A stretch of 64,000 nucleotides of DNA from positions 221,703 to 285,702 of the forward strand of contig JAKIVS010000001.1 of NCBI GenBank assembly GCA_022750435.1. Reading direction: 5' to 3'. The DNA comes from Thermoplasmata archaeon (lineage in GTDB: Archaea > Thermoplasmatota > Thermoplasmata > Lutacidiplasmatales > UBA184). Under the pieces are notes generated by a model. That model worked only from the letters and a program-made list of their open reading frames with translations. It did not search any database and had not been told where the DNA came from. This document shows positions 1 to 64,000 of the stretch, piece after piece (the first letter of the stretch is position 1; each line of letters begins with the position of its first letter). The position numbers were made by a program, and so were the translations under genes.

Positions 1-366
1 GAACACCCAGGTGTCGTTGTCGAGCACGGAGAAGTTGCCCCGGCCGCCGAACAGAACGCCTTCCGGCTTTCCGCTGAAATTGGCCCAGGTGAACGTCGCC
101 TCGGCCCGTGGGGAGGGGGGATGCGTCTCGTTGAGGGTCGACCAGTTGGCCGAGACCGGGGCGTGCCCGGCGGTCCGCTCCCCCAGCATCGGACCGACCT
201 TCGAGGGAAGGGTCGCCGCCGTGGGGAACGAGGTCGGGGCGGTCCATACGGCCGTCAGGAGGAGAAGGACGATCCAAAACCCGGTCCAACCACTCAGGCT
301 CGGTCCGCGCCCAGGGAGCGCGAACGTCGCCGAGCCCCGAGCGTGCCCCGGGGGGGCACCTCGCAT
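1..366 (-). CDS. Secreted N-glycosylated protein, N-terminal fragment (continues beyond window start); absent from the ORF track because it runs off the edge
   Basis: Hand translation of the minus strand from ATG at 366..364 gives MRGAPPGHARGSATFALPGRGPSLSGWTGFWIVLLLLTAVWTAPTSFPTAATLPSKVGPMLGERTAGHAPVSANWSTLNETHPPSPRAEATFTWANFSGKPEGVLFGGRGNFSVLDNDTWVF, open to position 1. It has a hydrophobic signal-like segment followed by NxS/T sequons (NWS, NET, NFS, NDT). Confidence 0.4.
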   Translation of the reverse strand, partial: MRGAPPGHARGSATFALPGRGPSLSGWTGFWIVLLLLTAVWTAPTSFPTAATLPSKVGPMLGERTAGHAPVSANWSTLNETHPPSPRAEATFTWANFSGKPEGVLFGGRGNFSVLDNDTWVF

Positions 367-550
367 GACCGGGCGAGGGGGCGCCTCGATATGGCGTACC
401 CCCGGCGATTCCCGTTCTCGGGAATCGCTCCCTGCGCAGGCCCCGCCGCCGGCCGCTGCCGGGTGGCCCGGTCGGTTCGGACGTTCGCCGGTCGGGTTCG
501 ACCCGCGCGACCCATGGCGCGGGCTGGGCGAATTCACCGCGGACACGAGC

Positions 551-1309
551 TTACGCGGCGGCGAACCGCTCCCGCGAAATGGGGCAGGGGGAGTCGACGA
601 GCCCGAGCCGGCGGGGGGTGGGGAGCGGCTCGGCGTCCTCCAGCCAGCGACGGAGCTGCTCGGTGACGGGCCCGAACTCCTCGAAGGGATAGTGGGGGAT
701 CCCCGACTTCTCGCAGTACCCCTTCAACCGACGGCGCGCGAAGACGATGTCCGCGACCTCGGCCGCGTACTTGTCGGTGCTCCCGTCGCCAGCGAACACG
801 GAGCGGCGGCCGTCGACCACGTGCTCGCGGACCGTCTGCGCCTTGCAGATGCCGCACAGCCGGCACGTCGCGTGGCCGTGGGGATGCGAGAGGAGGAGCC
901 CGTTCGGCGGGACGAGCTTCAGGACGTCCGAATAGACGGGGAGGTCGATGCCGGCGTGCTTCAGGATCGGGTGGATGTAGAAGTCGAGGCCGCCCGAGAC
1001 GATCGAGGTCGGGACGTGGTGGCGACGGAGGAGCGCGAGGAGGTCGCTCGCCCCCGCCCGGAACGGCGTGTTCCGGACCGACCAGTCGGCCATCTCGGTC
1101 ATCCGGTCGCCCGGCAGGAGGGCGACCTGCCGCTCCCACGCCTCGCGGAGGGTGATCTTTCCCGAGTGCAACTCCTCGTCAATCTCGTGGGCGACCCGCT
1201 TGCCGTCCCGGGCGAACTCCTCCACAAGGATGATCGCCACGTTCGGCTCGACGAGCGTGCCGTCGAAGTCGATCCACATGCGGAGGGCTTGGGAAGCGTC
1301 GGACGCCAT
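551..1309 (-). CDS. HAD-superfamily (subfamily IB-like) phosphatase
   Basis: Motif I WIDFDGTL and motif IV GDGSTD. C-terminal Cys cluster HATCRLCGICK. The real start may be the second Met (MWIDFDGTL, ~1279). Confidence 0.6.
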   Translation of the reverse strand: MASDASQALRMWIDFDGTLVEPNVAIILVEEFARDGKRVAHEIDEELHSGKITLREAWERQVALLPGDRMTEMADWSVRNTPFRAGASDLLALLRRHHVPTSIVSGGLDFYIHPILKHAGIDLPVYSDVLKLVPPNGLLLSHPHGHATCRLCGICKAQTVREHVVDGRRSVFAGDGSTDKYAAEVADIVFARRRLKGYCEKSGIPHYPFEEFGPVTEQLRRWLEDAEPLPTPRRLGLVDSPCPISRERFAAA

Positions 1310-1457
1310 CGGATGGCTCTCCGGCCGCGCCCCCCCTTCAAAACGATAGCGGAAGGTCGCACCCGAGCGGCGCTCGCGGGAATGCCGCGGGGAGCGCCGG
1401 GACGCGGGACCCGCTTCCCGGGCGCTCGACGAAGGACCGGCGGGACCTTTCCGTTGG

Positions 1458-3851
1458 TCAGACCACGACCACCGTACTGTTCGACCCTTCCCATGCGTCG
1501 CGCTGGGTCCAGTAGAACGTGAACTCGAACACGGTTCCGAGCGGAGCTGGTGTGGGGAGGTCGACGAACTCGACCCCGAGGCCGGTGGAGGAGGACGTAG
1601 TCTCCTCGACTCGACCCCACGCGTCGGAGGTCCACCGAAGTCGGAACGGCTCCGGGGCGACGAGGCGGAGGCGCTCGGTCGCCCGCACCGTCGGGGGGCG
1701 GCGGTTCGGCTTCCAGAACTCCCAGGCGACCCGGCCGGGGTCCTTCGGGAGGTAGCGCGCCTCGACCGTCGGGATCCGGTCGAACACCTCGCCGTCCTCG
1801 GCCGACCGCAGGAGCTTGAGGAATTCGGCGTGCGCCCAGGCGAGCGGCATCGCCGCGCCCGTCGGCTTCCCCGGCGTCAGGTGCTGGACCGGGACGCTCG
1901 TCGTGTCCCACACCTGTTCGGAGAGGAGACCGGTCGGCGAGGCGAATCGGGCCATCGCCTCCAGGAGCGGCCCGGCGGAACGGCCCGCGGCGAGCTCGTA
2001 GTGCGCGCGCTCGCCGGTGAGAAGCGGCCACGCCCGCCCCCGCCCCCACTCGTCGAACGGCCCGCCGTCGTCCCGTTGCCCGTACCCGTCGTGGTTGTAC
2101 CGGTGCCAGCACGGCCCCTCCGGAGTCTCCACCCGGAGGATGCGGTCGACCAGCTGCACGCTCGCCACAATCGTCGGGTCGTCCGCGCGACGCACGCCGT
2201 GCCGGACGAGCTCGAGGAATCCGGCGTCCACGACCTCCCGCGCGGGAAAGCCGGTGGGGGCCCCCGGGGCCTGGTTCGCGAGCAGCAGCACGCCCTCGTC
2301 GGGGTTCTCGTTCGGCGTCGTGTCGCCCATCGCGACGGGGTGGATCCGAACGTAGTGGCGCGGCACCCTCGGGTCGAGGGTCCCGTGCTCGGTCACGGTC
2401 CAGCGCTCGAGGTGGCCCTCCAGGAAATCCGCGTACGACAGGAGGAACTCCGACGTCGCCGGGTCGGCGCGCTCGGAGGCGAACTCGGCCGCCACCACGC
2501 AGGCCGCGATCGTCACCGCCAGCGTCGAGGGGGAATACCCCGACGCCTCCTCCCAGCGCTCCTGCTGCGTCGCCGGCCCGTTCTCGACGAGGAACCGGGC
2601 GGCCCTCTGGACCATCGGGTACGGGTCGAACTCGGCGAGGGCGTTCTCGCGCCGGAGCTTGTCGGCGAGAAGGATCGGGAACGCGACCTCGTCGAGCTGG
2701 AGGCCGCCCCAGTACGCCGTGCCGTCGACCCAGAAATTCTGGGGAAAGCTGCCGTCCGGAAGTTGGCTCGCCGCGATGTAGATGAGCGTCCGCAACGGTG
2801 TCGTCTGGTCGCCCGCCGCGAGCAGCCCGCCGGCGATCTGGACGAGGTCGCGGGTCCAGACGAGATGGTAGCCGCCCCGGTCCTTGTCGCCCTTCGCGTA
2901 GCCCCAGGGGATGGAGAGCGAGGCCACGAACGCGCCGGGGAACGTCTTGTCCTCGTGGGCGAGGAGCAGGCAGTAGCTCCCCTGCTGGAGGTCATGCAGG
3001 CGCGCCGACCGGTGCGCGAACGGTCGGAGGTGCGCGGCGGCCCGTCCCCACTGCTGCCCGAACCGGACGCGGTGCGTCTCGTACGGCGTGCTGAGCGACT
3101 GGAGCAGGGCGGCCACGGCGTGCTGGCGGCCCCGGCCGAAGGCGAGTCCCAGGGTGAATTCCGTCCGGTCGCCGAGGTCGAGTGCCGCCGTGAGGGCCAC
3201 GTTCCCATCGGTCGCCCGGTCGAACTCCCAGGTCATGCCAAGATGCGAGGAGATGTCGGTCCAGCCGTCGCTCGCCCCGACGAATCCGCACGAGAGCTGC
3301 GAAAACGGCACGTTCGCGCCCAGGGCGAGCCAGGTTCCGTTCTTCTCGGCGAGAAGGATCTCCCGTCCCGCCAGGCGACCGACGTAGGCGTTGTTCCCCC
3401 ACCCGGTCCCGTCCAAGTGGGGCGCGGCCAGAACGTAGAGGGCGAGCGGGTTGGGGAATTTCGACTTCGTTTCGAGGCGGAGGTGCTGGAGGAGGACCGG
3501 GAGATGGGGGTCGGCGATGACCTCCTTGTGGATCGTGTAGCGACCGTCGGGGTCGGAGTTCGTGATCCGGTACCCCAGACCCGGTCCGGCGGTGCGCTCC
3601 GTCCGCGTGTGGAGCTGGCGCTTCTCGTCGTGGAAAAACGTCGTTCCGTCGGAGACCAAGAACTGGAGGTCGCGCAGCTGCGGACGGTCGACGAGCGGGT
3701 AGTAGACCTCGGTGACGACCCCGCGCCAGACGGTGAACCAGAGCTTGCAGTCCGCCGAGAAGGCAGTGCCGACGCCGTCCTTGTTGCCGTGCGTCCACTT
3801 CGGGTCGATGCCGGGACCCCCGAACGCCTCCCGGTCCCCGCGAAACTCCAT
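1458..3851 (-). CDS. GH15 family glycoside hydrolase (glucoamylase/glucodextranase-like) with N-terminal beta-sandwich and C-terminal extra domain
   Basis: 797 aa. N-terminal domain typical of bacterial/archaeal GH15. (alpha/alpha)6 catalytic region with WEEASGYSPSTLA motif. Confidence 0.75.
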   Translation of the reverse strand: MEFRGDREAFGGPGIDPKWTHGNKDGVGTAFSADCKLWFTVWRGVVTEVYYPLVDRPQLRDLQFLVSDGTTFFHDEKRQLHTRTERTAGPGLGYRITNSDPDGRYTIHKEVIADPHLPVLLQHLRLETKSKFPNPLALYVLAAPHLDGTGWGNNAYVGRLAGREILLAEKNGTWLALGANVPFSQLSCGFVGASDGWTDISSHLGMTWEFDRATDGNVALTAALDLGDRTEFTLGLAFGRGRQHAVAALLQSLSTPYETHRVRFGQQWGRAAAHLRPFAHRSARLHDLQQGSYCLLLAHEDKTFPGAFVASLSIPWGYAKGDKDRGGYHLVWTRDLVQIAGGLLAAGDQTTPLRTLIYIAASQLPDGSFPQNFWVDGTAYWGGLQLDEVAFPILLADKLRRENALAEFDPYPMVQRAARFLVENGPATQQERWEEASGYSPSTLAVTIAACVVAAEFASERADPATSEFLLSYADFLEGHLERWTVTEHGTLDPRVPRHYVRIHPVAMGDTTPNENPDEGVLLLANQAPGAPTGFPAREVVDAGFLELVRHGVRRADDPTIVASVQLVDRILRVETPEGPCWHRYNHDGYGQRDDGGPFDEWGRGRAWPLLTGERAHYELAAGRSAGPLLEAMARFASPTGLLSEQVWDTTSVPVQHLTPGKPTGAAMPLAWAHAEFLKLLRSAEDGEVFDRIPTVEARYLPKDPGRVAWEFWKPNRRPPTVRATERLRLVAPEPFRLRWTSDAWGRVEETTSSSTGLGVEFVDLPTPAPLGTVFEFTFYWTQRDAWEGSNSTVVVV

Positions 3852-3921
3852 CGGTCTGCGCCCTCGCCTCGGGGAGCGAGGCGGCGGCCGAACGGCGCCG
3901 CGTACCTAAGCTTGGGGGACC

Positions 3922-5787
3922 TTACTCTTCGCTCGCGTCGGCCTGCTCGGTCGACAGACGGTACTTGTTCACCACGTCGACGAACGTGGAGTGGGACCAG
4001 GTGAGTGGGGTGGCGGACTTCGGCGCCCCGGTCGCCCCGTCGAGTTGCTCGGAAAGGAGGCGGGTCGGCGTGGCGTGGCTCGCGACCCACTCGATCAGTT
4101 CTCGGCACCGCTCCCGGTCGCCGAGCCGCAGCTTCGCCTCGGCGAGCCAGAGCGTGCAGATCACCCACGGATTCTCATGCCCGCAGTACTCGTCGTTCTC
4201 GAAGCGGGCGAGGCCGCCGACCGTCCGATTCCACAGCCGGCTCTCGACTGTATCGACCGTACGACGCGCGAGCGGGTCGTCCCAAGTCACGAGACCCAAC
4301 TTGAGCGCGAGGAGTACCGAGGAATCGATCACCGCGTCCCGCGGCCCGAGCGACCGGAGAAACCGTCCCTCCGTCGCGTCCCAGAGGTGCTTGCGGGCGG
4401 CCCCGCGCATCTCCTCGGCGGCGGTCTTCCACCCGGTCGCATCCTTGCCGAGCTCCTTCGCGATCCGGCTCGCGCGCTCGAGCGCATGCACGACCGTCGC
4501 GGCCGAGTAGGTGTGGATGCCCTTCCGCTCCTCCCAGAGGTCGTAGCTCGCGGCGGGGAGCCCGGTCTCCGGGTCGCGGAATGTCGCGAGGAACGTCGCG
4601 GCCCCCTTCACGAGCGGCCAGAGGCCGAGGAGCGCGTCCGAATCCGCTCCCCGCTTGAAATGGTGCCAGACGGCGGCGATCACCGTCGCCGTCTGGTCGA
4701 CCTGCAGGAACGGCGGCGGGTGCCAGGTGCTCCCGACGGCGCCATCGGGGAAGTGCCGGTGGAGGAACGAGCCGTCCGGGCTCTGGCAGGCGGAGGCGAA
4801 CTCGAGGAATCGTTGGGCGTACTCGTACAGTCCCGCCTCGTCCATCGCCTTCGAGACGTAGCCGCCGTCGCGCCACCAGCAGTAGTTGTAGGTGTCTCCG
4901 CCGAGGGCGAGCGCGGCGGTGTCGGGGGAGGCAATGATCGAACCGTTCGGCGCGGCGGAGTGGCGCATCATGACGACGCTCGTCTGGTAGACGCTCGCGG
5001 CCTCGACGCTCAGGTCGGCCGGGAACTTCGGCATCCGTCGACGGACCCACGCTTTCCAGAACGCGCGGGCCTCCTCCTCGAACCGGCTTGCGCCGCCGGC
5101 CCGCACGTATTCCCGCATCGCGTGCGTCTCCTCGTTGCTCGCGCCGATGGCGAGGAACAGGGCCACCACCTGGTCGTGGTCCGGCACGGCCTCGAGGTCC
5201 CACTGGAGCGCGCTGTCCGCCGCCCCGTGGGCGATCGTGCGCCCTTCGAGCAGTCCGTCCTCGGCGTCGACGTAGGTTCCCTTGAGCCCCTTCAGGGTGT
5301 GTTCGCCGCACACCGCCCGCGTGTACGTCGGCTCGCTGAAGAACTCGAAGTAGTACCGTCGCTTGTAGTGGACCAGCGAGCGCGCCTCGGAGTCGACGTA
5401 CGCCGTCTCCTGGTAGAGGGATTCGGCGATCTGCAGGGAGTGGTAGCTGAACAGCCGCACCGACCGCGCCGGGTCGGCCCGGACGCGAACAAGGCGCAGC
5501 ACCAGGTCGTGATTCGGATGGACGAGGTCCTCCACACGGATCGAGAGGCCGTGGCCGGTCCACCGGGACTCGGGGAAGTTCGCCGGACCGCTCGGTTCTT
5601 GCCGGACCGAGAACCCGTTCCCGGTCCGCAGCCACGCAAACCGCCGGTCGGGGACATCGTAGACGCCGAGCCGGAGCTCGCGCAGGTGCTGGAACTGGCC
5701 GGGGTACGGGTAGAACAGCTGGTTCCACTCGCCGTCGCCGTTGACGGTGAGCAGGATGCGCCCGTTGCCGGCGAGCTGGGTGATCAT
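3922..5787 (-). CDS. GH15 family glycoside hydrolase (Thermoplasma-type glucoamylase/trehalase-like)
   Basis: 621 aa. Motifs WWRDGGY, LWEERKGIHTYSAATV and WLAEAKLRLG are characteristic of GH15 catalytic domains. Confidence 0.75.
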   Translation of the reverse strand: MITQLAGNGRILLTVNGDGEWNQLFYPYPGQFQHLRELRLGVYDVPDRRFAWLRTGNGFSVRQEPSGPANFPESRWTGHGLSIRVEDLVHPNHDLVLRLVRVRADPARSVRLFSYHSLQIAESLYQETAYVDSEARSLVHYKRRYYFEFFSEPTYTRAVCGEHTLKGLKGTYVDAEDGLLEGRTIAHGAADSALQWDLEAVPDHDQVVALFLAIGASNEETHAMREYVRAGGASRFEEEARAFWKAWVRRRMPKFPADLSVEAASVYQTSVVMMRHSAAPNGSIIASPDTAALALGGDTYNYCWWRDGGYVSKAMDEAGLYEYAQRFLEFASACQSPDGSFLHRHFPDGAVGSTWHPPPFLQVDQTATVIAAVWHHFKRGADSDALLGLWPLVKGAATFLATFRDPETGLPAASYDLWEERKGIHTYSAATVVHALERASRIAKELGKDATGWKTAAEEMRGAARKHLWDATEGRFLRSLGPRDAVIDSSVLLALKLGLVTWDDPLARRTVDTVESRLWNRTVGGLARFENDEYCGHENPWVICTLWLAEAKLRLGDRERCRELIEWVASHATPTRLLSEQLDGATGAPKSATPLTWSHSTFVDVVNKYRLSTEQADASEE

Positions 5788-5913
5788 GGAGCGCTCCCGT
5801 GGTCACCGGCGGGAGGGACCGATTCCGGACGCGGCCGAACTCGTCGCACCGCCCTCCCCCTCGGGAGCGCGGTATTTCCGCCCTCCGTTCGAGTCGCGAA
5901 CGGCCGAGGCGCC

Positions 5914-7125
5914 CTATCGGGGGGCAGAACGACCGCCCGATTCGCCCGTCGGGAGACAGGCGACCGTCCTCTGGCGGAGGTCGGTCAGGGCGTTCATGTA
6001 GTTCGCATAGGCGTCGTACGGAGTACCGTAGGAACTGAAGTACCGATGGACGTCGGCGTCGGCGCCGTGGCCGCTGACGTACATGTAGTAGAAGTGGTCG
6101 GAGGTGAGCATCCAGCGCCATTCCTCGAGGAGCGTCGGGTCCCCCGCGGCCCGGACCAGCGTCCCTAGCTTCTTGGCCGCCTCAAAGGCGGACCTCTGCA
6201 GGTCGTTGCCCAGCCACGCCCCGAGGTCGCGCTTCGCGTCCGCCCAGCTGACGGTCACGGGCGAGGAGACCGCGCCGACCGGCTCGAGTTCCAGCGCGTC
6301 GTCGACGGTCGCCCAGGAGAGCCGCCGGTCGACGGACGCCGCCCGGGGAAGCGCGGAGAGGAAGTCGAGGATGCCGGTATCGGCGTGGTGGTGCTCCCCG
6401 AACGTCTCGAAATCGAGGAACAGCCCGATCATCTCGCCGGGGCTGTCGCCGAGCCATCGGACGTATTTCTCGGCGAGCAGCGGATACTCGCTCCACTCCT
6501 TCGACGAGAACCGGAAACCGATGTCGTCGCTCAGTCGGTAGTTGCGGAGGAGCATCCGCACTGTCGGCGCGCTGGCCGCACAATACATGTGGTTGGCCGA
6601 GCGCCCCTCGAGCATCCCTTCCCACCCCTCCGCCAGCATGGCCGCGTACTTTCGGGACTCCGCGAACCGGGCGAGGTCGTCCGAGAAGGCGAGCTCCGTC
6701 ATCCTCAGAACCTTCGCGTGTCCGCCGAACTGGTCGGCCAGCATGCGCGCATGGCGGTCGACCTCCTCGGCGAGTTCCGGCGGAGGGAGAAGGAACGCCA
6801 GCGAGTGGTAGTACGTCTCCCCGACGAGGGCGACATGGCCCGAGCGGACGAGCCGTTGCAGCCGTTCGAGGACGTCCGGCGCCGCCGCAGCGGCCTGCTC
6901 CACGAACGACCCCGTGATGGAGAGGCTGAATCGGAACTCGGGGAACGCCTCCGTCGCCGCCGTCAGGCGGTCGAGCGCCGGCCGGTACGCGCGCTCGGCG
7001 ATCCCGCGGAAGATCGCGAGGTTTCGTTCGCGGTCGATGTACGGGCGGCCGGAGCCGAGGTCCATGTAGCGGAACCGGGCGAGCCGCCACGGTTGGTGCA
7101 GGTGGAGGTAGAGGACGACCTTCAC
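5914..7125 (-). CDS. GH57 family alpha-glucan-active enzyme (alpha-amylase/4-alpha-glucanotransferase-like)
   Basis: Motifs LHLHQPWR and DFETFGEHH are GH57 signatures. Lies inside the 869-aa fused track ORF. Start GTG at 7125 overlaps the upstream TGA (GTGA coupling). Confidence 0.7.
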   Translation of the reverse strand: MKVVLYLHLHQPWRLARFRYMDLGSGRPYIDRERNLAIFRGIAERAYRPALDRLTAATEAFPEFRFSLSITGSFVEQAAAAAPDVLERLQRLVRSGHVALVGETYYHSLAFLLPPPELAEEVDRHARMLADQFGGHAKVLRMTELAFSDDLARFAESRKYAAMLAEGWEGMLEGRSANHMYCAASAPTVRMLLRNYRLSDDIGFRFSSKEWSEYPLLAEKYVRWLGDSPGEMIGLFLDFETFGEHHHADTGILDFLSALPRAASVDRRLSWATVDDALELEPVGAVSSPVTVSWADAKRDLGAWLGNDLQRSAFEAAKKLGTLVRAAGDPTLLEEWRWMLTSDHFYYMYVSGHGADADVHRYFSSYGTPYDAYANYMNALTDLRQRTVACLPTGESGGRSAPR

Positions 7126-8279
7126 GTTCGGCTCCGCTGCTTCGCGAGCAACTCGGCGTAGACCCCGACGGTCTGCACCACGCGCTCGGCCCACCCATCG
7201 CGGAGCGCATCGGCGCGGCCGCCCTCGCCCATCGTCCCCCGCAGTACCGGATAGACAAGAAGCTCTGCGATGCGGCTCGCGAACTCTTCCACGTCCCAGA
7301 AATCGATCGCGAAGACGTTCGAGGCGATCTCCGCCACTCCACTCGTTCGGGACAGGATCACGGGGACGCCGGCCGCCATCGCTTCCAGCGCGGCGATGCC
7401 GAACGGCTCCACGACCGACGGCAGGACGAACACGGAGGCGGAGGCGAGCAGGGAGAGCCGCTCCTCTTCCGTCACGTGACCCAGGAACAGGACCTGGTCC
7501 CCAACTCCCAGGTGGACGGCGAGGTCGATCAACCGGGGATACTCGGGACCCTCGCCCGCCACCACGAACAGGGCGTCGGGGAACGCCGGGGCGACTCTCG
7601 CCGCGGCGCGCAGGAACGTGTCGACGTTCTTGGTCGCCGTCAGGCGGCCGAGGCACAGCACGGTCCGATTCGCGGAGGCGACCGGTTCGAGCCGCGCCGT
7701 CGGGCGCACGGCGTTGTACACGACCCGCAGCCGCTCCGGCCGTGCGCCGTATCGTTCGATCAGCTGACGGGCGAGATGCTGGCTGACGGCGATGGTCATG
7801 TCGGCCTGCCGGATCCCGTACTCCTCGCGAGAGCGGAGCGACTCCGCCGGGTGACCCAGCGAGCGGTCGTACTCCGTCGAGTGGATCGTGAGGACCATCG
7901 GACAACCCAGCCGGCGGGCGAGCGCCGCGCCGCCGATGGTGCCGAACCAGTCGTGGACGTGCACGACGCTCGCATCGGCGAGTCCCTCTCGGGAAGCGAC
8001 CCAGGCATCGTATCCTTCGATCGCCTCGGCGGTCGAGCCCCGGGCGAGCTCCCCCGCGGCGTAGGCGAGAGGGTACTCGGGAACGCGCCCGCCCGCGGCC
8101 GGTTCGCCGGGGTGGCGGAACGTGACGCCCGCCACCGGGGTGAACGGGCCGGGGAACGGTGTGAGAAACGTCACACGATGACCCATGCGGGTCAGCTCGC
8201 GGCAGAGCTCGAGGCAGTGCACGCCGAGGCCGCCGGTGTGATGGGGGGGGAATTCCCACCCCACCATGACCACGTGCAT
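7122..8279 (-). CDS. GT4 family glycosyltransferase (alpha-glucan/trehalose-related)
   Basis: MHVVMVGWEFPPHHTGGLGVHCLELCRELTRMGHRVTFLTP is a typical GT4 N-terminus, followed by a C-terminal Rossmann half. The ORF stays open to 8633 through a Pro/Arg-rich, low-complexity stretch that is probably not translated. Confidence 0.65.
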   Translation of the reverse strand: MHVVMVGWEFPPHHTGGLGVHCLELCRELTRMGHRVTFLTPFPGPFTPVAGVTFRHPGEPAAGGRVPEYPLAYAAGELARGSTAEAIEGYDAWVASREGLADASVVHVHDWFGTIGGAALARRLGCPMVLTIHSTEYDRSLGHPAESLRSREEYGIRQADMTIAVSQHLARQLIERYGARPERLRVVYNAVRPTARLEPVASANRTVLCLGRLTATKNVDTFLRAAARVAPAFPDALFVVAGEGPEYPRLIDLAVHLGVGDQVLFLGHVTEEERLSLLASASVFVLPSVVEPFGIAALEAMAAGVPVILSRTSGVAEIASNVFAIDFWDVEEFASRIAELLVYPVLRGTMGEGGRADALRDGWAERVVQTVGVYAELLAKQRSRT

Positions 8280-8870
8280 CCGCCGGGCCAGCGCCGGGTC
8301 CGGGGTTGGGGCGGTGCGCTGGGGCGGGCGGCTCCAGGTCAGGTCCTTCGAGAGAGATTCCCACTCCTCGGGGCTCCGGGTCGCGGGCGACGGTGCCCGG
8401 TCGGGTCGGGCTCCGTCGACGGGCCCGGGGGCGACGGGCGGGGGCGCGGGCGTCTTCGCGGGTCCCTTCCTCACGGGATCCAGCTCTTTTCGCGGCGCGC
8501 TCATGGGTGCGAACTCCGGCCACCGACGGCCGGGCGATCCCCCAGAGAAATCGGCCCGGCGCCCACCGGAAAATTGTCCCCTACCTCCAGGGTCGGCATC
8601 GTCGGTGGGCTTCCGAGACCGCCCGGGGGTCAAGTGGTTTCGCCGTCGGCACCGGGGACGTCGGAACGGCTTCGGGACCCGCGGAAAGACGTCGGGCGGA
8701 CGTCAGCGATTGGCCGGGACGCCGAGGACTTGGAGTCCGACCCGGCTCCCGGACACGCCGAACCCTCGCGGTGTCGCTCCGCCGGCGAAGCGGGGACGTT
8801 CGGACGCTCCTCCGCGCCGCCAAGCCTAAGCGTCCGGACGCCTCCGAAGCGGCATCAACACCGCCCCGCC

Positions 8871-10370
8871 ATGGTCAATCGGAAATGGGTCGTCCTTAGC
8901 AACACCACGATCGGGACCCTCATGGCGTCAATCGACGCCTCGATCGTCCTGATCAGTCTCCCCACGATCGGGCGTCAGCTCCCCGACACCGGCCCGGCGA
9001 TCTTGCTCTGGGTGATGCTGTCGTACAGCGTCGTGACCACCACCCTGCTCCTCTCGTTCGGCCGCCTTTCCGACATGTACGGACGGGTCCGGCTCTACAC
9101 TCTCGGGTTTGCGGTGTTCACGATCGGCTCGGGGGTCGCCAGCCTTTCGCAGACGGGCCCGGAACTCCTGATCTCTCGGGTCGTCCAAGGCACGGGGGCC
9201 GCCTTCCTCTGGTCGAACTCCGCCGCTCTCCTCACCGACGCCTTTCCGGTGGGGGAGCGGGGAAAGGCGCTCGGGATCAACCAGGTCGCCGCCCTCTCCG
9301 GGTCCGTCATCGGGCTGATCCTCGGGGGGATCCTCACGACGACCCTCGGGTGGCGCTCCATCTTCTGGGTCAACCTCCCCATCGGCGCCTTCGGCACCAT
9401 CTGGGCGTACGTCGCCCTCCGGGAGATGCACGCCCCCGAGCGGGACGTCCCGATCGACTGGGTCGGGAACCTTTCGTTCGGGGGCGGCCTGACCCTGTGC
9501 CTCGTGGGGCTGACGATCGGTGCGCTCGCCGGCTGGACGAGTCTCTTCGTCGTACTCTCCGTCCCGCTCGGACTGCTCCTGCTCGTCGTCTTCGTGGTGA
9601 CCGAGCAGCGCGTCGAGCACCCGATGTTCGACCTTTCGCTGTTCCGGATCCGTACGTTTCTCGCTGGGAACGTCGCCGCCGCCTTGGCGGCCCTCGGCCG
9701 TGGGGCGTTCTCGTTCGTGATGGTGTTCTACCTGCAGGGGGTGTTGGGCGACAGCGCGCTCACGGCCGGGGTCCTCCTCATCCCCCTCTCGGTCGCGTTC
9801 GTCGTGACGGGCCCGCTCAGCGGGGCCATCTCGGACCGTCGGGGGGCGAGGGGTCTCGGCACGATCGGTCTCTTGGTCGGGGCCGTCGGGTTCGCCGTCC
9901 TGCTCCAGTTCCCGGCCGGCGGCTCCTACACTCTCCTCGGCGGAGCGATGGCGCTCCTCGGGCTGGGCCAGGGGATGTTCGCCGCGCCGAACCGCGCGGA
10001 GGTGATGACGAGCGTACCGGCCGCCCGTCGGGGGATCGCCGCCGGCATCGGGACCACGCTCCTCAACGCCGGTTCTCTCGGCTCCTTGGCCCTCGCCTTC
10101 ACGGTACTCGCCGCCTCCGTCCCACGTTCCACCCTGACGGAGATCTTCAGCGGGACCGGCGGGGCGATCGTCGATGCCGGCTCGTTCATGAACGGCCTCC
10201 ACGTCTTGTTCGCGATCGGCGTCGCCCTGATGGTCCTCGCCGCGATCGCGAACTCGCTTCGCGGAACGACCGAGCATGCGCCGGCGTCCGGGGACGGCGT
10301 GCCGCGCTCCACTTCGCCGTCGGAGTTTCCGTTGCTGCGGGTTCACGACGGAACCTCGGGGTCCAAATAG
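8871..10370 (+). CDS. MFS transporter (drug:H+ antiporter-like, ~14 TMS)
   Basis: ATG at 8871 (MVNRKWVVLSNTTIGTLMASIDASIV...). Multiple hydrophobic helices and GxxxDxxGRR-like loop motifs. Confidence 0.75.
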   Translation: MVNRKWVVLSNTTIGTLMASIDASIVLISLPTIGRQLPDTGPAILLWVMLSYSVVTTTLLLSFGRLSDMYGRVRLYTLGFAVFTIGSGVASLSQTGPELLISRVVQGTGAAFLWSNSAALLTDAFPVGERGKALGINQVAALSGSVIGLILGGILTTTLGWRSIFWVNLPIGAFGTIWAYVALREMHAPERDVPIDWVGNLSFGGGLTLCLVGLTIGALAGWTSLFVVLSVPLGLLLLVVFVVTEQRVEHPMFDLSLFRIRTFLAGNVAAALAALGRGAFSFVMVFYLQGVLGDSALTAGVLLIPLSVAFVVTGPLSGAISDRRGARGLGTIGLLVGAVGFAVLLQFPAGGSYTLLGGAMALLGLGQGMFAAPNRAEVMTSVPAARRGIAAGIGTTLLNAGSLGSLALAFTVLAASVPRSTLTEIFSGTGGAIVDAGSFMNGLHVLFAIGVALMVLAAIANSLRGTTEHAPASGDGVPRSTSPSEFPLLRVHDGTSGSK

Positions 10371-10392
10371 GGTATCCCAGTGAAAATCGACG

Positions 10393-11118
10393 ATGAACGA
10401 ACCACCGTGGGTCCGATACGAGGGGGAGGGATTCCGCCGGGAGCTCACGACGTTCAAGATGGCGAACCACCCGTTCCGCACGCACCCGTTCTTCCAAGAG
10501 ATCGAGCGCGGCCAAGCTCCGGTCGCGACGGTCCAGCGGTGGGTCGGGCAGTTCTACCCCTGGCTCGCGTGCGTGCCGATCGCCATGGCGGAGCGGTTCG
10601 CACGCTGCTCGTACGAGCCTTCGAACGACCGGTTCCGGACGATGATCCTCGACCAGCTGCTCGAGGAGGCCGGCGACCCGAAGGGGAAGGCCCCGGGGCA
10701 CCCGGAGCTGTGGCTCCGATTCTGCGAGGGGATCGGCGTCCCGCGCGCCACCGTCCTCGCGACCCCGCACCTGCCGAGTACGCTCGTCGCCATCGACGAC
10801 TTCCTGTACATCAACCGCGAATCGCCGTTCTACATCTCCGCGGCAGGCTCCTCCGAGCCCCCCAACGTGGAGCTTTGCCAGCGCCTCTATCCGGCGTTCG
10901 CGAAACACTACAAAGTCCCGGAGGAGGCGCTCGAGTACTACCGGCTGCACGTCACCGCCGACGAAGAGCACAGCCGGTTCGTCGGCGAAATGGTGGCAGC
11001 GTTCGCGCACACCGTGGAGATTCGCAAGCAGATGTGGGACACGATGCTGCGCGGCTTCGCGTTGCACGCCCTCCTGGTCGACGGCGTCCTGGCGACCACC
11101 CGGACCGCCGGGTCGTGA
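10393..11118 (+). CDS. PqqC/TenA/CADD-like heme-oxygenase-fold protein
   Basis: Recalled similarity to PqqC: HPFFQEIERGQAPVATVQRWVGQFYPWL vs PqqC [27 protein letters not shown], and GHPELWLRFCEGIGV vs IEAWLRLGEAVGL. Sits at the head of the shikimate operon. Confidence 0.6.
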   Translation: MNEPPWVRYEGEGFRRELTTFKMANHPFRTHPFFQEIERGQAPVATVQRWVGQFYPWLACVPIAMAERFARCSYEPSNDRFRTMILDQLLEEAGDPKGKAPGHPELWLRFCEGIGVPRATVLATPHLPSTLVAIDDFLYINRESPFYISAAGSSEPPNVELCQRLYPAFAKHYKVPEEALEYYRLHVTADEEHSRFVGEMVAAFAHTVEIRKQMWDTMLRGFALHALLVDGVLATTRTAGS

Positions 11119-11152
11119 ACCGGCGGAGCACGCCGCCCGGCGAGCGTCCGCG

Positions 11153-11911
11153 ATGAACTACGGCACCACGATCCGACTCCGCCGGTTGTTCCCTCGCGCT
11201 GGGCGACGGCTCTTTTCGGTTCCGTTGGACCATTCCGTCTCGATGGGCCCGATCGACGGGCTCGAGGCGACCGGACCGGTCGCGGCCACGCTCCAGGACG
11301 CCGGTGTCGATCTCTTGATCGTCACGAAGGGCGCGGTCCGCGACGTCGCGAACGACCTCCGCCCCGGGACCCTCCTCGGGGTGCACGTGTCGGCGTCGAC
11401 GTCCCTCGGCCCGACCTCGAACCACAAAGTGCTGGTCGGAACCCCCGCCGAAGCGGTCGGCCTGGGGGCCGACCTGTTGAGCGTCCAGGTGAACTTCGGC
11501 ACTCCCGAGGAGGGAGCGATGCTCCAGGACCTCGGGACCGCGGTGGACGGGTGCCGGTCGCTCGGCCTCCCGCTCCTCTGCATGGCCTACGTCAAAAAGC
11601 CGGACGGAGCCCCGACGGCCGACGAACTTCGGCACGCCTGTCGAGCGGCGGCAGACCTCGGGGCCGACATGGTCAAGACCAGCTATCCGGGCACGCTCGA
11701 AGAGCTTCGTCGCTTGGTTCGCACGACGCCGGTCCCCGTCCTCCTCGGCGGCGGGGCCAAGACGAGCGACGATGCGGCGTTCCTCGCGGTCGTGCGCGAG
11801 ACGATCGAGGCGGGAGCCGGTGGCATCTGCATCGGCCGCAACCTGTTCCAACGGCAGCCCCTCGGCCCGCTGGCCCGCCAGGTCGCCCAGTTGCTCCACG
11901 GGACAGGCTGA
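11153..11911 (+). CDS. aroA': 2-amino-3,7-dideoxy-D-threo-hept-6-ulosonate synthase (ADH synthase, archaeal AroA'; class I aldolase DhnA family)
   Basis: DhnA-type class I aldolase fold, 252 aa. Immediately upstream of AroB' as in archaeal DKFP-pathway gene pairs. Confidence 0.7.
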   Translation: MNYGTTIRLRRLFPRAGRRLFSVPLDHSVSMGPIDGLEATGPVAATLQDAGVDLLIVTKGAVRDVANDLRPGTLLGVHVSASTSLGPTSNHKVLVGTPAEAVGLGADLLSVQVNFGTPEEGAMLQDLGTAVDGCRSLGLPLLCMAYVKKPDGAPTADELRHACRAAADLGADMVKTSYPGTLEELRRLVRTTPVPVLLGGGAKTSDDAAFLAVVRETIEAGAGGICIGRNLFQRQPLGPLARQVAQLLHGTG

Positions 11912-11924
11912 CTCCGGGGTCGCC

Positions 11925-12944
11925 GTGTCGTCCGACCGCATCATCGTTCACCCTGTCCACCCGGATCCGAGGGTCCGGGCCGAGGTCGTTGCGCAGGCGT
12001 ACCGGCGCGGCTTTCGCAGGTTCGCCATCTCCGAGAGAGACTCCCTCCCCGACGGGGTCGAACGGGTGACCGTCACCGACACGGAGTACCGTTCTCCGGA
12101 CGGAGCGAGACTCCTTCGTCGCGACGTGGAGAACGCGGCGGCGCTCGCGGATGCGATTCGGGAGGCGAAGAGCACCGGCGGCGTCGCACTTCGTTGGACC
12201 TCGGACCGCGTGATCCCGCTCGAGAACACGATCGCCCACCACCGAGGTTCGTTCCGGCTCTGGACCACCACTTCGCGGCCGGAGGAGGTTCCGGGGCTGT
12301 TGGGCGCCCTCGAGCATGGGGCGGATGCGGTCGTCGTGGAACTCCGGACCCCTGAGGAGGTCGACCGACTGGAGGCGCTCCTCGACGCCCGGGCTCGGCC
12401 GCCGGTCGCGTGGACGCTCGGACGGGTCGTTCGGGTCACCCCCGTCGGTCTCTCCGACCGCGTCCTCCTCGATACGACGTCCCTGCTCACGGAGTCGGAG
12501 GGCGTGCTGGTCGGCAGTCGCGCGGCCGCCCTCTTCCACCTGCGGAGCGAGGCGCTCGGCTCGGCGCACTCCCGCCCCCGACGGTTCCGGGTGAACGCGG
12601 GAGCCCCCCACTCCTACGTTCTGATGGCGGACGGCTCCACCCGGTATCTTTCGGAGCTCGAACCCGGCGAGGAACTCCTCGCCGTCGACCGGACCGGCAC
12701 GACGCGCGGGGTTCGCCTCGGGCGCCTCAAGATCGAGCGCCGTCCGACGGTGCTCCTCGAGGCGTCCGTGGGTCCGGCCCGCGCCATCGTGTTCGTCCAG
12801 GAGGCCGAAACCGTTCGGTTGTCCGGGGTCTCCGGCGCCCTCTCGGTGACGTCCCTCTCCGTCGGAACCGACGTACTCGTGGCGGACCTGCCTCCGGGCC
12901 GCCACCTCGGCCACGCGATCGACGAAACGATCGAGGAGCGATGA
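11925..12944 (+). CDS. aroB': 3-dehydroquinate synthase II (archaeal AroB')
   Basis: Strong match to M. jannaschii MJ1249 recalled from memory: FRVNAGAPHSYVL, RYLSELEPGEELLAVDRTGTTRGVRLGRLKIERRPTVLLEA. GTG start at 11925 inferred. The track ORF start at 11772 overlaps aroA'. Confidence 0.85.
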   Translation: MSSDRIIVHPVHPDPRVRAEVVAQAYRRGFRRFAISERDSLPDGVERVTVTDTEYRSPDGARLLRRDVENAAALADAIREAKSTGGVALRWTSDRVIPLENTIAHHRGSFRLWTTTSRPEEVPGLLGALEHGADAVVVELRTPEEVDRLEALLDARARPPVAWTLGRVVRVTPVGLSDRVLLDTTSLLTESEGVLVGSRAAALFHLRSEALGSAHSRPRRFRVNAGAPHSYVLMADGSTRYLSELEPGEELLAVDRTGTTRGVRLGRLKIERRPTVLLEASVGPARAIVFVQEAETVRLSGVSGALSVTSLSVGTDVLVADLPPGRHLGHAIDETIEER

Positions 12945-14440
12945 ATCCCCGGCCCCGTCTGATCGTGACGCTGCCGGCGCGGACGGTGGCCGAGGTCCGT
13001 TCGCAACGAGGGGTGGCCGTCCATGCCGGGGCGGACGTCCTGGAGGTCCGGGTCGACCGATGGACCTCCGAGCAGCGCTCCCGGGTCGGCCAACTGTTCC
13101 CGAGTCCCGTGCCCCTTCTGGCGACGCTCCGATCCCAAGCAGAAGGCGGAGAAGGACCCAACGATCCGACGGAGCGGGCCACCTGGATCGAGCAGGTCGC
13201 CGGTCACCCATTCGCCTGGATCGACCTCGAGCTGGAGCGAGACCCGCCTCCGACCCCCGGGCACGCCGGGACGCCTCCGCGCTGGGTCGGCTCCCGGCAC
13301 TTCCCGGCGGAGACACCGCTTCCCGTCCTGGAGGATTCGATTCGAGCGTCTCCCGAGCGATTCGCGTTCACCAAATTTGTCGTGCCCGCCTCGGTCGAAC
13401 GGTACTATCGGGAGATCCGGCCCCGGCTCCCCGAGTGGGTCGGACCTCGGACCACGGTGTTCACCACGGGCCCGTCCGGCCCGCTCGGCCGACTCTGGGC
13501 GCGCGAGCTCGGGCAACCGGTCGTGTTTGCCTCGTTGCCTCTCGACGACGTCGCTTCGACCGGTCCTCCCGTCGAGCCCGCGCAAGTGCCCGTCGACCAA
13601 CTGCACCGGAGTTGGGCGGTCGAGCCGGGTCGGAAGTTCGCCGTCGTGGGCCATCCGATCGCCCACAGCCTCTCGCCCACCATCCACGCCGGTTGGTTGG
13701 CGACCGAGCGCCGCGCCGCCAGCTTCGTGGACGTGGACGTCGCCAGCGCCGAGGAGCTGCGGCTTCTGGCGGATCCCGCGACCGGCGAACGTTGGGATGG
13801 CTGGAGCGTCACGGCGCCATGGAAGTCGCTCCTCCCCGGAATCGCCGACCACTGCAGCGATTCGGTCGTCGCCACGGGGGTGGCCAACACCGCCGCGTTC
13901 GGTGAGCAAGGGACCTCGGTCGATTTGACCGATGCGGAGGCGGTTCGCCGCCGATCCCTCGAGTTGGTCGGGGAGGGCGCCTGGGATGGGACCGAGGCCC
14001 TGGTGCTCGGCACTGGGGGCTCGGCCCGAGCGGCCCTCTACGCGCTCGCACCGAAGCGTCGGACGGTCCACCTCCTCGGACGGCGTGCCGAGGCCGTGGA
14101 ACGTCTCTCGAAGGAGTTGGGCGGTCGCCCCGCGAACCCACGGGACCGGCACGCGGTGGGGCTCGTCGTGCACGCGACGACCTTCGGGCGGGCCGGCTCC
14201 GGCCCCCTCGCACTGGACGTGGACGGGTGGGTGGGACCGGGCACGACCGTCCTCGATTTCGTGTACGCTCCGGAGGATTCCACGCTCCGCCGGAGGGCGG
14301 AGTCGCTCGGGGCGCGCTACGAGGATGGGCGCCGCCTCCTGGTGTACCAGGCCGCCGACGCCCACCGGATCTGGTGGGGCGAAGCTCCCTCCGAAGCCGC
14401 CGTGGCGTCCGCCTTGCGGAGGGTCGGATGCGCGGCGTAG
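12941..14440 (+). CDS. aroDE: Bifunctional 3-dehydroquinate dehydratase (type I) / shikimate dehydrogenase, in-frame AroD-AroE fusion
   Basis: ATG at 12941 overlaps the aroB' stop (ATGA). N-terminal ~210 aa is a type I DHQase (FTKFVVPA Lys region). C-terminal part has FAVVGHPIAHSLSPTIHAGW, typical of AroE. No stop between the two domains. Confidence 0.75.
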   Translation: MNPRPRLIVTLPARTVAEVRSQRGVAVHAGADVLEVRVDRWTSEQRSRVGQLFPSPVPLLATLRSQAEGGEGPNDPTERATWIEQVAGHPFAWIDLELERDPPPTPGHAGTPPRWVGSRHFPAETPLPVLEDSIRASPERFAFTKFVVPASVERYYREIRPRLPEWVGPRTTVFTTGPSGPLGRLWARELGQPVVFASLPLDDVASTGPPVEPAQVPVDQLHRSWAVEPGRKFAVVGHPIAHSLSPTIHAGWLATERRAASFVDVDVASAEELRLLADPATGERWDGWSVTAPWKSLLPGIADHCSDSVVATGVANTAAFGEQGTSVDLTDAEAVRRRSLELVGEGAWDGTEALVLGTGGSARAALYALAPKRRTVHLLGRRAEAVERLSKELGGRPANPRDRHAVGLVVHATTFGRAGSGPLALDVDGWVGPGTTVLDFVYAPEDSTLRRRAESLGARYEDGRRLLVYQAADAHRIWWGEAPSEAAVASALRRVGCAA

Positions 14441-15297
14441 GCGCAGGCACCGCCGCGATCTCCTTCGTGAACGCGCTCTTCACGGGCACTGGCGCGGCGG
14501 CCGCCATCGGCATCACGGCGACGGCGACCGTCGAACTCCAGCCGGCCCCCCACGCCGGACATATCGTCCTGGAGGCGCCCTCGGACACACCGCTGGCGCG
14601 GGCGTCCGTACTCGATGCGATCCGCCGCTACGGCGACGCCACCGAGGTCGACGCCCGGATCCGGATCGATTCGGCGATCCCCGTCGCCAAGGGCCTGAAG
14701 AGCTCCTCCGCGGTGGGCGTCGCCATCGCGCGGGCGGTCGCCGCGGCGTACGGGCGGAACCCGACCGACGAAGAGGTGGCCCGAGCGTCCGCGGAGGTTT
14801 CGCAGACTCTCGGCGTGAGCGCTACCGGCGCCTTCGACGACGCGCTCGCTTCGGCCGCGGGTGGCGTCGTGGTCACCGACAACCGGAGCCGGCGCGTACG
14901 GCTGCGGGGCTTCGTCGACCCCGACTGGGCCCTCGTCCTCTGGACACCATCGGGCACCCACGCTCTGAGCCCCGCATGGACCGAGCGATTCGCCGCAGAA
15001 CGGGTCACGGCCCTCGCGGCGGTCGAGGCGGCGGAGCGCGGGGAGTGGCTCACAGCGCTCTCGGCCAACACCGAGATCGTCGAGCGGGTGATGGGGTACG
15101 ACTATCGGCCGCTCCGTCGAGCGCTCGAGCGCTCGGGAGCGTTGGGGAGCGGGGTCAGCGGGCTCGGACCTGCGCTCGCGACCATCGCGCCCCGCGCCCG
15201 ACTCCGAGACGTCCTGCGGGGCCACCCGGCCGGAACGGCGGCCGTGGCCGCGGCGGAGTTCGTCCCCCCCGACCCTCGAGGGAGCGGTTCGGGATGA
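14428..15297 (+). CDS. aroK: Archaeal shikimate kinase (GHMP-kinase family)
   Basis: MRGVGAGTAAISFVNALFTGTG...KGLKSSSAVGVAIARAV is the GHMP motif. 289 aa. Overlaps aroDE by 13 nt. Confidence 0.8.
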   Translation: MRGVGAGTAAISFVNALFTGTGAAAAIGITATATVELQPAPHAGHIVLEAPSDTPLARASVLDAIRRYGDATEVDARIRIDSAIPVAKGLKSSSAVGVAIARAVAAAYGRNPTDEEVARASAEVSQTLGVSATGAFDDALASAAGGVVVTDNRSRRVRLRGFVDPDWALVLWTPSGTHALSPAWTERFAAERVTALAAVEAAERGEWLTALSANTEIVERVMGYDYRPLRRALERSGALGSGVSGLGPALATIAPRARLRDVLRGHPAGTAAVAAAEFVPPDPRGSGSG

Positions 15298-16565
15298 GCG
15301 TCCGTCGGGTACGCCCCGGAATCGCGGCCGGCCGCCTCCGGGCTCCTCCCTCCAAGAGCTACACGCACAGGGCGGTCTTGGCGGCGCACTTCGTCGGGCA
15401 CCGATACCGGATTGAGGATCCCTTGGTCGCCGACGATACTCTGGCCACCCTCCGGGCGGTCCGCGCCCTCGGCACGGCCGGGACACGCCGCCGCGGCCGG
15501 TGGGAGCTGGCACCCGGAGCGGTCCCGAAGCTTCAGCGGGTCATTGATTGCGGCGAGTCGGGAACGACCCTCCGTTTCCTCCTGCCCGCCGCCGCTCGTC
15601 TCTCCTCCCCCGTGCGATTCGCGCTCGGTCCGGGGCTCCGTCGGAGACCGCTCGCCCACGGCCTCGCCGCCCTGCGGGCCGCGGGAGCGCGCGTGACGGG
15701 CGACGGCCGGTCCCCGAAGTTTCTGGATGTCCGCGGACCCATCCATCCGCTCCACGGGACGGTCGACGCGTCCGAGAGCTCCCAATTCCTCTCCGGACTC
15801 CTCTACGCGCTTCCCGGTCTCCCGAGCTCGTCGGTTCTGAGCCGAGTCGGCTCGATCGTCTCCGAGCCGTACTTGGAAGCGACGGTTCGGATGCTGGCCG
15901 CCCACGGAGTAACGGTGCATCGTCACGGTCGACGGTTCGAGGTCCCGGCCCCCCAGGAATTCTCCGGAGCACGGTTCCGAGTTCCGGGGGACGCGTCGTC
16001 GGCCGCCTACCACTGGGCCGCCGCGGCGGCCACGGGGGGGTCGGTCACGGTCGAGGGTATCTCCCCCGAGTGGCCCCAAGCGGACCTCGCGATCCTGACG
16101 GCCCTGGCGAACGCCGGGGTCGAGGTGCGCCGGCGGGCCCGCTCGGTGACGGTCTCCGGGCGCCCGCAGCGCCCGCTTCGGGCGGATCTCGACGGCAGCC
16201 CGGACCTCCTGCCTCTCCTCGGCGTGCTCGCCGCGACGACCGTCGGCACGTCGCGATTGCGGGGCGCCGCGCACGCCGGGGCGAAGGAATCGAATCGTCG
16301 CCGGGAGACGGCGAAGCTCGCACGGGCAATGGGCGCCCACGTGTCGACCGGTCCCGCGGTCGTGGCGATCACCGGGACGGACCGCCCGAGCAGCTTTTCC
16401 TACGACGGGGCCGGCGACCATCGGATGGTGATGAGCGCCGCCGTCGGAGCGCTGGTGGGGAAATCGGCCTCTCGCATCGGCTCGGCGGAGACGGTCCGCA
16501 AGTCCTACCCTGAGTTCTGGTCCGACTTCCACCAACTCACCGGCGCCGCGGAGGGCGGCCGATGA
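15294..16565 (+). CDS. aroA: 3-phosphoshikimate 1-carboxyvinyltransferase (EPSP synthase)
   Basis: KSYTHRAVLAAHF and DHRMVMSAAVGAL motifs. ATGA overlap with aroK. Confidence 0.85.
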   Translation: MSVRRVRPGIAAGRLRAPPSKSYTHRAVLAAHFVGHRYRIEDPLVADDTLATLRAVRALGTAGTRRRGRWELAPGAVPKLQRVIDCGESGTTLRFLLPAAARLSSPVRFALGPGLRRRPLAHGLAALRAAGARVTGDGRSPKFLDVRGPIHPLHGTVDASESSQFLSGLLYALPGLPSSSVLSRVGSIVSEPYLEATVRMLAAHGVTVHRHGRRFEVPAPQEFSGARFRVPGDASSAAYHWAAAAATGGSVTVEGISPEWPQADLAILTALANAGVEVRRRARSVTVSGRPQRPLRADLDGSPDLLPLLGVLAATTVGTSRLRGAAHAGAKESNRRRETAKLARAMGAHVSTGPAVVAITGTDRPSSFSYDGAGDHRMVMSAAVGALVGKSASRIGSAETVRKSYPEFWSDFHQLTGAAEGGR

Positions 16566-17647
16566 TGACCTATGGGACCCGGTTCCGGGTGACTCTCTTC
16601 GGGAGCAGCCACGGGCCCGAGGTCGGGGCGGTCATCGAGGGAGTTCCGGCGGGTCGACCCGTCGATGCGGCGATTCTCCAATCGGCCCTGGACCGTCGAC
16701 GACCCGTCGGACGTCGCCTCGCGAGCCGCCGCCAGGAAGAGGATCGACTGATCCTGGACGAGGGGGTCGAAGACGGCGTCGCCACGGGCGCCCCCATCCG
16801 GCTGCACGTCGCGAACACGGACGTCCGCCGGTCGGACTACGACGGGATCCGTTCGACGCCGCGCCCGGGGCACGCCGACTATCCGGCGCGCCTCCGCTAC
16901 GGGGAGGCCGCCGACCTGTCCGGCGGCGGAATTTTCTCAGGGCGGATGACGGTGGGCCTCGTCGCCGCAGGAGCGATCGCGTCGACGTGGTTGCGAGAAA
17001 TCGGTGTCGAGGTCGTCGGGTACGTCCGTTCCATCGCCGACGTGACCGCCACGGTCGACGAGGGAATCCCGATCGGGGACCTCCGGTCGGCCCGGGACCG
17101 GAATGAGGTCGGCTGCCCCGACGATGGGGTCGCAACGCAGATGGCCGAGCGAATCGCGGACGCGCGGCGGGCGGGCGACAGCGTCGGGGGCATCGTCGTC
17201 GTGCGAGCCGCCGGAATCCCGGTCGGCATCGGGGAGCCGTTCTTCGATTCGGTCGAGAGCGCGATCGCCCATCTCGCCTTTTCCGTTCCGGCAGTGAAGG
17301 GGGTCGAGTTCGGGGCCGGGTTCGCCTCCGCCCGGATGCGGGGAAGCGAACACAACGATGCGTTCTACCTCGACGGCGGGACCGTGCGGACACGGACCAA
17401 CCACGCGGGGGGCATTCTCGGAGGGTTGACCGACGGGATGGACGTCGTCGCCCGGTTCGCGGTCAAGCCGACGTCGTCGATCGCCCGACCTCAAGAGACC
17501 GTCGACCTCGCTCGGCGGGCCGGCACCACCATCGTAGTTCCCGGCCGGCACGACCCGTGCATCGTGCCGAGGGCTGTGCCCGTCCTCGAGGCCGTCGTCG
17601 CGATCGCCATCGCGGACCTCGCGCTGCGCAGCGGGGCGCTCCGATGA
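16562..17647 (+). CDS. aroC: Chorismate synthase
   Basis: MTYGTRFRVTLFGSSHGPEVGAVIEGVPAG is the canonical AroC N-terminus. ATGA overlap with aroA. Confidence 0.85.
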   Translation: MMTYGTRFRVTLFGSSHGPEVGAVIEGVPAGRPVDAAILQSALDRRRPVGRRLASRRQEEDRLILDEGVEDGVATGAPIRLHVANTDVRRSDYDGIRSTPRPGHADYPARLRYGEAADLSGGGIFSGRMTVGLVAAGAIASTWLREIGVEVVGYVRSIADVTATVDEGIPIGDLRSARDRNEVGCPDDGVATQMAERIADARRAGDSVGGIVVVRAAGIPVGIGEPFFDSVESAIAHLAFSVPAVKGVEFGAGFASARMRGSEHNDAFYLDGGTVRTRTNHAGGILGGLTDGMDVVARFAVKPTSSIARPQETVDLARRAGTTIVVPGRHDPCIVPRAVPVLEAVVAIAIADLALRSGALR

Positions 17648-18702
17648 GACGGGGCGAGTTTCGGCCGGCGATCCTCGGTGCCTCCGGCTACATCGGACAA
17701 CACTTTGCCCGCCTGCTCGCCCGCCACCCGACGTTCGCCGACCCGATCCTCGTGACGAGCGAGCGGTCGGCGGGCCGGCGACTCGAGGACGTTTGGGCGC
17801 TCACCGAGGCCGCGCCGTCGGTCCTGGCACGGCAGCGTCTGCGCGCGGCTTCCCCTCGGACCCTCGCGGCGCTCGGCGTCAATCTCGTCTTCTCCGCATT
17901 GCCGTCGGGCGTGGCCCGTTCCACGGAAACCGCGGTGGTCACCCGGGGGATCCCGGTCTTCACCAACGCCGCCGACCATCGCGGTGACCTCGGTGTTCCG
18001 CTCGTCGTGCCCGAGGTCAACCCCGGCGAGCTTCGCCGCTCGGCGCGACGGCCCCGCGGCTCGGCCCTCCTGGTCGCGAACCCGAACTGCACCGCCACCG
18101 GACTTGCGCTCGGCCTCGCGCCCGTGTGGAACCTGCTGGCTCCCCGCGAGGTCCACGTCAGCACCTACCAGGCCCTGTCGGGGGCCGGACTTCCCGGCCT
18201 CGCCGCCGGGCACGGCCTCGACAACGTGGTTCCGTACATCGACGGAGAGGAAGAGAAGGTGGCGGGCGAATCGCTCCGCATCCTTCACGGCGGCGGCGCC
18301 GCGACCGCCCGGACGCGGGTTCTCGTCCACGCGGCCCGGGTCCCCGTCCGAGATGGCCATCTGGAGGCGGTCACGATCGTGGCGCGCCGGCGGCCAACTC
18401 TCGACCAGCTCCGTCGGGCGTGGAGGGGGTTCGACCCACTCGCCGAACGCGCACTCCCGACTTCTCCCCATCCGCCGGTCGTCGTTCGGGACGAGGCCGA
18501 TCGGCCTCAGACGCGGCTGGACCGATGGGCGGGCACGCCGGCCCGGGCCCGGGGCATGGCGGCGGTCGTCGGACGGGTCCGCTGGGAGCCCCCCTACCTG
18601 CGACTCTTCCTTCTGAGCCACAACGCGGTCCGGGGGGGAGCGGGTGGCTCCGTGCTCAACGCCGAACTCGCCCTCGCGGATGGGATGTTGGCCGCCCGAT
18701 GA
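17644..18702 (+). CDS. asd: Aspartate-semialdehyde dehydrogenase
   Basis: ILGASGYIGQ NAD(P) motif and catalytic ANPNCTATG. ATGA overlap with aroC. Confidence 0.8.
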   Translation: MRRGEFRPAILGASGYIGQHFARLLARHPTFADPILVTSERSAGRRLEDVWALTEAAPSVLARQRLRAASPRTLAALGVNLVFSALPSGVARSTETAVVTRGIPVFTNAADHRGDLGVPLVVPEVNPGELRRSARRPRGSALLVANPNCTATGLALGLAPVWNLLAPREVHVSTYQALSGAGLPGLAAGHGLDNVVPYIDGEEEKVAGESLRILHGGGAATARTRVLVHAARVPVRDGHLEAVTIVARRRPTLDQLRRAWRGFDPLAERALPTSPHPPVVVRDEADRPQTRLDRWAGTPARARGMAAVVGRVRWEPPYLRLFLLSHNAVRGGAGGSVLNAELALADGMLAAR

Positions 18703-20123
18703 ACCGTCGCCGCTCCCGCCCCGTCGTCGTCAAGTTCGGCGGCGCGGCACTCGCCGACGTCGCCGCCGTGGCCGCCCGGATCCGGAGCCTCTCCTCCGAC
18801 GGCGCACCGCTCGTGGTGGTCGTGTCCGCGCGGGAAGGGGTCACCGACCGGCTCCTCGCGGCGTGCGAGCCCAGGGCCACGAGCGCCGGCATCGACCGGA
18901 CCCTCCGATGGGTGCGCGACCGTCACCCAGGTTCCGGCGTCGCCGGCGAACGGCACCTCGCCGAGCTCGAACGCGGCCTCCGCAGCGGGGCGGTCGGTTC
19001 CCCCGCTCGCACCGACCGGATCCTGGCGATCGGAGAACGGCTCGCGGTCGACTGGCTCGTGCCCGCCTTGCGTTCGTTGGGGATCGACTGTGTCGGCGTA
19101 GACGCCGCCGCGCTCGGCTTGTGGACGGACGGTCGTCACGGTGGGGCGCTCATCGACCTCGACCAGTCCCGGGGTCCGGTGCGCGCGGGACTCGGCGCCC
19201 TGCTGGCGCGCGGCACCGTCCCGATCGTCACCGGATTCCTTGGACGCGGACGGCACGGAGAGCCGGTCACGTTGGGCCGGGGCGGTTCGGACTACTCGGC
19301 GAGCGCCATCGCGGCCCTCCTGGAGGCCCGCTTCGTGGAGTTGATGAAGCCCGAAGCCTCGATCCTCTCCGCCGACCCTTCGATGGTGTCGGCGGCCCGT
19401 CCGATTCCCTACCTCACGTACGCCGAAGCGGAGGAGCTGGCCGAGTTCGGGGCTCGCGTTCTCCACCCGATGACCGTCGAACCGGCGCGCCGGCACGGAG
19501 TCGAGATCCGGGTCCGCTCGATGCGGCGACCGGACGAACTCACCGTCGTCGGTCCCGCGGCCGCGGCATCCGTCGGCGTGCGAGCGCTGACCCTCTCCCC
19601 GACGGTCCACTTGTTCCGACTGCGATTCCCGGGCGGCCGGCGACGCCCGGGCGTTCTCGCCGAGTTGTGCGCGCGGCTCGCCGAGGCCGGGGTGCCCGTC
19701 CTGCAGGCGTTCACCTCGGCCGCTGTCGTCTCGGTCGTGGTGGAGACCCATCGGAGTTCGAGCGCCGGGCCGGTGTTGGGCCGATTGGTCGAGGCCCGGG
19801 GGGCGCACCTGGAACCCGCCGTCCCGGTCGTCCTCCTCGCCGCCGTCGGGTCCGGAGCGATTCGGGAACTCGCCCGCGTTCCTCCCGAGGTTCTCGCGGT
19901 GGGGCGGGGAGTCAGCGCGACCCGCGCGAGCGTGACGATCGCCGTGCCGGTCGAAGACGGGCAGCGCGCGCTCCGAGCCCTCCACACCGTCCTAATCGAG
20001 CGGGGGCCGACGCTCCGGCGAGCCCGGCCCGCGGTCCGTCGTCCTTTTGGCCCCCGACCGGGTCGCGCCCCCCGCCCGAGCCCGGCAGCGCGCCGACGTT
20101 CGGGAGGCAAGGCTCCTGCGTGA
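18699..20123 (+). CDS. Aspartate kinase
   Basis: VVVKFGGAALADVAAV...VVVVSAREGVTDRLL amino-acid kinase fold. C-terminal ACT-like region plus an Arg/Pro-rich tail. ATGA overlap with asd. Confidence 0.75.
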   Translation: MNRRRSRPVVVKFGGAALADVAAVAARIRSLSSDGAPLVVVVSAREGVTDRLLAACEPRATSAGIDRTLRWVRDRHPGSGVAGERHLAELERGLRSGAVGSPARTDRILAIGERLAVDWLVPALRSLGIDCVGVDAAALGLWTDGRHGGALIDLDQSRGPVRAGLGALLARGTVPIVTGFLGRGRHGEPVTLGRGGSDYSASAIAALLEARFVELMKPEASILSADPSMVSAARPIPYLTYAEAEELAEFGARVLHPMTVEPARRHGVEIRVRSMRRPDELTVVGPAAAASVGVRALTLSPTVHLFRLRFPGGRRRPGVLAELCARLAEAGVPVLQAFTSAAVVSVVVETHRSSSAGPVLGRLVEARGAHLEPAVPVVLLAAVGSGAIRELARVPPEVLAVGRGVSATRASVTIAVPVEDGQRALRALHTVLIERGPTLRRARPAVRRPFGPRPGRAPRPSPAARRRSGGKAPA

Positions 20124-20767
20124 AGACGTTCGTCAAGCTCTCCGGACTCACCGACCTCGACTCCGTCCGACTCGTCCCCGACGGGGGGGCCGCCGGGTTC
20201 CTCGTGGGGGTCCCAGGCTCTCCCCGCAACCTCGCCCCGGCCCGCGCCGCGGAGCTCGTGGCCGAGGTTCCGGCGGGCGCGGAGGTGTGGGCCGTCGCGC
20301 GCGCCCCCTCCGCCGAGCTGATCCACCAATTGTTCGACGAGGTCGGCGTCGACCGCGTTCAGGTGTTCGGCCCGGTCCCGGAGGGGCTCGAGTTCCTCGA
20401 GATGCACCACCTCGTACCGTCGCTCGCCATCCCTCGGGCCGGTACGGAAGGCGCCGAGCCGAAGGTACCTCCGGCCGAAGATTTCTCCCGGTTGCATCTC
20501 GACGCCGTCGGCGACCCGGCCATGGACGGAAGTGCCGAGCGACCGGACTGGGAAATGTGCGCCCGCATCGTGGACGGGCAACCGGGTCGGAAGCTCACCC
20601 TCGCGGGGGGTCTCACGGCCGAGAACGTGGCGGAGGCGTTGGCGGCGGTCCGGCCCTGGGGCGTGGACGTTACCGTCGGGGTCGAGATGGCTCCGGGCCG
20701 CAGCGACCCGGCGCGAGTGGCGGCGTTCCTCGCCGCCCTCGAGACGACCGAGTCCGGCGGGGCCTGA
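20120..20767 (+). CDS. trpF: N-(5'-phosphoribosyl)anthranilate isomerase
   Basis: GTG start overlapping the aspartate kinase stop (GTGA). VKLSGLTDLDSV...FLVGVPGSPRNL...VDRVQVFG is a TrpF TIM-barrel pattern. Confidence 0.7.
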   Translation: MKTFVKLSGLTDLDSVRLVPDGGAAGFLVGVPGSPRNLAPARAAELVAEVPAGAEVWAVARAPSAELIHQLFDEVGVDRVQVFGPVPEGLEFLEMHHLVPSLAIPRAGTEGAEPKVPPAEDFSRLHLDAVGDPAMDGSAERPDWEMCARIVDGQPGRKLTLAGGLTAENVAEALAAVRPWGVDVTVGVEMAPGRSDPARVAAFLAALETTESGGA

Positions 20768-20794
20768 CGCTCCGCAACGAGCCTTCGCGGGCGC

Positions 20795-22303
20795 CTACTC
20801 GTCGCCGCGGGCCATCACGGGGACGGCAGATTCGACTCCGCCGTGTCCCCGCTCCGGGGAGGCTGCCGGACGCCCGGTCCCCGTGGAGTTCGGGAGCCCG
20901 AAGGCACGGACCTTGCCATCGGCGCAACCCTCCACGACGACCCCGTGGCCGACCGACGGGGCGGAGAGGAATCCGGCGGGACAGGTGAACGTCTTCAGGA
21001 CGGCCCCGTTGAGGGCCTCGATCACGCTGAGCACGTGACCCGCCGGCACGAACAGGAGCCCGTTCGCCGTCGTGGGCGCACCGAATCCGCCCGAGGAGAG
21101 CGCGTCCTTCCAGATCACGTGGCCGGTGGCGGGAGCGAGCGCCTCGACGCTCCCGTTGACGAGCTTCCCGGCGACCTTCGTCTCCCGGGTGGCGACGAAT
21201 AGGAGTCCCTGCGCGAAAGCGGCCGGCTCGACCGAGCTCGCGTGGGAGAGCATCCCGTACCAGACCGGTCCCTTCGAGAGGTTCGTACGATTCAGGGTGT
21301 AGAAGAAGCCGTTCTTGTTGATCGCCCCGACGAGCGGAGCGCCCGCCCGGTCCTGGAACAGCGTCGGCGTCGCCCCGAAGTCGCCGTCGAAGATCGACTC
21401 GTTGGCCGGAACGTCCCAGTACGACTCCACCGCGAGCGTGGTGGCGTTCACGGCGATCATCGCCTGGGTGTAGTTCGTGCCGTCGGTGGCATTCGGCGGG
21501 TTCCCCGTGGTCACGTAGATGGTGTTGCGCGCCACGTCGAGCGACGGCGAACTCCAGATGCTCCCGCCGAGCATCGTGGGGGAGACCGTGCGGAACAGGT
21601 GGTCGAGGGTACCGTTCGAGGCGTCGAGCTCGTACAATCCTCCCGGAACGAGCGGCATGTCGCACAGGCTCGCCGCCCCGACGTAGACGTGACCGTCCCA
21701 GACGAGGGGGCTCGACCAGGAGTAGTACCCGTTCAGCGGCGAGCCCTGTGTGTACATCCAGACGACCTTGCCGTTCGTCGCGTTGAGGGCCCAGTAGGTG
21801 CCGTTGCCGCCGCCGACGTAGACGGTGTTCCGGTAGATGGTCGCGCTCGAGCTGACGCCGATCGTGACCTTGGTGGGGCAGTAGGCACTGACCCCGAGGA
21901 ACGTCTTCCACACGATGGCGCCCGTGAGGAGGTTGTACGCCGTGAAGTTCCCGTCCCACGAGCCGATGTAGGTCCGGTCGCCGACGATGGCCGCCGACGC
22001 GGCGACGGACCGGTGCGTGGTGGCATTCCACAGCTCCACCATTGAAGGGGCGTTCGACACGTTGAGGACGTCGTCGCCGATGTTCGCCGACGTGCGCTGG
22101 TCGTTTTGCAGGTACGTCGGCCAGTCGTGACCGGGAAGGACCGTGGGCGTGGACAGGGAGGCGAGGTGCGCGCTCGGTCCCGCCCCGCTTCCGACGGCGG
22201 CGACGATCGGGGAACCGAAGCCGCTGAGGAGAAGCAGGAGCGTGGCGGCCAGGGTGACGACGAGTACGGGCATCGGGGAGGGAACGCGGAACGTCATGGC
22301 CAT
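20795..22303 (-). CDS. Secreted PQQ-repeat beta-propeller glycoprotein
   Basis: Start at ATG 22303 (MAMTFRVPSPMPVLVVTLAATLLLLLSG, signal/anchor). Repeated W-containing propeller blades. More than 10 NxS/T sequons. The track ORF has an extended RG-rich N-terminus that was rejected. Confidence 0.65.
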   Translation of the reverse strand: MAMTFRVPSPMPVLVVTLAATLLLLLSGFGSPIVAAVGSGAGPSAHLASLSTPTVLPGHDWPTYLQNDQRTSANIGDDVLNVSNAPSMVELWNATTHRSVAASAAIVGDRTYIGSWDGNFTAYNLLTGAIVWKTFLGVSAYCPTKVTIGVSSSATIYRNTVYVGGGNGTYWALNATNGKVVWMYTQGSPLNGYYSWSSPLVWDGHVYVGAASLCDMPLVPGGLYELDASNGTLDHLFRTVSPTMLGGSIWSSPSLDVARNTIYVTTGNPPNATDGTNYTQAMIAVNATTLAVESYWDVPANESIFDGDFGATPTLFQDRAGAPLVGAINKNGFFYTLNRTNLSKGPVWYGMLSHASSVEPAAFAQGLLFVATRETKVAGKLVNGSVEALAPATGHVIWKDALSSGGFGAPTTANGLLFVPAGHVLSVIEALNGAVLKTFTCPAGFLSAPSVGHGVVVEGCADGKVRAFGLPNSTGTGRPAASPERGHGGVESAVPVMARGDE

Positions 22304-22371
22304 CGGGCCAGCGACTCGGCCTCTTGAAACCCATCGGTTGTCGGGCCCGACGCCCACCGATGCGACGAACG

Positions 22372-23433
22372 TTACGGACGGATCCGTTCGAGGCCGAGAA
22401 ACCGAACCGAGTTGTCGGGAGCGACCCCGGCGATCAGGAGGTCCTTGCGGACGCCCTGCGCCACCCGGACAGCCCCGGCGATCTCGGGCCACGGGGCGCG
22501 GTAGGTCGACGGGACAGCCCGCACCAGGTAGCGGGCATGCACCGTCTCCGGATTCCGTGGATACGCGCGGAGGTGCGCCCCATACTTGAACCCGGTTTTC
22601 ACGACGAGCTGACGAGAGCGCAGGACCCGGTACGTGGCGAGGCGCTCGGCGAAGCCATGCTCCAAGCGCTCGGCCCGCTGGCGGAGTCGCTCGAGCGGGA
22701 CGTCGCGTCCTCCCCGCGCGTCCTTCAACGTCAGTTGGCCCGCGTCGAGGAGGTGCGCCGCCTCCAGGAGCGACAGCTCGAGTCGCTCTCCGATCCGGCT
22801 TCCGTGGGCGAGTCCCTTTCCGAGGATGGCCACCGCCTCGTGGTCGAAGACGATCACCCGGTCCTCGGCCAGCCAACCCACCGCCGGCGCGCCCATCGTC
22901 TGGGCGGGGTGGGAGCCGACGGGCGTCGACCGGCGGAGGCGGTAGTACGTCAGGTCGGACTCCTCGTCGACGACGGCGACGAGCAACGACTTCTTCGCGC
23001 CGTGGGCGCGGTCGGCGAGCGCTTCGAGCTCCGCGAGGTCGAACGGCTGCCGCTCGGAGTAGGTGGCGACCCAGAACTTCGCGGGACTCTTGTTCAGGAT
23101 TCCGCCGCGAGGCAGCACCGCGAACGCGGTCGGCGGGGGCGAGCGTCGGACCACGTAGCCCCGCTGGCGCAGGTCCCGGTACACGATGTATCGGACCCCG
23201 AACCCCCGCTCCGAGCGCGCGGCGCGGCGGAACAGGTCGGGCCAGGCCACCGTCCGACCGCGGCCGTCGGTCACGGCGAGCCGCGCCATCTCGACGAGGT
23301 AGACGGTCTCGTACCGGTCGAGGGCGAGGCCGTCGCGGTCGGGCGTCCCGAAGAATCCCCGGCCGTACACCGTCCCGGCGTCGGTCGGCTCCGCGACCCG
23401 GGAGGTCGCGTCGCGCCCGAGGACCGCGCTCAC
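22372..23433 (-). CDS. endA: tRNA-splicing endonuclease (duplicated-domain, homodimeric-type EndA)
   Basis: Degenerate N-terminal repeat YIVYRDLRQRGYVVR plus C-terminal catalytic domain KTGFKYGAHLRAY. Confidence 0.75.
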   Translation of the reverse strand: MSAVLGRDATSRVAEPTDAGTVYGRGFFGTPDRDGLALDRYETVYLVEMARLAVTDGRGRTVAWPDLFRRAARSERGFGVRYIVYRDLRQRGYVVRRSPPPTAFAVLPRGGILNKSPAKFWVATYSERQPFDLAELEALADRAHGAKKSLLVAVVDEESDLTYYRLRRSTPVGSHPAQTMGAPAVGWLAEDRVIVFDHEAVAILGKGLAHGSRIGERLELSLLEAAHLLDAGQLTLKDARGGRDVPLERLRQRAERLEHGFAERLATYRVLRSRQLVVKTGFKYGAHLRAYPRNPETVHARYLVRAVPSTYRAPWPEIAGAVRVAQGVRKDLLIAGVAPDNSVRFLGLERIRP

Positions 23434-23957
23434 CGCGGGGACCCTCGCAACTCGGAGAGCGTGATGAGCGGGTCGAGACGCACCCCGAGGGTCGCGAGTC
23501 GCTCGGTCGCTCCCTGCTCCCGGTCGACCACGCAGACGACCCGGTCGACGACGCCGCCCGCGGCCCGCAGCAGTTCGACCGTTTCGGCGACGGAGCCCCC
23601 GGTCGTCGTGACGTCCTCGACGACGAGCACCCGGGCGCCGGTCGGGATCTCCCCTTCGACGCGCTGGCCGGTGCCGTGCGAGCGTCCGGCCTTGCGAACG
23701 ATCGCGTACGGGCGATGCGACGCGAGCGCCAGGGCGACGAGGATCGGGACGGCCCCGAGCTCCATGCCGGCGAGCCGTTCGGCGTCCCCGACGCGGGCGA
23801 CGAGCCGCTCGGCGATCCGCCGGAGCCGCTCGGGATCCGTGGTCGCGCGCTTCACGTCGACGTAGAGGTCGGAGGTCTGGCCGCTCGTGAGCGTGAACGT
23901 CCCGAACCGGACGGCGCCGGACTCGAGCAGGTCCTTGGCGAGCGCCGCGTCCGTCAT
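23430..23957 (-). CDS. pyrE: Orotate phosphoribosyltransferase
   Basis: PRPP-binding motif VLVVEDVTTTGGS. 175 aa. 4-nt overlap with endA. Confidence 0.85.
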   Translation of the reverse strand: MTDAALAKDLLESGAVRFGTFTLTSGQTSDLYVDVKRATTDPERLRRIAERLVARVGDAERLAGMELGAVPILVALALASHRPYAIVRKAGRSHGTGQRVEGEIPTGARVLVVEDVTTTGGSVAETVELLRAAGGVVDRVVCVVDREQGATERLATLGVRLDPLITLSELRGSPR

Positions 23958-23979
23958 CCTCGGGGACTCCTGCTCGCGG

Positions 23980-24558
23980 TCACCACGGGACCTTCTTGAG
24001 CCCGACCCAGTAGCCGACGTAGTTGAAAAGTGCGTGGAGCCCGAGGGTGTAGACGAGGAGCCACGCCACCGCCTCGAGCGAACCGAACGTCGCCACGAAC
24101 ACCGAGGGAAACAGAACGATCCCGATGCCGATCGGGACGAGGACGAACGGGAGTTGGTCGAGCAGCAGCGTACGGGCCCCGCTCTCCCGGCCGAGACGTC
24201 GCTTGACGAAGGAGCCGAGCGCGTCGCCCGTCATCGCCCCACACGCGAGGAGGAAGACGAGCGGAACGGCGGCCAGCACCGTGGCCCCGTAGACGGGGAC
24301 GATCGCAAGGTTCGGCGGTGCGGCGAGGATCAGGAACGCCTCGAGGAGTCCGAACGGCATCGCGAACAGCGTCCCGAACCAGAATCCGGACCAGCTCTTC
24401 GAGGTCCCCAGGATCCGGCGTCCGTCCCACGGCCAGGTCCGGCCGAGGTCCATCGGGGGTCCGCGTCCGCGCGGGATCGTCGCCGTGGCGTTGGCGATCA
24501 TCGCCGGGAGGAGGACCCAAAGGACGTCGATGGCGACCTTCAGGTGCGGGTCGACCAC
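23980..24558 (-). CDS. carS: CDP-archaeol synthase (CarS family)
   Basis: 192-aa polytopic membrane protein with DGRRILGTSKSWSGF, which is the CarS DGxR..G..KTW.G motif. Confidence 0.7.
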   Translation of the reverse strand: MVDPHLKVAIDVLWVLLPAMIANATATIPRGRGPPMDLGRTWPWDGRRILGTSKSWSGFWFGTLFAMPFGLLEAFLILAAPPNLAIVPVYGATVLAAVPLVFLLACGAMTGDALGSFVKRRLGRESGARTLLLDQLPFVLVPIGIGIVLFPSVFVATFGSLEAVAWLLVYTLGLHALFNYVGYWVGLKKVPW

Positions 24559-24571
24559 GGCGGTCGCCCCG

Positions 24572-26206
24572 CTACGGCTCGCGAACGAACCGCTCGATCA
24601 CCTGGGCGACGCTCGCCAGGAGGTGCGGGTCGACGCTCTCCTCCGCCTCGTGGATGTGGGCGTCGCGGTCCATGCTGCCGAACACCAGCGCGGGGAGCGG
24701 TTCCCCGGCGGGCGTCGTAAGGCCGACCAGCGAGCTCGCGTCGGTCCCGCCGTACTCTCCAAAGATTCCGGGCTCGTGGAAGTACTCGGTGCACAGTCGC
24801 TCGAGCCGACGGGCGAACGGATGGGTCGGCGAGAGCGAGTACCCGCCCCGCGCGCGCGCCAGCGGGGCATCGAACTTCGCGTGGGGGAGGAGCGTCTCGA
24901 CCTCGGTCCGGAGGCGGGCGAGCACCTCATCGCGGCCCTCGGCGAGTGCCATTTCCGGTAGAAGGCGGAGGTCGACCGAGAACGTCGCTGTCCCCCGGGC
25001 GTCGAACTTGAGGGCGCCGCGGGAGACCGCGTCGGCGAGGATGTCGAGGGTCTCCGGTACGGGGTTGGCGCCGCGGTGGGGGTACCCCCCGTGGGAGCTC
25101 AGACCGACGACCTGGACGGCGCGCGCCCCGGGGGGAACCGTGAGGGAGCTGCCCGTTGCGGCCGCCACACGGAACGGGGCATGGACGGCTCCCTCGAAGG
25201 CACGGACGGCCGCGTCCACAGCGGCCGCGTCGCCGGCCAACACGATCGTCACCGACTGGGCGATCTGATTCGCCGCATCGGTCTCGGCGTGGGCGGCCAA
25301 CAGTCGGGCCGGCCCGCCTTCGGTCCCGGTGGACTCGACGTCGAACTTCGTGACGGTCGCGCGGCCCGTGATCACCGGGTCCGGGGCGCCGTGGTCCGGC
25401 CAATCCGGCGACACGAACACCGAGCGCCACGTCTTGACGTGCTGGTGGAGCTCGACGAGGTGTTCGCCGAGCTCGAGCGTCTCCGCCGTCGTGGCGGGCT
25501 CGTCGAAGGAAGCGTCGAGGAACACGAGCCCCGAGGAGCCCGCCGTGGCATGCGGGCTCCCGTCGGGAATCAGCGCGACCTCTCCGCGCAGGAAACGCTG
25601 GGGGTCGTTCGGTCCGAGCCGGTCGTCGTGCGCCCGGAGCTGCTCGATGCCGCCGGCGCCGCCGGTCTCCTCGTCGCAGCAGACCAGAAGGCGGACGTTG
25701 CGGGGAGGCGCCTTCTCCCCGGCCATCCGGCGCATCGCGAGGAGGCTCGCCACCACGCCGCTCCCCAGGTCGTCGTTGGCACCCCGGGCGTACAGTCGGC
25801 CGTTCGACCGAAGCGTGAGCGCGTGCGGGGGCGTCTTCCAGCGTCCCTTCTGCTCCTCCGGGACCGGCACGACGTCATAGTGGGCGAGGATCAACGCCGT
25901 GGTCGGGGCCCCGACGTCGAGATCGACGATGATGTTGGGGCGCGGGATCCCACGGAGCTCCGGGTCGTGGGGGGCGTCGACGACCGGGTCGAAGATCCGC
26001 GTGTGCATGCCCCAGTCCCGGGCCGTGCGGACGATCCGGTCGGCGGCGCGCCGGTAGTTCGGCTTCTCGTACCGGTTCCGAGGGGGGTCCTCGAGGTTCG
26101 TGGGGGCGATGGCGACGAGCTCGGCGAGCAGTCGGAGGGCGTCGCCGTCGCCGAGCGCCTGGGCCGCGGACTTGGGGAGCGGCTCTCCGGACACCGGTTC
26201 CGACAT
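24572..26206 (-). CDS. M20 family metallopeptidase/deacylase (ArgE/DapE/CPG2-like)
   Basis: HYDVVPV and LLVCCDEETGGAGG metal-binding motifs. Confidence 0.65.
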   Translation of the reverse strand: MSEPVSGEPLPKSAAQALGDGDALRLLAELVAIAPTNLEDPPRNRYEKPNYRRAADRIVRTARDWGMHTRIFDPVVDAPHDPELRGIPRPNIIVDLDVGAPTTALILAHYDVVPVPEEQKGRWKTPPHALTLRSNGRLYARGANDDLGSGVVASLLAMRRMAGEKAPPRNVRLLVCCDEETGGAGGIEQLRAHDDRLGPNDPQRFLRGEVALIPDGSPHATAGSSGLVFLDASFDEPATTAETLELGEHLVELHQHVKTWRSVFVSPDWPDHGAPDPVITGRATVTKFDVESTGTEGGPARLLAAHAETDAANQIAQSVTIVLAGDAAAVDAAVRAFEGAVHAPFRVAAATGSSLTVPPGARAVQVVGLSSHGGYPHRGANPVPETLDILADAVSRGALKFDARGTATFSVDLRLLPEMALAEGRDEVLARLRTEVETLLPHAKFDAPLARARGGYSLSPTHPFARRLERLCTEYFHEPGIFGEYGGTDASSLVGLTTPAGEPLPALVFGSMDRDAHIHEAEESVDPHLLASVAQVIERFVREP

Positions 26207-26222
26207 CGTTCGACCTCCGAGC

Positions 26223-28034
26223 TCAGCGGGCGGCGAGGAGGACCACGAGCGAACTCGTCAGGAGGAGCAGGTAGGTCGTCAGGAACGCGTTCCCGAACAT
26301 CGAGACGGTGTCGCCGAGGGAGGTCAAAAGCCGTTGGGTCCAGGCCGGCTGGAGGACCCGGACCGACGCGATGGCCCGGGTCCCGCTGACGGCCGTCGCG
26401 TCGGTCAGGTCCGCGATCGCTTGCTCGACCAGGGCCTTCGCATCGCGGGCCAGCGCGGCCCCGGAGTACCGCTCGCCGACCGGATTGATCCCGCCGTCGA
26501 CCTCGTGCACGATGTGGTTGTCCGTCGTCATCACCTCGGCTTCGTCCACGAGGGGGGCCAGCGCCTCGAGGATGGGCGCGCGCAGCCCGCGCAGGAGATT
26601 GTTCCCGTCGATCAGGACGTGGGCGCTCCGACGGCCCCCGGCTTCGACGACCCAGGCCCTCAGCCCGGCCGGGCCGATCCCGTGCACCCGGACCGAATAG
26701 TCGGTGCGCGACGCCGCCCCGAATCGGAATGGACCGGCGGTGGCGGCCGTGTTGGCGGCGTCGACGGCGGCGGAGATGTCCCGCACCAGCTTCGCCGCCT
26801 TCGGCGTCGCGTAGGTGAGGTCGCCCTCCCCCTCGACGTAGGAGTTGTGCGCGTCGATGAGGGCGATCCGGGCGCCGGCCGACTCGGCCGCGCGCACCAG
26901 CGGGTCGACGACGGCGAAGTCGATGTCGTCCGTCGGCTCCGGTGCCTGGGTCACGGTCACGACGACCGCGTCGCCGAGGCGCTGGGCGCGGGCGAAGGAG
27001 TCGGGGTACGGCCGCACGAGGGGGCCCGCGCGGGCTTCGCCCGTCGCCGGGAGCGCCGCGAGAAGGGCGACCGCGGCGTCTGCGACCGCCGAGAACTCGG
27101 CACCGGTCGGCAAGTCGAGGTCGTGGTTGCACGGCGTGTGCGGGACGAACACCGTCCCGGCCGACGCTCCGAGGCGTTCGGCGAGCCGGCGGGGCAGGTC
27201 CGAGGAGCCGAGCGCGGCGAACGGTCCGGGGTGGACCGTCGGCAGGGCGATCGTGGCCTTGATCCGGCCGCCGGACCGGATGGCGAGCAAGGTGATCCGG
27301 AGGTCGGCGGGAACCGAGAACCTCGCAAAGAACCGCTCCAGTTCGGCGGTCGCTCCCGGGTCCCGGGCATTGATGTGGTCGAGCAGCGGCCGGATCAGCG
27401 CGACGCCGGAGTGGCCGAACTCCCGTCGGAGCGGCCGGTCCGCCGCGCGGAGCAGGAGCGCGCAGGCGAGGAATCCGAAGAGGAGGAAGATGAGCCCCTC
27501 GATGACGAGCGGAACGGTGGGGGACACCAGGTACAGGATCCCGAGGAACGCCAGCACGGGCTGGAGGAGAGAGGCGGGAAGGGACCGGGCGTGGTCCGGG
27601 CTCGAGATCCCGAACAGGCTCATGTGACGGAACCAGAGGACGGGGCCGAGGAGGAACACGAGGTACAATCCGACCGGTGGAAGGGCGGCGGGAATGGCGT
27701 ACACGACCAGTCGTTCGAGGGCCACGACGGGGAGCGGGATGACGGCGGAGGTTGCGGCGAGGAGGAACGACCGCCGCCAGGAGATCCGCCCTCCGAGCGC
27801 GCTGGCGACGGGGACCGTCAGCGCGCCGGCGACGAGCGCCGGCCCGAGGAACACGAGGAGAAGGACCGACCCGAACGAGTACGCCCCGTCGGAGGGGAAC
27901 GCCACGAGGGCGGCCGTGACGACGCTCGCCAGCGCCGCGTAGACGACGCAGAGCGGGAGCGAGGGGGCGCGGAACAGGAACCGCGTGAAGGCGGGCTCGG
28001 AGAACGAGCCGGGGGCGTCAGCCGCCGCGGGCAC
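26223..28034 (-). CDS. DUF2070-like archaeal membrane protein (N-terminal multi-TM plus C-terminal soluble domain)
   Basis: 603 aa. ~7 N-terminal hydrophobic helices followed by a large domain. Architecture and size match the archaeal DUF2070 family. Embedded between lipid genes. Confidence 0.45.
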   Translation of the reverse strand: MPAAADAPGSFSEPAFTRFLFRAPSLPLCVVYAALASVVTAALVAFPSDGAYSFGSVLLLVFLGPALVAGALTVPVASALGGRISWRRSFLLAATSAVIPLPVVALERLVVYAIPAALPPVGLYLVFLLGPVLWFRHMSLFGISSPDHARSLPASLLQPVLAFLGILYLVSPTVPLVIEGLIFLLFGFLACALLLRAADRPLRREFGHSGVALIRPLLDHINARDPGATAELERFFARFSVPADLRITLLAIRSGGRIKATIALPTVHPGPFAALGSSDLPRRLAERLGASAGTVFVPHTPCNHDLDLPTGAEFSAVADAAVALLAALPATGEARAGPLVRPYPDSFARAQRLGDAVVVTVTQAPEPTDDIDFAVVDPLVRAAESAGARIALIDAHNSYVEGEGDLTYATPKAAKLVRDISAAVDAANTAATAGPFRFGAASRTDYSVRVHGIGPAGLRAWVVEAGGRRSAHVLIDGNNLLRGLRAPILEALAPLVDEAEVMTTDNHIVHEVDGGINPVGERYSGAALARDAKALVEQAIADLTDATAVSGTRAIASVRVLQPAWTQRLLTSLGDTVSMFGNAFLTTYLLLLTSSLVVLLAAR

Positions 28035-28767
28035 GCCTCACCTCGCCGAGGATTCCGCGAAGGCCTTCCCCCAACCCTTCCTCCTCGGTCACCGTCCCGG
28101 TCACCAGGATCTGGGCTCCCGCCTCGAGAAGGGTTCGCGCGTCGGCGGCCGTCCGAATGCCGCCGCCGACGATCAGCGGGATGTGCAACACGTCCCGGAC
28201 CTTCCGGACCATCTCCGCCGGGACCGGGGCGGGTGCCCCGGAGCCGGCCTCGAGGTAGACCATCTTCATCCCGAGCAGCTCGGCGGCGAGCGCGTAGCCG
28301 ATGGCCACGTCGGGGGCGTCCCGGGGGACGGCGTCGACCTCCCCCACTTCGCCGACGCGCATCCCGGGGGCGATGACCAGGTAGCCGAGCGCGATCGTCT
28401 CGAGCCCCATCGCGCGGATGTGGGGCGCGGCGAGGGCATGCACCCGGATGACCAGGTCGAGGCGCCGGGAATTGAGCAGGCTCATGAACAGCACCGCATC
28501 CGCCGCGTCGGTGAGCGAGGACGGACCTTCCGGAAAGATGATCGTCGGGACGGGAACCTTCCCCTTGACGGCCCGCGCCGCCTCCGCCATCTTCTCTCGG
28601 GAGATCCCGGTCGAGCCCCCCAGGAGAATCGCATCGGAGCCGAGGGCCACCGCCCCTTCGGCGATCTCCGCCGCCTTCGCCCCGGGCGACTTGTCCGGGT
28701 CGATGAGGGTGAAGTGGAGGGGACCGGCCCGGAGCCGTTCGGTGAGGCCGTCCAGCACGCGACCCAT
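28018..28767 (-). CDS. Geranylgeranylglyceryl phosphate synthase (GGGPS, PcrB family)
   Basis: LHFTLIDPDK hallmark. TIM-barrel with GGGIRT phosphate-binding motif. Confidence 0.9.
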   Translation of the reverse strand: MGRVLDGLTERLRAGPLHFTLIDPDKSPGAKAAEIAEGAVALGSDAILLGGSTGISREKMAEAARAVKGKVPVPTIIFPEGPSSLTDAADAVLFMSLLNSRRLDLVIRVHALAAPHIRAMGLETIALGYLVIAPGMRVGEVGEVDAVPRDAPDVAIGYALAAELLGMKMVYLEAGSGAPAPVPAEMVRKVRDVLHIPLIVGGGIRTAADARTLLEAGAQILVTGTVTEEEGLGEGLRGILGEVRRARGG

Positions 28768-28775
28768 CGTTCGAG

Positions 28776-29624
28776 TTACCGGAACGCCACCGCGAGGAAG
28801 GCGAGGAGCGCCACCGTCATCGCCGCCTTGCTGAGCGTCTGCTCGAAGTGGGGCCGCCCCGGCAGCCAGGCGACCGAGACGACGAACAACGCATCGGCGG
28901 CGACCACCGAGGCGAGATACATAATCCCCGCGATGGAGGCGGGCGCGAGGTAGGTCAGCAGCGGCACCGGGCTGAGCACGATCGCGAGGCCCACCGAGAG
29001 GCGCGCCGTCGTCGTGGCGACTCCGAACCCCCGGACGCGTGGGAGGGTCCGACGTTCCGTGTCCCCCTCCGCGTCCTCCATGTCCTTGATCACCTCACGG
29101 CTCAGGGTGGCCCCGAACGCCATCAACGCGAACGGAACAACGACCCAGGCGTTGCCGGCCGCCGCGCCGCCGTAGAGGAACACCATTCCCGTGAGCGAGG
29201 CGACGAGGAGATTCCCGGCGAACCCGACGGACTTGAACCGGAACTCGTAGCCGAGGAGGGCGGCCACGGCGATGAGGAAGATCGGGAGGAGAAGCGGGGC
29301 GATCAGTACAACCGGGAGGATGGCCAATCCGCCGACGACGAGCAGGGTCGCCGCGCCGGTCCGCGCCGCGCCGACCGAAACCGCTCCCGTGACCAGAGGG
29401 CGGTCCGGATGGTTGGTCCGGTCCGACTCGCGGTCGAGGACGTCGTTGACAACGTTCCCGCCGGCCGTGACGCACGCGGTGGAGACCGCGGCCAGGAGAA
29501 CGACGAACCAGAATCCGCTGGTCCCAGGGATGCCGGCGCCTCGGGCGGCCAAGCCGCCCACCACCGTCCCCGCGAAGGCGGTCAGCGTGTTACCGACGCG
29601 GACGAGGTGCAGCCAAGGATGCAC
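28776..29624 (-). CDS. Digeranylgeranylglyceryl phosphate synthase (UbiA prenyltransferase)
   Basis: NDVLDRESDRTNHPDRPL is the UbiA Asp-rich motif. 282-aa polytopic. Adjacent to GGGPS. Confidence 0.85.
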   Translation of the reverse strand: MHPWLHLVRVGNTLTAFAGTVVGGLAARGAGIPGTSGFWFVVLLAAVSTACVTAGGNVVNDVLDRESDRTNHPDRPLVTGAVSVGAARTGAATLLVVGGLAILPVVLIAPLLLPIFLIAVAALLGYEFRFKSVGFAGNLLVASLTGMVFLYGGAAAGNAWVVVPFALMAFGATLSREVIKDMEDAEGDTERRTLPRVRGFGVATTTARLSVGLAIVLSPVPLLTYLAPASIAGIMYLASVVAADALFVVSVAWLPGRPHFEQTLSKAAMTVALLAFLAVAFR

Positions 29625-29722
29625 GCGCCGCCGATGGGAGGGTCGTCAGGATAACGGTATCGCGAGGGCGGTGACGCCACGGTTCGCGGCGGGTTATAAG
29701 CCGGGTCCGGCTCGTCGGACCG

Positions 29723-31048
29723 ATGCCTGGGACTGCGCCCCGTTCGCCGGCGGCGAAACGGTTCCGGCTCCCGAACGGTCTCCAGGTCATCCTCGCCCCC
29801 CGCCCGGAGAGCCCGACCGCGAGCGTTTGGGTCTGGTACCGGGTCGGCTCGAAGAACGAGTGGCCCGGGGTCACGGGAGCCTCCCACTGGGTCGAGCACA
29901 TGCTCTTCCAGGGATCCCCGAAATTCGGGAAGGGGGAGATCGACCAGGCGATCGTCGAAGTCGGCGGAACGTTGAACGCGTTCACCGACACCGACTTCAC
30001 GGCGTACTTTTCGACCGTTCCTAAGGAACGACTCGCCATCCCGCTCCGCATCGAGGCCGACCGGATGACCCGAGCGCTGCTCACCGACCGGGAGGTCCAA
30101 CGCGAGCGGACCGTGATCCACTCCGAGCGCGAAGGGAACGAGAACTGGCCGGAGTTCCGCGTCGACGAGGAGCTGTACCAGCTCGCCTTCCGCCACCACC
30201 CGTACCGGTGGGAACCGCTCGGTCGCAAGGAAGACATTCGCTCGCTGACCCCGGAGGCGCTCCGGGAGTACTATCACCGGTTCTACGGCCCGAAGAACGC
30301 GGTGCTCGTTGTCACGGGCGGGTACGACCGATCGAGCGTCGAGCGGACGGTTCGCTCCTCGTTTGGCCGGCTCCCGGCCGTCGGGGCTGACCCGGTCGTC
30401 AAGGAGGTTGAGCCACCGCTCACGGGCGAACGCCGTGCGACGTTACGGGGTCCTGGAACGACCCCGTTGGTCGCGATTGGCTGGCGGTCTCCGGCCGTCC
30501 ACGACCCAGCCACGCCGGCGACCATCGTTCTCGACGTCGTGCTCGGCGGGGAGACTCGCCTCTTCTCCTCGGGCGCCTCCTGGGGCCGAGGAGGGGAGCA
30601 CCCGTCCTCCCGACTGTACCAAGCCCTCGTCGACCCGGCCCTCGCCGTGCGCGCGGCGAGCGAGTTCCGTCCCCGCGTCCATCCCTCGCTGTTCACGGTC
30701 AGTGCCCAGGCCGCGGCCGGGGTCACCCTCGACCGGATCGAGGCGACGATCCGGAAGGAGGTCGGACGACTCGCCCGTCGGGGTCCGACCGCCGAGGAGC
30801 TGGCGGACGTCCGGACGAAGGTGCGGCGGGGCGCGGAACTCGCGTACGAAGGCGCCTCGCGGACCGGCTTCCGACTGGGGTACTTCTCGATGCTCGGGCC
30901 CGCCGGCTACGAGTCGACGCTCCTGCGGCGGATCCTCGCGGTCGACCGGGCCGCGGCCCGGAAGCGAGCGGCCGAATTGTTCCGGCCGGGTCACGACGTC
31001 GTCGTGCGGTACGAACCCGCGGGGGAGAGCGATGACCGCGGACCGTAA
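29723..31048 (+). CDS. M16 family zinc peptidase (pitrilysin-like, catalytic subunit)
   Basis: Inverted zinc motif HWVEHMLFQGS (HxxEH). Confidence 0.8.
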   Translation: MPGTAPRSPAAKRFRLPNGLQVILAPRPESPTASVWVWYRVGSKNEWPGVTGASHWVEHMLFQGSPKFGKGEIDQAIVEVGGTLNAFTDTDFTAYFSTVPKERLAIPLRIEADRMTRALLTDREVQRERTVIHSEREGNENWPEFRVDEELYQLAFRHHPYRWEPLGRKEDIRSLTPEALREYYHRFYGPKNAVLVVTGGYDRSSVERTVRSSFGRLPAVGADPVVKEVEPPLTGERRATLRGPGTTPLVAIGWRSPAVHDPATPATIVLDVVLGGETRLFSSGASWGRGGEHPSSRLYQALVDPALAVRAASEFRPRVHPSLFTVSAQAAAGVTLDRIEATIRKEVGRLARRGPTAEELADVRTKVRRGAELAYEGASRTGFRLGYFSMLGPAGYESTLLRRILAVDRAAARKRAAELFRPGHDVVVRYEPAGESDDRGP

Positions 31049-32333
31049 CGACCCGCTCCTGTTCTCACGCCTGGTTCGCGCCGACGGCCTCACGATCGTT
31101 CGGCAGCCCTCCCCGCCCGGCTCGGCGGGCTTCGCCGCGACCTACGTCGCTCCGGCCGGGTGGGCGTACGACCCGGAGGGTCGCGAAGGGTTGGCAGTGG
31201 TGACGAGCCTTGTCGGCCCGAGCGCCGCGGGCCGTCGGGACCGCGTAGCACTCGCGCGCGAGCTCGACCGACTCGGCGGCTCGCTCGAGCGCCACTGCGC
31301 TCCCGAATCCGCCGAGGTCGGCGTGAGCGGCCCGGCCTCGGAACTCGAACCGCTTCTCGGTTTGCTCGCGGACGTCGTGCTCCGTCCTCGATTCGAGCCC
31401 GACGACCTCGAACGGGTCCGGCGACAGATGTTCGAGCGACACCTCCGAGAAGCGACCCAGCCGGGCCACCGGGCGGAACGGGAGCTCTTGCGGGCCGTGT
31501 TCCCGAAGGGAAGCCCGTACCGGGTTTCGGGGCTGGGCGACCACCGGAGCGTGGCCCGCCTCCGACGCGAGGACGTGCGACGGTTCCACCGTGCGACCTC
31601 AACCTCCGATGGGGGATTTCTGGTCCTCACGACGTCGCGCTCCCTCGAGAACGTCCAACGGTCGGCGTCCCGTCTCTTCCCCGAGTTCCCGTCGGAGCAT
31701 CCGGTGGGATTCCCGCGCGTCGCCGCGGCGTCGGCTCCCCGGGCCGCGGAACGCCTGGTTCCGATGGCCGACCGGACCCAGACGGAGATCCGCATCGGCG
31801 GCGGAGCGCCCCCCCGCAGCGACCCCCGATTCCCGGCGCTCTTCCTGGCCAACGAGGTGCTCGGCGGCCGCAGCATGTTGAACCGCCTGTTCCAACACGT
31901 CCGCGAACAACGGGGCCTTGCCTACCATGCCTCGAGCGACCTCGAGGCGATGCGATGGGGCGGCTACTGGCTCGCCCAGGCGGGCACGGGACCGGAGCGG
32001 GCCCAAGCGGTCGTTGCTCTCGTGGCCGAAGAGGTCCGCAGGATCGGCACCCGGCTCATCCCCCAAACCGAGCTCGACCGGATCCGAGAAAGCACGATCG
32101 GCGAGATCCCCCTCGCGCTCGAGACGGCGGGCGATGCCCACGAGCTCGCGGTCGACGGGGCGTACCACGGCCTGTCCGAGCAGTACTGGCGCGAGTGGCC
32201 CGCCCTCCTCCGCTCGGTCTCCTCACGCGCCATCCGCGAGGCGGCGGGGCCGGTCTACGATCCCGCCCATGCGACCACGGTCGTGGCGGGCCCGGGGACC
32301 CCCGTCGCACCGGTTCCACGTCGGGCCGTATAA
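31032..32333 (+). CDS. M16 family peptidase, non-catalytic partner subunit
   Basis: M16 fold lacking HxxEH. 17-nt overlap with the preceding M16 gene. Confidence 0.65.
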   Translation: MTADRNDPLLFSRLVRADGLTIVRQPSPPGSAGFAATYVAPAGWAYDPEGREGLAVVTSLVGPSAAGRRDRVALARELDRLGGSLERHCAPESAEVGVSGPASELEPLLGLLADVVLRPRFEPDDLERVRRQMFERHLREATQPGHRAERELLRAVFPKGSPYRVSGLGDHRSVARLRREDVRRFHRATSTSDGGFLVLTTSRSLENVQRSASRLFPEFPSEHPVGFPRVAAASAPRAAERLVPMADRTQTEIRIGGGAPPRSDPRFPALFLANEVLGGRSMLNRLFQHVREQRGLAYHASSDLEAMRWGGYWLAQAGTGPERAQAVVALVAEEVRRIGTRLIPQTELDRIRESTIGEIPLALETAGDAHELAVDGAYHGLSEQYWREWPALLRSVSSRAIREAAGPVYDPAHATTVVAGPGTPVAPVPRRAV

Positions 32334-32426
32334 CCGGTGCGAGCCCGCACCCATACGTATATCTACCCCGCTCGGATGGCGCGAGAGATGCCGGGTCCGC
32401 GCCGGGGCGTAAGCGACACGACCGGG

Positions 32427-32657
32427 ATGCTGCGCAAGAACATCACGATCACCCACGAGGAGAACGCCTTCCTCGAGCGCCACCCCGAGATCAACCAGTC
32501 CGCCCTGTTCCGCCAGATCGTCGAGAGCATGATGATGGCCGAGAAGGCGCCCCACGTGGCGTCAATCCAGAACATCAAGCTCGGCAAGGCCGTCTATCGC
32601 TCGGGCGCGATCATGTACCAGCGGAACGAGCGCCGTCGCCCGTCTCCGACGGAATAG
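32427..32657 (+). CDS. Ribbon-helix-helix (CopG/Arc/MetJ-like) DNA-binding protein
   Basis: MLRKNITITHEENAFLERHPEINQSALFRQIVESMM is the RHH beta-alpha-alpha pattern. TATA-like ACGTATATCTA at 32355..32365. Alternative starts at 32376 and 32388. Confidence 0.5.
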   Translation: MLRKNITITHEENAFLERHPEINQSALFRQIVESMMMAEKAPHVASIQNIKLGKAVYRSGAIMYQRNERRRPSPTE

Positions 32658-33483
32658 GCCGTACCTCCCGTCGGGGGGCGTCGCCCTCCCGGAACCGTTT
32701 TCCCCACTGCGCGGCGATCGACCGTTCGGCATCCGCTGCCCGGGCATACACCACTCCGCTGGCCGACGGACCGGTCGATTCCCAGGCGGCTCGGGCAACG
32801 GCCGGCTCCAGATCGTCGAGCACGTGACGGGCCAGGATATGGCCGAAGGCGAGCGACCGGCGCTTGGTGAGGTCGGTGAAGTGGGGGGCGTAGTGACCGC
32901 CGCCCACGCCCAGCACCACCCGGTCGTGGGGGTCCTCCTCGAGCGAACTCACGACGTCCGCGATCAGCGAGGTGGCCGACTCCCGGGGAGGCAAGGATTC
33001 GCTTCCGCCGACTTCGATGAAGAACGCGGGAACGGCGAGTTCCGGTCCGTGGTGGGTCGCTTCGTAGGTGGTGGGGAGGCCGACCTTCGCCGCTCCCTCC
33101 TCTAAACGTCGGAGGCCATCCGCCATCCAGCGGGGTGCGGCTGGGGTGAGCACCCCCGGGCGGCCCCCGACCTCGGCGGTCGGCCCTGGATTGCCGAGCG
33201 GGTGGACGGTGAGCGCTTCGTCTCCCCGCTCACTCCGGTGGACCGACGGAAAGACGAGCGGGACCATCGCCGCACGCCACGCGTCGGGAAGTTTCGCATC
33301 GAGTCGTTCATCGAAGATGTGCCGTCCCGGACGGCGCAGCGCGACCACCCCGGGGGCGACGTCGCGGACCGGGGCTCCGTCCACCAAGACCCCGGTAGAG
33401 GGGCCCGTCCCCAGGCGCAGCGCAACGGCGCTGGCGACGGGGTCGAGATCCGAGAGGACGATGACGTAGTTCGGGAGGCTCAC
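32611..33483 (-). CDS. dtdA: D-aminoacyl-tRNA deacylase, archaeal type (DtdA)
   Basis: Recalled match to Pyrococcus DtdA: TYEATHHGPELAVPAFFIEVGGSE, GVGGGHYAPH, LAFGHILARHV. GTG start at 33483 chosen from N-terminal alignment (alternative ATG 33591). Confidence 0.8.
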   Translation of the reverse strand: MSLPNYVIVLSDLDPVASAVALRLGTGPSTGVLVDGAPVRDVAPGVVALRRPGRHIFDERLDAKLPDAWRAAMVPLVFPSVHRSERGDEALTVHPLGNPGPTAEVGGRPGVLTPAAPRWMADGLRRLEEGAAKVGLPTTYEATHHGPELAVPAFFIEVGGSESLPPRESATSLIADVVSSLEEDPHDRVVLGVGGGHYAPHFTDLTKRRSLAFGHILARHVLDDLEPAVARAAWESTGPSASGVVYARAADAERSIAAQWGKRFREGDAPRREVRPIPSETGDGARSAGT

Positions 33484-33526
33484 GTTCGGGAATCGGGGGC
33501 TCGGGGATAACCCCTCACGGCGCGCC

Positions 33527-34915
33527 GTGGCTCTCCAGTCAACGAGCCGACGGGAATCCCACTGCGACTCCGCGCCCCGAGTCGCCCTCAACCAGTGGAC
33601 GGGGGCGAAGGTTCATCGCGCCCTCGAAGCTCGCGCACTCGTGGCTGTCGACTCCGCGCCGACCGCGCGCCAATTCGTTCTGGGCCGTCAAGGTCTCTGG
33701 CCCGGCCGCCGATGGGAGGGAGCCAAAGGGACCGTGCAGGCAGTGCGATACGTCGGCTCGGTCCAGGTCGACCCGCTCGACGTCGTCGGTCATAGCCAGG
33801 ACCTCGTCCTCTGGGGACGAGTCGAGGGCTATCGCACCGACCACCTCGAGCGAGCGATCTATCGCGACCGGTCGTTGTTCGAGTGGGGGGGCAACCTCCA
33901 GATCCGACCCATCGAGGAACTCCCCTACCTGCGGATTGTCATGCAACGCAAGGTCGAGGAACCGCGCTGGACGTTGTTTGCTCGGAGGAACTCTGGCGTC
34001 ATCCGAGCGGTACTCGCGGAGGTGGAGAGACGTGGCCCGCTCGGAAGCCGCGACCTCGCCTCCACCGGTTCGGGGCGCGTGACCAATTATCGGGCCCGGA
34101 CGGAAGCGGGCCTGGCACTGTACTATCTCTGGCTCCGCGGGGACCTCCTGCTGGCCCACCGGCAAAGGGGCGAGAAGATGTTCGATCTCGCGACCCGCAC
34201 CTACCCACGAGCCTTGCGCGAGGTGCCCGTCGAGGAAGCGGAGCAGCACCTCATCTTCGGCACGCTTCGCGACCTGGGTCTCGCCACCGCCTCCGAATGG
34301 CTCGCGTACGCCCACACCCGCATCGGACGCTCGACGTTGCGGCTCGAGTGGAAAGCGCGGGTCCAACGGTGGCGAGAAGACGGAAGGATCCTCGAAACCG
34401 ACGTCGACGGTTGGAAGGGCCGTCGGTTTTACGTCGCCGAGGCCGCCCCGGACCTCGAGGCCCTACGCGACGGCCGGGTTCCCAAGTCCTGGACGCCCTG
34501 CCGGACCTCGACCGAGGAGGAGGTGGTGTTCCTCTCTCCGCTGGAGCGGGTTTCGGGAAATGGACGTGCTGCCCGTCTCTTCGATTTTGAGTACGTGTGG
34601 GAGGTCTACAAACCCGCGAAGGATCGACGCTGGGGCTACTACACTCTCCCCATCCTCTACGGCGATCGGCTCACGGCGCGCATCGAGTTGAAGTTCGACC
34701 GGGGGCATCAGCTGCTCCGAGTGCTCGGTTTCTGGCCGGAGCACCGCTTGTCGCTGCGCGACGTGGCCTTCACGTCCGCGCTGGGACGCGCTTTGGCCCG
34801 GATGGCCGACTTCCACCGGGCCGTCGAAGTCGATGTCAAGGTCCTCGGCACGGGAGCGACTTGGTCCCGCGTCGACCGCGCGGTCCGGAAGTACCGCGCC
34901 TCTCCCGACGCCTAG
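33527..34915 (+). CDS. YcaQ/AlkZ-family (HTH_42) DNA glycosylase
   Basis: QGLW, SVQVDPL (Q-phi-D catalytic motif), RRWGYYTLPILYGDRLTARIELKFDRGHQLLRVLGFW vs E. coli YcaQ KRQYGYFVLPLLHRGQLVGRMDAKMHRQTGILEVISLW. GTG start. Confidence 0.75.
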   Translation: MALQSTSRRESHCDSAPRVALNQWTGAKVHRALEARALVAVDSAPTARQFVLGRQGLWPGRRWEGAKGTVQAVRYVGSVQVDPLDVVGHSQDLVLWGRVEGYRTDHLERAIYRDRSLFEWGGNLQIRPIEELPYLRIVMQRKVEEPRWTLFARRNSGVIRAVLAEVERRGPLGSRDLASTGSGRVTNYRARTEAGLALYYLWLRGDLLLAHRQRGEKMFDLATRTYPRALREVPVEEAEQHLIFGTLRDLGLATASEWLAYAHTRIGRSTLRLEWKARVQRWREDGRILETDVDGWKGRRFYVAEAAPDLEALRDGRVPKSWTPCRTSTEEEVVFLSPLERVSGNGRAARLFDFEYVWEVYKPAKDRRWGYYTLPILYGDRLTARIELKFDRGHQLLRVLGFWPEHRLSLRDVAFTSALGRALARMADFHRAVEVDVKVLGTGATWSRVDRAVRKYRASPDA

Positions 34916-35001
34916 TCCCCGGGTCCCGGTACTATCGTCTCCGAGACGGTCGGCCACGAAGGCGACGCTGTGGCTTTAGGCGCCGAGCCCTCCCGCGGGC
35001 C

Positions 35002-35763
35002 GTGTCGGTCCCCCGCGCGGTCGTCGCCTGGAGTACAGGGAAGGACGCGGCGTTTGCCTTGGAGGAGGTCCGTGGGTCCGGATCGTACGAGATCGTCGGA
35101 CTCCTGACCACCGTCACGGAACCGTATGCTCGCGTGTCGATGCACGGGGTACGGACGGAACTCTTGGAGCTTCAGGCCGAGCGGCTCGGTTTCCCACTAC
35201 ATCGCGTACCGATTCCCGCCCCCTGCCCCAATTCGGTGTATGAGGCCGCGATGGCCGAGGCCCTCGGCCAACTCCGGGCCGACGGCGTGAACCATGTCAT
35301 CTTCGGCGACCTCTTTCTAGTGGATGTCCGACGCTATCGCGAAGATCGAATGGCCGGGACCGGCGTTGCACCGGTTTTTCCCCTATGGGGTCGCTCCACC
35401 CTCGACCTCGCCCGCGAGATGCTCACGCGGGGGCTCAGAGCAACGGTCAGCTGCGTCGACCCACGACGCTTATCAGCCTCATTCGCGGGCCGAGACTTCG
35501 ACGAACGATTCCTTGCCGACCTCCCACCCGACGTCGACCCCTGCGGCGAAAATGGAGAGTTCCACACGTTCGTCTACGACCTGCCGGCCTTCGGGACCGC
35601 GATCAAAATCCGACGGGGAAGCGTCGTGGAACGCGACGGGTTTGTCTTCGCGGACCTCCTCCCCGACGGGAGTCCCGGGCCCACCGTTCCCCAAGATGGA
35701 CCCACGCACTCCCGAGTGGTGGAAAACGGCGCGATGGGCACGATGGGTTCTCGCCGAAAGTAG
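35002..35763 (+). CDS. PP-loop ATP pyrophosphatase, Dph6/MJ0570-like (diphthine-ammonia ligase family)
   Basis: AVVAWSTGKDAAFAL PP-loop and ENGEFHTFV motif. GTG start at 35002 inferred because no ATG lies upstream of the PP-loop. Confidence 0.65.
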   Translation: MSVPRAVVAWSTGKDAAFALEEVRGSGSYEIVGLLTTVTEPYARVSMHGVRTELLELQAERLGFPLHRVPIPAPCPNSVYEAAMAEALGQLRADGVNHVIFGDLFLVDVRRYREDRMAGTGVAPVFPLWGRSTLDLAREMLTRGLRATVSCVDPRRLSASFAGRDFDERFLADLPPDVDPCGENGEFHTFVYDLPAFGTAIKIRRGSVVERDGFVFADLLPDGSPGPTVPQDGPTHSRVVENGAMGTMGSRRK

Positions 35764-35826
35764 TAAACGCGGGGAGCCGGTGCACTCCACCTCCGCGGAC
35801 GACCGCAGAGGCTTTCGGAGCCGCCG

Positions 35827-37284
35827 GTGAACACGAACATTCTCGTCGCCATCGCGGTCGTCGCCCTGCTCGCCGGGCCCGTGGAGTACTACAGCGTCGC
35901 CGAAGCGTCCGCCCCGGCGGCGCATACCCTGAGCTTCAACCAACTGGGATTCCTCGATCACATCGACCACATCGTGTACGTCGTGATGGAGAACCACGCG
36001 TACGACAACTACTTCGGAACCTATTGTCAGACCAAGAGCGTCGACTGTCCCAACACCTCCCCCGGGATTCCCGCCGGCACCTGCGTCCCGTACAACGTTT
36101 CCCTTCCGAACGGCCCGTGCATCAAACCCTGGAACTATACCGCCCAGAACTGGTCACTGAAGACCCTCCTTCCGCACTCCTACAAGTCCTCCGAAGCGTC
36201 GTGGAACTACGGCGCGATGGACGGGTTCTACCAGGCAGAGGGCTCCGGCCTCGACCCCTTCGGCCACTACAACGGGACGACCGCCCCGATCTACTGGGAC
36301 CTGGCGCAGGAGTACGCGCTTTCGGACAACTTCTTCTCGTCGGTCCTGAGCTATTCGCTCCCCAATCACTGGCACATCGTCGCGGGACAAGCGCCGCAAG
36401 TCATCATCGTCAACGGCACCCTCGGCTCCCCCGCGGTACCGGCCAACCTGACGATCGCGAACGACAAGACCTACCTCGGGCAGGCGAACAACACTCGCAG
36501 CATCGAGGATCTCCTGCTCCGCTCCAAGGTCTCGTGGACGTACTACGACTACACCCTCGGAACGTACGCCAGCGCGATCAACATCAAGCTGAACGCCGCC
36601 AAGAATCTGATCACATCGACCGGCGTCGCGTACAATCCTTGGAATCCCCAGGCGGCGAAGGCGGAGTCCTACAACGCATCGTTCGTCCAGCACTTCGCCG
36701 TGAACACGCAGTTCTACTCCGACGCGCGGAACGGGACGCTTCCGAACCTCTCCTGGGTGATCCCGGCTGCGCAGGACTCCGACCACGCCCCGCAGAACTC
36801 CACGCTCGCCCAGACGTGGCTGGCGAGCATCGTGAACGCGGTCGAGACATCGCCCGACTGGAACACCACGGCCCTGTACATCACGTGGGACGACTTCGGG
36901 GGCTTCTACGACAACGTCGCACCCCCGAGTTTCTACGGCCAGCAGCTTGCCTTCCGAGTGCCCCTGATTGTCATTAGCCCGTACACCCGGGCCGGAGCGA
37001 TCACGAACACGATGGGATTCTTCGAGTCTGTCCTCCGCCTGATGGAGTGGCGGTTCCATCTCGGCTGCCTGACCGTCCTCGACTGCAATGCTCCTCTCCC
37101 GATCTACGGGTTCAACTGGAACCAAACCGCACGGGCCCCGATGTTGTTCCCCACCAACTTCTCGAAGGCGACGTACCCGTTCAATCCGAAGTGGGATCAA
37201 GGAACGAAGATTCCCGAGGGAACGTACGTGCCGCCGGCGAACTACACGTACTTTCCAGACGGAGAACTGCCCGACATCGATTGA
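35827..37284 (+). CDS. Secreted phosphoesterase (phospholipase C / acid phosphatase PF04185-like)
   Basis: Signal peptide, VVMENHAYDNYFGT signature, many NxS/T sequons. GTG start. Confidence 0.7.
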   Translation: MNTNILVAIAVVALLAGPVEYYSVAEASAPAAHTLSFNQLGFLDHIDHIVYVVMENHAYDNYFGTYCQTKSVDCPNTSPGIPAGTCVPYNVSLPNGPCIKPWNYTAQNWSLKTLLPHSYKSSEASWNYGAMDGFYQAEGSGLDPFGHYNGTTAPIYWDLAQEYALSDNFFSSVLSYSLPNHWHIVAGQAPQVIIVNGTLGSPAVPANLTIANDKTYLGQANNTRSIEDLLLRSKVSWTYYDYTLGTYASAINIKLNAAKNLITSTGVAYNPWNPQAAKAESYNASFVQHFAVNTQFYSDARNGTLPNLSWVIPAAQDSDHAPQNSTLAQTWLASIVNAVETSPDWNTTALYITWDDFGGFYDNVAPPSFYGQQLAFRVPLIVISPYTRAGAITNTMGFFESVLRLMEWRFHLGCLTVLDCNAPLPIYGFNWNQTARAPMLFPTNFSKATYPFNPKWDQGTKIPEGTYVPPANYTYFPDGELPDID

Positions 37285-37450
37285 GCCGAGATTTCCGGTG
37301 GTCGACCCTTCGGGGCCGACCTGAAGGCGGTGGACCGGGGGCCCCGGCGCTCGAGTTGCACGTCCCTCGGAGGTGGGCGGTTCGTGAACCGGCCGGCGGG
37401 CGGTTCCCCGGACCGGCCGGCCTCGGCAGGGAATCACGCCGAGAGTGAGG

Positions 37451-37555
37451 TGCTCCCGGCGGGAGTTTCCCCGGACGGCGGGAATCGCCGTCCGATTTTG
37501 AACCCGCGTCAGAGGCTCGAGAGGCCTCTATCCTTGACCACTAGACTACGGGAGC
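37451..37555 (-). tRNA. tRNA-Glu(CUC) interrupted by a ~32-nt intron at non-canonical position 59/60 (T-loop)
   Basis: Minus-strand parse: GCTCCCG-TA-GTCT-AGTGGTCAA-GGAT-A-GAGGC-CTCTCGA-GCCTC-TGAC-GCGGG-TTCAAA[ATCGGACGGCGATTCCCGCCGTCCGGGGAAAC]T-CCCGC-CGGGAGC-A. 7-bp acceptor stem, 5-bp anticodon stem, U33, G37, anticodon CTC. T-stem GCGGG/CCCGC and loop TTCAAAT are restored on excision. The intron carries a perfect 9-bp hairpin CGGACGGCG/CGCCGTCCG. Confidence 0.7.
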
Positions 37556-37661
37556 AGCCTCGGCTGCGGTACTGAATCCGCTCTTTGAGGCTTTCGCACT
37601 CGAAATCCGCACCGGCACGGCGGGCGGCAACGCCTATCTGCGCCCGACCGGTTCCGGCCCC

Positions 37662-38120
37662 GTGACTCCACCGGTCAAGGCCCGTAGTGGCCACCTCATC
37701 CTCGAAGGCCGTCAGACCTACGCCGACCTGACACGCGTCTACCCGGACATCCACCGGAAGGTCGTCGAAGCGAACCGTCCGTTCGCGAAGGAGTCCGAGC
37801 CGTTGCTCCCCGAGGTCCTTCTCGAGGAGAATCTCCGGGACCTTCGCGCCGGCCGCAAGCCCGCCGGCTACAACCGCTCCGAGCCGTTCGCCCTCCGCCT
37901 GATCTTTCCGATCTGCGACCGCAAGCATCCGGAGTTCTACTTCTCGAAGCCCGCGCGCTGCCAGGAGGTCGTTCAGATCACGGAGCAGGTCTCTCAGCTC
38001 CTCAAGCGACGCGGCATGAAGCACACGGTCGAGTACGACCGGCTGCCGCTCGGCGTTCCCCGTGGCCTGCCGCCCGTTCCTCCCGTGGGGAGCGGCACAG
38101 GGTCCATCAGCATCGGTTGA
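37662..38120 (+). CDS. Hypothetical protein
   Basis: GTG-start 152-aa ORF with protein-like composition (K, E, F, Y, I). Preferred over the antisense 37509..38024 ORF, which overlaps the tRNA. Confidence 0.35.
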   Translation: MTPPVKARSGHLILEGRQTYADLTRVYPDIHRKVVEANRPFAKESEPLLPEVLLEENLRDLRAGRKPAGYNRSEPFALRLIFPICDRKHPEFYFSKPARCQEVVQITEQVSQLLKRRGMKHTVEYDRLPLGVPRGLPPVPPVGSGTGSISIG

Positions 38121-38225
38121 TCCGGTCCGACCCGCGCGAGAGGGCGGGCTGCGGGGCCGGGCGGTGCTCCACGACCTGCGTCCGCGGGCGGAGGCTCCGC
38201 TCGGAAGCCGGCGGCCCTCGTCGGA

Positions 38226-39128
38226 TCACGTCGGTCCGGCGTCGTGCGGGTGGGACGCGAAGAGGCGGGGGGAGGCGTCCGTGCGGAGCGCTTTGCCGAC
38301 CCGGACGATCACGTAGAGCGCGAACGCGATGGTCACGATGAAGAAACTGACCGGATACGGCTCGTACCAGGAGATGAACAGCCCGAGCCACGTCGCGGAC
38401 AACGCCACAGAGACGGAGACAAGGACCGCCGTGAGCGGGCGTTTGGTGAGGCGGACGGCGATCGCGGCGGGAGTCACCATCAGGGCGAAGATCAGCAGGA
38501 CCCCGATGATCTGGACCGCGATCGAAATCGTCACGGCGAGCATCACCATGAACGCGAGGTTGAGCGCGAGCATCGGGAGGCCTTTCGCCTCGGCGACGTC
38601 CTCGTCCAGGGACGCGAACAGGAGCGGTCGGTAGATCATCGCGAGGACGGCGAGCACGATGAGGCTCGTCCAGAAGGTGAAGCTCACCCCGGAGGCGCTG
38701 ATGCCGAGGACTTCCCCGAACAGGATCGAGTACGCCTCGGTGGCGTACCCCTTGTAGAGGCTGAGGAACAGGAGACCGAGGCCGAGCGCGAAGGCGAGCA
38801 CGGTCCCGATCTCGACGTCGCGGTTGGTCGCCCGATTGCCGAGGAACGCCATCCCGCTCGCCGTGGCGATCGTGAACACGAGGAGGCCGTACACCGGCTG
38901 GACCCCGAGGAGGACCGCCCCCGCCGCTCCGGAGAATCCTGTATGGCCGAGGGCGTGAGTGGCGAATGAGGCGCGCCGGAGAACGACGAAGTAGCCGATG
39001 ATCCCCGCGAGGATTGCGATGATCGTTCCCGCCTCGAATGCGTTGCGCATGAACTCGAACGCGAGCATCGACCGGAGGTCGGTCACGATGTTCCAGTTGA
39101 ACCCCGGGCCGGCCGCCGAGCCGCTCAT
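38226..39128 (-). CDS. ABC-3 family metal (Zn/Mn) transporter permease (ZnuB/MntB-like)
   Basis: Start at ATG 39128 (MSGSAAGPGFNW...), ~8 TM helices. ATGA overlap with the ATPase gene. Confidence 0.75.
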   Translation of the reverse strand: MSGSAAGPGFNWNIVTDLRSMLAFEFMRNAFEAGTIIAILAGIIGYFVVLRRASFATHALGHTGFSGAAGAVLLGVQPVYGLLVFTIATASGMAFLGNRATNRDVEIGTVLAFALGLGLLFLSLYKGYATEAYSILFGEVLGISASGVSFTFWTSLIVLAVLAMIYRPLLFASLDEDVAEAKGLPMLALNLAFMVMLAVTISIAVQIIGVLLIFALMVTPAAIAVRLTKRPLTAVLVSVSVALSATWLGLFISWYEPYPVSFFIVTIAFALYVIVRVGKALRTDASPRLFASHPHDAGPT

Positions 39129-40009
39129 GCGCCCTCCTCCCCGTGGTCGTCTTCGCCGCCGACGATCACGATGTTGTTGCGGGAGTCGCGCAGGACCTCG
39201 ACGTGGACGCCGTAGAGGGCCGAGAGGCTCTCGGACGTGAGGACGTCGCTCGGCCGGCCGGTCGCGACCCGGCCGTTCGCGATGTAGATCACCTTGTCGA
39301 GACACTTGATCATGGGATTGATGTCGTGCGCCACGAGGAGCGTCGTGACTCCCCGTGCCTGGACGAGGCCGTGGATCGTCTCGACGAGCTCCCGGCTCCG
39401 CCGGAGGTCGAGGTTCGAGAGCGGCTCGTCGAGGAGCAGCATCTCCGGGTTGCCGACGAGCGCTTCTGCGAGGAACACCCGCTGGAGCTCGCCCCCGGAG
39501 AGGGAGCCGAGCGACTTCGAGCCGAGGTCCGAGGCGCCGACGTCGGCCAGGACCTGGGCCGCAGCGTCCCGCTCCGCCTCGAGTCGGAGCCTCGGTCCCC
39601 ACACGGTCGGCCGGAATCGGTCGCCCGGACCCCACCGCGTCCCGGGGAAACCGAGCCGCACGAGCTTGTCGCACTCGAGGTGCGTCTCGCGGTCGATCGT
39701 GTGCCGCTGCGGAACGTAGCCGATCCGGGCATTCCCTCGATGCGGGGCCGAGCCGAGGACCGAGAGCGACCCCGCCGACGGCCAGTGCAGGCCGAGCAGC
39801 ATTCGGAAGAGCGTGGTCTTCCCCGCGCCGTTCGGACCGATCACCGCGACGAACTCCCCGTGTTCCACCTCGAACGAGGCGTTCCGCCAGACGAACTTGT
39901 CCCGGTACCGGACCTCCAGGCGCTCGGCCCGGATCGCCGGAGCGCCGGACCGGGCCGTCGGCCCGACCGGCGGGTGGGTGGCGGGAGGGAGCGGTGCGCT
40001 AGCGGCCAC
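39125..40009 (-). CDS. ABC transporter ATP-binding protein (ZnuC/MntA-like)
   Basis: Walker A GPNGAGKTT, signature LSGGELQRV, Walker B LLLDEP. Confidence 0.85.
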   Translation of the reverse strand: MAASAPLPPATHPPVGPTARSGAPAIRAERLEVRYRDKFVWRNASFEVEHGEFVAVIGPNGAGKTTLFRMLLGLHWPSAGSLSVLGSAPHRGNARIGYVPQRHTIDRETHLECDKLVRLGFPGTRWGPGDRFRPTVWGPRLRLEAERDAAAQVLADVGASDLGSKSLGSLSGGELQRVFLAEALVGNPEMLLLDEPLSNLDLRRSRELVETIHGLVQARGVTTLLVAHDINPMIKCLDKVIYIANGRVATGRPSDVLTSESLSALYGVHVEVLRDSRNNIVIVGGEDDHGEEGA

Positions 40010-40015
40010 GCGAGG

Positions 40016-41221
40016 TCACTGCCCCAGCTGGTAGGCGTTCAACGCGTTCTCCAACTGGTTGTATTGCCCGTACATCCAGTCCTGGAAGCTCGTGTCCGGA
40101 GGCTGGATCGTTTCGCTCACGAAGGTGACCGAAACGTTGTGCTGCGCCGCGATCGCCTTCAAGGACGTCGTGATGGGCGTCACGGTCTGGATGTTGTAGA
40201 CCAGGACCTTCACGTTCCCGCTCTCGAGCTGGCACTGGAACTGCGTGACGCTCTGGGTCGGCGGGTCGTTCCCCTCGGCGATCGCCTCCATGAACGGCTG
40301 GGGCGAGATCAGGTCGAGCCCCGTGTAGTTCGCGAGGTAGACGAAGATGCTCTCGGTCGAATCGACGACCGTGCCCTGGAACTCGTCCCGGATCTGGTTC
40401 GCCCGCGCGTACAACTGGTCGATCGACACGCCCTGGGCGCCGCCCCCCGTCGAGGTGTTCAGGTTCGCGAAATTCTGCTGGAAGACCTTCGTCGCCGACG
40501 GCTCGAGCGCGACGAGGTCGCCGTACATCGCGAGCAGGGTGTGGTTGACGTACAGCGGGTTGTACCACTGGTGGGGGTTCCCCGTGACGATTCCCCCCGT
40601 CACCGAGACGCCGTTGAGGATGCCGACGTTGAGGACCTCCTGGTGGGGGGTCTTCGAGGCGTTGATCAGCTGGAGCGCCCAGTCGTCGTAGCCGACGCCG
40701 TTGACGACGATGAAATTCGCGTCGGCGATCGCGGCGGCGTCGGAGGTGTTCGCTTCGTACTCGTGCGGGTCGGCGTTCGGGTCGTTGACGATGCTGAGGA
40801 CCGACGTCAGATTCCCCCCGAGCTGGCCGACGAGGCTGCCCCAGAAGTTCTCGCCGGCAACGACCTGGATCACCTGGCCGAACGGCAAGGTCGGAAGAGA
40901 GCCCTGCACGCTGGTGGCGTTGGCGAAGTGCGGGGTCGTGTCGCCGGAGACGACGCCGGCCTTCGGATTCGCCCCGAGCTCGTCGGGTGTGAACGCCGCA
41001 CACGGGTTCCCCGGCGCCTGGCTCGTCACGATCTCGTACGCTACGGCGCTCCCCGCCACGATGAGCACGACCACAACGGCGAGGATCGTCGACTTCGGTA
41101 CGCCCGTACGAAGGGGCTTGGCGGGACAGGACCCGTACGGCCCGGACGAGGCCGGCGCGGAAGAGCCCCCGGAGTTCGCGGGGTCCGGACCCCCAACCGG
41201 AGAGGCATTCGAGCCGGCCAC
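40016..41221 (-). CDS. Metal ABC transporter substrate-binding protein (cluster A-I, ZnuA/TroA-like)
   Basis: N-terminal TM/anchor, DPHEYE and NPHQWYNP motifs, N-glycosylation sequons. GTG start at 41221, just after the repressor stop (the track ORF extends into the repressor gene). Confidence 0.7.
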   Translation of the reverse strand: MAGSNASPVGGPDPANSGGSSAPASSGPYGSCPAKPLRTGVPKSTILAVVVVLIVAGSAVAYEIVTSQAPGNPCAAFTPDELGANPKAGVVSGDTTPHFANATSVQGSLPTLPFGQVIQVVAGENFWGSLVGQLGGNLTSVLSIVNDPNADPHEYEANTSDAAAIADANFIVVNGVGYDDWALQLINASKTPHQEVLNVGILNGVSVTGGIVTGNPHQWYNPLYVNHTLLAMYGDLVALEPSATKVFQQNFANLNTSTGGGAQGVSIDQLYARANQIRDEFQGTVVDSTESIFVYLANYTGLDLISPQPFMEAIAEGNDPPTQSVTQFQCQLESGNVKVLVYNIQTVTPITTSLKAIAAQHNVSVTFVSETIQPPDTSFQDWMYGQYNQLENALNAYQLGQ

Positions 41222-41223
41222 GG

Positions 41224-41661
41224 TCAGAGTGCTCCCTCGAACGGTCGGCCCGAGCACGGGGTGATCGGTTCCCCGTGGGGGCAGACCGAGGGATGGCCCT
41301 CGGCCGCACACACGCGCTCCACCGTCTTGTGGGAGATCGACAGGTCGACCTCTCGGGCGGCGGCGCACGTCGCCTCGGGAGAGAGCCCGAGCTTCCCGAA
41401 GAGTGTCTCGGCGACGCGGTGGTGCCGCTGGTACTCGAGCAGAGTTCCTCGGCCTTTGGGGGTGAGACGGCTCTTGCCCCGGTATCGTTCGACGAGCCCG
41501 AGCTCCTCGAGTGGGGTGAGGTGGCCGAGCGCGGAAGGGGCCGAGACATGCAGGGACGTCGCGATCCAGTTCAGCGGAACCCCGCGCTCGGGGGTCTCCC
41601 GCACGCCGACGGCCTGCAAGGCGTCCAATTGGCGTCGGGTCAGTTTCTGGAGAGTCTCCAT
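41224..41661 (-). CDS. DtxR/MntR-family metal-dependent transcriptional repressor
   Basis: Winged-HTH N-terminus plus metal-binding dimerisation domain. 145 aa. Directly upstream of znuABC. Confidence 0.75.
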   Translation of the reverse strand: METLQKLTRRQLDALQAVGVRETPERGVPLNWIATSLHVSAPSALGHLTPLEELGLVERYRGKSRLTPKGRGTLLEYQRHHRVAETLFGKLGLSPEATCAAAREVDLSISHKTVERVCAAEGHPSVCPHGEPITPCSGRPFEGAL

Positions 41662-41684
41662 CGGTCCCTACGTAGGATCGAATC

Positions 41685-41710
41685 TTAATAAGTCACACCC
41701 TAATTATTAA
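41685..41710. promoter_or_regulatory. AT-rich perfect inverted repeat TTAATAA-N12-TTATTAA, putative MntR operator overlapping the TATA region
   Basis: Seen directly in sequence ~24 bp upstream of the repressor start. The only AT-rich block in the region. Confidence 0.5.
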
Positions 41711-41890
41711 TCAACCAAGAACTTTCGCCGTGCGCGGGGGCGAACGACGTACCGCGCGTCCCTCGCCGGCGACCGAATCGTACCGCCCTCCTTCGGCGGT
41801 CGGAACACGACGGTCGACGGGGAGCCCGGCGGGTGGGCGACTCCCTCCGAATCGTCGCGTCGTGGGTCGTGCCGCGGCCGGGCGTTCACC

Positions 41891-44800
41891 CTAGAACGGC
41901 TGGCGCCGGAACGGCCAGAACGCCGCGGGCGTCTCCGGGGGCTTCGTCTGGCCCTGGAGGAGCTTGAGGGACTCGCGCGCCTTGTCGAGCGCCTTCTGGT
42001 AGTCCTCGACGCGGGCGCGGATCGACTCCTCGAGAAGCTTTCGGGCATCGGCGGTGTCGAGGTGGCGCTCCGCCGCCTTTGCGAGAGCCGAATCGATCAG
42101 GTAGTGGATGTTCAGGAGCTCCCGGTGGAGCGCCTTGCGGGTGTTCAGCTCCGACTCGACCGCCAGGAGGGTTCGTGCGCCTTCCACAAGGTCGCCCGAC
42201 TGGACGAGGCCTTCCACCGAGGCGAGTCGCTCCGGGAGCGTGCCGAGCGTGACGTTGAGGCCCTCCCGCGCGAAGACGAGTTCGCTCTCCACGCTGCGGC
42301 GGCGTTCGCCGAGGCGTGCCTCGACGAGTCCGGCCAGGCGCTCGTTCCCCTGCTGGACGTTCGCCTCGACGCTCGCGTACTTCCCCGCGTCGAGGGCGCT
42401 CTTCGCCTCGCTGAACAGCTCCATCACGGGGGTCGTGTCAAGACCGAGCTTCTCGCCGACCCAGAGGCGGTCTTTCAGAAGATGGACCGCGGCCTCGAGG
42501 ACCGCCACGCGGCTCAGTCGCGCCCGGGCCTCCTCCTCACTCATGCGTTGAACGGCGAGCGGGTAGTCGCGTCGCCCCCGCGCCTCCTGGATGCCGAGAG
42601 CCGCTTGGGCCCGGGCCTCGGTTTCCGGTGCGTCGGCGGCGGCCGCCGCGCCGTAGATGGCTTCCAGGTCCGTTCGCCGGGCGTCCAGCAGCCGGTCGAG
42701 CGATTCGTACGCGGCGGTCCGCGCCCGTTCGAGGGCGTCGGACGCGCGCTTCCATTCCCTCGCCGGGATCGCGCCCTCCGCCTCGGCGACCGCTTCCTCG
42801 ACGGCCTGGATGCGGCCGGTGCCGGCCGCGGTCATCGTCTCGGCGAGCGATCGGATCGAGGCAAACGAACCCGCGTAGAGCCGCTCGACCGCCCAGCGGG
42901 CGAGGTCGTTCGCCTCGCGCGCGGCCTGCGTCGCGTTCGGATATTCCCCGGCCTGGGCGTGGTGTCGGGCCTTCTCGAGCGCTCGGACGACTTCGTCGAC
43001 GTCGGCGCCCAGCTCGAGGGCTTCCTTCACCTGCCGGTCGGCCGAGTCGAGGGCATCGCGGGCCCGGCGCTGCTGCTCGCGGGTGGTCGCGAGCTGGTCG
43101 GCGGCCTCGAGCGCGAGCTCGAAGACGGCCGGGAACTGCTGACGGCGGATCGCCTGGCGCGCCTTCTCGATCTGTGCGGTCGCCGAGGCGGCGTGGACGC
43201 CGTCTTTCTCCGCCTCGACGAGCTTCGCCTCCATCGTCTCGAGCGCCGCGCGGGCGAGCGTCGTCTGGAGTTCCACGCGCTCGATCTCCCCCTCGCTCTG
43301 GGCGGCGAGGGTCAACGCTTCGATGGCGCGGCCTTCCTCGAGCGCCTGGCGAGCGCGCGACAGGAGGTTCTCGGCGACGGTCGTCGGCGACCCCTCCTGG
43401 CGGACATGGACCAGCATCCCCTGGAGGTTCGCGAGCGTCTTCGCCACGTGGGTGTGCGTCGACTGGATCAGCTCCCGCTCGAGCGGGCCCCCAAGCTCGA
43501 TCGCCTTCGCGTAGCGCTTCTGCGCCAGGTGATCCTCGAGTTCCGCGAGGCGGCCCTTCAACGGACCGATCGCGGCCCGCACGATCTCGGCCTCGGCGAA
43601 CGCCTCCCGGGCGCGCTTGACGGCCCGCTCGGCCTGTTCGAGGAATCCCCGTGTTTCCACCAGCTGGGAGCGGACGGACTCGACGCGCTCGGCGACCCCG
43701 GTCGGCACCGGCGTGGCGAGCCCGCGTCGCGCCTCGGCGAGCTGCTCGACGACGGTCCCCGTGTCGACGCCGGCGGACCGGGCCACATCGAGCTCCTGCT
43801 CGAGGGCGCGGACCGTCTCCTCGAGGACGGGGCGCAGAAGTTGGAGGAGCGCGTCCTGCGCGGTGGTCGCCAGTTGGAGGGCTTCGGTCGGTCGTCCCTC
43901 GGAGAGGGCGGCCGACGCCGCGGCGAGGTTCGGCCGGTACGGGTCGGTGGAGAGGCCAAGGCGGTGACTGTCCTCGAGGAGGAGCTCGACCGTGGTGATC
44001 CGGCGTCGGGCGTCGGTGCCGGCCCGCTCCGCCGTGAGCGCCTCCTCGATGGCCCGGAGCTTCGCCTTCGCACCGGCAAAGTCGAGGGCCTGGTACGCGA
44101 GGCGCGTTTCCCGGATGCGCTCCCGGTAGGCGTCGACGGCGACGCCGTCGTCCTTGAGGCCCTGCCAGAGCTCGCCCGCCCGCTGCAATCCCTCGACGAG
44201 CGCCTCCGCCGATTGGCGCATGCCGAGCGCCTCTTCCTCGACCGCCTTCGCGCCCTGGTACGCCTCGGCGAACCGGTGGTCGCGGGCGGCTTCCTGGGCG
44301 GCGTCGAACCGCTCGCGGAGGGCCGCGGTGTCGAGGCCCATCTTCCCGAGCTCCACGAGAGCGAGCTTCGCGTGGGAGACCGCCTCCTCGCTCTGGATGA
44401 GCTGTTGCTGCTGGGCGCGCGTCCGGATCTCCTGCGAGGCCCGGGACGCCTTGACGAAATCGCCCATGTTGAAGATCTGCTGGACCTCGTCGATCTGACG
44501 CTGGATCTCGTCGCCGGCCCCGCCCATCGCCTCGAGGGCGCGACCTTCCTCCTCCAGCGCCTCCACCAGGGAGGAGGCGTGGGCGGCGAACACCGCGGCG
44601 AACTCCCGCTCCGCTCGCTTGAGGCTCTCCAAGGACGCCACCAGGTCCTCCTTGACCCGGAGCGAGACGTCGGCATCGGCGAGCAGACGTCGCGCCGGGG
44701 CCACGAGGGCGTCGTCGTGGATCTCCTCGAATCCCTTCTCGAGTTCCCCCACGACGCGGGCGACGTACGGACCGGCCGACGCCCGCAGGCCGACCTCGAC

Positions 44801-46357
44801 GGCCGCGAGCGCCTCGCCGGCCTCGGCGAGAGACCCGTCGGCGAGGGTCTGCTGTCCGTTCGCGAGGGCGGCCGCCGTTTCCGGCGTGAGGAAGCCGCGC
44901 TCGCGCGCCAGCTCGACGAGCTTCTCGAGACGTTCGGCGTAGGTTTGGAAATGTTCGAGCGCGGCGCGTCCGAGGGTCCGGATCGCCTCCCGGATCGTCG
45001 TCCGGGCGGCGTCGACCTCGAACTTCTCGAGCCGCTGCTGCGCCTCCCGGAGCGGTTCGTAGTACGACTGGACCGGCACGTCGAGCGCGCTCAACCGGTC
45101 GAGGAGCGAGCGGAGCGAGTCGACCTCCTCCCGGGCGGCGTCGAGGTCCTGGGTGAGCGCCGTGGCGCGCTCCATCGCCTCCTGGCTGGCGGCGAGCGCC
45201 TCCCCGTAGATCTTCAGCCGGAGCGCCTCGCGGGCCCGGTTCATCGCCGCGAACACGTCGGAGGCGTCGCGACCGAGCCAGCGGGCCTCGACCAGCTTCG
45301 GTCGAACCTCGTCAAGCAGCCCGGCGACGATCCCCACGACGGGCTCCTCGGTGATCGCCCGCCCCTTCGCGAGGAGCTGGGGGAGTTCCACGGGACTAGC
45401 GCCCGGCACCTGGTCGACCAAGACGTCGATCTGCGCGACGCCCTCCGTCACGTCGGTGCCGGACCCGCGCAGCGATTCGAGGGTCCCTTTCAGCGTGGCG
45501 AGCGCCCCTTGCACCCGACCGCGGAGTTCCTCGCCGACGTCGGCGCTCGCCCGCTCGATCGCCGGGACCGTCTCGTCCCACTCGAGCGGGGTCGCGCTCT
45601 GATCGACGGCGAGGGCCGTGTCGAGCGTGGCGTGCTGCGAGCCGAGGTCCCGGGCGGCGGCGAGAATCGATTGTCCGGAAGCGCGCACGAGCTCGCGCCG
45701 CTCCACGGCGGCGGGGACCTGGCCCCGGATCTCCGCGTCGAGCTGCGCGAGCGCCTCCGCCACCTTTCCGTCCGACATCGGGGCGATCGCGTGGCGGAAC
45801 CTCGCATCGAGCTCGGCCATCCGCTCCTCGGGGATGCCGGCCCATTTGGCCACCGAACGCGCGCGCTCGCGCAGGGTGAGGGAGAAATCCGTCTGCGATT
45901 GGCGGACGATCCGGAAGAGCGTCGCGATTCGCTCGACGGCCAGGGCGAGCTCGCCTTCGATCGCCGTGGCGCGCAGCTCCTCGATGACCTTGGCGGCGTC
46001 CGCGGGGAGCGGCGCCTTCGCCTTCTGGAGCGCCTCGGCGCGGCCGAGCACCGACGTCCGGCGCTCCTCGAGCGCTGGCGCCACGGAGCGCTGGATGTAG
46101 GATACGAACTCTTTCGCGGTCTGCTCGACCGCCTCCCAATCGGACTTCCGGGTGAGCTCGCGGAGCTTCGCGACCCGCTCGGCGGTCTCGGAGAGGGTGA
46201 CGCCGATCTCCTCGAGAAGTTTCAGTCGGTCTTCGACCTCGGCCGACGCCTGGTCGGCGAGCTGGCGCCGCTTCTTGAGCGACTCCGCCTTCTCCTGGAG
46301 GATCTTGGTCAGGCGGGACGATGGGACGCTCCCCATCCCCCCACCCGAACCGGACAT
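41891..46357 (-). CDS. Giant (1488 aa) acidic alpha-helical repeat / coiled-coil protein of unknown function
   Basis: Ala/Glu/Leu/Arg-rich with a recurring ~35-40-aa module [LV]xxxG[LAV]DTxxxxxxLxxAxxAxxxGxYxxA. Full-length antisense ORF 42062..46363 is a shadow. Confidence 0.65.
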   Translation of the reverse strand: MSGSGGGMGSVPSSRLTKILQEKAESLKKRRQLADQASAEVEDRLKLLEEIGVTLSETAERVAKLRELTRKSDWEAVEQTAKEFVSYIQRSVAPALEERRTSVLGRAEALQKAKAPLPADAAKVIEELRATAIEGELALAVERIATLFRIVRQSQTDFSLTLRERARSVAKWAGIPEERMAELDARFRHAIAPMSDGKVAEALAQLDAEIRGQVPAAVERRELVRASGQSILAAARDLGSQHATLDTALAVDQSATPLEWDETVPAIERASADVGEELRGRVQGALATLKGTLESLRGSGTDVTEGVAQIDVLVDQVPGASPVELPQLLAKGRAITEEPVVGIVAGLLDEVRPKLVEARWLGRDASDVFAAMNRAREALRLKIYGEALAASQEAMERATALTQDLDAAREEVDSLRSLLDRLSALDVPVQSYYEPLREAQQRLEKFEVDAARTTIREAIRTLGRAALEHFQTYAERLEKLVELARERGFLTPETAAALANGQQTLADGSLAEAGEALAAVEVGLRASAGPYVARVVGELEKGFEEIHDDALVAPARRLLADADVSLRVKEDLVASLESLKRAEREFAAVFAAHASSLVEALEEEGRALEAMGGAGDEIQRQIDEVQQIFNMGDFVKASRASQEIRTRAQQQQLIQSEEAVSHAKLALVELGKMGLDTAALRERFDAAQEAARDHRFAEAYQGAKAVEEEALGMRQSAEALVEGLQRAGELWQGLKDDGVAVDAYRERIRETRLAYQALDFAGAKAKLRAIEEALTAERAGTDARRRITTVELLLEDSHRLGLSTDPYRPNLAAASAALSEGRPTEALQLATTAQDALLQLLRPVLEETVRALEQELDVARSAGVDTGTVVEQLAEARRGLATPVPTGVAERVESVRSQLVETRGFLEQAERAVKRAREAFAEAEIVRAAIGPLKGRLAELEDHLAQKRYAKAIELGGPLERELIQSTHTHVAKTLANLQGMLVHVRQEGSPTTVAENLLSRARQALEEGRAIEALTLAAQSEGEIERVELQTTLARAALETMEAKLVEAEKDGVHAASATAQIEKARQAIRRQQFPAVFELALEAADQLATTREQQRRARDALDSADRQVKEALELGADVDEVVRALEKARHHAQAGEYPNATQAAREANDLARWAVERLYAGSFASIRSLAETMTAAGTGRIQAVEEAVAEAEGAIPAREWKRASDALERARTAAYESLDRLLDARRTDLEAIYGAAAAADAPETEARAQAALGIQEARGRRDYPLAVQRMSEEEARARLSRVAVLEAAVHLLKDRLWVGEKLGLDTTPVMELFSEAKSALDAGKYASVEANVQQGNERLAGLVEARLGERRRSVESELVFAREGLNVTLGTLPERLASVEGLVQSGDLVEGARTLLAVESELNTRKALHRELLNIHYLIDSALAKAAERHLDTADARKLLEESIRARVEDYQKALDKARESLKLLQGQTKPPETPAAFWPFRRQPF

Positions 46358-46481
46358 GGCTAGCGCCTACGGAGCGGCCCGGCCGGAGCCGCCGAGGCGG
46401 GGGCGACGGGCGCCCTAAAAAGATGCGGGCTCCTCGATATAAAGCGTGGTCCTCGGGCGCGCGTCGGCCCCGACGTCCGGC

Positions 46482-46868
46482 TCACGCCTTCGTGATGCGC
46501 CGCATCCCCATGGCATCGAGATACTGGATCTCGGTCCCCGGGGTCAGCTGGCCCTTCAATTCGGTCTCGATGGGGAGGCTGAACGTCTGGTAATCCTCGA
46601 GGTCCATCAACTGGACCTCGGTCTCGGTGAGGGACAGCACCTGGGCCTTCCGCTTCCCGATCATCGGGACGCGGACCTTGTGGGTTACCGGGAAGACGAC
46701 GCTCCGTTTGGAGCCGTCGAACAGCCCGATCGCATCGATGCGTGCCTTCGCTTCCCCGTGCTTCCCGGGCTTGGACATCTGGATCGAGAGGATCCGGCAC
46801 GGCTCCTCTTCGACGAGCATGTAGCGGCCCTCCTTGAGCTCGCGGACCTCTTGCTGCGTCCACGCCAT
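46482..46868 (-). CDS. Translation initiation factor 5A (aIF-5A)
   Basis: Hypusination loop SKPGKHGEAK. 128 aa from ATG 46868 (MAWTQQEV). Confidence 0.9.
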   Translation of the reverse strand: MAWTQQEVRELKEGRYMLVEEEPCRILSIQMSKPGKHGEAKARIDAIGLFDGSKRSVVFPVTHKVRVPMIGKRKAQVLSLTETEVQLMDLEDYQTFSLPIETELKGQLTPGTEIQYLDAMGMRRITKA

Positions 46869-47019
46869 CGCGCGTCCCCTCCGAAGCTCTCGCAAGAAGT
46901 CCGGGGGATAACCGTTGCCCCCGGGCCGGCCGTCGACCGGGGCCGTCCGGCGAGCGAGGGTTTATCGGCGCCGGTCCCCCATCGCAATCCCGCGGGCCGC
47001 GGCGCGGTCCGACGCGTTC

Positions 47020-50000
47020 ATGGAGCGGCTTGCGCCACGGTACGACCCGACCGAGGTGGAGGCGGCCAGCCGCGCGTTCTGGGCGGAACGTTCCCGGCGG
47101 CGCGACGCCGAGGGCGCGGCGGGCCGGGGCGGCCGACCGGTCCGGCAGTTCCTCGGCACCCTCGCCCCCTCCGATTCTCCGGCCACGACGCTCCAGCGGA
47201 CCGTCGCCGCCGATGCCGAAGCGCGCTACCTGCGACTCGCCGGCCGACGGACGGATTGGTCGCTGAGGCTCCGGGTCCCATGGTCCGGCGAGGGACGGGA
47301 CGCCACGGTCGCGCGGCTCTTCCAGGCCGGCGTGAGCGGGCCTTCCACCGACCCGGACGGACTCGCCGAGCGGCGACGGTGGATGCTCGGACGCCTCGCG
47401 GACTCCCGCGTCTTGGTAGCGCGGGAACTCCCGCTCCGGATCTGCCCGAGCTGTCGGACCCCCCGCACCCCGGAAACGATCGTCTACGACGCGCAGCCCG
47501 GGCACGCCTACCTCGTCCGCTTTGCCATCCCGGACGAGGCCGAACGCACGTCGCTCCTCGTCTGGACGGACGAGGTCTGGAAGCTCCTCGGCACCGTGGC
47601 GCTCTTGGTCAACCCCGAAACCCCGTACGTCGTCGCGCGATTCACGCGCCGCGACACCGCGGAACGGGTGATCCTCTCCCGGTCGGCGCTCGACCGCGTG
47701 CAGCGCTGGCTCCCGGGGAGCTCCCTCGAGGTCCTCGAGGAGAAGCTCGGGGCGGACCTCGCGGGGACGACGTACTCCCACCCGCTCACGCTCGAGTACC
47801 CTCCCCTCTCCGACCTCGTCTCGCCCGCGGGCTCCGTCGTCGCCTCGAACGACGTGAGCGACAGCGGCACCGGGATCGTGACGCTCACCCCCTCGCACGG
47901 CGCCGGCGATGCGGCGGTCGCCCGGGCCCACCGGATCGAGGGTCCGTCGGTGGTTGGGACCGACGGCCTCGTGGAGTCCTCCCGGCCGCACAAGTACGCG
48001 GGGCTCGAGTTGGAGAGCGCGGAGGCGTTCATCCTCCGCGACCTGACCGAGGGAGGTTCGATGTTCGCCGAGCTGACCGTGCGGCGCGGCGTACCGTACT
48101 GTGCGGTGTGTGGCTCGGTCCTTCGCTGGGTTCCCGGGCGCGCCTGGTGCCTCGAACCGGGCCGGCTGAGCGCGGAGTCCCTCGGCCAGTTCGCGCGCCT
48201 CCTTCCCGACGACACCGTCCCCCTCACCTCCGAGGTCGTCCCGTGGTCGGTCTCCGAGACGACCCCGAGCGTCGACCCGTCCGACCCGATCCTCTCCGAG
48301 TGCTCCCAATGCGAGCGGCTTTCGACGGCCGCCACCGGGGAGCGGTGCGCCTGTGGCGGAGCGTTCGTCGGCGTGCGACGGCGCCTTCTGCCCGCGTTCT
48401 CCGAGGCCGTCGATGGGTGGGCCTCGGCCCGCGCCCTCGATCCCTCGGACCCGGTACGGCTCTACCTCCCGTACCGTCGGAGGGCCGCGGCGTTGCTCCA
48501 CCACCTCGCCGCCGGCGAGGCGCTCGACGCGCCGCCCGCTGACGTGCGATTGATCGCCCTCCCGACCTTGCCGCCCGGGACCTTCGGCGACGGTCCCGGT
48601 CAGGACGCCCAGAGGGCCGCGCTCCTCCGAACGAGCCGCCCCCCGCGCACGCTGGCCGTCGTCCAGGAACGCGCGGTGCAGGAAGCGCGGCGGCTGAGCA
48701 AGTTCTGGATGTTGGCCGCCCAGGTGCTCGACCGTTCGATCGCCGACGGATTTGAACCGGACCGGGCGCTCGCCGGTCACCTGTCGGAGCTGGCGGAGGA
48801 GGACCGGGCGTTCCTCTCCACCTTCGAGCGGATGCGGACCGACGTCCGTCGACGCTACGAGGCCGGCGACCTCGCCGCCGCCCAGGCGATGCTCGCCCGA
48901 TTCGCGGAGGTCGAACTCCGCGGGGGGTACCTCCCGATGGTCGCGAGCCGCCTCGCCGCGCCCGGGCTTCCGCCGGGGAAGGTCGCCGCCCTCCGGGTCC
49001 TCCACCACGTTCTCCCCGCCTGGGTCGAGCTGTACGCTCCCATCGCGCCGTTCACGATGGAGGCGCTCCACCGGGCGTTCCAGCCCGATGGAGGCTCCGT
49101 CTTCGACGGCGGGATCCTGCCGGCCGTCGACCGGGCCGTGTCGGTCGAAGCGGAGGGGGAGTACGACCGGTGGCGGACCTTCGGCGAAGCCCTGCGGGTC
49201 GGACGCCGGAGATTCGGAATCCCGGCCGCGACCGAGCTGCCCCGCGCGATCCTCCTCGTGAACGATGAGGCGACGGCGACCCGATTGCGTTCGACCGCCG
49301 CGGTCCTGGGGCGGCTCGCCCACGTGACGGAGGTCATCGTCGGCTCCCCGTCCCAACCGTGGGATGGTCAGAGGATCGAGGTCCATCCCGTCCTCGCGGC
49401 CATCCAGAAGACCTACGGGGCCCAATCGGCCCGGGTCGTCCGGATCCTGGAACAGATTCCGTCCCGTCGCGTGCAGGACGGCGTGCGGGCCGGCACGCTC
49501 TCGATCGCCCTCGACGGACGCCAGATGCCAATCCTGCCTGGCATGGTCGAGTTCTCCGAATCGCTGCCGGACGACGTGGTCCCGGTACCCTGGGGGCACG
49601 GCGAGATCCTGATCTCGCTCCCCCCGGACACGGCCCGCCACAAGCGGAAGGCGCCGGCCCTGACGCTGGACGGCTACCGGATCGTTCGCCACATCGAACG
49701 CCGCTTGCACATCGCCGGGGGGGTGACACCCGAGCTCGTCGTCGTGTCGGCCAACGGTCCGCTCGGCGAAGAGATGGCGAAGCACGCCGTCGCCGTCGCC
49801 GCCTACATCGGGATTGGGCAGCTCGCCGTCAACGACGGGACCCTCTCCCCCCCGATGACGGAGACGAGTCTCGGGCGCACGCGTCGCGGAGGTCGGTGGC
49901 GGGTCTACATCCCCGGCGTTCCGGTTCGGCCCCCCACGGCCCGGCCGAGCCGACCGGCCCTCGGACGCCACCGGGTTCCCGTGTTCGCTGAGAGCCGGCC

Positions 50001-51036
50001 CACGTTGGAAACCGTTCCCTTCCTCGAGGGGTCGGTCCGGAACCGCGAGGAGACGGTGCGCTCGATCGTCGAGCAGGTCGACCGAGTCGTCGGACGACCC
50101 GTGGTCGGACCGACCAAGGTCGGAAACGCGTTCGACGCCGGGTTCACCTCGTTCGACTTGCTGTCCAAAGCTCCGTACGACCAGCTCTCGGGCGTGGCGG
50201 GGTTCGGCCCGTTCGTCGCCGGTCTCCTCGTCGAGTCGTTCGGAGGCGAGGTACCGGCGCCACCGCCTCGCCACCGGCCCCACCTCGTGCGTCCGGGCGA
50301 ACACGAACCAGCACCTCCCGAAACGCTGGAGGCGCCGGCCATGGTCGAGCCCCAGCCGGCGCCCCCGGTCCCGGCCGCCGCCCCACCGCCCCTCGCGCCG
50401 CTCGCGGCCCCGATCCTTGCCCCGCCGCCGGCGGCAACCTTACCCACCATGCAAGTCGTTCCCGTGGCGCCGGTCCCGACCCCCGCCGTGCCGGTGCCGC
50501 CACCCCTCGCCCCACCCCCGGTCGTAGCTCCTCCGCCGGCTCCGGAGCCCCCAACTCCGGAACCCCCCGCCGCACCGCCTTCCGGAGTACGACTGAGCCT
50601 CGGGGACCGGGAGGAGCCGGCGTGGAGGAGCTTCCTCGACGCGACGAGCGCCGGACACCGGGGGCTGTGCCTCAGCCGGGAGTTCCCAGAACGTCGGCGC
50701 GCCCTCCTCGGTCCCCGGGACGTCGAGGTCGTCTGGCTCTCGAACGTCGGCAAGGGCTCTGCGGTCCGACCGGGCGACCTGCCGGCGCTGACGACCCTCC
50801 TGACCTCCGCGATGACCGACCGGGGCGTGACCGCCATCTTCGTCGAGGGGGGAGAGTACCTCGTTCGGATCCACGGCGTCGGCCCGCTCGCCGATCTGCT
50901 CCGGCAGCTCGACGCGCTCGCCCGCGAACGCTCCGCCCGGGTCTGGTGGCCGATCAACCCCGCGCTGATGCCCGGCGCGGACGTCGACGTCCTTCGGACG
51001 ACGGTGACCGTCGAGGGCCCCGAATCCCCGACGTGA
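47020..51036 (+). CDS. Catalytically degenerate isoleucyl/valyl-tRNA synthetase paralog fused via a Pro-rich linker to a C-terminal DUF835 domain
   Basis: Class I aaRS N-terminus (PRYDPTEVEAASRAFW). CP1 boundaries ICPSCRTPRTPETIVYDA and PYCAVCGSVLRWVPGRAWCLEPG. Editing-domain motifs LLVWTDEVWKLLG and GTGIVTLTPSHGAGD. IleRS-like DAQRAALLR, KFWML and LPAWVELYAPIAPFTMEAL. HIGH and KMSKS are absent. ~110-aa P/A/V-rich linker. C-terminal GLCLSREFP...VVWLS...AIFVEGGEYLV matches DUF835. Confidence 0.7.
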   Translation: MERLAPRYDPTEVEAASRAFWAERSRRRDAEGAAGRGGRPVRQFLGTLAPSDSPATTLQRTVAADAEARYLRLAGRRTDWSLRLRVPWSGEGRDATVARLFQAGVSGPSTDPDGLAERRRWMLGRLADSRVLVARELPLRICPSCRTPRTPETIVYDAQPGHAYLVRFAIPDEAERTSLLVWTDEVWKLLGTVALLVNPETPYVVARFTRRDTAERVILSRSALDRVQRWLPGSSLEVLEEKLGADLAGTTYSHPLTLEYPPLSDLVSPAGSVVASNDVSDSGTGIVTLTPSHGAGDAAVARAHRIEGPSVVGTDGLVESSRPHKYAGLELESAEAFILRDLTEGGSMFAELTVRRGVPYCAVCGSVLRWVPGRAWCLEPGRLSAESLGQFARLLPDDTVPLTSEVVPWSVSETTPSVDPSDPILSECSQCERLSTAATGERCACGGAFVGVRRRLLPAFSEAVDGWASARALDPSDPVRLYLPYRRRAAALLHHLAAGEALDAPPADVRLIALPTLPPGTFGDGPGQDAQRAALLRTSRPPRTLAVVQERAVQEARRLSKFWMLAAQVLDRSIADGFEPDRALAGHLSELAEEDRAFLSTFERMRTDVRRRYEAGDLAAAQAMLARFAEVELRGGYLPMVASRLAAPGLPPGKVAALRVLHHVLPAWVELYAPIAPFTMEALHRAFQPDGGSVFDGGILPAVDRAVSVEAEGEYDRWRTFGEALRVGRRRFGIPAATELPRAILLVNDEATATRLRSTAAVLGRLAHVTEVIVGSPSQPWDGQRIEVHPVLAAIQKTYGAQSARVVRILEQIPSRRVQDGVRAGTLSIALDGRQMPILPGMVEFSESLPDDVVPVPWGHGEILISLPPDTARHKRKAPALTLDGYRIVRHIERRLHIAGGVTPELVVVSANGPLGEEMAKHAVAVAAYIGIGQLAVNDGTLSPPMTETSLGRTRRGGRWRVYIPGVPVRPPTARPSRPALGRHRVPVFAESRPTLETVPFLEGSVRNREETVRSIVEQVDRVVGRPVVGPTKVGNAFDAGFTSFDLLSKAPYDQLSGVAGFGPFVAGLLVESFGGEVPAPPPRHRPHLVRPGEHEPAPPETLEAPAMVEPQPAPPVPAAAPPPLAPLAAPILAPPPAATLPTMQVVPVAPVPTPAVPVPPPLAPPPVVAPPPAPEPPTPEPPAAPPSGVRLSLGDREEPAWRSFLDATSAGHRGLCLSREFPERRRALLGPRDVEVVWLSNVGKGSAVRPGDLPALTTLLTSAMTDRGVTAIFVEGGEYLVRIHGVGPLADLLRQLDALARERSARVWWPINPALMPGADVDVLRTTVTVEGPESPT

Positions 51037-51126
51037 CCGGCCCGGCCGGCGAATGACGAGCGGCGCCTGCGGAGGGGCGATTCGCACGCACCACCCCCAG
51101 AAGTACTCCGGGGACGTCCGGAACCG

Positions 51127-51693
51127 GTGTCGATGGACGCGAATGTGGTGCCGCCCCGGGCCGGAGAAGGCTGGTGGGCGTCGAACGCCCAGACTCTGAA
51201 GACTCTCTTCCGGATGCTGTTCGGTCTCATCTGGCTGATCGACGGCTCCCTGAAATTCGCGCCCGGCTTCGTCGGCGCGTTCGCCGGAAGCATCTCCGGA
51301 GCCGGCCAACCCGGCTGGCTCCAGGGCTGGTTCTCTTTCTGGGCCACGCAGGTGAACGGCGACCCCGCCTTCTGGGTCTACCTCGTGGGAACGCTCGAGG
51401 TCCTGCTGGGCCTCGCGCTCATCTTTGGATTCATCCGCAAGGTGGCGTACGCCGGCGGCGCGCTCCTGAGCCTGTTCATCTGGGCCGTCCCCGAGGGGTT
51501 CGGCGGGCCGTACGGTCCGGGCTCGACGGACATCGGGACGGGCGCGATGTACGCGCTCCTGTTCCTAGCGCTGATTCTCCTGAACGCCACGTACGGTCCG
51601 AGCCGCTGGAGCCTCGATGCCTGGCTCGAGCGGAGGATCTCCTGGTGGAGCCGGATCGCGGAGCTGCGGCCGAAGTTGGCGGCCTCGCGCTGA
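51127..51693 (+). CDS. DoxX-family membrane protein
   Basis: 188 aa with 4 hydrophobic helices and DoxX-like spacing. Confidence 0.5.
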   Translation: MSMDANVVPPRAGEGWWASNAQTLKTLFRMLFGLIWLIDGSLKFAPGFVGAFAGSISGAGQPGWLQGWFSFWATQVNGDPAFWVYLVGTLEVLLGLALIFGFIRKVAYAGGALLSLFIWAVPEGFGGPYGPGSTDIGTGAMYALLFLALILLNATYGPSRWSLDAWLERRISWWSRIAELRPKLAASR

Positions 51694-51714
51694 GTTCGCC
51701 GTTCCCCACCGGGG

Positions 51715-52635
51715 TCAGACCGACTCTCCCGATCGGCGGGCCGCTCGCAGCCGGGCCACGTTCACGGGGAATCGATCCGGGAGCGCCCAGGCCGCGTACT
51801 CGGCCGGAATCGAGACCGGAGCGTCGGAGTCCGCGAGAGCTTGGAGCTCGGCGAAGTACTCCCGAAGTTCCCGGCACGCCTCGGGGGGTCCGACCGGTCC
51901 GTGCCCGGGCACGATCACCTTCGCGCCGATTCGCTCGATCCGTTCGAGCGTCGTCACCCATCGGTCGAGCGAGCCATCGGCCAACTCCGGATGCGTCTGC
52001 ACGGTGACGAGGTCGCCGGCGAACAGCACCTCGGTCTCCTCGACGAAGAGGACCGAGTCACTCTCGCTGTGGCCGCCGCCTTCGACCACCTGAACTCCCT
52101 TCGTGCCGGGGAAGCGGTGCCGGCCCTCGAAGCTCGCGTCGGGGACGAGGATCAACTCCGAGCGCGGAACGAGGGCGAGCTCCTTGCGGGCCGCCAGCTC
52201 GGCGAGGAGCGGCTCGCGGACGAGCGGATCGGTCTCCTGCGCGAGGCGGTCGTTTCGGGCCATCGTACCTTGCACCCACTCCGGTTCCCCGACCTCCATG
52301 GCGTAGCGCGACCCGTGCTCGAGGAGCAGCGTTCGCGTCGTCGCGGTCGCGAAGAACTTCGCCCCGCGGAACGACGAGTTCCCGAGCGTGTGGTCGAAGT
52401 GCCAGTGGCTGTTGACGACGACGGACGGGTCCCTTCCCGTGCCGAGTCGTGCGGCGGTCCACAAGTCGTGGGCCGCCTGCGGGGTGTGCGCCGTGTCGAA
52501 GATCAACGTCGCGTACCCGAGGTCGACGATGCCGCAATTGCTGGAGGCACTGGCTCCGGAACGGGTGACGGCGGCCCAGTTGCCGTCCGCCACCTGCTCC
52601 ATCCGAAACTGGTCGGACGGGAACGAAGTCGCCAT
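51715..52635 (-). CDS. MBL-fold metallo-hydrolase
   Basis: VVNSHWHFDHTLGN is the HxHxDH motif. Confidence 0.75.
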   Translation of the reverse strand: MATSFPSDQFRMEQVADGNWAAVTRSGASASSNCGIVDLGYATLIFDTAHTPQAAHDLWTAARLGTGRDPSVVVNSHWHFDHTLGNSSFRGAKFFATATTRTLLLEHGSRYAMEVGEPEWVQGTMARNDRLAQETDPLVREPLLAELAARKELALVPRSELILVPDASFEGRHRFPGTKGVQVVEGGGHSESDSVLFVEETEVLFAGDLVTVQTHPELADGSLDRWVTTLERIERIGAKVIVPGHGPVGPPEACRELREYFAELQALADSDAPVSIPAEYAAWALPDRFPVNVARLRAARRSGESV

Positions 52636-52762
52636 CGGCCCCCCGATGGGGCGGAGCGGCTCTTAGCGCATGGGACCGGGGCCCTGGGTCGCGGGATCGC
52701 GTCTCGCGTCGGTCGGGAAGCGAGCCGTTTATCGTCCCGGGTCTACAGAGGGCGCGCCACCG

Positions 52763-53305
52763 ATGGTCGTCTACATCGCGCTCCTGCGCGCCGTCAACGT
52801 GGGCGGACACGCTCCTCTCCCGATGGCCGACCTGCGCGCCGAGCTTACGCGCGCGGGGTTTGGGAACGTTCGGACACTGATCCAGAGCGGCAACATCGTG
52901 CTGCGGAGCCCTGAGCGATCCGGCGCAAACTTGGAGCGCCGGCTGGAGTCGCTCCTCCAGGAGCGGTTCTCCCTGACGACCGTTGTCGTCGTCCGAAGCG
53001 CAGCCGACTGGGCCGAACTCATCCGCGTCAACCCTCACCCCCGCGCGGCGGCCGATGACCCAGCCCGCCTCGCCGTGGTGTGCCTGAAGGCCGTCCCGCC
53101 GCCGGGAGCCGCCGACGCGCTGCGCGCGGCGATCCGAGGACGGGAGACCGCCGCCGTCGTGGGCCCGAACGCCTACGTCGTCTACCCGGACGGAACCGGG
53201 ACCTCCCGGCTCACGATCGCCGTCATCGAACGCGCCCTCGGGACGCGGGGGACGGCGCGCAACTGGAACACCATCCGCAAGCTCGACGGGCTCGCCCACT
53301 CGTGA
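52763..53305 (+). CDS. DUF1697 family protein
   Basis: YIALLRAVNVGGHAPLPMADLRAEL...SGNIVL matches the DUF1697 N-terminal consensus. TATA-like TTTATC at 52726..52731. Confidence 0.6.
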   Translation: MVVYIALLRAVNVGGHAPLPMADLRAELTRAGFGNVRTLIQSGNIVLRSPERSGANLERRLESLLQERFSLTTVVVVRSAADWAELIRVNPHPRAAADDPARLAVVCLKAVPPPGAADALRAAIRGRETAAVVGPNAYVVYPDGTGTSRLTIAVIERALGTRGTARNWNTIRKLDGLAHS

Positions 53306-54612
53306 GCGGACCCGGGGTCGACGGACGCCCGGGGGCTTCTCCGCCGCGAGGCTCCGCGGCCGTGGCGAGGCCCGCGCGCGGGCCCCGGCTGTGGGCGCCC
53401 ACGGCCCGGAGGTCGTTCCGGTGGACCGCCTACGCCCTCGGGGTCACCGCGTTCGCCGCCGCGACACCGACACCGCTCTATTCGGTGTACGCGCAGCAGT
53501 TCGGATTCTCGGCCTCCGTCCTTGGTCTCGTCTTCGCCGCCTACACCCCCGGCGTCCTCCTCACGCTCCTGATCCTTGCCCCGCAGGCGGATCGGCTCGG
53601 ACGCAAACGGTTCCTGTACGCCGGTATGGCGCTGACCGCGGCCGCCTCGGTCGGCTTCGCCATCGCCCCGGACGTCGTCGGACTGGCGATCGCTCGGTTC
53701 GTGGCGGGCCTCGCCGTCGGCGCGACCACCAGCGTCGCGACCGCGGCGATGACCGACCTCGAGCCGAACCGCGACCCGCACCACGTCGCGCGCGTCGCGG
53801 TCGCCGCGAACTTCGGCGGCTTCGCAGCGGGAGTGCTCGCGAGCGCGGCCCTCGTCGAATTCGCCCCGTTCCCGACGCACCTCGTCTACCTTCTCCCCGT
53901 CGTCGCCGGCGCGGTCGGCGTCCTCGCGATCCGGTCCACGCCCGAAACGGCCCCCTCCCTCGGGGCCCCAGCGGAACCGCGCCGCCTCCCCGTCGAGCTG
54001 CCGCCCGAGCTACGCCGACCGTTCTGGGTCGCGCTCGGCGGGATTGCCGCCTGCTACTCGATCTACGGTCTGTTCGCCGCGCTCGTCCCGTCGTATGTCC
54101 GCAACGGACTCGCCCTCCCCGACGCCCTCGACAGCGGCTTCGTGGTGGCCCTGATGTTCGGGACCGCGGCCCTCGTGCAGCTCGCCACCTCGCAGATCCG
54201 GGACCGACGCGCGCTCCTCGTCGGCCTCCCCGTCCTCCTGGTCTCCCTCGTCGGGCTCGTCGCCATCCTGCGACTCGGGACCTTTGGACCGCTTCTCGTG
54301 GTGGCCGCCGCCCTCGGGGCCGCCGTCGGACTCACGTTCATGGGGAGCGCCACGCTCGTCGACCGGATCGCCCCCGAGGAACACCGCGGGGGCGTTCTGG
54401 CCGGCTATTACTCCGCGGGGTACCTCGCCCTCGCCGTGCCGACCATCGGGGTCGCGGCCGCCTCCGAGCGGATCGGCCTCGCGACGGCCGGCGTGCTGTT
54501 CGGAGGCCTCCTCGCGGCCACCACGGCGGTCCTGTTCGTCCTCATCCTCTGGACCCCGACCCCGCCGGGGGGAGGCGGACGCCCCCGGACTCCGCCCGCC
54601 GCGCTCCGTTAG
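53302..54612 (+). CDS. MFS transporter
   Basis: 12 hydrophobic segments, LGRKRF loop motif. GTG start overlapping the upstream stop (GTGA); start uncertain. Confidence 0.65.
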   Translation: MSGPGVDGRPGASPPRGSAAVARPARGPRLWAPTARRSFRWTAYALGVTAFAAATPTPLYSVYAQQFGFSASVLGLVFAAYTPGVLLTLLILAPQADRLGRKRFLYAGMALTAAASVGFAIAPDVVGLAIARFVAGLAVGATTSVATAAMTDLEPNRDPHHVARVAVAANFGGFAAGVLASAALVEFAPFPTHLVYLLPVVAGAVGVLAIRSTPETAPSLGAPAEPRRLPVELPPELRRPFWVALGGIAACYSIYGLFAALVPSYVRNGLALPDALDSGFVVALMFGTAALVQLATSQIRDRRALLVGLPVLLVSLVGLVAILRLGTFGPLLVVAAALGAAVGLTFMGSATLVDRIAPEEHRGGVLAGYYSAGYLALAVPTIGVAAASERIGLATAGVLFGGLLAATTAVLFVLILWTPTPPGGGGRPRTPPAALR

Positions 54613-55073
54613 GCTTCGCGCGTCGAGGCCCGGTAGTCGCGCTCGAGCGCGGCGGCGTAGTTCGCCCACGTCACGCGCAGCTCCCGCTCCAGACGCGCCT
54701 TGGGCGGGTTCTTCCCGAGAGCCGTGGCCCGACGGACGCCCTGGAGCCGAAGCTCCGTCCGCCCGTCCGACAGCGACCGAAGTTCGTAGTCGAGGCTCCA
54801 GGTCCGGTAGTTCCCCATCGCGTCGGCGTGCCAGCGGTTGGGGGGTTGCAGGGTCACGGCCGTCCGGCTCCACATCCAGCCGTCGCCGGTGTCGGTCAGA
54901 TCCTCGTACACCACCTTCCGGCCTTTCTGGAGAAGGATTCGACGCTCGAACTTTTCCTTCTCAAGGGTCGGGTCCTCGGGGCTATAGTCCGTGCACCATC
55001 GGAAGACGAACGGCAACGGGGCGCGGAACGTCGCGCGGACCTCGTACTGGGCCGGGGGACTCAGTTCTGCCAT
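54609..55073 (-). CDS. SRPBCC (START/Bet v1-like) domain protein
   Basis: ~150-aa SRPBCC pattern. Start at Met 55073 (MAELSPPAQYEV) preferred over the extended ORF. Confidence 0.5.
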   Translation of the reverse strand: MAELSPPAQYEVRATFRAPLPFVFRWCTDYSPEDPTLEKEKFERRILLQKGRKVVYEDLTDTGDGWMWSRTAVTLQPPNRWHADAMGNYRTWSLDYELRSLSDGRTELRLQGVRRATALGKNPPKARLERELRVTWANYAAALERDYRASTREA

Positions 55074-55537
55074 CGTTCGGTGGACTCCGAGCCGGTAGAC
55101 CGGGGGGCAGGGATATCGCTTGACCTCGGGGGACCGGGTCGCACGACCGACGAAGCCGCCTCCACCCCCTCGCGAGACGGACGCGGCCCCGACCACGTCA
55201 CGCGGACGCCGTCCGCCACGGCCACCAGGACGAGAAGGAGGGGCAGGAGCGGGGCTCCCGCGGCGGAGCCGGACAAGCGGCCGGACGCGAGGAGAGCCCC
55301 CAAGACGCCGGCGGCCACGAGGGCCCCCAGAGCCGCGAGCACCCGCGGGAGCGGCCGCGGATTGGACCGCCGGAGCGAGACGGCGAGGAGGGTCGCGGGG
55401 AGGAGAAGCACCAGCAACACGGTGCCGGCGAGTTCGTGAACGTCGAGCCCGGTACCCGAGAGACCCAAGATCGCTGCCAAGAAGGCGACGGCCGCGGCGA
55501 GCGTCACGCTCAGGAGAACGAGCAGGGGAAGCCGCAT
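55061..55537 (-). CDS. Small hydrophobic membrane protein
   Basis: MRLPLLVLLSVTLAAAVAFLAAILG... with 3-4 TM helices. Weak. Confidence 0.35.
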   Translation of the reverse strand: MRLPLLVLLSVTLAAAVAFLAAILGLSGTGLDVHELAGTVLLVLLLPATLLAVSLRRSNPRPLPRVLAALGALVAAGVLGALLASGRLSGSAAGAPLLPLLLVLVAVADGVRVTWSGPRPSREGVEAASSVVRPGPPRSSDIPAPRSTGSESTERWQN

Positions 55538-55667
55538 CCGCGGAGACCGTGGCACGCCGGCCGGGTTCCGTACCAAGACCAAGGCGGTTGCGGTCGGAGG
55601 AATGGGTTCGGAGGCTTGGGTGACCCCGGGACGTCGCTCGCGGGGACCCGCGGAGCGGACCACCCGC

Positions 55668-56057
55668 TCAGGGCTTGGGGTACTGGTAGAGCCCGACGAC
55701 ATTCCCCTCGCTGTCTTTGAAATAGCCCATCCAGCCCATGCTGGCGTCTCCGATCGGCTGCTTGCGGACCAGGATCGTCCCGCCGTGCTTCTCGATCGAC
55801 TTCTCGGCGACCGTGATCTCATCGACCATGATCGTCACGACCGGATGCTCGAGTGGAGCTGCCCTCTTCGTAATTCCGCCCCCGATATACCCGGGCTCCT
55901 TCGGCATGCCCTCCTCGGTCACGGCCCCGGTCGAGACCATCGCGTACTCCATCCCGGGGGGTTCGACGTACTTCCAACCAAACGTCGATCCGTAGAACTT
56001 CTTCGCGCGCGTCACGTCGTCCGCCGGGATCTCAAAGTGTCCGACCTCTCCGCTCAT
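55668..56057 (-). CDS. VOC-family (glyoxalase/bleomycin-resistance fold) protein
   Basis: 129 aa, MSGEVGHFEIPADDVTRAKKFYGSTFGW...GNVVGLYQ. Only the C-terminal part of the 913-aa track ORF is real. Confidence 0.7.
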   Translation of the reverse strand: MSGEVGHFEIPADDVTRAKKFYGSTFGWKYVEPPGMEYAMVSTGAVTEEGMPKEPGYIGGGITKRAAPLEHPVVTIMVDEITVAEKSIEKHGGTILVRKQPIGDASMGWMGYFKDSEGNVVGLYQYPKP

Positions 56058-56316
56058 TTTGGCCCCCCTTCTCCCGAGCGTTCCCACGCTAAAAAACCGA
56101 ACCGGAGGTCGTGGAACGGTTCCGAATCCTCCGCCTCGGGAACGCCCCACCCCTCCTCCCGCCGCGCGGTTCGGAAGACGAACGGTACGCGACGGCACCG
56201 CCGGGAATCGCCGCCACGAACGGGGAGGGCGCGAAGGGCCGATGTCCTGGACGGGAGCGAGGGGGCCCCGTTCCGTCCGACGGGGGCCCGTCGGGGCGAG
56301 ACACATCGGGAGGCGG

Positions 56317-56357
56317 CTAAATACCGGGACTCGGGTCCCGCCGCCCCGGGTAAACAA
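56317..56357 (+). promoter_or_regulatory. Promoter of gly-rich paralog 1: TATA-like TAAATA plus conserved ATACCGGGACTCGG and CCGGG-N17-CCCGG palindrome
   Basis: Near-identical element repeated at 59540..59582 upstream of paralog 2. Both genes begin ATGTCG. Confidence 0.55.
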
Positions 56358-59264
56358 ATGTCGAATACGTCGAACGGCCCTGCCACCTTTGCGCTGATCG
56401 CGTTGGCGACCTTCGTCCTGCTCGTCGCGCTCGTGCCCACGATCGTCGCCTCGCCGACGGTCGCCGCCTCGAACGACCCGCGGTCGGCCGTCGGGCCGAC
56501 CCCCGGCACGGTGACCACACCGTGTACCTTCTCGACGTTCCGGACCGACGTACTGGCCGGCGGGACCGTCCAGTTCGGGGCGTCCTGCTCGATGACGATG
56601 ACGTCGCCGATCACCATTCCGTCCACCCTCACGGTGAACATCACCGTCGTGAGCGGAGCGACCGTCACGCTGAGCGGTGGGTTCGCGAACCAGCTGTTCC
56701 TCGTACACGGCGGCAACCTCACGATTATCGGGATCGGACTCGACGATGCCCGGGCCAACGGTGTTGCCGGGGGGACGGGGAGCCTCGGAACGCCGGGGCG
56801 CCTCGGCGTGAACGGGGTTCCGGGCACGGCCGGGACCCCCGGCACCGGCCAGTCCGGCCGCTCCGGCGGTCCCGGGCATGGAGGCGGCGTCGGCGGGCCA
56901 GGGGCCGTGGGCTCGCTTGCCGGCCGCGCGCTCGGTGGAGCGATCGAGATTGTCTCCGGCGTGGTCGTCCTCTCCTTCGACACGTTCTACTCGGACGAGG
57001 CGACCGGCGGCGCCGGCGGCACCGGTGGCGCCGGCGGATCGGGTGGTTACGGCGGAAACGGTGGCGCCGGCGGTGCCGGGGCGAGCCCCACCAACCCCTC
57101 CTCCGCTCTCGGAGGGCGGGGAGGGGCCGGCGGCTTCGCCGCCACGGGTGGAGCCGGTGGCGCCGGGGCGATCGGCCTCCCCGGGGGCTTCGCCGAGGGC
57201 GGTGCGATCAGCAACGCCGGGACGCTGACTCTCGCGAACGACACGTTCGGATCGGACGAGGCCGCCGGCGGCGCGGGCGGGAGCGGCGGGGCCGGAGCCT
57301 CCGGCGGGGTCGGCGGCAACGGCGGATCGGCCGGCGCGGGCGCGACGGGAGGAACCCCTGCGACGACCGCGACCGGGGGAGCCGGAGGCGGTACGGCGGC
57401 GAACACTGCCGGAAACTTCGGCGGCCTCGGAGGAAACGGGGGGAACGGTGGGCAGGGAGGGTACGGCGCCGGAGGTGCCGTCTACAACTTTGGTACCCTC
57501 GTCGCGACAAATACGACCTTCTCGAGTTGCTACGCGGTCGGCGGCGCCGGGGGCGCTGGCGGAACGGGCGGGAACGGAGGGAACGGCGGCGCCGGCGCTG
57601 GCGGGAGCTCCGGAGGACCGGGCGGCGCGGGCGGAACGCCGAGCAGCGCGGGAGGCAACGGTGGCTCGGGCGGCGCCGGCGGGACGGTCGGCTCCGGGAG
57701 CATCGGTGGTTCCCCGGGCCTCGGCGGCCCCGGCGGGATCGGGGGCCCCGGGGGGTTCGCCGAGGGCGCTGCGATCTACAGTAGCGGCTCGTTCCATGCC
57801 TTCCAGGACGTGTTTCAGTACGGCCATGCGGGTGGTGCCACCGGTGGCCTCGGCGGAAACGGTGGGATGGCCGGCACAGGCGGCAGCGGCGGTCCCGGTG
57901 CGACGGGCGGTGCCGGGGGCGCCGGCGGCCAAGGCGCGCCGGGGACCGGGGCTGGGACCGGTGGCAATGGCGGACCCGGTGTCGCCGGCGCCTCCCCCGG
58001 CGGTGGTGGAGGACCCGGATTTGCCGGGCTTTCCGGCGCCGGCGGTTCGGGCGGACTGGGCGGCGTTGCGTCCGGCGGATGCCTCTTCGACGCCTCCAGC
58101 CTCTTCGTCGTCAACAACTCGACCCTCGCCAGCTGCGACGCCGTCGCCGGTCCCGGGGGGAGCGGCGGGTACGGAGGCGCCGGCGCCGCGGCGGCGACCG
58201 GCGGAGCCGGGGCGGCGGGCGCGTACGGCGGCGATGGGGGATCGGGCGGCTCGAACGGCCCGGCGGTGAACGGAGGGGCCGGCGGCGGGGGCGCCGCGGG
58301 ATCCCCGGGTCAGCCCGGCGGTTTCGGCGGGAGTGGCGGTGCGGGCGGGCCAGGCGGCCTCGGCGGAGCGGCCCACGGGGGAGCGGTCTACGCGCCGATG
58401 GCAGCCCAATTCGATAACGATTCGTTCGGCTCGAACGCCGCGTCCGGCGGGGCCGGGGGCCCGGGAGGATCAGGAGGCGCGGGCTCCCAGGGCGGAACCG
58501 GAGGCACCGGTGGCGCCGGCGGGGTCGGCGGGTACGGCGGGTCCGGCGCCTCCGGAGGAACCGGCGCGCACGGCGCCAAGGGTGGCGATGCGGCGGCGGG
58601 CGGAGCCGGGGGACAAGGCGGCTCGGGCGGCCCGGGGGGCCTTGGGGGCGACGGTGGGGCGGCGGACGGCGGGGCGATCGACTCCCGGGCGGCGCTCGTC
58701 CTCGAATATGATACGTTCACCTACAATGCGGCCGTCGCCGGCGCTGGGGCCGCGGGCGGCGCCGGCGGAACGGGAGGCGGCGGTGGCACAGGGCAGTTCG
58801 CCGGCAACGGCGGCCCGGGCGGGTCCGGCGGAGCCGGTTCCACCGTCGGGGCCGGCGCGGCCGGAGGCGCCGGCGGGAACGGAGGCCGAGGCGGCTCCGG
58901 CGTCGCCGGCGGCGCGTCGGGAGCCGGCGGGAGCGGTGGCGATGCCATCGGCGGGGCGGTCTTCAATCTGACCCCCGCGACGATCGTCGGCGTCCTGAAC
59001 TTCGGGGCCAACAGCGCGGTCGGCGGATTCGGCGGCGTGGACAACTGCCTCGCTGGCTCGGCGTGTCCCGGAGCGGGTGGGAGCGCGGGGCTCGGCGGGC
59101 CGGCGGGAACGGGCGGCCTTGGCGGGACGAACGGCGCCGGGCTCCATCGGGCCGCAAACGGAGCGAACGGAGTCGTGGGCGCCGCCGGCACGGCGGGGGC
59201 CTTCGGAGCGAACGGAGCGAGCGGCACGTCGGGAACCGGGATCGTGCCGGACATGGGGGCCTGA
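56358..59264 (+). CDS. Secreted/anchored glycine-rich beta-helix-like repeat surface protein (paralog 1, 968 aa)
   Basis: N-terminal signal/anchor, conserved ~130-aa head domain, then >15 modules GGAI(Y)N.GTL.L..(D/N)TF.SD.A.GG separated by (GGxGGxGG)n tracts (Pmp GGAI/FxxN-like). NxS/T sequon in most modules. Confidence 0.7.
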   Translation: MSNTSNGPATFALIALATFVLLVALVPTIVASPTVAASNDPRSAVGPTPGTVTTPCTFSTFRTDVLAGGTVQFGASCSMTMTSPITIPSTLTVNITVVSGATVTLSGGFANQLFLVHGGNLTIIGIGLDDARANGVAGGTGSLGTPGRLGVNGVPGTAGTPGTGQSGRSGGPGHGGGVGGPGAVGSLAGRALGGAIEIVSGVVVLSFDTFYSDEATGGAGGTGGAGGSGGYGGNGGAGGAGASPTNPSSALGGRGGAGGFAATGGAGGAGAIGLPGGFAEGGAISNAGTLTLANDTFGSDEAAGGAGGSGGAGASGGVGGNGGSAGAGATGGTPATTATGGAGGGTAANTAGNFGGLGGNGGNGGQGGYGAGGAVYNFGTLVATNTTFSSCYAVGGAGGAGGTGGNGGNGGAGAGGSSGGPGGAGGTPSSAGGNGGSGGAGGTVGSGSIGGSPGLGGPGGIGGPGGFAEGAAIYSSGSFHAFQDVFQYGHAGGATGGLGGNGGMAGTGGSGGPGATGGAGGAGGQGAPGTGAGTGGNGGPGVAGASPGGGGGPGFAGLSGAGGSGGLGGVASGGCLFDASSLFVVNNSTLASCDAVAGPGGSGGYGGAGAAAATGGAGAAGAYGGDGGSGGSNGPAVNGGAGGGGAAGSPGQPGGFGGSGGAGGPGGLGGAAHGGAVYAPMAAQFDNDSFGSNAASGGAGGPGGSGGAGSQGGTGGTGGAGGVGGYGGSGASGGTGAHGAKGGDAAAGGAGGQGGSGGPGGLGGDGGAADGGAIDSRAALVLEYDTFTYNAAVAGAGAAGGAGGTGGGGGTGQFAGNGGPGGSGGAGSTVGAGAAGGAGGNGGRGGSGVAGGASGAGGSGGDAIGGAVFNLTPATIVGVLNFGANSAVGGFGGVDNCLAGSACPGAGGSAGLGGPAGTGGLGGTNGAGLHRAANGANGVVGAAGTAGAFGANGASGTSGTGIVPDMGA

Positions 59265-59539
59265 GGTTCCCTTTCGTCCCTCTCGAGGGAACTGCCTCTC
59301 CACGGGCCGGGGATCGACGGCCGGGACCTCTTCCACGATTCCCCGGGGCCCCGGCCCGCTCGAACGCTCAGGAAGGAGGCGGGGCCCCGAGTCGCGGCCT
59401 TCGAGAACAGGAGGGCTCCCGGCCTTCCGGGGCCGCGGAACCAGCCTGTCCCGCCGGGACCCGGAATGTCACGACGCGCCACGTCCACGGCTAGGGCCGT
59501 GGCCCCGGTGGCCGAAAGTTGCGACAATCCTAATTCCGA

Positions 59540-59582
59540 CTATATACCGGGACTCGGTTCCCCGCCTTCCCGGGGATCAAGT
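59540..59582 (+). promoter_or_regulatory. Promoter of gly-rich paralog 2: TATATA plus ATACCGGGACTCGG plus palindrome
   Basis: See paralog 1. ~26 bp from motif end to ATG. Confidence 0.55.
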
Positions 59583-62507
59583 ATGTCGGAACCGTCGAAA
59601 ACCACCGCCCGTCTCGCGCTGATCGGATTTGTCGCCGTTTTCCTCCTCGTCGGCGTTGTTCCGACGATTGCCGGGGCCAGCCCCCTCGCCCCGACGGCGT
59701 CGGTCCATTCCCTGCCCGGCCACACCCCGGGCACCGTGATCTCTCCCTGCGTCTTCACGACGTTCAAGTCGGACGTGCTCGCCGGCGGTACCGTCGAATT
59801 CAACGCGGCCTGCAGCCTCACCATGACCTCGGCCATCACGATCCCTTCGACCCTGACCGTCAACATCACCGCCGTCGGCGCGAGCGTGACGCTGAGCGGC
59901 GCCTACGCGAACCAGTTGTTCATCGTCAGCGGCGGCCACCTCAACATCACGAACCTCTCCCTCGACAGCGCGCGGATCACCGCGAAGGCCGGCCTGCCCG
60001 GAACGGTCGGCACTCCCGGGTCCATCGGGTCGGCCGGCGTCGCGGGCACGGGCGGCACGAGCGGCACGGGCCAGGCCGGCGGCGCGGGCGGCCCCGGGAC
60101 GAACGGCGGCGTTGGCGGAGTCGGCGGAGCCGGGACCGCCGCGTCGACCGCGGAGGGCGGCGCCATCATGATCATGAGTGGTTCGGTCGTGTACCTCGGC
60201 GCGGACTCGTTCTCCTCGGACTCGGCGTACGGCGGCGCTGGCGGCAACGGTGGAAGCGGCGGTGCGGGCGGCTACGCGGGCGGCGGGGGCAACGGCGGCT
60301 CGGGCGCGAGCCCGACCAACCCGTCCTCGGCGGCGGGCGGCGCCGGCGGCACGGGCGGCGCCGGCGGGAACGGCGGCCGTGGCGGCACGGGCGGGAACGG
60401 GGGCACGGGTGGCGACGCCTACGGCGGTGCGATCTACAACGCCGGCACGCTCTTCCTCACGGGCGACACCTTCTCCTCGGACACGGCGAACGCTGGCGTC
60501 GGCGGCAACAGCGGCACCGGCGGGGCCGGCGGCGCCGGTGGCTCGGGCGGGTACGGCGGAAGTGGGGCCGCGGGAGGCACCCCCTCGACGAGCGCCCACG
60601 GCGGGTCCGGCGGCGCCGCGGGCACGAGCGGCGTCGGCGGTCTCGGCGGACGCGGTGGAAACGGCGGTTCCCCGGGCATCTCCGGACTGGCGGCGGGCGG
60701 AGTCCTCTACAACACAGGCTACCTTTCGATCAACGCCTCCACGATCGAGTATTCCTACGCCTACGGCGGAGCGGGCGTCGGCGCGGCGAACGGCGGCGCC
60801 GGCGGCGCGGGCGGTGCCGGCGTGACCACGAACTCGGGCGGTGCCGGCGGCTCGGGCGGAACCCCCTACAGCGCCGGCGGGAACGGCGGAGCGGGCGGCG
60901 CCGCGGGTGCGGCCTCGGCCGGATCCTCCGGTGGCGCCGGCGGTCCGGGCGGCCGCGCCGGGAACGGGAGCGCCGGCGGCGCGGCTCGGGGTGGCGGGAT
61001 CTCGAGTTCCGGTTCGCTCCTCCTCATTCTCGACGACCTCCAGGACGACCACGCGGTCGCCGGCACTGGTGGGGGCGGCGGAACGGGCGGGATGGGCGGT
61101 TCGGCCTCGTCCGGCGGCGCCGGAGGGACCGGCGGCGCCGGCGGTTCGGGCGGGAGCGGATACCAATCCGGTACGGCGGGAACCGGCGGCTCCGGTGGCG
61201 CCGGGGCGAAGGGAGCGAACGGCGGCCTTCCCGGCATTGGCGGTGCGGCGGGCGCCTCGGGGCTCGGGGGCCACGGTGGAAGCGGCGGCGGAGCCCTGGG
61301 CGGCTGCCTCTACACGACCGGAACCGCCGGCTTCCTCTTCGAGAATGGGACGATGTTTGACGCCTGCGTCGCGACCGGCGGTGCCGGTGGGACCGGCGGC
61401 ACGGGTGGCACGGGCGCCTACGGTGCGTCCGGAGGTGCGGGTGGCTCGGGTGGCCGAGGCGGGTACGGCGGCAACGGCGGGTCGAACTCTCCCGCCGAGA
61501 ACGGCGCCCTCGGCGGTGTCGGCGGAGCCGGGACCTCGGCGGAAGCCCCGACCATCGGGAGCACCGGCGGAGCCGGCGGCGCCGGCGGCAGTGGCGGCGT
61601 CGCGGACGGCGGGGCGATGTACACGACCGCCCCGGCCTCGCTCAGCACGGACCTGTTCGAGTACAACCTCGCGAACGGCGGGGTGGGCGGCGTCGGCGGT
61701 ACCGGTGGGTATACTCCGGCGGGCGCCAGCGGCGGCTACGGTGGCTCCGGCGGCGGCGGCGGCGGGGGCGGATCCGGCGTCTCCGGAGGTCACGGGGGCG
61801 GCGGCGTCGCCGGCGGCGCCGGCGAAACCGGGGGCAACGGCTCGGACGGGGCCAACGGCGGTGCGGGCGGCGCCGGTGGCACGGGGGGCTCCGGGTTCGG
61901 CGGCGGGCTCTACGTCTACGGCACGACCGCCGTCGGCCTCAGCTCCGCCCGATTCCTGTACAACTCGGCGGTCGGCGGCTTTGGGGCCGCCGGCGGCGCG
62001 GGCGGCGGGGCGGGTGCCGGCGGCACTGCCGAGTACGGCGCGAACGGCGGCACCGGCGGCACCGGTGGCGGCGGCACGGCGGTCGGCTCCGGGGGCGCCG
62101 GCGGAGCGGGCGGCGACGGCGGAGGCGGCGGAAACGGCGGCACGGGCGGTGCTTCGGGCACGGCCGGCAACGGCGGCGCCGGGAACGGCGGGGCGATCTA
62201 CAACATGACGACGGCGACGGTCACCATTAGCGGGATCACCTACGCCGCCAACAGCGTCGTCGGCGGCTACGGTGGCGTCGACAACTGCGGCGGGGCGACG
62301 ACGGCGTGCCCGGGAACCGCGGGGGGCGCCGGGACGGCGGGCGCGGCGGGCAGCGGCGGCTTGGGCGGACTCAACGGCGCGGGCCTCCTCCGAGGCGGGA
62401 CGGGCGCGACCGGAGTGGCCGGATTCGTCGGTTTCGTCGGACTCATCGGCGCGAACGGCCTCAGCGGAAACTCGGGGACGGCCACCAACCAGAACCAGGG
62501 CTACTGA
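59583..62507 (+). CDS. Secreted/anchored glycine-rich beta-helix-like repeat surface protein (paralog 2, 974 aa)
   Basis: Same architecture and head domain as paralog 1 (…GTVISPCVFTTFKSDVLAGGTVEFNAACSLTMTSAITIPSTLTVNIT…). Shared promoter motif upstream. Confidence 0.7.
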   Translation: MSEPSKTTARLALIGFVAVFLLVGVVPTIAGASPLAPTASVHSLPGHTPGTVISPCVFTTFKSDVLAGGTVEFNAACSLTMTSAITIPSTLTVNITAVGASVTLSGAYANQLFIVSGGHLNITNLSLDSARITAKAGLPGTVGTPGSIGSAGVAGTGGTSGTGQAGGAGGPGTNGGVGGVGGAGTAASTAEGGAIMIMSGSVVYLGADSFSSDSAYGGAGGNGGSGGAGGYAGGGGNGGSGASPTNPSSAAGGAGGTGGAGGNGGRGGTGGNGGTGGDAYGGAIYNAGTLFLTGDTFSSDTANAGVGGNSGTGGAGGAGGSGGYGGSGAAGGTPSTSAHGGSGGAAGTSGVGGLGGRGGNGGSPGISGLAAGGVLYNTGYLSINASTIEYSYAYGGAGVGAANGGAGGAGGAGVTTNSGGAGGSGGTPYSAGGNGGAGGAAGAASAGSSGGAGGPGGRAGNGSAGGAARGGGISSSGSLLLILDDLQDDHAVAGTGGGGGTGGMGGSASSGGAGGTGGAGGSGGSGYQSGTAGTGGSGGAGAKGANGGLPGIGGAAGASGLGGHGGSGGGALGGCLYTTGTAGFLFENGTMFDACVATGGAGGTGGTGGTGAYGASGGAGGSGGRGGYGGNGGSNSPAENGALGGVGGAGTSAEAPTIGSTGGAGGAGGSGGVADGGAMYTTAPASLSTDLFEYNLANGGVGGVGGTGGYTPAGASGGYGGSGGGGGGGGSGVSGGHGGGGVAGGAGETGGNGSDGANGGAGGAGGTGGSGFGGGLYVYGTTAVGLSSARFLYNSAVGGFGAAGGAGGGAGAGGTAEYGANGGTGGTGGGGTAVGSGGAGGAGGDGGGGGNGGTGGASGTAGNGGAGNGGAIYNMTTATVTISGITYAANSVVGGYGGVDNCGGATTACPGTAGGAGTAGAAGSGGLGGLNGAGLLRGGTGATGVAGFVGFVGLIGANGLSGNSGTATNQNQGY

Positions 62508-63010
62508 GCCCACCGCGAGGGCGGGGCTCCTTCGGAGCCTCGTCCCCGCGGCAACCCCGCCGTTCCGGGTGGGACTCCGCCGGTGCGGCGACCGGGACCG
62601 ATTCGGCGGGTCGATGGGTGCCGACGCGCTCGGGGTTCGCCGCCCGGCGGCCGGGGGCGTGAGGATATCTCCGCGCCGGACTCCCGTCGGGCGAGGATTC
62701 GCAGGAATCATGACCGGGTCACTCCGAACACGGCGCTCGCCGGCTGCCAAGAAACGCAACGCCCGCACGCGCCAACGGCGGATCGCCGCCCGCCGCCGCC
62801 AGGTCCCCCTCGGGGGGAACCGGGGCGGTCATCAAACGAAGGCGTAACGCCTCGAGGACTCCGGGTCGTGGGGCTCCCCGGACGCGCAACTCCAGACCAC
62901 GACCGCCGAACGGTGGGGGCCTCTCGGCCCGCCGAACTCCGGACGGGGCCCGCTCCGAGCCGCGGCACGCACGACCCACCGATCGTCTAGCCGGCGGAAG
63001 TGGGGGTTCG

Positions 63011-63979
63011 ATGCGGATCTACGAACTCGACACGCTTCCCCGGTCGTTGTATCCCCAATTGGGCGCCTTTGCCCTGAGCGGCGGGGAGCCGCCCCAGGAC
63101 ATCCGGTTCGTTCGCGACGTCCGCAAGCTGCCGACGGCGGCGTCGGACTACTTCGCCGTCTACGCGGTCGAGGACGGCCAACTGCTTTCGCGCATCGAGA
63201 CGCTCGACCTCCCGTTCCGCGGCCATCACGGGACCCAGCGGGTCGTGGGCGTCTCCGACGTCGTCACCCGACCCGACGCCGTCGGACGAGGATTGGCCCG
63301 GACGCTCCTCCGCGAAGTCCACCGCCGCGCGGTGCCCCAGGGGCGGACCTGGTCGTTCCTCTGGACCCACCGGAGCTGGGGCGCCCACCGATTGTACGAA
63401 TCCCTGGGATACGAGGACGTCTATTCTCCGCCGAGCGCCCTTGGTCCGTTCCCGTCTCGTCGGCGAGGACGGAGGACCGTGGGCTACCGGGTGACCCGCG
63501 AAAGGTCCCGGACCGGAAAGCGGCTCGAGCGGATCCTGACGCGCTCCACCCTCGGACGGCTCGGCTTCCTTCCCCGGACCCCGGGCTCGTTCGAGGCCAA
63601 GTACCGGCTGGGCTGGCGCAAACCGAAAAACCATCTCCTCCTCTGGCAGGGGAGGACACCGGTCGGGTTCGCGCACATTCCCGAAGAGAGCCGGTGGTCC
63701 CTCGGCGTGAACGAAGTCGTCGTGGCGGGTCCCGAGCACAGCGAACCGATGCTGCGGGCGCTCGAGAAGGCGGCCGGTCGGCGGCGGGTGGCGATCCAGG
63801 GGACCAGCTACGTCCGCGACGCCGCGGAACTCCTTCGCGGGAATGGGTACGTCGTGCTCGAGTCCTCCCATCGTGTCCTGATGGCGAAACCGCTGGTTTC
63901 TCCGACGACGTACGGGGAGGACGTGCGGACCGCGTGCTCCGACCCCGCGCTCGCCATCCACCGCGGCGACATGTTCTGA
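63011..63979 (+). CDS. GNAT-family N-acetyltransferase (tandem-domain)
   Basis: VVGVSDVVTRPDAVGRGLARTLLREV is the acetyl-CoA motif A. Antisense ORF 62987..63961 rejected. Confidence 0.55.
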   Translation: MRIYELDTLPRSLYPQLGAFALSGGEPPQDIRFVRDVRKLPTAASDYFAVYAVEDGQLLSRIETLDLPFRGHHGTQRVVGVSDVVTRPDAVGRGLARTLLREVHRRAVPQGRTWSFLWTHRSWGAHRLYESLGYEDVYSPPSALGPFPSRRRGRRTVGYRVTRERSRTGKRLERILTRSTLGRLGFLPRTPGSFEAKYRLGWRKPKNHLLLWQGRTPVGFAHIPEESRWSLGVNEVVVAGPEHSEPMLRALEKAAGRRRVAIQGTSYVRDAAELLRGNGYVVLESSHRVLMAKPLVSPTTYGEDVRTACSDPALAIHRGDMF

Positions 63980-64000
63980 GGCGCCGCGGCCGAGCCCGCG

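Follow-up and report, generated by a model that had tools for sequence, protein, structure and literature searches.

Linkage of asd and ask to a probable aspartate-semialdehyde-dependent aro operon in a Lutacidiplasmatales archaeon

The genes of the aspartate-semialdehyde (ASA)-dependent route to aromatic compounds are scattered in methanogens, and asd and ask are not known to be linked to them. In the ASA/DKFP route of these organisms, MJ0400 is described as the ADH synthase and MJ1249 as 3-dehydroquinate (DHQ) synthase II (White 2004; Porat 2006; both as cited in passages of PMC4162585, PMC9012536, and PMC8305020). In Halobacterium salinarum, aroA' is co-transcribed with tryptophan genes in the trpCBA-OE1472F operon, which is induced by aromatic amino-acid limitation, and haloarchaeal work has questioned DKFP as a universal substrate (PMC4162585). 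A literature search returned no paper describing linkage of asd or ask to an ASA-dependent aro operon, and the layout reported here appears to be previously undescribed.

The locus was analysed in a window, the whole 64-kb stretch of DNA, derived from a 71% GC Lutacidiplasmatales (Thermoplasmata) MAG of a soil archaeon; a near-identical MAG is GCA_022750275.1. Using GC3 frame analysis and start-codon mapping, ten genes on the + strand were found to fill positions 10393-20767 in the order hdo, aroA', aroB', aroD-aroE fusion, GHMP-type aroK, aroA, aroC, asd, ask, and trpF (Table 1). The gene order and family identities of the original prediction were borne out by profile matches and frame analysis for every gene except the first, and the seven overlaps it claimed were reproduced exactly by start-codon mapping. 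Its placement of the source among the Thermoplasmatota was also correct. The overlaps are five ATGA overlaps (at 12941, 15294, 16562, 17644, and 18699), one GTGA overlap at 20120 (ask/trpF), and one overlap of 13 nt at 14428 (aroDE/aroK), so that from aroDE through trpF each gene begins before the preceding one has ended. At the two remaining junctions the genes are separated, by 34 nt (hdo to aroA') and 13 nt (aroA' to aroB'), and the DHQ synthase II gene adjoins the aldolase gene. The downstream neighbour of trpF (20795-22297, - strand) is convergent. Overlaps of 4 nt are frequent genome-wide and by themselves unremarkable, but those of the block stand above chance because they are kept across approximately 50 species.

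Table 1. Features of the ten-gene block and its upstream flank; coordinates are positions in the window.
Feature	Coordinates	Strand	Description	Profile matches
MFS transporter gene	8730..10370	+	Possible upstream member	Pfam MFS_1, 151 bits
Candidate promoter AAATAG	10365..10370	+	AT-rich, TATA-like; 23-28 nt 5' of the hdo ATG	
hdo	10393..11118	+	Heme-oxygenase-like metal-binding protein of the PqqC/CADD/TenA superfamily	Pfam Haem_oxygenas_2, 62 bits; TIGR04305 (CADD family), 67 bits (cut-off 200)
aroA'	11153..11911	+	ADH (2-amino-3,7-dideoxy-D-threo-hept-6-ulosonate) synthase homologue	NF005556, 233.5 bits (just under cut-off 241); TIGR01949, 204 bits (cut-off 299, not reached)
aroB'	11925..12944	+	3-Dehydroquinate synthase II; GTG start	Pfam DHQS (PF01959), 240 bits; NF002627, 221 bits (below curated cut-off 392)
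aroD-aroE fusion	12941..14440	+	Type I dehydroquinase + shikimate dehydrogenase, 499 aa	Pfam DHquinase_I, residues 9-204; Pfam Shikimate_dh_N, 235-317; TIGR00507, 233-493
aroK	14428..15297	+	Archaeal GHMP-type shikimate kinase	TIGR01920, 176.8 bits (cut-off 126.85)
aroA	15294..16565	+	EPSP synthase	TIGR01356, 298.6 bits (cut-off 287.25)
aroC	16562..17647	+	Chorismate synthase	NF003793, 400.8 bits (cut-off 321)
asd	17644..18702	+	Archaeal-type aspartate-semialdehyde dehydrogenase; ATGA overlap with aroC	NF006416, 312.7 bits (cut-off 232)
ask	18699..20123	+	Monofunctional aspartate kinase	TIGR00657, 231.7 bits (cut-off 208.7)
trpF	20120..20767	+	Phosphoribosylanthranilate isomerase; last gene of the unit	Pfam PRAI, 61 bits; NF002298, 107 bits (under cut-off)

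When the PDB was searched with AroA', MJ0400 (2qjg) was the top match at 174.5 bits, followed by class I FBA (83 bits) and LsrF (78 bits). Residues K175, Y146, and D26 of AroA' align with Lys184, Tyr153, and Asp33 of MJ0400, and all three are conserved. The roles of the MJ0400 residues reportedly come from Morar et al. 2007; we take Lys184 to be the Schiff-base lysine and Tyr153 to be catalytic. The N-terminus of AroA' from the start at 11153 is conserved among homologues, and the 339-aa gene call for aroB' is identical in the near-identical MAG. The clade of the window's AroA' is divergent, with at most 45% identity to others beyond two clusters. AroA', AroB', and TrpF all fall under the NCBIfam curated cut-offs, whereas the Bathyarchaeia and Nitrososphaeria ADH synthases and DHQ synthases II pass theirs. 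The aroD-aroE fusion is retained across Lutacidiplasmatales, and the aroDE/aroK junction in relatives also has a median of -13 nt.

Asd, in which the NPNC Cys and SGAG motifs are conserved, had M. jannaschii ASADH as its top PDB match (1ys4, 211 bits), and that of Ask was the Thr-sensitive aspartate kinase of M. jannaschii (3c1m), with the KFGG and GRGGSDYS motifs present. No second copy of ask or asd was found within the 64-kb window. The ACT region of Ask is moderately conserved among orthologues and is divergent in the window, where it gave sub-threshold scores of 25.6 bits (ACT_9) and 22.9 bits (ACT_7), compared with 104 and 56 bits for the Ask of locus L141; the ACT domains are thus retained but weak, in contrast to those of a canonical Ask. 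A tail of 34 aa is Arg/Pro-rich, clade-specific, and not conserved. The gene sits inside the operon of an ASA-consuming pathway, and feedback control of its product may be altered, or may be the ordinary one by Lys or Thr.

For comparison, 80 species-level Thermoplasmata loci were assembled, across which the order aroA'-aroB'-aroDE-aroK-aroA-aroC-asd-ask is kept. The synteny check proposed with the original prediction was thus performed in related Thermoplasmatota, and the linkage held, with overlapping stop and start codons: asd directly follows aroC in 51 of 53 loci and ask directly follows asd in 51 of 52. Of 56 loci, 93% have -4 nt at the aroC/asd junction; between asd and ask the spacing does not exceed 30 nt in 96% of 51. 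Aromatic genes lie on either side of the pair, those on the 3' side being trpF in the window clade and trpE-like plus trpG in most others; in relatives outside the window clade, trpE-like and trpG overlap the ask stop codon. The aro-asd-ask layout is confirmed as real and conserved in approximately 50 related species. The edges of the unit vary more. Only 10 of the 80 loci have trpF after ask, the gene is an operon member only in the window's clade, and the short gap between hdo and aroA' is specific to that clade, the spacing being ~195 nt in most relatives. The MFS gene, which may start at 8730 (frame signal) or at ~8871 (from the near-identical MAG, where the called gene has 499 aa), ends 22 nt before hdo on the same strand; among related loci it precedes hdo only in L003, L005, L016, and L081 and hence lies outside the conserved core.

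Independent arrangements with this linkage were also encountered, two of them in other archaeal classes. In Ca. Hecatella orcuttiae (Bathyarchaeia) the order is ask-asd-aroA'-aroB'-aroD-aroE-aroK-aroA-aroC, and in a Nitrososphaeria MAG it is asd-aroA'...aroC; in both, asd and aroA' overlap by 4 nt. In locus L141, aroA'...aroC is followed by ask and then asd. The same linkage in a different gene order argues for functional coupling. Among the other aroA'-aroB' loci sampled, asd lies immediately upstream in only 4 of 32 and most are without linkage, and no asd/ask linkage was found in the three bacterial ADH-synthase loci examined.

The first gene had been predicted to be PqqC-like. Its assignment to the superfamily stands, but the identity as PqqC does not: TIGR02111 gave 54 bits (cut-off 240), no pqq biosynthesis genes are nearby, and the metal ligands of hdo occupy positions where the aligned PqqC chains have none. 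A profile built from 28 hdo sequences matched PqqC (1e-12), the 4-aminobenzoate synthase 9pj4 (3.5e-12), and CT610 (7e-7) in the PDB. Residues E92, H103, E155, H186, D190, and H193 are invariant in the 28 orthologues and align to the metal ligands of 9pj4 and CT610, which we take to be, in CT610 numbering, E81, H88, E142, H174, D178, and H181. The gene is best described as encoding a metal-binding CADD/HDO-like protein. A self-sacrificing 4-aminobenzoate synthase of CADD type is likewise disfavoured. The CADD motif H-T/P-F-Y carries the sacrificial Tyr27, which in the hdo motif H31-P32-F33-F34 is replaced by an invariant Phe (F34), and the position of the amine-donor Lys152, ten residues past the E142 equivalent, is occupied by Leu165, with Arg164 adjacent.

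Most relatives possess a 23-codon leader ORF ending in W-L-W-stop upstream of aroA', together with an RNA switch that would sequester a Shine-Dalgarno (SD) sequence. Of 76 related loci, 59 have the leader ORF, and both elements were looked for and found absent in the window and its clade. In silico, the element forms mutually exclusive helices, the last of which sequesters the SD of the first gene; pairing of seg1 with the anti-SD region is predicted at -30.1 kcal/mol compared with -21.0 for shuffled sequences and is significant in 42 of 47, and when the RNA is masked to mimic a ribosome halted on the leader stop codon, the predicted anti-SD:SD pairing rises from 0.25 to 0.56. No Rfam family matches the element. 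It resembles an archaeal Trp attenuator, sharing with trpL-type transcription and ermC-type translational attenuators the short ORF, two terminal Trp codons, and exclusive helices. It differs from these in its archaeal host, and it has no terminator U-run, so its effect would be translational. Such a Trp-codon leader before the operon of the relatives would place asd and ask under aromatic control.

The analysis establishes the gene identities, the conserved catalytic residues, the overlaps, the conserved arrangement, and its independent recurrence in other archaeal classes. The ten-gene block as a whole is best explained, with a probability of about 0.7, as one translationally coupled transcription unit encoding the full route from aspartate to chorismate via an ASA-dependent entry. 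Ask and Asd would convert aspartate to ASA, AroA' would join ASA to a keto-sugar phosphate, which in methanogens is DKFP, and so yield ADH, AroB' would cyclise ADH to 3-dehydroquinate, and AroDE, AroK, AroA, and AroC would carry this product to chorismate. Each chorismate made uses up one ASA, and joint expression of the aro genes with asd and ask would therefore link production of the precursor to the need for aromatic compounds. The candidate promoter AAATAG, which overlaps the MFS stop codon, may give rise to a leaderless hdo-aro transcript, and a single transcript of the block would probably begin from this TATA-like element 5' of hdo; an element of this kind was detected at -29 of hdo, and although AT-rich hexamers occupy just 0.45% of positions, several genes that open operons in the window have one at -25 to -32. 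The ten genes might instead be divided, with promoters inside coding sequence driving asd-ask(-trpF) separately. Internal promoters are common in archaeal operons (Koide et al. 2009, as cited in PMC4162585), and promoter elements in a 71% GC genome may not be AT-rich. A promoter and terminator scan with a crude AT-richness criterion, which could miss such elements and which promoters within coding sequence could escape, found no TATA-like hexamer 15-45 nt upstream of the nine genes after hdo or between 17001 and 20328 (a stretch spanning asd and ask), and no terminator-like T5 run separating asd and ask from the aro genes. As far as the letters tell, nothing was seen of an internal promoter or terminator between these genes, which the original prediction had placed in one transcript. 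The unbroken series of overlaps from aroB' to trpF, and the conservation of overlaps across the order, also speak against separate transcription, which we consider unlikely. It is similarly improbable that the genome has no other asd and ask, and that these two just serve the common pathway to Lys, Thr, and Met as housekeeping genes and lie in the operon without any meaning for supply. Both products are full-length, catalytically intact, and of ordinary type, Ask retains an ACT region and may be under ordinary feedback control, and the linkage is the exception among other aroA'-aroB' loci. However, the position is kept with overlapping codons in the ~50 species, it lies between aroC and trp genes and not at an operon edge, and two other archaeal classes, with another gene order, have asd joined directly to aroA'; sole-copy status would be compatible with co-regulation with aromatic synthesis.

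The remaining alternatives concern what the entry enzymes use and make. AroA' and AroB' could produce another ASA-derived aromatic compound, in the style of GriI/GriH and 3,4-AHBA or by a pABA route, with asd and ask feeding a secondary or cofactor pathway that includes the HDO-like gene. The BagB/FevI and BagC/FevH models do match AroA' and AroB', and hdo, next to them, is similar to 4-aminobenzoate synthases of the CADD type. These models are nevertheless outscored by the ADH-synthase model (233 vs 183 bits) and the DHQS-II model (221 vs 126 bits), and the BagB/FevI and BagC/FevH identities are accordingly disfavoured. Unlike in a GriI/GriH (BagB/BagC) cluster, aroDE, aroK, aroA, and aroC stand downstream, so that all five later shikimate enzymes are encoded in the same operon, and hdo is without equivalents of the two CADD residues Tyr27 and Lys152; this alternative is highly improbable. 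A doubtful but appreciable possibility is that the pathway is ASA-dependent with fructose-1,6-bisphosphate or another keto-sugar phosphate in place of DKFP, which would make 'DKFP route' a misnomer for an aerobic lineage. No DKFP-forming gene was found within the 64-kb window, many archaeal genomes are without DKFP synthase (PMC9012536), and the use of DKFP was not demonstrable in Halobacterium, for which Gulko et al. proposed F-1,6-P (PMC4162585; PMC8305020); the distance of the window's AroA' clade points the same way. Against this, AroA' retains the catalytic residues known from MJ0400, and the sequence gives no positive sign of a non-DKFP donor. For the preferred ASA-dependent operon, we infer the identity of the sugar co-substrate, which is assumed to be DKFP.

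Compared with known systems, the locus shares with the methanogen route the two entry enzymes, the catalytic Lys and Tyr, an adjacent DHQS-II gene, the GHMP shikimate kinase, and the canonical steps after 3-dehydroquinate. It unites all seven steps with asd and ask in one overlapping operon, and it differs in its aerobic, 71% GC soil Thermoplasmata host and its divergent AroA' clade. The Halobacterium salinarum operon likewise joins aroA' to tryptophan-branch genes but is without asd, ask, and the other aro genes, and the trp link is distal here, after asd-ask (trpF in the window, trpE-like and trpG in relatives). An aspartokinase encoded with an ASA-consuming pathway, its supply following demand, has a counterpart in ask_ect, which is said to lie within ectoine gene clusters as a second aspartokinase beside a housekeeping Ask, as reportedly shown experimentally by Stoeveken et al. 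2011; that system is bacterial, serves a secondary osmolyte pathway, and is not known to have asd in the cluster. The operons of Bathyarchaeia and Nitrososphaeria also couple asd, with or without ask, to an aro operon with a GHMP aroK and canonical later steps. These operons open with asd and ask, which overlap into aroA'; their aroD and aroE are not fused, and their enzymes score well above the curated cut-offs. In the window, by contrast, asd and ask follow aroC, aroD and aroE form one gene, and the enzymes are divergent.

Genes were placed in the window by means of the GC3/GC2 frame signal, with start codons mapped at each junction and the operon curated by hand, because raw ORF lists are useless in DNA of such high G+C content (about 71%). 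Ten co-oriented genes on the plus strand, hdo-aroA'-aroB'-aroDE-aroK-aroA-aroC-asd-ask-trpF, were found to fill 10393-20767, and start mapping returned the same seven overlapping junctions as the original prediction (five ATGA, one GTGA and one of 13 nt); the other two junctions have gaps of 34 and 13 nt. The gene downstream of trpF lies in convergent orientation. The host was taken to be archaeal from the presence in the window of genes for a tRNA-intron endonuclease, a CDP-archaeol synthase and a GGGP-synthase-like protein. Comparison of the window and four related loci with Rfam gave no matches.

Coordinates of the operon genes, of example leader elements in related loci, and of loci with tandem AroA' paralogues
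Feature	Location	Strand	Basis or context
hdo	10393-11118	+	frame signal, start mapping
aroA'	11153-11911	+	frame signal, start mapping
aroB'	11925-12944	+	GTG start
aroD-aroE fusion	12941-14440	+	frame signal, start mapping
aroK	14428-15297	+	frame signal, start mapping
aroA	15294-16565	+	frame signal, start mapping
aroC	16562-17647	+	frame signal, start mapping
asd	17644-18702	+	frame signal, start mapping
ask	18699-20123	+	frame signal, start mapping
trpF	20120-20767	+	frame signal, start mapping
Leader example, related locus L011	1030-1227		between hdo and aroA'
Leader example, related locus L013	9804-10006		between hdo and aroA'
Leader example, related locus L041	9800-10000		between hdo and aroA'
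Tandem AroA' paralogues	L105, L106, L109, L110, L118, L120, L123, L127, L131, L137, L147		metagenome loci

Since the organism is archaeal, a scan for sigma-70 promoters and intrinsic terminators was set aside, and promoters and terminators were assessed from counts of AT-rich hexamers, which occupy 0.45% of window positions, and of T-runs. Several first-in-operon genes have an AT-rich hexamer 25-32 nt before the start codon, a position that would fit leaderless mRNAs, and AAATAG occurs upstream of hdo at 10365-10370. No AT-rich hexamer was found 15-45 nt before any of the nine genes after hdo, none at all occurs in 17001-20328, which includes asd and ask, and no T5 run is present on the plus strand between 8000 and 21500. 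The reading of the ten genes as one operon was thus tested for an internal promoter or terminator splitting asd and ask from the aro genes, and none was found by these two measures, a weak negative in its favor. An MFS transporter gene (8730-10370, plus strand) lies 22 nt 5' of hdo, and the putative TATA element of hdo overlaps the MFS stop codon; as the transporter gene occurs 5' of hdo solely in the nearest relatives of the window (L003, L005, L016, and L081), it is a recent arrival in the operon neighborhood.

Several features elsewhere in the window were recorded. The most AT-rich stretch, TTGATTAATAATTAGG...ACTTATTAAGAT, which may comprise an operator and promoter, precedes the gene for an iron-dependent repressor (41224-41661); this gene and a ZnuABC-like transporter adjoin the gene for a 1,481-aa protein (41891-46336, minus strand) that has a strong coding signal and no match in Pfam. 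The sole tRNA of the window, tRNA-Glu(CTC) (37481-37555, minus strand), lies in a local GC dip to 0.635 at 36000-38000. About 6.5 kb at 56100-62800 has 74-78% GC and positive GC skew, and very long ORFs occur there on both strands (55602-59264 and 59466-62507, plus; 59577-62768, minus); these had no Pfam match, and frame-signal calling found no clear gene in 56100-62800.

The enzyme families claimed for the operon were confirmed with NCBIfam and Pfam, gene 1 excepted. Curated NCBIfam cut-offs were exceeded by the archaeal GHMP shikimate kinase, EPSP synthase, chorismate synthase, Asd, and Ask, and AroA', AroB', and TrpF, though divergent, clearly belong to their families. Among solved structures, AroA' scored 174.5 bits against the ADH synthase MJ0400, compared with 83 for class I FBA and 78 for LsrF, and it retains the equivalents of Lys184, Tyr153, and Asp33 of MJ0400. 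The BagB/BagC models of 3,4-AHBA formation scored below the ADH-synthase and DHQS-II models for AroA' and AroB'. Asd best resembles the M. jannaschii ASADH and contains the NPNC cysteine motif. Ask aligns to the Thr-sensitive aspartokinase of M. jannaschii over the catalytic domain and first ACT domain; its ACT domains are sub-threshold (25.6 and 22.9 bits), against 104 and 56 bits in the canonical Ask of L141, a metagenome locus outside the order. The C-terminal region of Ask is moderately conserved among orthologues except for a clade-specific, Arg/Pro-rich tail of 34 residues (441-474; window 20021-20123), which extends to the GTGA overlap with trpF, is absent from most orthologues (C-termini at about 438-440 aa), and could have arisen by translation of a former spacer. 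No DKFP-related genes were found in the 64-kb window.

Gene 1 had been named PqqC-like; it scored 54 bits against a PqqC cut-off of 240, and a profile of 28 hdo sequences had matches of similar strength to PqqC and to CADD-type 4-aminobenzoate synthases. None of the six metal ligands of CADD varies among the 28 orthologues, which have an invariant Phe at the position of the sacrificial Tyr27 of CADD and Leu at that of Lys152. PqqC was ruled out by these scores and residues, and a CADD-type pABA synthase by the two replacements together with the scores. Because the metal ligands are kept but the CADD Tyr and Lys are replaced, the sequence identifies hdo as a metal-dependent heme-oxygenase-like protein (HDO). 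Its identity across the order, 67-88%, equals the conservation of AroA' and is above that of the remaining operon enzymes, and no hdo homologue was found beside aroA' in the other lineages sampled.

For the synteny comparison, one genome per GTDB species was scanned, which yielded 80 loci, all from Thermoplasmata MAGs, and related loci were compared by tblastn with the proteins of the window. All AroA' homologues at 72-91% identity came from 'Thermoplasmata archaeon' MAGs; named relatives among the loci were Ca. Lutacidiplasma silvani and Ca. Lutacidiplasmatales, an order of high-GC soil archaea (PMC9287336). Exact copies of the AroC and AroA' of the window were sought and none was found. A 99% identical Asd is encoded on JAKIVY010000023.1 (GCA_022750275.1), where the gene order, MFS-hdo-aroA'...asd-ask, is identical to that of the window; this accession series, along with the named relatives, assigns the window to Lutacidiplasmatales. 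The proposed check of synteny in related Thermoplasmatota bore out the arrangement: aroA'-aroB'-aroDE-aroK-aroA-aroC-asd-ask is kept in essentially every sufficiently long locus, with asd immediately 3' of aroC in 51 of 53 loci and ask after asd in 51 of 52. For the aroB'>aroDE, aroK>aroA, aroA>aroC, and aroC>asd junctions the median is -4 nt, and 93-97% of loci have a value of 0 or less; the median for aroDE>aroK is -13 nt, and asd>ask spacing is 30 nt or less in 96%; the overlaps persist despite protein divergence to 38-66% identity. The neighbor 5' of aroA' is hdo in 65 loci, usually at a distance of about 195 nt. Only 10 loci have trpF after ask; in most others, ask is followed by a short TrpE/PabB-like chorismate-binding enzyme, whose gene overlaps the ask stop codon, and a TrpG amidotransferase. 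With aro genes before asd and either trpF or trpE-like/trpG after ask, the asd-ask pair is therefore embedded between aromatic genes. In L047, one of the Thermoplasmata loci, a chorismate mutase/prephenate dehydrogenase fusion (CM_2 + PDH; 8683-10008) takes the place of hdo directly 5' of aroA', a further sign of aromatic supra-operon behavior.

To look beyond the order, a diverse alignment was used to scan metagenomes, and 70 loci from outside Lutacidiplasmatales were obtained. The Lutacidiplasmatales AroA' is isolated, with just two 50%-identity clusters more than 50% identical to it and the others at 45% or less. In several of the 70 loci, asd lies directly 5' of aroA', often with ask before asd. 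In Ca. Hecatella orcuttiae (Bathyarchaeia; L102), trp genes are followed by ask-asd-aroA'-aroB'-aroD-aroE-aroK-aroA-aroC, and a Nitrososphaeria MAG (L107) has asd-aroA'...aroC; the asd/aroA' overlap is 4 nt in both. The same head arrangement was found in L099, L112, L122, L129, L140, and L158, and in L141 ask and asd come after aroA'...aroC. NCBIfam scores of these enzymes are far above the cut-offs. No asd or ask was found near three bacterial ADH-synthase loci (Desulfurobacterium, Ca. Desulfofervidus, and Thermosulfidibacteraceae), and asd was immediately upstream in 4 of the 32 aroA'-aroB' loci with enough 5' sequence; the linkage is a minority solution. Three archaeal classes have built it, with at least two distinct gene orders among them, a pattern expected under functional coupling and not under chance adjacency. 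Many non-Thermoplasmata loci have two tandem AroA' paralogues 5' of aroB'.

The best-supported reading is that a single operon couples production of aspartate semialdehyde (ASA) to its use and onward to chorismate: Ask and Asd would make ASA, AroA' would consume it stoichiometrically, and enzymes of the same operon would carry the product on to chorismate. The original finding is real, and its interpretation is right in outline. Public MAGs already contain the clusters, automatically annotated, and the sequence itself is thus not new; the novelty is an operon variant of a known pathway, of modest surprise to specialists. No description of the asd/ask-aro arrangement or of its distribution appears to exist: no linkage of asd or ask to aro operons was found in the literature searched, on the methanogen and haloarchaeal ASA/DKFP route, GapMind, or gri/3,4-AHBA clusters, and neither aromatic nor aspartate-family biosynthesis is discussed in the Lutacidiplasmatales paper and its supplements (PMC9287336). 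In Halobacterium, aroA' belongs to the trpCBA operon (PMC4162585), and use of DKFP outside methanogens is disputed (PMC4162585, PMC9012536, PMC8305020). The biochemical basis for ASA-dependent aromatic entry comes from two methanogens, and the route is still unsettled in haloarchaea; the finding of a conserved and translationally coupled linkage, either aroC-asd-ask or asd-aroA', in three classes of Archaea adds an independent, genomic line of evidence that ASA is the true precursor in uncultured aerobic archaea of soils and sediments. The asd/ask context also provides an annotation rule separating ADH synthase from class I FBA paralogues, and flags an aspartokinase whose regulation may track aromatic, not Lys/Thr, demand.

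Between hdo and aroA', 59 of 76 related loci have a strikingly conserved leader, some 195 nt long, that the window lacks; it is a more novel lead than the operon itself. It contains an ORF with invariant ATG and TGA, 69, 66, 72, or 54 nt apart (divisible by three in 48 of 48 sequences), of about 23 codons with a variable interior and the ending [T/A/S/P]-W-[L/S]-W-stop; GC by codon position (0.73/0.77/0.81) says nothing either way about coding. Immediately 3' of the stop is GGGAGGCGCC (seg1), which has two possible pairing partners, a GGCGCC arm downstream (local pairing) and an anti-SD segment 5' of the aroA' Shine-Dalgarno (SD). The seg1:anti-SD energy is -30.1 kcal/mol, against -21.0 in shuffled controls (significant in 42 of 47), and compensatory changes occur in both seg1 pairings within one sub-clade. 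RNAalifold on a MAFFT alignment recovered just two helices because variable hairpins align poorly, and per-sequence energy tests were used instead. Mutually exclusive helices are predicted, the last of which would sequester the aroA' SD.

Fifty-eight distinct leaders were folded under constraints that mimicked a ribosome in two positions. When the mask corresponded to a ribosome stalled with its A site on the first Trp codon, seg1:anti-SD pairing was preserved (0.82) and the SD was left comparatively unpaired; when it corresponded to a ribosome at the stop codon, seg1:anti-SD fell to 0.34 and anti-SD:SD pairing rose from 0.25 to 0.56. Of the 58 leaders, 39 gained more than 0.1 in SD pairing and 1 lost some. 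The predicted polarity, operon on under Trp starvation, is the one required of a biosynthetic attenuator, and since the leader helices are not followed by a U-run, the effect would be translational. A ribosome would sense Trp through the 23-codon peptide ending Trp-Leu-Trp-stop, and its position would toggle the SD-sequestering helix. The leader accompanies the trpE-like/trpG operon ending in 31 of 32 loci and occurs in 0 of 9 with trpF after ask, the loci being phylogenetically non-independent in both counts. If real, it puts asd and ask under Trp-responsive control across most of the order. We would give roughly four chances in ten to the wider proposal that ASA supply in Lutacidiplasmatales is under aromatic control, with asd and ask (degenerate ACT) expressed only within the aromatic operon, this operon being switched by the Trp leader in most of the order, and with the window standing for a derived clade in which the leader is gone and trpF has replaced trpE-like/trpG.

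The leader had no Rfam match, and a literature search on leader peptides, attenuation, archaea, and tryptophan gave only bacterial titles among the matches listed. If functional, it makes ribosome-mediated attenuation in Archaea directly testable, and if the wider proposal is true, it would be the first leader-peptide attenuator described there. In its sequence features it looks like a Trp-sensing leader-peptide attenuator; the likeness to trpL/ermC-like attenuators lies in leader peptide control, whereas the leader of these relatives is archaeal.

Follow-up and report, generated by a model that had tools for sequence, protein, structure and literature searches.

A reaction is known for only about a dozen of the more than 10,000 sequences of heme-oxygenase-like dimetal oxidases (HDOs), and the described ones are bacterial; known HDOs carry a ligand set of three histidines and three carboxylates (3H/3C) and oxidize small molecules (PMC13108848). 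Among the proteins with this fold, CADD (CT610, Chlamydia trachomatis) and NePabS (NE1434, Nitrosomonas europaea) are self-sacrificing pABA synthases. In CADD, Tyr27 is the ring that is sacrificed, and a Y27F exchange abolishes pABA formation (PMC9522330). Similarly, NePabS requires Tyr25, Tyr41, and Lys159 (PMC11965152), and CADD Lys152 as well as NePabS Lys159 serve as amine donors (PMC13108848, PMC11965152). The CADD route is independent of shikimate-pathway intermediates (PMC4161248), and orthologs of CADD are housed in folate-biosynthesis clusters (PMC9522330, PMC4161248). In Acinetobacter baumannii, the HDO-domain protein DtpC is a protective factor whose ligand residues are needed (PMC13232832).

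Here, we compared these systems with an HDO-family protein encoded in the window, i.e., the complete 64-kb stretch of Thermoplasmata DNA under analysis. The ORF has a GC3 of 0.91 and is a real gene (Table 1). The original prediction had assigned its product a PqqC/CADD-like heme-oxygenase fold, and three lines of evidence agree with this assignment: PF14518 (Haem_oxygenas_2) matches residues 49–223 with an E-value of 6.5e-17, the AF2 model is all-helical (pLDDT 90.5), and Foldseek searches with this model revealed PqqC as the closest structure (TM 0.83), with CADD at TM 0.75 and UndA, HrmI, FlcD, and BesC also among the matches. Together, Pfam, AF2, and Foldseek identify a seven-helix heme-oxygenase-like fold. 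The top NCBIfam match is the CADD family, TIGR04305 (2e-18).

Table 1. Features of the HDO gene, its upstream region, and the downstream aro operon (positions refer to the window; aro gene boundaries are from GC3-based gene calling).
Feature	Position	Strand	Basis or remark
DHA2/EmrB-type MFS efflux transporter gene	8871..10370	+	ends 22 nt before HDO gene
Palindrome GGTTC-N6-GAACC, putative operator	10340..10355	.	38–53 nt upstream of HDO ATG, inside MFS 3′ end
TATA-like box CCAAATAG	10363..10370	+	contains MFS stop codon TAG; centre ~27 nt from ATG
HDO-family protein CDS, 241 aa	10393..11118	+	ATG start; Pfam, NCBIfam, fold search
Phe34 codon, site of CADD sacrificial Tyr27	10492..10494	+	Phe 200/200
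Trp50 codon, site of CADD essential Tyr43 (NePabS Tyr41)	10540..10542	+	Trp 200/200
Glu92 codon, predicted metal ligand (= CADD Glu81)	10666..10668	+	200/200 in family
His103 codon, predicted metal ligand (= CADD His88)	10699..10701	+	124-sequence alignment
Glu155 codon, predicted metal ligand (= CADD Glu142)	10855..10857	+	within invariant SSEPPN motif
Leu165 codon, site of CADD amine-donor Lys152 (NePabS Lys159)	10885..10887	+	Leu 200/200
His186, Asp190, His193 codons, predicted ligands (= CADD His174, Asp178, His181)	10948..10971	+	alignment
HDO–ADH synthase spacer, 34 nt, G+C-rich	11119..11152	+	no TATA-like element, no leader ORF
Archaeal shikimate (aro) operon, whole	11153..20767	+	Pfam, NCBIfam
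ADH synthase	11153-11911	+	Pfam/NCBIfam
DHQ synthase II	11925-12944	+	Pfam/NCBIfam
aroD-aroE fusion	12941-14440	+	Pfam/NCBIfam
GHMP shikimate kinase	14428-15297	+	Pfam/NCBIfam
EPSP synthase	15294-16565	+	Pfam/NCBIfam
Chorismate synthase	16562-17647	+	Pfam/NCBIfam
Aspartate-semialdehyde dehydrogenase (asd)	17644-18702	+	Pfam/NCBIfam
Aspartate kinase	18699-20123	+	Pfam/NCBIfam
PRA isomerase (trpF)	20120-20767	+	Pfam/NCBIfam

Conservation analysis yielded 200 unique homologs that are 70–93% identical to the protein and form one tight, isolated cluster with at most 34% identity to anything else. The family was found only in MAGs of Lutacidiplasmatales-like Thermoplasmata, where it is single-copy and near-universal in one order. 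The HDO gene is also the most conserved gene of its neighborhood, with a median identity of 74% compared to 42–71% for the aro enzymes. The host Thermoplasmata are predicted aerobes (PMC9287336), which fits an O2-dependent enzyme. The nearest outgroup HDOs share 27–34% identity and lie on contigs of 1–3.5 kb; one of them, P0130, adjoins FAA-hydrolase and LigB genes.

All six HDO ligand positions are present in the protein (E92, H103, E155, H186, D190, and H193) and are kept in 199–200 of the 200 relatives. They correspond to E81, H88, E142, H174, D178, and H181 of CADD in an L-INS-i alignment of 124 sequences, with which HMMER alignments through PqqC agree; a five-sequence MAFFT alignment shifts Glu155 by two residues relative to CADD Glu142, and this is corrected by the HMMER and 124-sequence alignments. 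The alignment to CADD that had been proposed along with the original prediction thus recovers the full set of di-metal ligands, i.e., the primary 3-His/3-carboxylate motif (PMC13108848) on the core helices.

Based on its sequence and structural model, we consider it moderately probable that the protein is a catalytic, O2-activating dimetal HDO that acts on a small-molecule substrate without sacrificing its own residues, and that its gene heads the aro transcript in the window genome. In such an enzyme, Glu92, His103, Glu155, His186, Asp190, and His193 would coordinate a metal pair, Fe/Fe or Fe/Mn, and the reduced cluster would activate O2. The resulting oxidant would attack a diffusible small molecule within the helical bundle, by C–H or N–H oxidation or by C–C cleavage, and would spare the protein's own side chains. 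UndA, BesC, HrmI, FlcD, SznF, and AetD share the fold and the ligand motif with our protein (TM 0.70–0.80 in the fold search) and likewise have no sacrificial residues; their O2-dependent small-molecule chemistry serves here as the working model. However, sequence identity to these catalytic HDOs amounts to 11–19%, and all of them are bacterial and act in natural-product or hydrocarbon pathways (PMC13108848), whereas the family described here is archaeal and located among primary-metabolism genes.

Upstream of the HDO gene, an exact copy of the palindrome is present at the same HDO-relative position in about 50 related loci, and near-exact copies are found in the others. Within the window there is no second exact copy, and matches with one mismatch occur at chance level. 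We infer a regulatory role for this element. The TATA-like box, which is conserved as CCAAATA(G/T) in an alignment of 85 upstream regions, is a candidate promoter of the HDO gene; read by archaeal promoter geometry, its distance from the ATG points to an HDO mRNA with little or no leader. The window and three related loci gave no Rfam matches. The MFS gene is a neighbor specific to the window's clade, as it precedes the HDO gene in the window and in loci L005–L008 but in no other locus.

Downstream, the genes of the aro operon mostly overlap by 4 nt. No A/T-rich element separates the HDO gene from the ADH synthase gene in the window, and, with its own palindrome and TATA box, the HDO gene is plausibly the first cistron here: it shares the strand of the aro genes, is separated from them by a short spacer that appears to be free of an inner promoter, and has a putative upstream promoter of its own. 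In the window genome, a leaderless transcript thus probably starts with the HDO gene and runs on into the aspartate-semialdehyde/ADH-route aro operon, a predicted co-transcription based on the spacing and the missing A/T-rich element. The original prediction that the gene stands at the head of the shikimate operon therefore appears to hold for the window, where the spacer is short and the HDO gene carries its own palindrome and TATA-like box, but does not extend to the whole family. Although the aro operon directly follows the HDO gene in 70 of the 78 species that could be assessed, in 46 of these 70 the HDO gene is followed by an independent TATA box, TAAATAG, and a leader ORF with two Trp codons, and only then by ADH synthase. 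About 22 species show a spacer of 21–141 nt to ADH synthase without a leader, and a chorismate mutase/prephenate dehydrogenase gene is inserted in 2 species. Eight of the 78 species keep the HDO gene without an adjoining aro operon. Family-wide, aro linkage is accordingly not free of independent aro regulation, and the fusion of the HDO gene to the aro operon is a lineage-specific feature. For this reason, a connection of the HDO with aromatic metabolism is possible rather than established, and we regard it as tentative, with the balance tilting against it. At the site of the aro operon, 8 species harbor a gene for an HTH-like protein of 266 aa with sub-threshold Pfam matches (HTH_3, rubrerythrin-like), of which no homolog was found in the window.

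Alternatively, the HDO might be unrelated to the shikimate pathway, a reading that we consider less likely. It would then either be the partner of a family-III CoA-transferase and an acyl-CoA dehydrogenase (ACAD) or have a solo protective or metal-related role like DtpC. The HDO could, for example, oxidize or cleave an organic or amino acid, the product of which would be CoA-activated and desaturated, and the adjacency to the aro genes would reflect inherited gene order. Outside the window's clade, practically all loci carry a divergent CoA-transferase/ACAD pair 87–130 nt upstream of the HDO gene, including those of the 8 species in which no aro operon adjoins it. In almost all of the species beyond this clade, the conserved palindrome stands between the HDO gene and this pair, and in loci of the CoA-transferase type it is flanked by two divergent TATA-like boxes. 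The separate promoter and Trp leader of the aro operon in 46/70 species also favor a role apart from aromatic metabolism. Moreover, synteny within the clade extends over the entire region and covers unrelated genes for a tRNA endonuclease, CarS, and PcrB, so that the HDO–aro adjacency may reflect ancestry and not function. DtpC sets a precedent for a protective HDO (PMC13232832); it resembles our protein by description only, in its HDO-type domain and a role outside natural-product synthesis, and differs from our protein in being larger and bacterial.

Three observations argue against a role apart from the shikimate pathway. The window's clade has lost the CoA-transferase/ACAD pair but retained the HDO gene, the operator, and the aro linkage. 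In the roughly 22 species with short leaderless spacers, expression of the essential aro genes may rely on the promoter of the HDO gene, which would imply that the regulation of both is compatible. Finally, neither the CoA-transferase nor the ACAD reached a curated family cutoff in NCBIfam and PDB searches, where their best matches are CaiB-like and cyclohexanecarboxyl-CoA-dehydrogenase-like proteins, respectively.

A doubtful but more specific proposal is that the protein, as a non-sacrificial catalytic HDO, converts a free aromatic amino acid or an intermediate of the shikimate pathway to pABA or another essential aromatic compound, e.g., 4-hydroxybenzoate. The intact metal site and the lack of pab genes in the window are consistent with such an aromatic synthase, and an enzyme that has turned to an external substrate would be expected to carry inert replacements at the sacrificial sites. 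Both of the nearest characterized families build aromatic cofactor precursors.

Very unlikely, in our view, is the function put forward in the original prediction, namely a self-sacrificing pABA synthase of the CADD/NePabS type, in which the dimetal site generates a radical on the protein's own Tyr, the Tyr is cleaved to pABA, and a Lys gives the amine. Several findings would suit such an enzyme: the CADD family is the best NCBIfam match, the HDO-family profile matches NePabS (9pj4) with an E-value of 1.4e-12, and the protein shares with CADD and NePabS a similar length and identical 3-His/3-carboxylate positions, all of them occupied. In addition, the original claim that canonical pab genes are absent proved correct for the window, as neither pabABC nor folate genes were found within its 64 kb. 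The catalytic Tyr and Lys residues, however, are gone. Phe34, Trp50, and Leu165 occupy the sites of CADD Tyr27, Tyr43, and Lys152 in 200/200 sequences, although the Y27F exchange kills CADD and NePabS needs all three of Tyr25, Tyr41, and Lys159. In favor of such an enzyme, the HDO family does have further invariant residues (Tyr55, Tyr173, Tyr182, Tyr183, and Lys22). The TIGR04305 score of 66.8 bits is below the curated cutoff of 200 and amounts to one third of it, identity to CADD and NePabS is 16–21%, and the loop before the ligand His103 is longer by 4 residues in the HDO family.

The surroundings differ as well, with an archaeal host and aro or CoA-transferase genes rather than a folate cluster, and no folate or pab genes were found in the flanks of related loci. 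Likewise, we found no pqqC, pabB, or folP entries in the supplements of the Lutacidiplasmatales paper and no literature connecting archaea, HDOs, and pABA. The position in the operon, which had been taken to suggest pABA synthesis, turned out to be a weak argument: it has no mechanistic weight for a CADD-type enzyme because the CADD route uses no shikimate-pathway intermediates, and in most relatives the HDO gene forms a transcription unit of its own or has no aro operon next to it. As judged from its residues, the HDO protein does not belong to the self-sacrificing pABA synthases of the CADD type.

Many family members are named by JGI after PqqC, the cofactorless oxidase that finishes PQQ synthesis, and we see hardly any chance that this name is correct. 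PqqC with bound PQQ is the top structural match and the closest solved structure (TM 0.83, rmsd 2.0 Å), and PqqC is also the best PDB sequence and profile match and has the same longer loop ahead of His103, before helix 103–113. Moreover, a PQQ-like beta-propeller repeat protein is encoded at 20795–22303; this protein, however, matches mainly PF13360, a BamB-like family. The TIGR02111 (PqqC) score is 54.3 bits, below the cutoff of 240, and PqqC, which has no metal cofactor, carries other residues at three of the six ligand sites, all of which are kept in the HDO family. According to the mutant titles of PDB entries 3hml, 3hlx, and 3hnh, the active site of PqqC includes His154, Tyr175, and Arg179; these align to Cys162, Tyr182, and the ligand His186, so that the Tyr alone is kept. 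Neither the window nor the roughly 20-kb flanks of related loci revealed pqqA/B/D/E. The low TIGR02111 score, the replaced His154 and Arg179, and the lack of pqq partners in these regions all speak against PqqC identity.

A TenA thiaminase II or thiamin-salvage hydrolase, or the "TenA family transcriptional regulator" of some NCBI records, is just as improbable: PF03070 (TENA/THI-4/PQQC) matches only residues 29–143 (1.1e-9), whereas the PF14518 match is stronger and spans the whole domain; TenA structures do occur in the fold search (TM 0.66–0.74, 9–12% identity) but come far behind PqqC, CADD, and the catalytic HDOs, in agreement with the original placement of the protein nearer to CADD and PqqC; no thiamin genes are found nearby; and all six metal ligands, which TenA enzymes are not known to have, are conserved.

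We thus favor a catalytic, non-sacrificial HDO acting on a small molecule. The family is archaeal, near-universal in an aerobic acid-soil order, better conserved than the neighboring shikimate enzymes, and set among primary-metabolism genes, indicating that its function is probably housekeeping and not natural-product synthesis. With Phe and Leu in place of the sacrificial Tyr and the amine-donor Lys, it represents a natural "Y27F/K152L" counterpart of the pABA synthases and thereby a useful contrast for what makes an HDO a suicide enzyme. Should the minority possibility of catalytic pABA or aromatic production prove true, the HDO would provide an archaeal lineage with its missing route to pABA, explain the HDO–aro fusion that roughly one third of the species show, and close a long-standing gap in the cofactor biosynthesis of archaea.

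The heme-oxygenase-like dimetal oxidase (HDO) gene is a real gene, and its product forms an archaeal branch, as yet uncharacterised, within a known enzyme superfamily. As originally predicted, the ORF extends from an ATG at 10393 to a stop at 11118 (241 aa), and it shows the codon bias of a real gene (GC3 of 0.91; window G+C 70%). The protein matches PF14518 (Haem_oxygenas_2; 6.5e-17, residues 49-223) and, partially, PF03070 (TENA/THI-4/PQQC; 1.1e-9). An AlphaFold2 model built with 40 homologues as input is confident and helical throughout (pLDDT 90.5, pTM 0.87) and, among solved structures, lies nearest to PqqC (TM 0.83) and CADD (TM 0.75), confirming the predicted fold. Further near structures are the uncharacterised Shewanella protein 3dde and the catalytic dimetal oxidases UndA, HrmI, FlcD and BesC. 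A 124-sequence L-INS-i alignment linked the family to the self-sacrificing pABA synthases CADD and NePabS, with the CT610 sequence (100% identical to PDB 1rcw_A) as the CADD reference. Here, the CADD ligands E81, H88, E142, H174, D178 and H181 correspond to E92, H103, E155, H186, D190 and H193. All six predicted metal ligands are thus present, as had been anticipated, and are kept in 199-200 of 200 unique family sequences.

A word-indexed protein search returned 275 relatives, the best 120 of which are 70-90% identical and, where named, come from Thermoplasmata or Thermoplasmatota MAGs. Exhaustive comparison with 1.84 billion 50%-identity representatives yielded one full-length cluster representative (70% identity) and fragments, followed by a sharp fall to proteins of at most 34% identity (E ~1e-19), indicating that the family is an isolated clade. 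Scanning one genome per GTDB species gave 152 relatives; the best 80 of these are essentially all from MAGs of Thermoplasmata, among them Candidatus Lutacidiplasma silvani and further acid-soil genomes. The window agrees with the published description of the order (G+C of ~69%, complex IV in most genomes, lifestyle predicted to be aerobic or facultative; PMC9287336), as would an enzyme that depends on O2. No other gene of the neighborhood is as conserved as HDO: relative to the window copy, its median identity is 74%, compared to 71% (ADH synthase), 65% (chorismate synthase) and 42-50% (most of the remaining aro enzymes). For one distant homolog (P0130, 27% identity; L087:188-3468), the genes immediately downstream encode an FAA hydrolase and two extradiol dioxygenases of the LigB type, an aromatic ring-cleavage context on one short contig.

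By analogy with other non-sacrificial HDOs, we consider it somewhat probable that the protein is a two-metal, O2-activating oxidase of a free small molecule. It would bind two metals, the dimetal site would activate O2, and the resulting oxidant would then attack the substrate.

In the window, the HDO gene is followed on the same strand by a full set of archaeal shikimate genes of the aspartate-semialdehyde/ADH type, encoding, in order, ADH synthase, DHQ synthase II, an aroD-aroE fusion, GHMP-type shikimate kinase, EPSP synthase, chorismate synthase, aspartate-semialdehyde dehydrogenase, aspartate kinase and PRA isomerase, with 4-nt overlaps between most genes. The inclusion of the last three genes fits an ADH route dependent on aspartate semialdehyde; no candidate for supply of its second substrate, 6-deoxy-5-ketofructose-1-phosphate, was evident. 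Just past the operon, a gene at 20795-22303 (-) encodes a product of 502 aa whose beta-propeller repeats are PQQ_2/BamB-like and which matches PF01011 in part. This is probably a propeller-repeat protein and not a quinoprotein, and its gene does not adjoin HDO in type B loci. Elsewhere, the window carries a glycogen/starch-type cluster (1458-8300, -) with two GH15 glucoamylase/glucodextranase-like genes, GH57 and a GT4/GT5 glycosyltransferase with a starch-synthase-like N-terminus. It also holds a ZnuA/ABC-3/ABC_tran metal-uptake operon of the Mn/Zn/Fe type (38226-41257, -), which may bear on metal supply, although related loci show no linkage between it and the HDO gene. GC3-based gene calling further revealed four very large ORFs of 1488, 1373, 968 and 974 aa at 41891-46357 (-), 46915-51036 (+) and 56358-62507 (+).

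Features of the HDO neighborhood in the window and in related loci (L numbers)
Feature	Location	Strand	Remarks
Fused aroD-aroE gene	window 12941-14440	+	aro operon
Aspartate-semialdehyde dehydrogenase, aspartate kinase, trpF	window 17644-20767	+	same overlapping gene string as the aro genes
DHA2-type MFS transporter gene	22 nt upstream of HDO gene	+	same strand as HDO gene
CoA-transferase/ACAD pair (example)	L001:5447-7908	-	all loci except window and L005-L008
266-aa protein gene	L003:8833-9633		equivalents in L015, L025, L027, L028, L029, L033, L034, L049
Chorismate mutase (CM_2)/prephenate dehydrogenase-like fusion gene	L010:4815-5945	-	also L009
Candidate leader, examples (alignment A3)	L045:10727-10947; L052:10722-10942; L062:10723-10943		HDO stop to ADH synthase start

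Among the species-representative loci (L005-L084), 78 had sufficient flank, and in 70 of these the aro operon directly follows the HDO gene in the same order. Essentially every locus outside the window's clade also carries a divergent family-III CoA-transferase and acyl-CoA dehydrogenase (ACAD) pair starting 87-130 nt upstream of HDO; the former is CaiB-like and the latter nearest to cyclohexanecarboxyl-CoA dehydrogenase, both below cutoff. The MFS gene replaces this pair only in the window and in the four relatives nearest to it (86-93% identity). Eight species keep HDO and the CoA-transferase pair but lack aro genes within 10 kb. In these, the place of the operon is taken by a gene for a 266-aa protein that is HTH-like at its N-terminus and weakly resembles rubrerythrin/ferritin (no match reaches a Pfam cutoff). 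This gene is followed by the same genes that lie past the operon in the window (tRNA-intron endonuclease, phosphoribosyltransferase, CarS, M20 peptidase, DUF2070, PcrB and UbiA). Thus, the whole region, including unrelated genes, is syntenic by descent, which together with the CoA-transferase pair makes the 70/78 linkage a weaker argument for a common function. Each gene arrangement corresponds to one or a few clades in a rough HDO tree. That HDO is unrelated to the shikimate pathway is a possibility we regard as rather unlikely. Adjacency to aro genes and roughly two dozen probable operon fusions suggest a connection with aromatic metabolism, and the divergent promoter region shared with the CoA-transferase/ACAD pair suggests one with that pair; neither connection is universal.

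Alignment of 85 upstream regions revealed a conserved module of palindrome, TATA-like box and ATG common to all three arrangements. The palindrome (consensus GAGGTTC-N6-GAACCTC) is present in the window as GGTTCACGACGGAACC at 10340-10355, and the TATA-like box CCAAATAG at 10363-10370 includes the MFS stop codon, with the ATG ~22 nt onward. By archaeal promoter geometry, this module would imply a leaderless HDO mRNA and a dedicated DNA-binding regulator, for which the 266-aa HTH-like protein could be a candidate. In loci with the CoA-transferase pair, the palindrome lies between two divergent TATA-like boxes, suggesting possible co-regulation of the pair with HDO.

The original prediction of a CADD-like pABA synthase is contradicted at all three essential residues. 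In CADD, the pABA ring comes from Tyr27, which is cut from the backbone, and the Y27F mutant is inactive (PMC9522330); Lys152 donates the amine (PMC13108848); the NePabS equivalents Tyr25, Tyr41 and Lys159 are each essential (PMC11965152). All 200 HDO family sequences instead carry Phe34, Trp50 and Leu165 at the positions of CADD Tyr27, Tyr43 and Lys152, so that nature has in effect supplied a Y27F/K152L variant. Against the CADD family model (TIGR04305), the protein reaches 66.8 bits, where the cutoff is 200. CT610 makes pABA even in E. coli aroA, aroB and aroD mutants (PMC4161248), showing that the CADD route is independent of the shikimate pathway, and CADD orthologs are located in folate clusters; the 64-kb window contains no pab or folate genes, a result of small weight for a genome of ~2 Mb. 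The position at the head of a shikimate operon, from which this function had been proposed, holds in the window's lineage only and lends it no mechanistic support. Catalytic synthesis of pABA or 4-hydroxybenzoate from a free substrate appears improbable, and CADD-type self-sacrifice more improbable still. PqqC and TenA functions are both extremely improbable: PqqC works without metal, has other residues at three of the six ligand positions, and its active-site His154 and Arg179 correspond in the HDO protein to Cys162 and the ligand His186 (PqqC model 54.3 bits, cutoff 240; family profile 53 bits for PqqC, similar to NePabS at 51 and above CADD at 30), with no other pqq genes in view alongside HDO, and TenA proteins rank lower structurally, as do true heme oxygenases.

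Neither the 34 G+C-rich bases between HDO and ADH synthase in the window nor the final 150 nt of HDO contain an A/T-rich element, and co-transcription with the aro operon is the simplest interpretation. Among the 70 aro-linked species, however, 46 have a spacer that is ~190-210 nt long and carries a separate control region, so that the two transcription units have different control elements and the window layout represents a fusion specific to its lineage, the operon having lost the promoter and leader of its own. The remaining 24 have short spacers of 21-141 nt (22 species) or, on the opposite strand, the chorismate mutase/prephenate dehydrogenase-like insertion (two species).

In order, the control region comprises a nearly invariant TAAATAG box at the stop codon of HDO, an ATG ~22-26 nt beyond that never varies, an ORF of 18-27 codons and conserved GC hairpins. 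The ORF body is unconserved and varies in length in multiples of three only, and its end is always Trp-(Leu/Ser/Pro)-Trp-stop. Compensatory changes (GC/AU/CG) mark the pairing of its start-codon region with the stretch just ahead of the Trp codons. The segment past the stop can pair locally or with a distal CTTCCCTC, which is otherwise complementary to the Shine-Dalgarno-like GGAGG preceding ADH synthase. In 73 metagenome contigs (L089-L161), the element always lies directly upstream of ADH synthase; it is absent from the window, and Rfam holds no family for it. It is a candidate Trp-codon leader peptide/attenuator of the archaeal shikimate operon. A literature search found no demonstrated leader-peptide attenuation in archaea, and we know of none. 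The Trp-codon leader, seen in relatives only, may be a more unusual observation than the HDO gene itself.

Follow-up and report, generated by a model that had tools for sequence, protein, structure and literature searches.

A complete gene for tRNA-Glu(CUC), with its T-loop split between nucleotides 59 and 60 by a 32-nt intron, is predicted on the minus strand at positions 37451 to 37555 of the archaeal DNA analysed here, a stretch of 64,000 nucleotides that we refer to as the window. From comparisons among homologous sequences, we put at roughly 90% the probability that this locus is a functional gene interrupted by an archaeal intron of the kind that is spliced by proteins. The pre-tRNA would be 105 nt long, with G1 at 37555 and the discriminator A73 at 37451, and it reads, from 37555 to 37451, GCUCCCG UA GUCU AGUGGUCAA GGAU A GAGGC CUCUCGA GCCUC UGAC GCGGG UUCAAA (AUCGGACGGCGAUUCCCGCCGUCCGGGGAAAC) U CCCGC CGGGAGC A, with the intron in parentheses. 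Exon 1 (nt 1-59; 37497-37555, minus strand) supplies the 5' strand of the acceptor stem, the D arm, the anticodon arm (anticodon CUC at plus-strand positions 37519-37521), the 4-nt variable region and, in its 3' part, the 5' strand of the T stem and T-loop nucleotides 54-59 (UUCAAA). Exon 2 (nt 60-73; 37451-37464, minus strand) consists of U60, the 3' strand of the T stem (CCCGC), the 3' strand of the acceptor stem (CGGGAGC) and A73. The intron between them (37465-37496, minus strand) is ATCGGACGGCGATTCCCGCCGTCCGGGGAAAC = AUCGGACGGCGAUUCCCGCCGUCCGGGGAAAC; its 5' end is AUCGG and its 3' end GGGGAAAC. With positions 37465-37496 left out, one reads the cloverleaf of the original prediction, i.e., a 7-bp acceptor stem (GCUCCCG/CGGGAGC), a 5-bp anticodon stem, a 5-bp T stem (GCGGG/CCCGC) and the canonical T-loop UUCAAAU, together with a 4-bp D stem that contains two G-U pairs and a variable region of 4 nt. 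The trailer is CCUC and the CCA end is not encoded.

The product of such splicing would be 73 nt long, with GGGUUCAAAUCCCGCC as the predicted exon junction, and its sequence is 100% identical to the uninterrupted tRNA-Glu(CUC) genes of three related genomes (L013, L025 and L093). Against the Rfam tRNA family, RF00005, these genes score 68.2 bits (E = 2e-13, full model). Since it is identical to these genes, the spliced sequence lies well above the gathering threshold of 29 bits for this family, in agreement with the identity originally predicted for the tRNA, and ARAGORN draws a perfect cloverleaf from it. In its unspliced form, the locus reaches 24.7 bits in a sensitive local search, with the T arm deleted by the alignment; at the gathering threshold, Rfam had no match in the whole 64-kb window, and none of the Rfam intron families matched at the locus. 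Rfam matches near the locus to PtaRNA1, mir-491, PhotoRC-I and MEG3 were far below threshold and are read as chance. ARAGORN, which had been suggested as a check on the locus, recognised the 5' two-thirds of the tRNA, but it did not call the intron and returned instead a poor model of 75 nt, to which we return below.

The 105-nt precursor has a minimum free energy (MFE) of -54.6 kcal/mol (z = -4.54 against dinucleotide shuffles), and its predicted fold has the acceptor and T stems, with a 10-bp intron hairpin that a symmetric 7x7 internal loop separates from the T stem. The internal loop is where the splice junctions are expected to lie. In nearest-neighbour folding, the 3-4 central pairs of the splice motif stay open and are seen as the 7x7 loop; when they are drawn as paired, both junctions can be folded into a bulge-helix-bulge (BHB). 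The flanking helix h is the T stem itself, 5 bp and invariant (nt 49-53 with 61-65). The 5' bulge is made up of A58, A59 and intron nucleotide 1 (37496-37498, minus strand), with a predicted cut after A59 (37497/37496), and the 3' bulge of intron nucleotides 31-32 (A and C) plus U60 (37464-37466, minus strand), with a predicted cut at 37465/37464. The central helix between the bulges pairs U54, U55, C56 and A57 (37499-37502, minus strand) with intron nucleotides 27-30, GGAA (37467-37470, minus strand), such that U54 faces A30, U55 faces A29, C56 faces G28 and A57 stands opposite G27. The inner helix h' is the intron hairpin (37471-37495, minus strand), in which intron nucleotides 2-11 pair with nucleotides 17-26 (37486-37495 with 37471-37480) around a 5-nt loop (37481-37485); the nine Watson-Crick pairs of the original prediction are all present and a U-G pair brings the helix to 10 bp. 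In each bulge, the archaeal splicing endonuclease EndA cleaves behind the second nucleotide, a rule that fits the case of introns at position 37/38. We placed the cut sites by this rule and by reference to the intronless T-loop UUCAAAU, and cuts made after the second bulge nucleotides would yield exactly UUCAAAU, the loop of the intronless orthologues.

The junctions thus drawn have the hBHBh' arrangement with 3-4-3 spacing, both bulges being present, 3 nt each and on opposite strands. As folded from the sequence, the motif is a full-geometry BHB and not one of the relaxed forms (HBh', hBH or BHL), and the label "relaxed" that had been attached to it beforehand is unneeded. Its single irregularity is at the fourth central position, where the apposition of A57 and G is purine-purine. 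A 3-4-3 hBHBh' geometry with both bulges is consistent with the alpha'2-type EndA that is predicted to be encoded in the same window (see below).

Homologous sequences indicate that the intron became fixed in a large clade and is not a one-off. When one genome per prokaryotic species was scanned with a pattern built from the D arm and the anticodon loop, at least 119 loci were found, and the matches listed are nearly all Thermoplasmata MAGs from soil and peat. Among these listed matches, 114 full-length homologues could be parsed, 106 of which carry an insert at 59/60 (between UUCAAA and UCCCGC), the very site assigned to the 32-nt intron in the original prediction; the other 8 are uninterrupted. 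The inserts among the matches listed are 26, 28, 29, 30, 31 or 32 nt long and amount to 105 distinct intron sequences within near-invariant exons. Exon 1 columns are invariant in 26 aligned homologues, save for compensated changes in the anticodon stem, and exon 2 is invariant in all of the 32-nt-class homologues among the matches listed.

What is conserved in the 105 listed introns is the pairing of the splice motif. U54 faces A or G in all 105, as does U55, and C56 faces G in all 105, while the nucleotide opposite A57 is G in 79 (the window among them), U in 23 and A or C in 3. The penultimate intron nucleotide is A in 103 of these 105 introns and the last is C in 86, U60 is invariant in all 114 listed homologues, and the hairpin opens with a C-G pair in 98 of the 105. 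With the hairpin anchored from both ends, 87% of cells pair in register as compared to 54% when the strands are slid by one. The 26 homologues whose introns are 32 nt long align without gaps, and they show double-sided changes at 9 of the 10 hairpin pairs and a covariation score of 0.171, versus 0.072 +/- 0.008 in shuffles (0 of 500 reach 0.171) and no more than 0.073 in slid registers; in the same alignment 92% of cells pair in register, against at most 59% in the slid ones. Nearly all MFE folds of the T arm plus intron contain the T stem, a 7+7 or 6+6 internal loop and the hairpin. The 7x7 spacing occurs in 62 of 105 such folds and in most of the others intron nucleotide 1 also pairs. On reading through the list of sequences (an untabulated observation), we saw no enrichment of U or C at intron nucleotide 1 when A57 faces G, so this alternative pairing is seemingly not selected. 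Beyond the splice motif there is no conserved intron sequence, and hence nothing that would hint at a guide RNA inside it or at another function; the intron looks anciently fixed and vertically inherited, and kept only splice-competent.

The surroundings of the tRNA bear on the history of the intron. On the plus strand, and divergent from the tRNA, positions 37662-38120 encode a protein of 152 aa, with GC contents of 0.69, 0.45 and 0.84 at the three codon positions and homologues in at least 107 loci, the best-matching of which show 75-90% amino-acid identity; searches of Pfam, NCBIfam and the PDB assigned it to no family. This plus-strand frame outscores the frame on the opposite strand in 79 of the 79 loci compared among the matches listed. 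The opposite-strand frame of the window is open as a 171-aa ORF (37509-38024, minus strand), which shares 47 nt with the 5' end of the tRNA, has no Pfam or NCBIfam match, and has GC contents of 0.80, 0.47 and 0.68 by codon position, as is typical of frames that face a real gene on the other strand. By codon composition and homology, then, 37662-38120 is a real, conserved gene and the 171-aa ORF is its shadow. The original prediction was right in calling this ORF spurious (its GC3 is 0.68) and wrong in calling it antisense, since it and the tRNA are both on the minus strand. The plus-strand gene behind the ORF had gone unnoticed there.

A homologue of this neighbour gene adjoins the tRNA in intron-bearing as well as intronless genomes. 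Among the matches listed, the neighbour protein is 67-91% identical to that of the window in intron-bearing loci versus 58-65% in intronless loci, the latter figure referring to those intronless loci where a neighbour homologue was found. The lower identity in the intronless loci, taken together with the distribution of the insert, fits an intron that was gained once, by the ancestor of a large clade, and has been inherited vertically since.

The window is ~71% G+C and encodes a CDP-archaeol synthase along with ordinary chromosomal genes. Its GC content and its alpha'2 EndA (see below) might suggest a haloarchaeon, but this reading is set aside because the matches listed are nearly all from Thermoplasmata. 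The closest of the matches listed share ~82% nucleotide identity with the window over the tRNA and its neighbour and include Candidatus Lutacidiplasma silvani AcS3-62; the order of Candidatus Lutacidiplasma has a GC content of ~69% (PMC9287336). Non-canonical intron positions had been noted beforehand as typical of some Crenarchaeota, but the host is a high-GC member of the Thermoplasmatota near Candidatus Lutacidiplasma and not a crenarchaeon.

As had been predicted, a gene for the splicing endonuclease lies about 14 kb from the tRNA (endA, 22372-23433, minus strand; 14.0 kb). It encodes 353 aa in two tandem repeats, with two stretches each matched by PF01974 and PF02778, and it is also matched by NF006795 and TIGR00324. 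The protein is collinear with the A. fulgidus EndA (1R0V/2GJW) over both repeats (residues 63-335), and its kYG...vHarYLV...vRKd segments can be aligned with the enzymes of three other archaea, A. fulgidus, M. jannaschii and M. kandleri. The conserved Y, H and K positions are in the C-terminal repeat and presumably constitute the catalytic triad. Relative to the same three enzymes, no insertion was found in the aligned catalytic domain; the "specific loop" insert (L1/L2/L3) of some EndA proteins has been linked to a broad substrate range (PMC5829648). Given the two repeats, the collinearity with the A. fulgidus protein, the Y, H and K positions and the lack of an insertion, the EndA of the window is, by sequence, of the alpha'2 (homodimeric, two-repeat) type.

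Several observations suggest that the tRNA gene is put to use. An element of sequence CGAAAGCCTCAAAGAG (motif cGAAAGGCUCAAAGAG) lies at 37581-37596 on the minus strand, i.e., at -41 to -26 from the mature 5' end, and 112 upstream regions among the matches listed have A-rich blocks at -37 to -35 and -29 to -27, as well as a recurring T-A step near -14. The element looks like a BRE plus TATA box as it might appear in a high-GC genome, and its presence with a short leader argues that the tRNA-Glu(CUC) gene is expressed. A scan for promoters and terminators of the bacterial type found nothing; the models used are bacterial and unsuited to an archaeal host. In 18 confidently assigned genes of the window, GAG makes up 79% of the Glu codons and ~5% of all codons, so that tRNA-Glu(CUC) should be in heavy demand.

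The route by which the tRNA might mature can be outlined from these features and from the general biology of archaeal tRNAs. Transcription would start from the conserved BRE/TATA-like element ~25-40 nt upstream and give a precursor in which, as sequence and covariation suggest, the T stem is extended by the BHB motif and the 10-bp intron hairpin. The alpha'2 EndA, by the known properties of its enzyme class, would recognise the BHB whatever its position in the tRNA and cut after the second nucleotide of each bulge. An RtcB-type ligase would then join the exons and probably circularise the intron, with RNase P, RNase Z and the CCA-adding enzyme finishing the ends of the tRNA. A Pfam search of 31 ORFs in the 64-kb window had no match to an RtcB-type ligase. 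The T-loop UUCAAAU would form, and dock on the D-loop, only once the precursor has been spliced. Since U54, U55 and C56 are paired with the intron in the predicted precursor, the contact between T-loop and D-loop, the modification of the T-loop and the folding of the L-shape would all be expected to follow splicing.

Other readings of the locus must be weighed against this splicing model. There is a slight chance that the insert is never removed, in which case the locus would be a pseudogene in decay or else encode a tRNA-like RNA whose T arm is permanently enlarged. Standard tools call no normal tRNA at the locus, and its splicing and expression are predictions. A pseudogene, however, would not be expected to have exons that are invariant across more than 100 species, nor an insert that always keeps the exact 3-4-3 spacing of an EndA substrate, with three central pairs in all 105 of the introns among the matches listed. 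The conserved promoter-like motif and the rank of GAG as the main Glu codon also argue against this reading, and a weaker point in the same direction is that the matches listed include no second pattern-matching gene from the same genomes.

If the intron is removed, it might in principle be removed by a route other than BHB and EndA, such as self-splicing or the action of another RNase. We regard this as very improbable. Introns of 26-32 nt are far too short to hold the core of a group I or group II ribozyme, and their size excludes self-splicing; the locus also lacks the marks of group I introns, with its insert of 32 nt, its location in the T-loop rather than the anticodon loop, and the absence of an Rfam intron match. 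The A57/G apposition does depart from a fully Watson-Crick central helix. Yet the conserved features of the intron are exactly those of the BHB motif, and the window has an EndA gene with the conserved Y, H and K positions. A strict 3-4-3 motif has been named as a requirement of alpha'2 enzymes (PMC3239211; PMC7714728). The prevalence of A57/G at the fourth position, in 79 of the 105 introns among the matches listed, therefore counts against the splicing model proposed here, as does the open state of the central pairs in nearest-neighbour folding.

It is still harder to credit that the insert was left by a mobile element or by integration into the gene, in the form of an att duplicate, a small repeat or a chance hairpin. 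The 3' halves of tRNA genes are common targets of integration, and the 3' flank of this one is non-syntenic with relatives and falls in GC content to 0.635. Against this origin, the tRNA 3' end has no second copy in the window with up to 3 mismatches allowed, and the insert occupies the same nucleotide in at least 106 species with sequences that differ and pairing that is compensated. A regex scan of the 119 loci and the window for other tRNAs with T-loop inserts had 11 matches, 10 of them chance-like, leaving one (L008), and viral contigs scanned with the tRNA pattern yielded no match. Finally, the intronless 75-nt model of ARAGORN (37481-37555), according to which the downstream sequence would be trailer, has practically no claim to be the real tRNA, since, reported as it is with and without the intron option (-i, -i0,60 and -ps search for anticodon-loop introns only and return the same 75-nt model), it has three Watson-Crick acceptor pairs, a mostly non-canonical T stem and a 3' half of intron sequence that differs in every related species listed, and since Rfam places the unspliced locus below threshold and the spliced form at 68.2 bits.

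The splicing model for tRNA-Glu(CUC) has consequences for the annotation of these genomes. Rfam at its gathering threshold is blind to the tRNA by which the window would read GAG and ARAGORN mis-calls the locus, such that pipelines that do not search for archaeal non-canonical introns would report these genomes as lacking tRNA-Glu(CUC). For specialists, the points of interest might be that such an intron is fixed in more than 100 species of a lineage with an alpha'2 enzyme, and that the A/G apposition prevails in the central helix. The ~105 natural variants of one T-arm BHB substrate among the matches listed could be used to define the tolerance of alpha'2 enzymes, for which a strict motif at the canonical site is usually said to be required; here, the motif is on the T arm.

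One might go further and propose that the T-loop intron, which interrupts the principal glutamate tRNA of more than 100 high-GC Thermoplasmata species at an unchanged nucleotide, has been kept by selection rather than inertia, and that the alpha'2 EndA of this lineage routinely processes a T-arm BHB that ends in A/G. We put this forward as a speculation that is more doubtful than probable. If the intron is selected, it may gate maturation, with T-loop modification and L-shape folding starting after splicing, or it may interrupt the 3' half of the gene and so spoil it as a landing site for integrating elements. If the proposal is true, these genomes would hold natural evidence that an alpha'2 EndA routinely handles a T-arm BHB ending in an A/G apposition.

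As to mechanism, what is proposed here is ordinary and reveals nothing new: the hotspot at 59/60 and the occurrence of non-canonical introns in euryarchaea are already known. A survey with tRNAscan-SE 2.0 counted 25 non-canonical introns in 144 euryarchaeal genomes (PMC8450103, Supplementary Table S7), and the same table lists 6 in 3 Methanomassiliicoccales and 1 in 5 Thermoplasmatales (PMC8450103). The few non-canonical introns of these relatives can thus be found by a standard tool; the table holds counts only and does not give tRNAs or positions. According to reviews, introns are confined to 37/38 in those euryarchaea whose enzymes are alpha4 or alpha'2 (PMC4090602), a statement to which the locus described here would be a clade-wide counter-example. 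The paper on the Lutacidiplasmatales does not mention tRNA introns (PMC9287336), and our search of the literature found no paper describing this intron of tRNA-Glu(CUC).

The closest parallels to the insertion site are in ARMAN-2, in which introns at 59/60 interrupt pre-tRNA-Cys(GCA), with a relaxed motif, and pre-tRNA-Pro(GGG), with a strict hBHBh' motif (PMC3239211). The T-loop site and protein splicing via a BHB are shared with the locus of the window, and the strict hBHBh' form of the tRNA-Pro intron is shared as well. The ARMAN-2 tRNA-Cys intron differs in being 13 nt long with a relaxed hBH motif, as compared to the 26-32 nt seen here. Hosts of the ARMAN-2 type also have an epsilon2 EndA of broad specificity and many disrupted tRNA genes (PMC3239211), whereas in the present case the predicted enzyme is an alpha'2 EndA and a single intron has been fixed across a large clade of Thermoplasmata. 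Permuted tRNA genes joined at 59/60 are known from Thermofilum pendens and Cyanidioschyzon merolae (PMC3218864). These resemble the window gene in the T-loop site of the junction and in BHB-type processing, but in permuted genes the 3' half lies upstream of the 5' half and the gene of the window is collinear.

In enzyme class and in the 3-4-3 motif, the locus is akin to Haloferax volcanii, which has canonical 37/38 introns in tRNA-Trp, tRNA-Met and tRNA-Gln, the last with an intron of 31 nt (PMC7714728) that is close in size to that of the window. The two kinds of site also have the same layout, in that each has a 5-bp stem closing a loop of 7 nt, with the intron placed after the sixth loop nucleotide; the difference is that the motif examined here is on the T arm and sequesters U54-A57 rather than the anticodon loop. 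The alpha2 EndA of H. volcanii requires the hBHBh' form and also cuts BHB motifs in the precursors of 16S and 23S rRNA and in the 5' UTR of HVO_1309 (PMC7714728), substrates that, unlike the one proposed here, present the motif in a different RNA context with no tRNA body. Independence of position, which splicing in the T-loop would need, is therefore established for the H. volcanii type of enzyme, and it might be extended by analogy to the EndA of the window: if the enzyme reads the BHB structure and not the body of the tRNA, as in Haloferax, then a full-geometry BHB on the T arm should be a substrate for it.

The gene for tRNA-Glu(CUC) (37451-37555, minus strand), which carries the 32-nt intron between nucleotides 59 and 60, is accompanied on its 5' side by features that recur in its relatives. 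The gene for a 152-aa protein (37662-38120, plus strand) is divergently oriented from it and is kept beside the tRNA gene in 107 of the 119 Thermoplasmata loci among the matches listed, with a spacing of <300 nt in 73 loci (median 130 nt) and an amino-acid identity of 75-90% in the best-matching loci; searches of Pfam, NCBIfam and PDB with this protein returned no match. On the minus strand, 26-41 nt upstream of the tRNA gene, there is a high-GC promoter-like motif, cGAAAGGCUCAAAGAG (37581-37596), that is conserved at 112 loci in the corresponding upstream sequence, and a T-A step lies near -14 as well. AT-rich boxes of the TTAAATA type take the place of this motif in intronless, more distant lineages.

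Synteny with the relatives is absent on the 3' flank (35827-37450), where just one of the 119 loci among the matches listed contains a homologue of the phosphoesterase gene (PF04185, 35827-37284), and local GC is 0.635 (profile 36001-38000) versus about 0.71 elsewhere. This flank may be an acquired segment adjoining the tRNA gene; a search of the window for an att-like repeat found none. Elsewhere in the window, a 1488-aa ORF (41891-46357, minus strand) has a strong coding signal (GC3 0.91) and no Pfam match at E <= 1e-4, and a 1373-aa ORF (46915-51036, plus strand) combines PF08264, the anticodon-binding domain of aminoacyl-tRNA synthetases, in mid-protein with a C-terminal DUF835. The latter ORF may encode a fusion, or its single frame may span two separate genes.

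Two of the homologous loci, L043 and L059, come from one metagenome-assembled genome (MAG), JOPF208, in which the same intron-containing tRNA gene is present on two contigs. Both loci are truncated by contig ends, and they probably reflect a duplication in the assembly, not two copies of the gene. Two other loci, L039 (about 6890-7080, plus strand) and L097 (minus strand), belong to Nanoarchaeia MAGs and specify a tRNA-Glu(CUC) whose D arm is the same and in which an insert of about 105 nt directly 3' of the anticodon looks like a long anticodon-loop intron; the 3' half (GGUUCAAAUCC...GGGAGCA) is intact and lies about 160 nt from the start.

At the fourth position of the central helix of the bulge-helix-bulge splice motif, A57 of the tRNA (37499, opposite 37470) faces G in 79 of the 105 distinct introns at 59/60 and forms an A-U pair in 23 of them. 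So frequent an apposition of A57 and G would be unexpected if four true base pairs were needed by the alpha'2 EndA, the two-repeat tRNA-splicing endonuclease encoded in the window.
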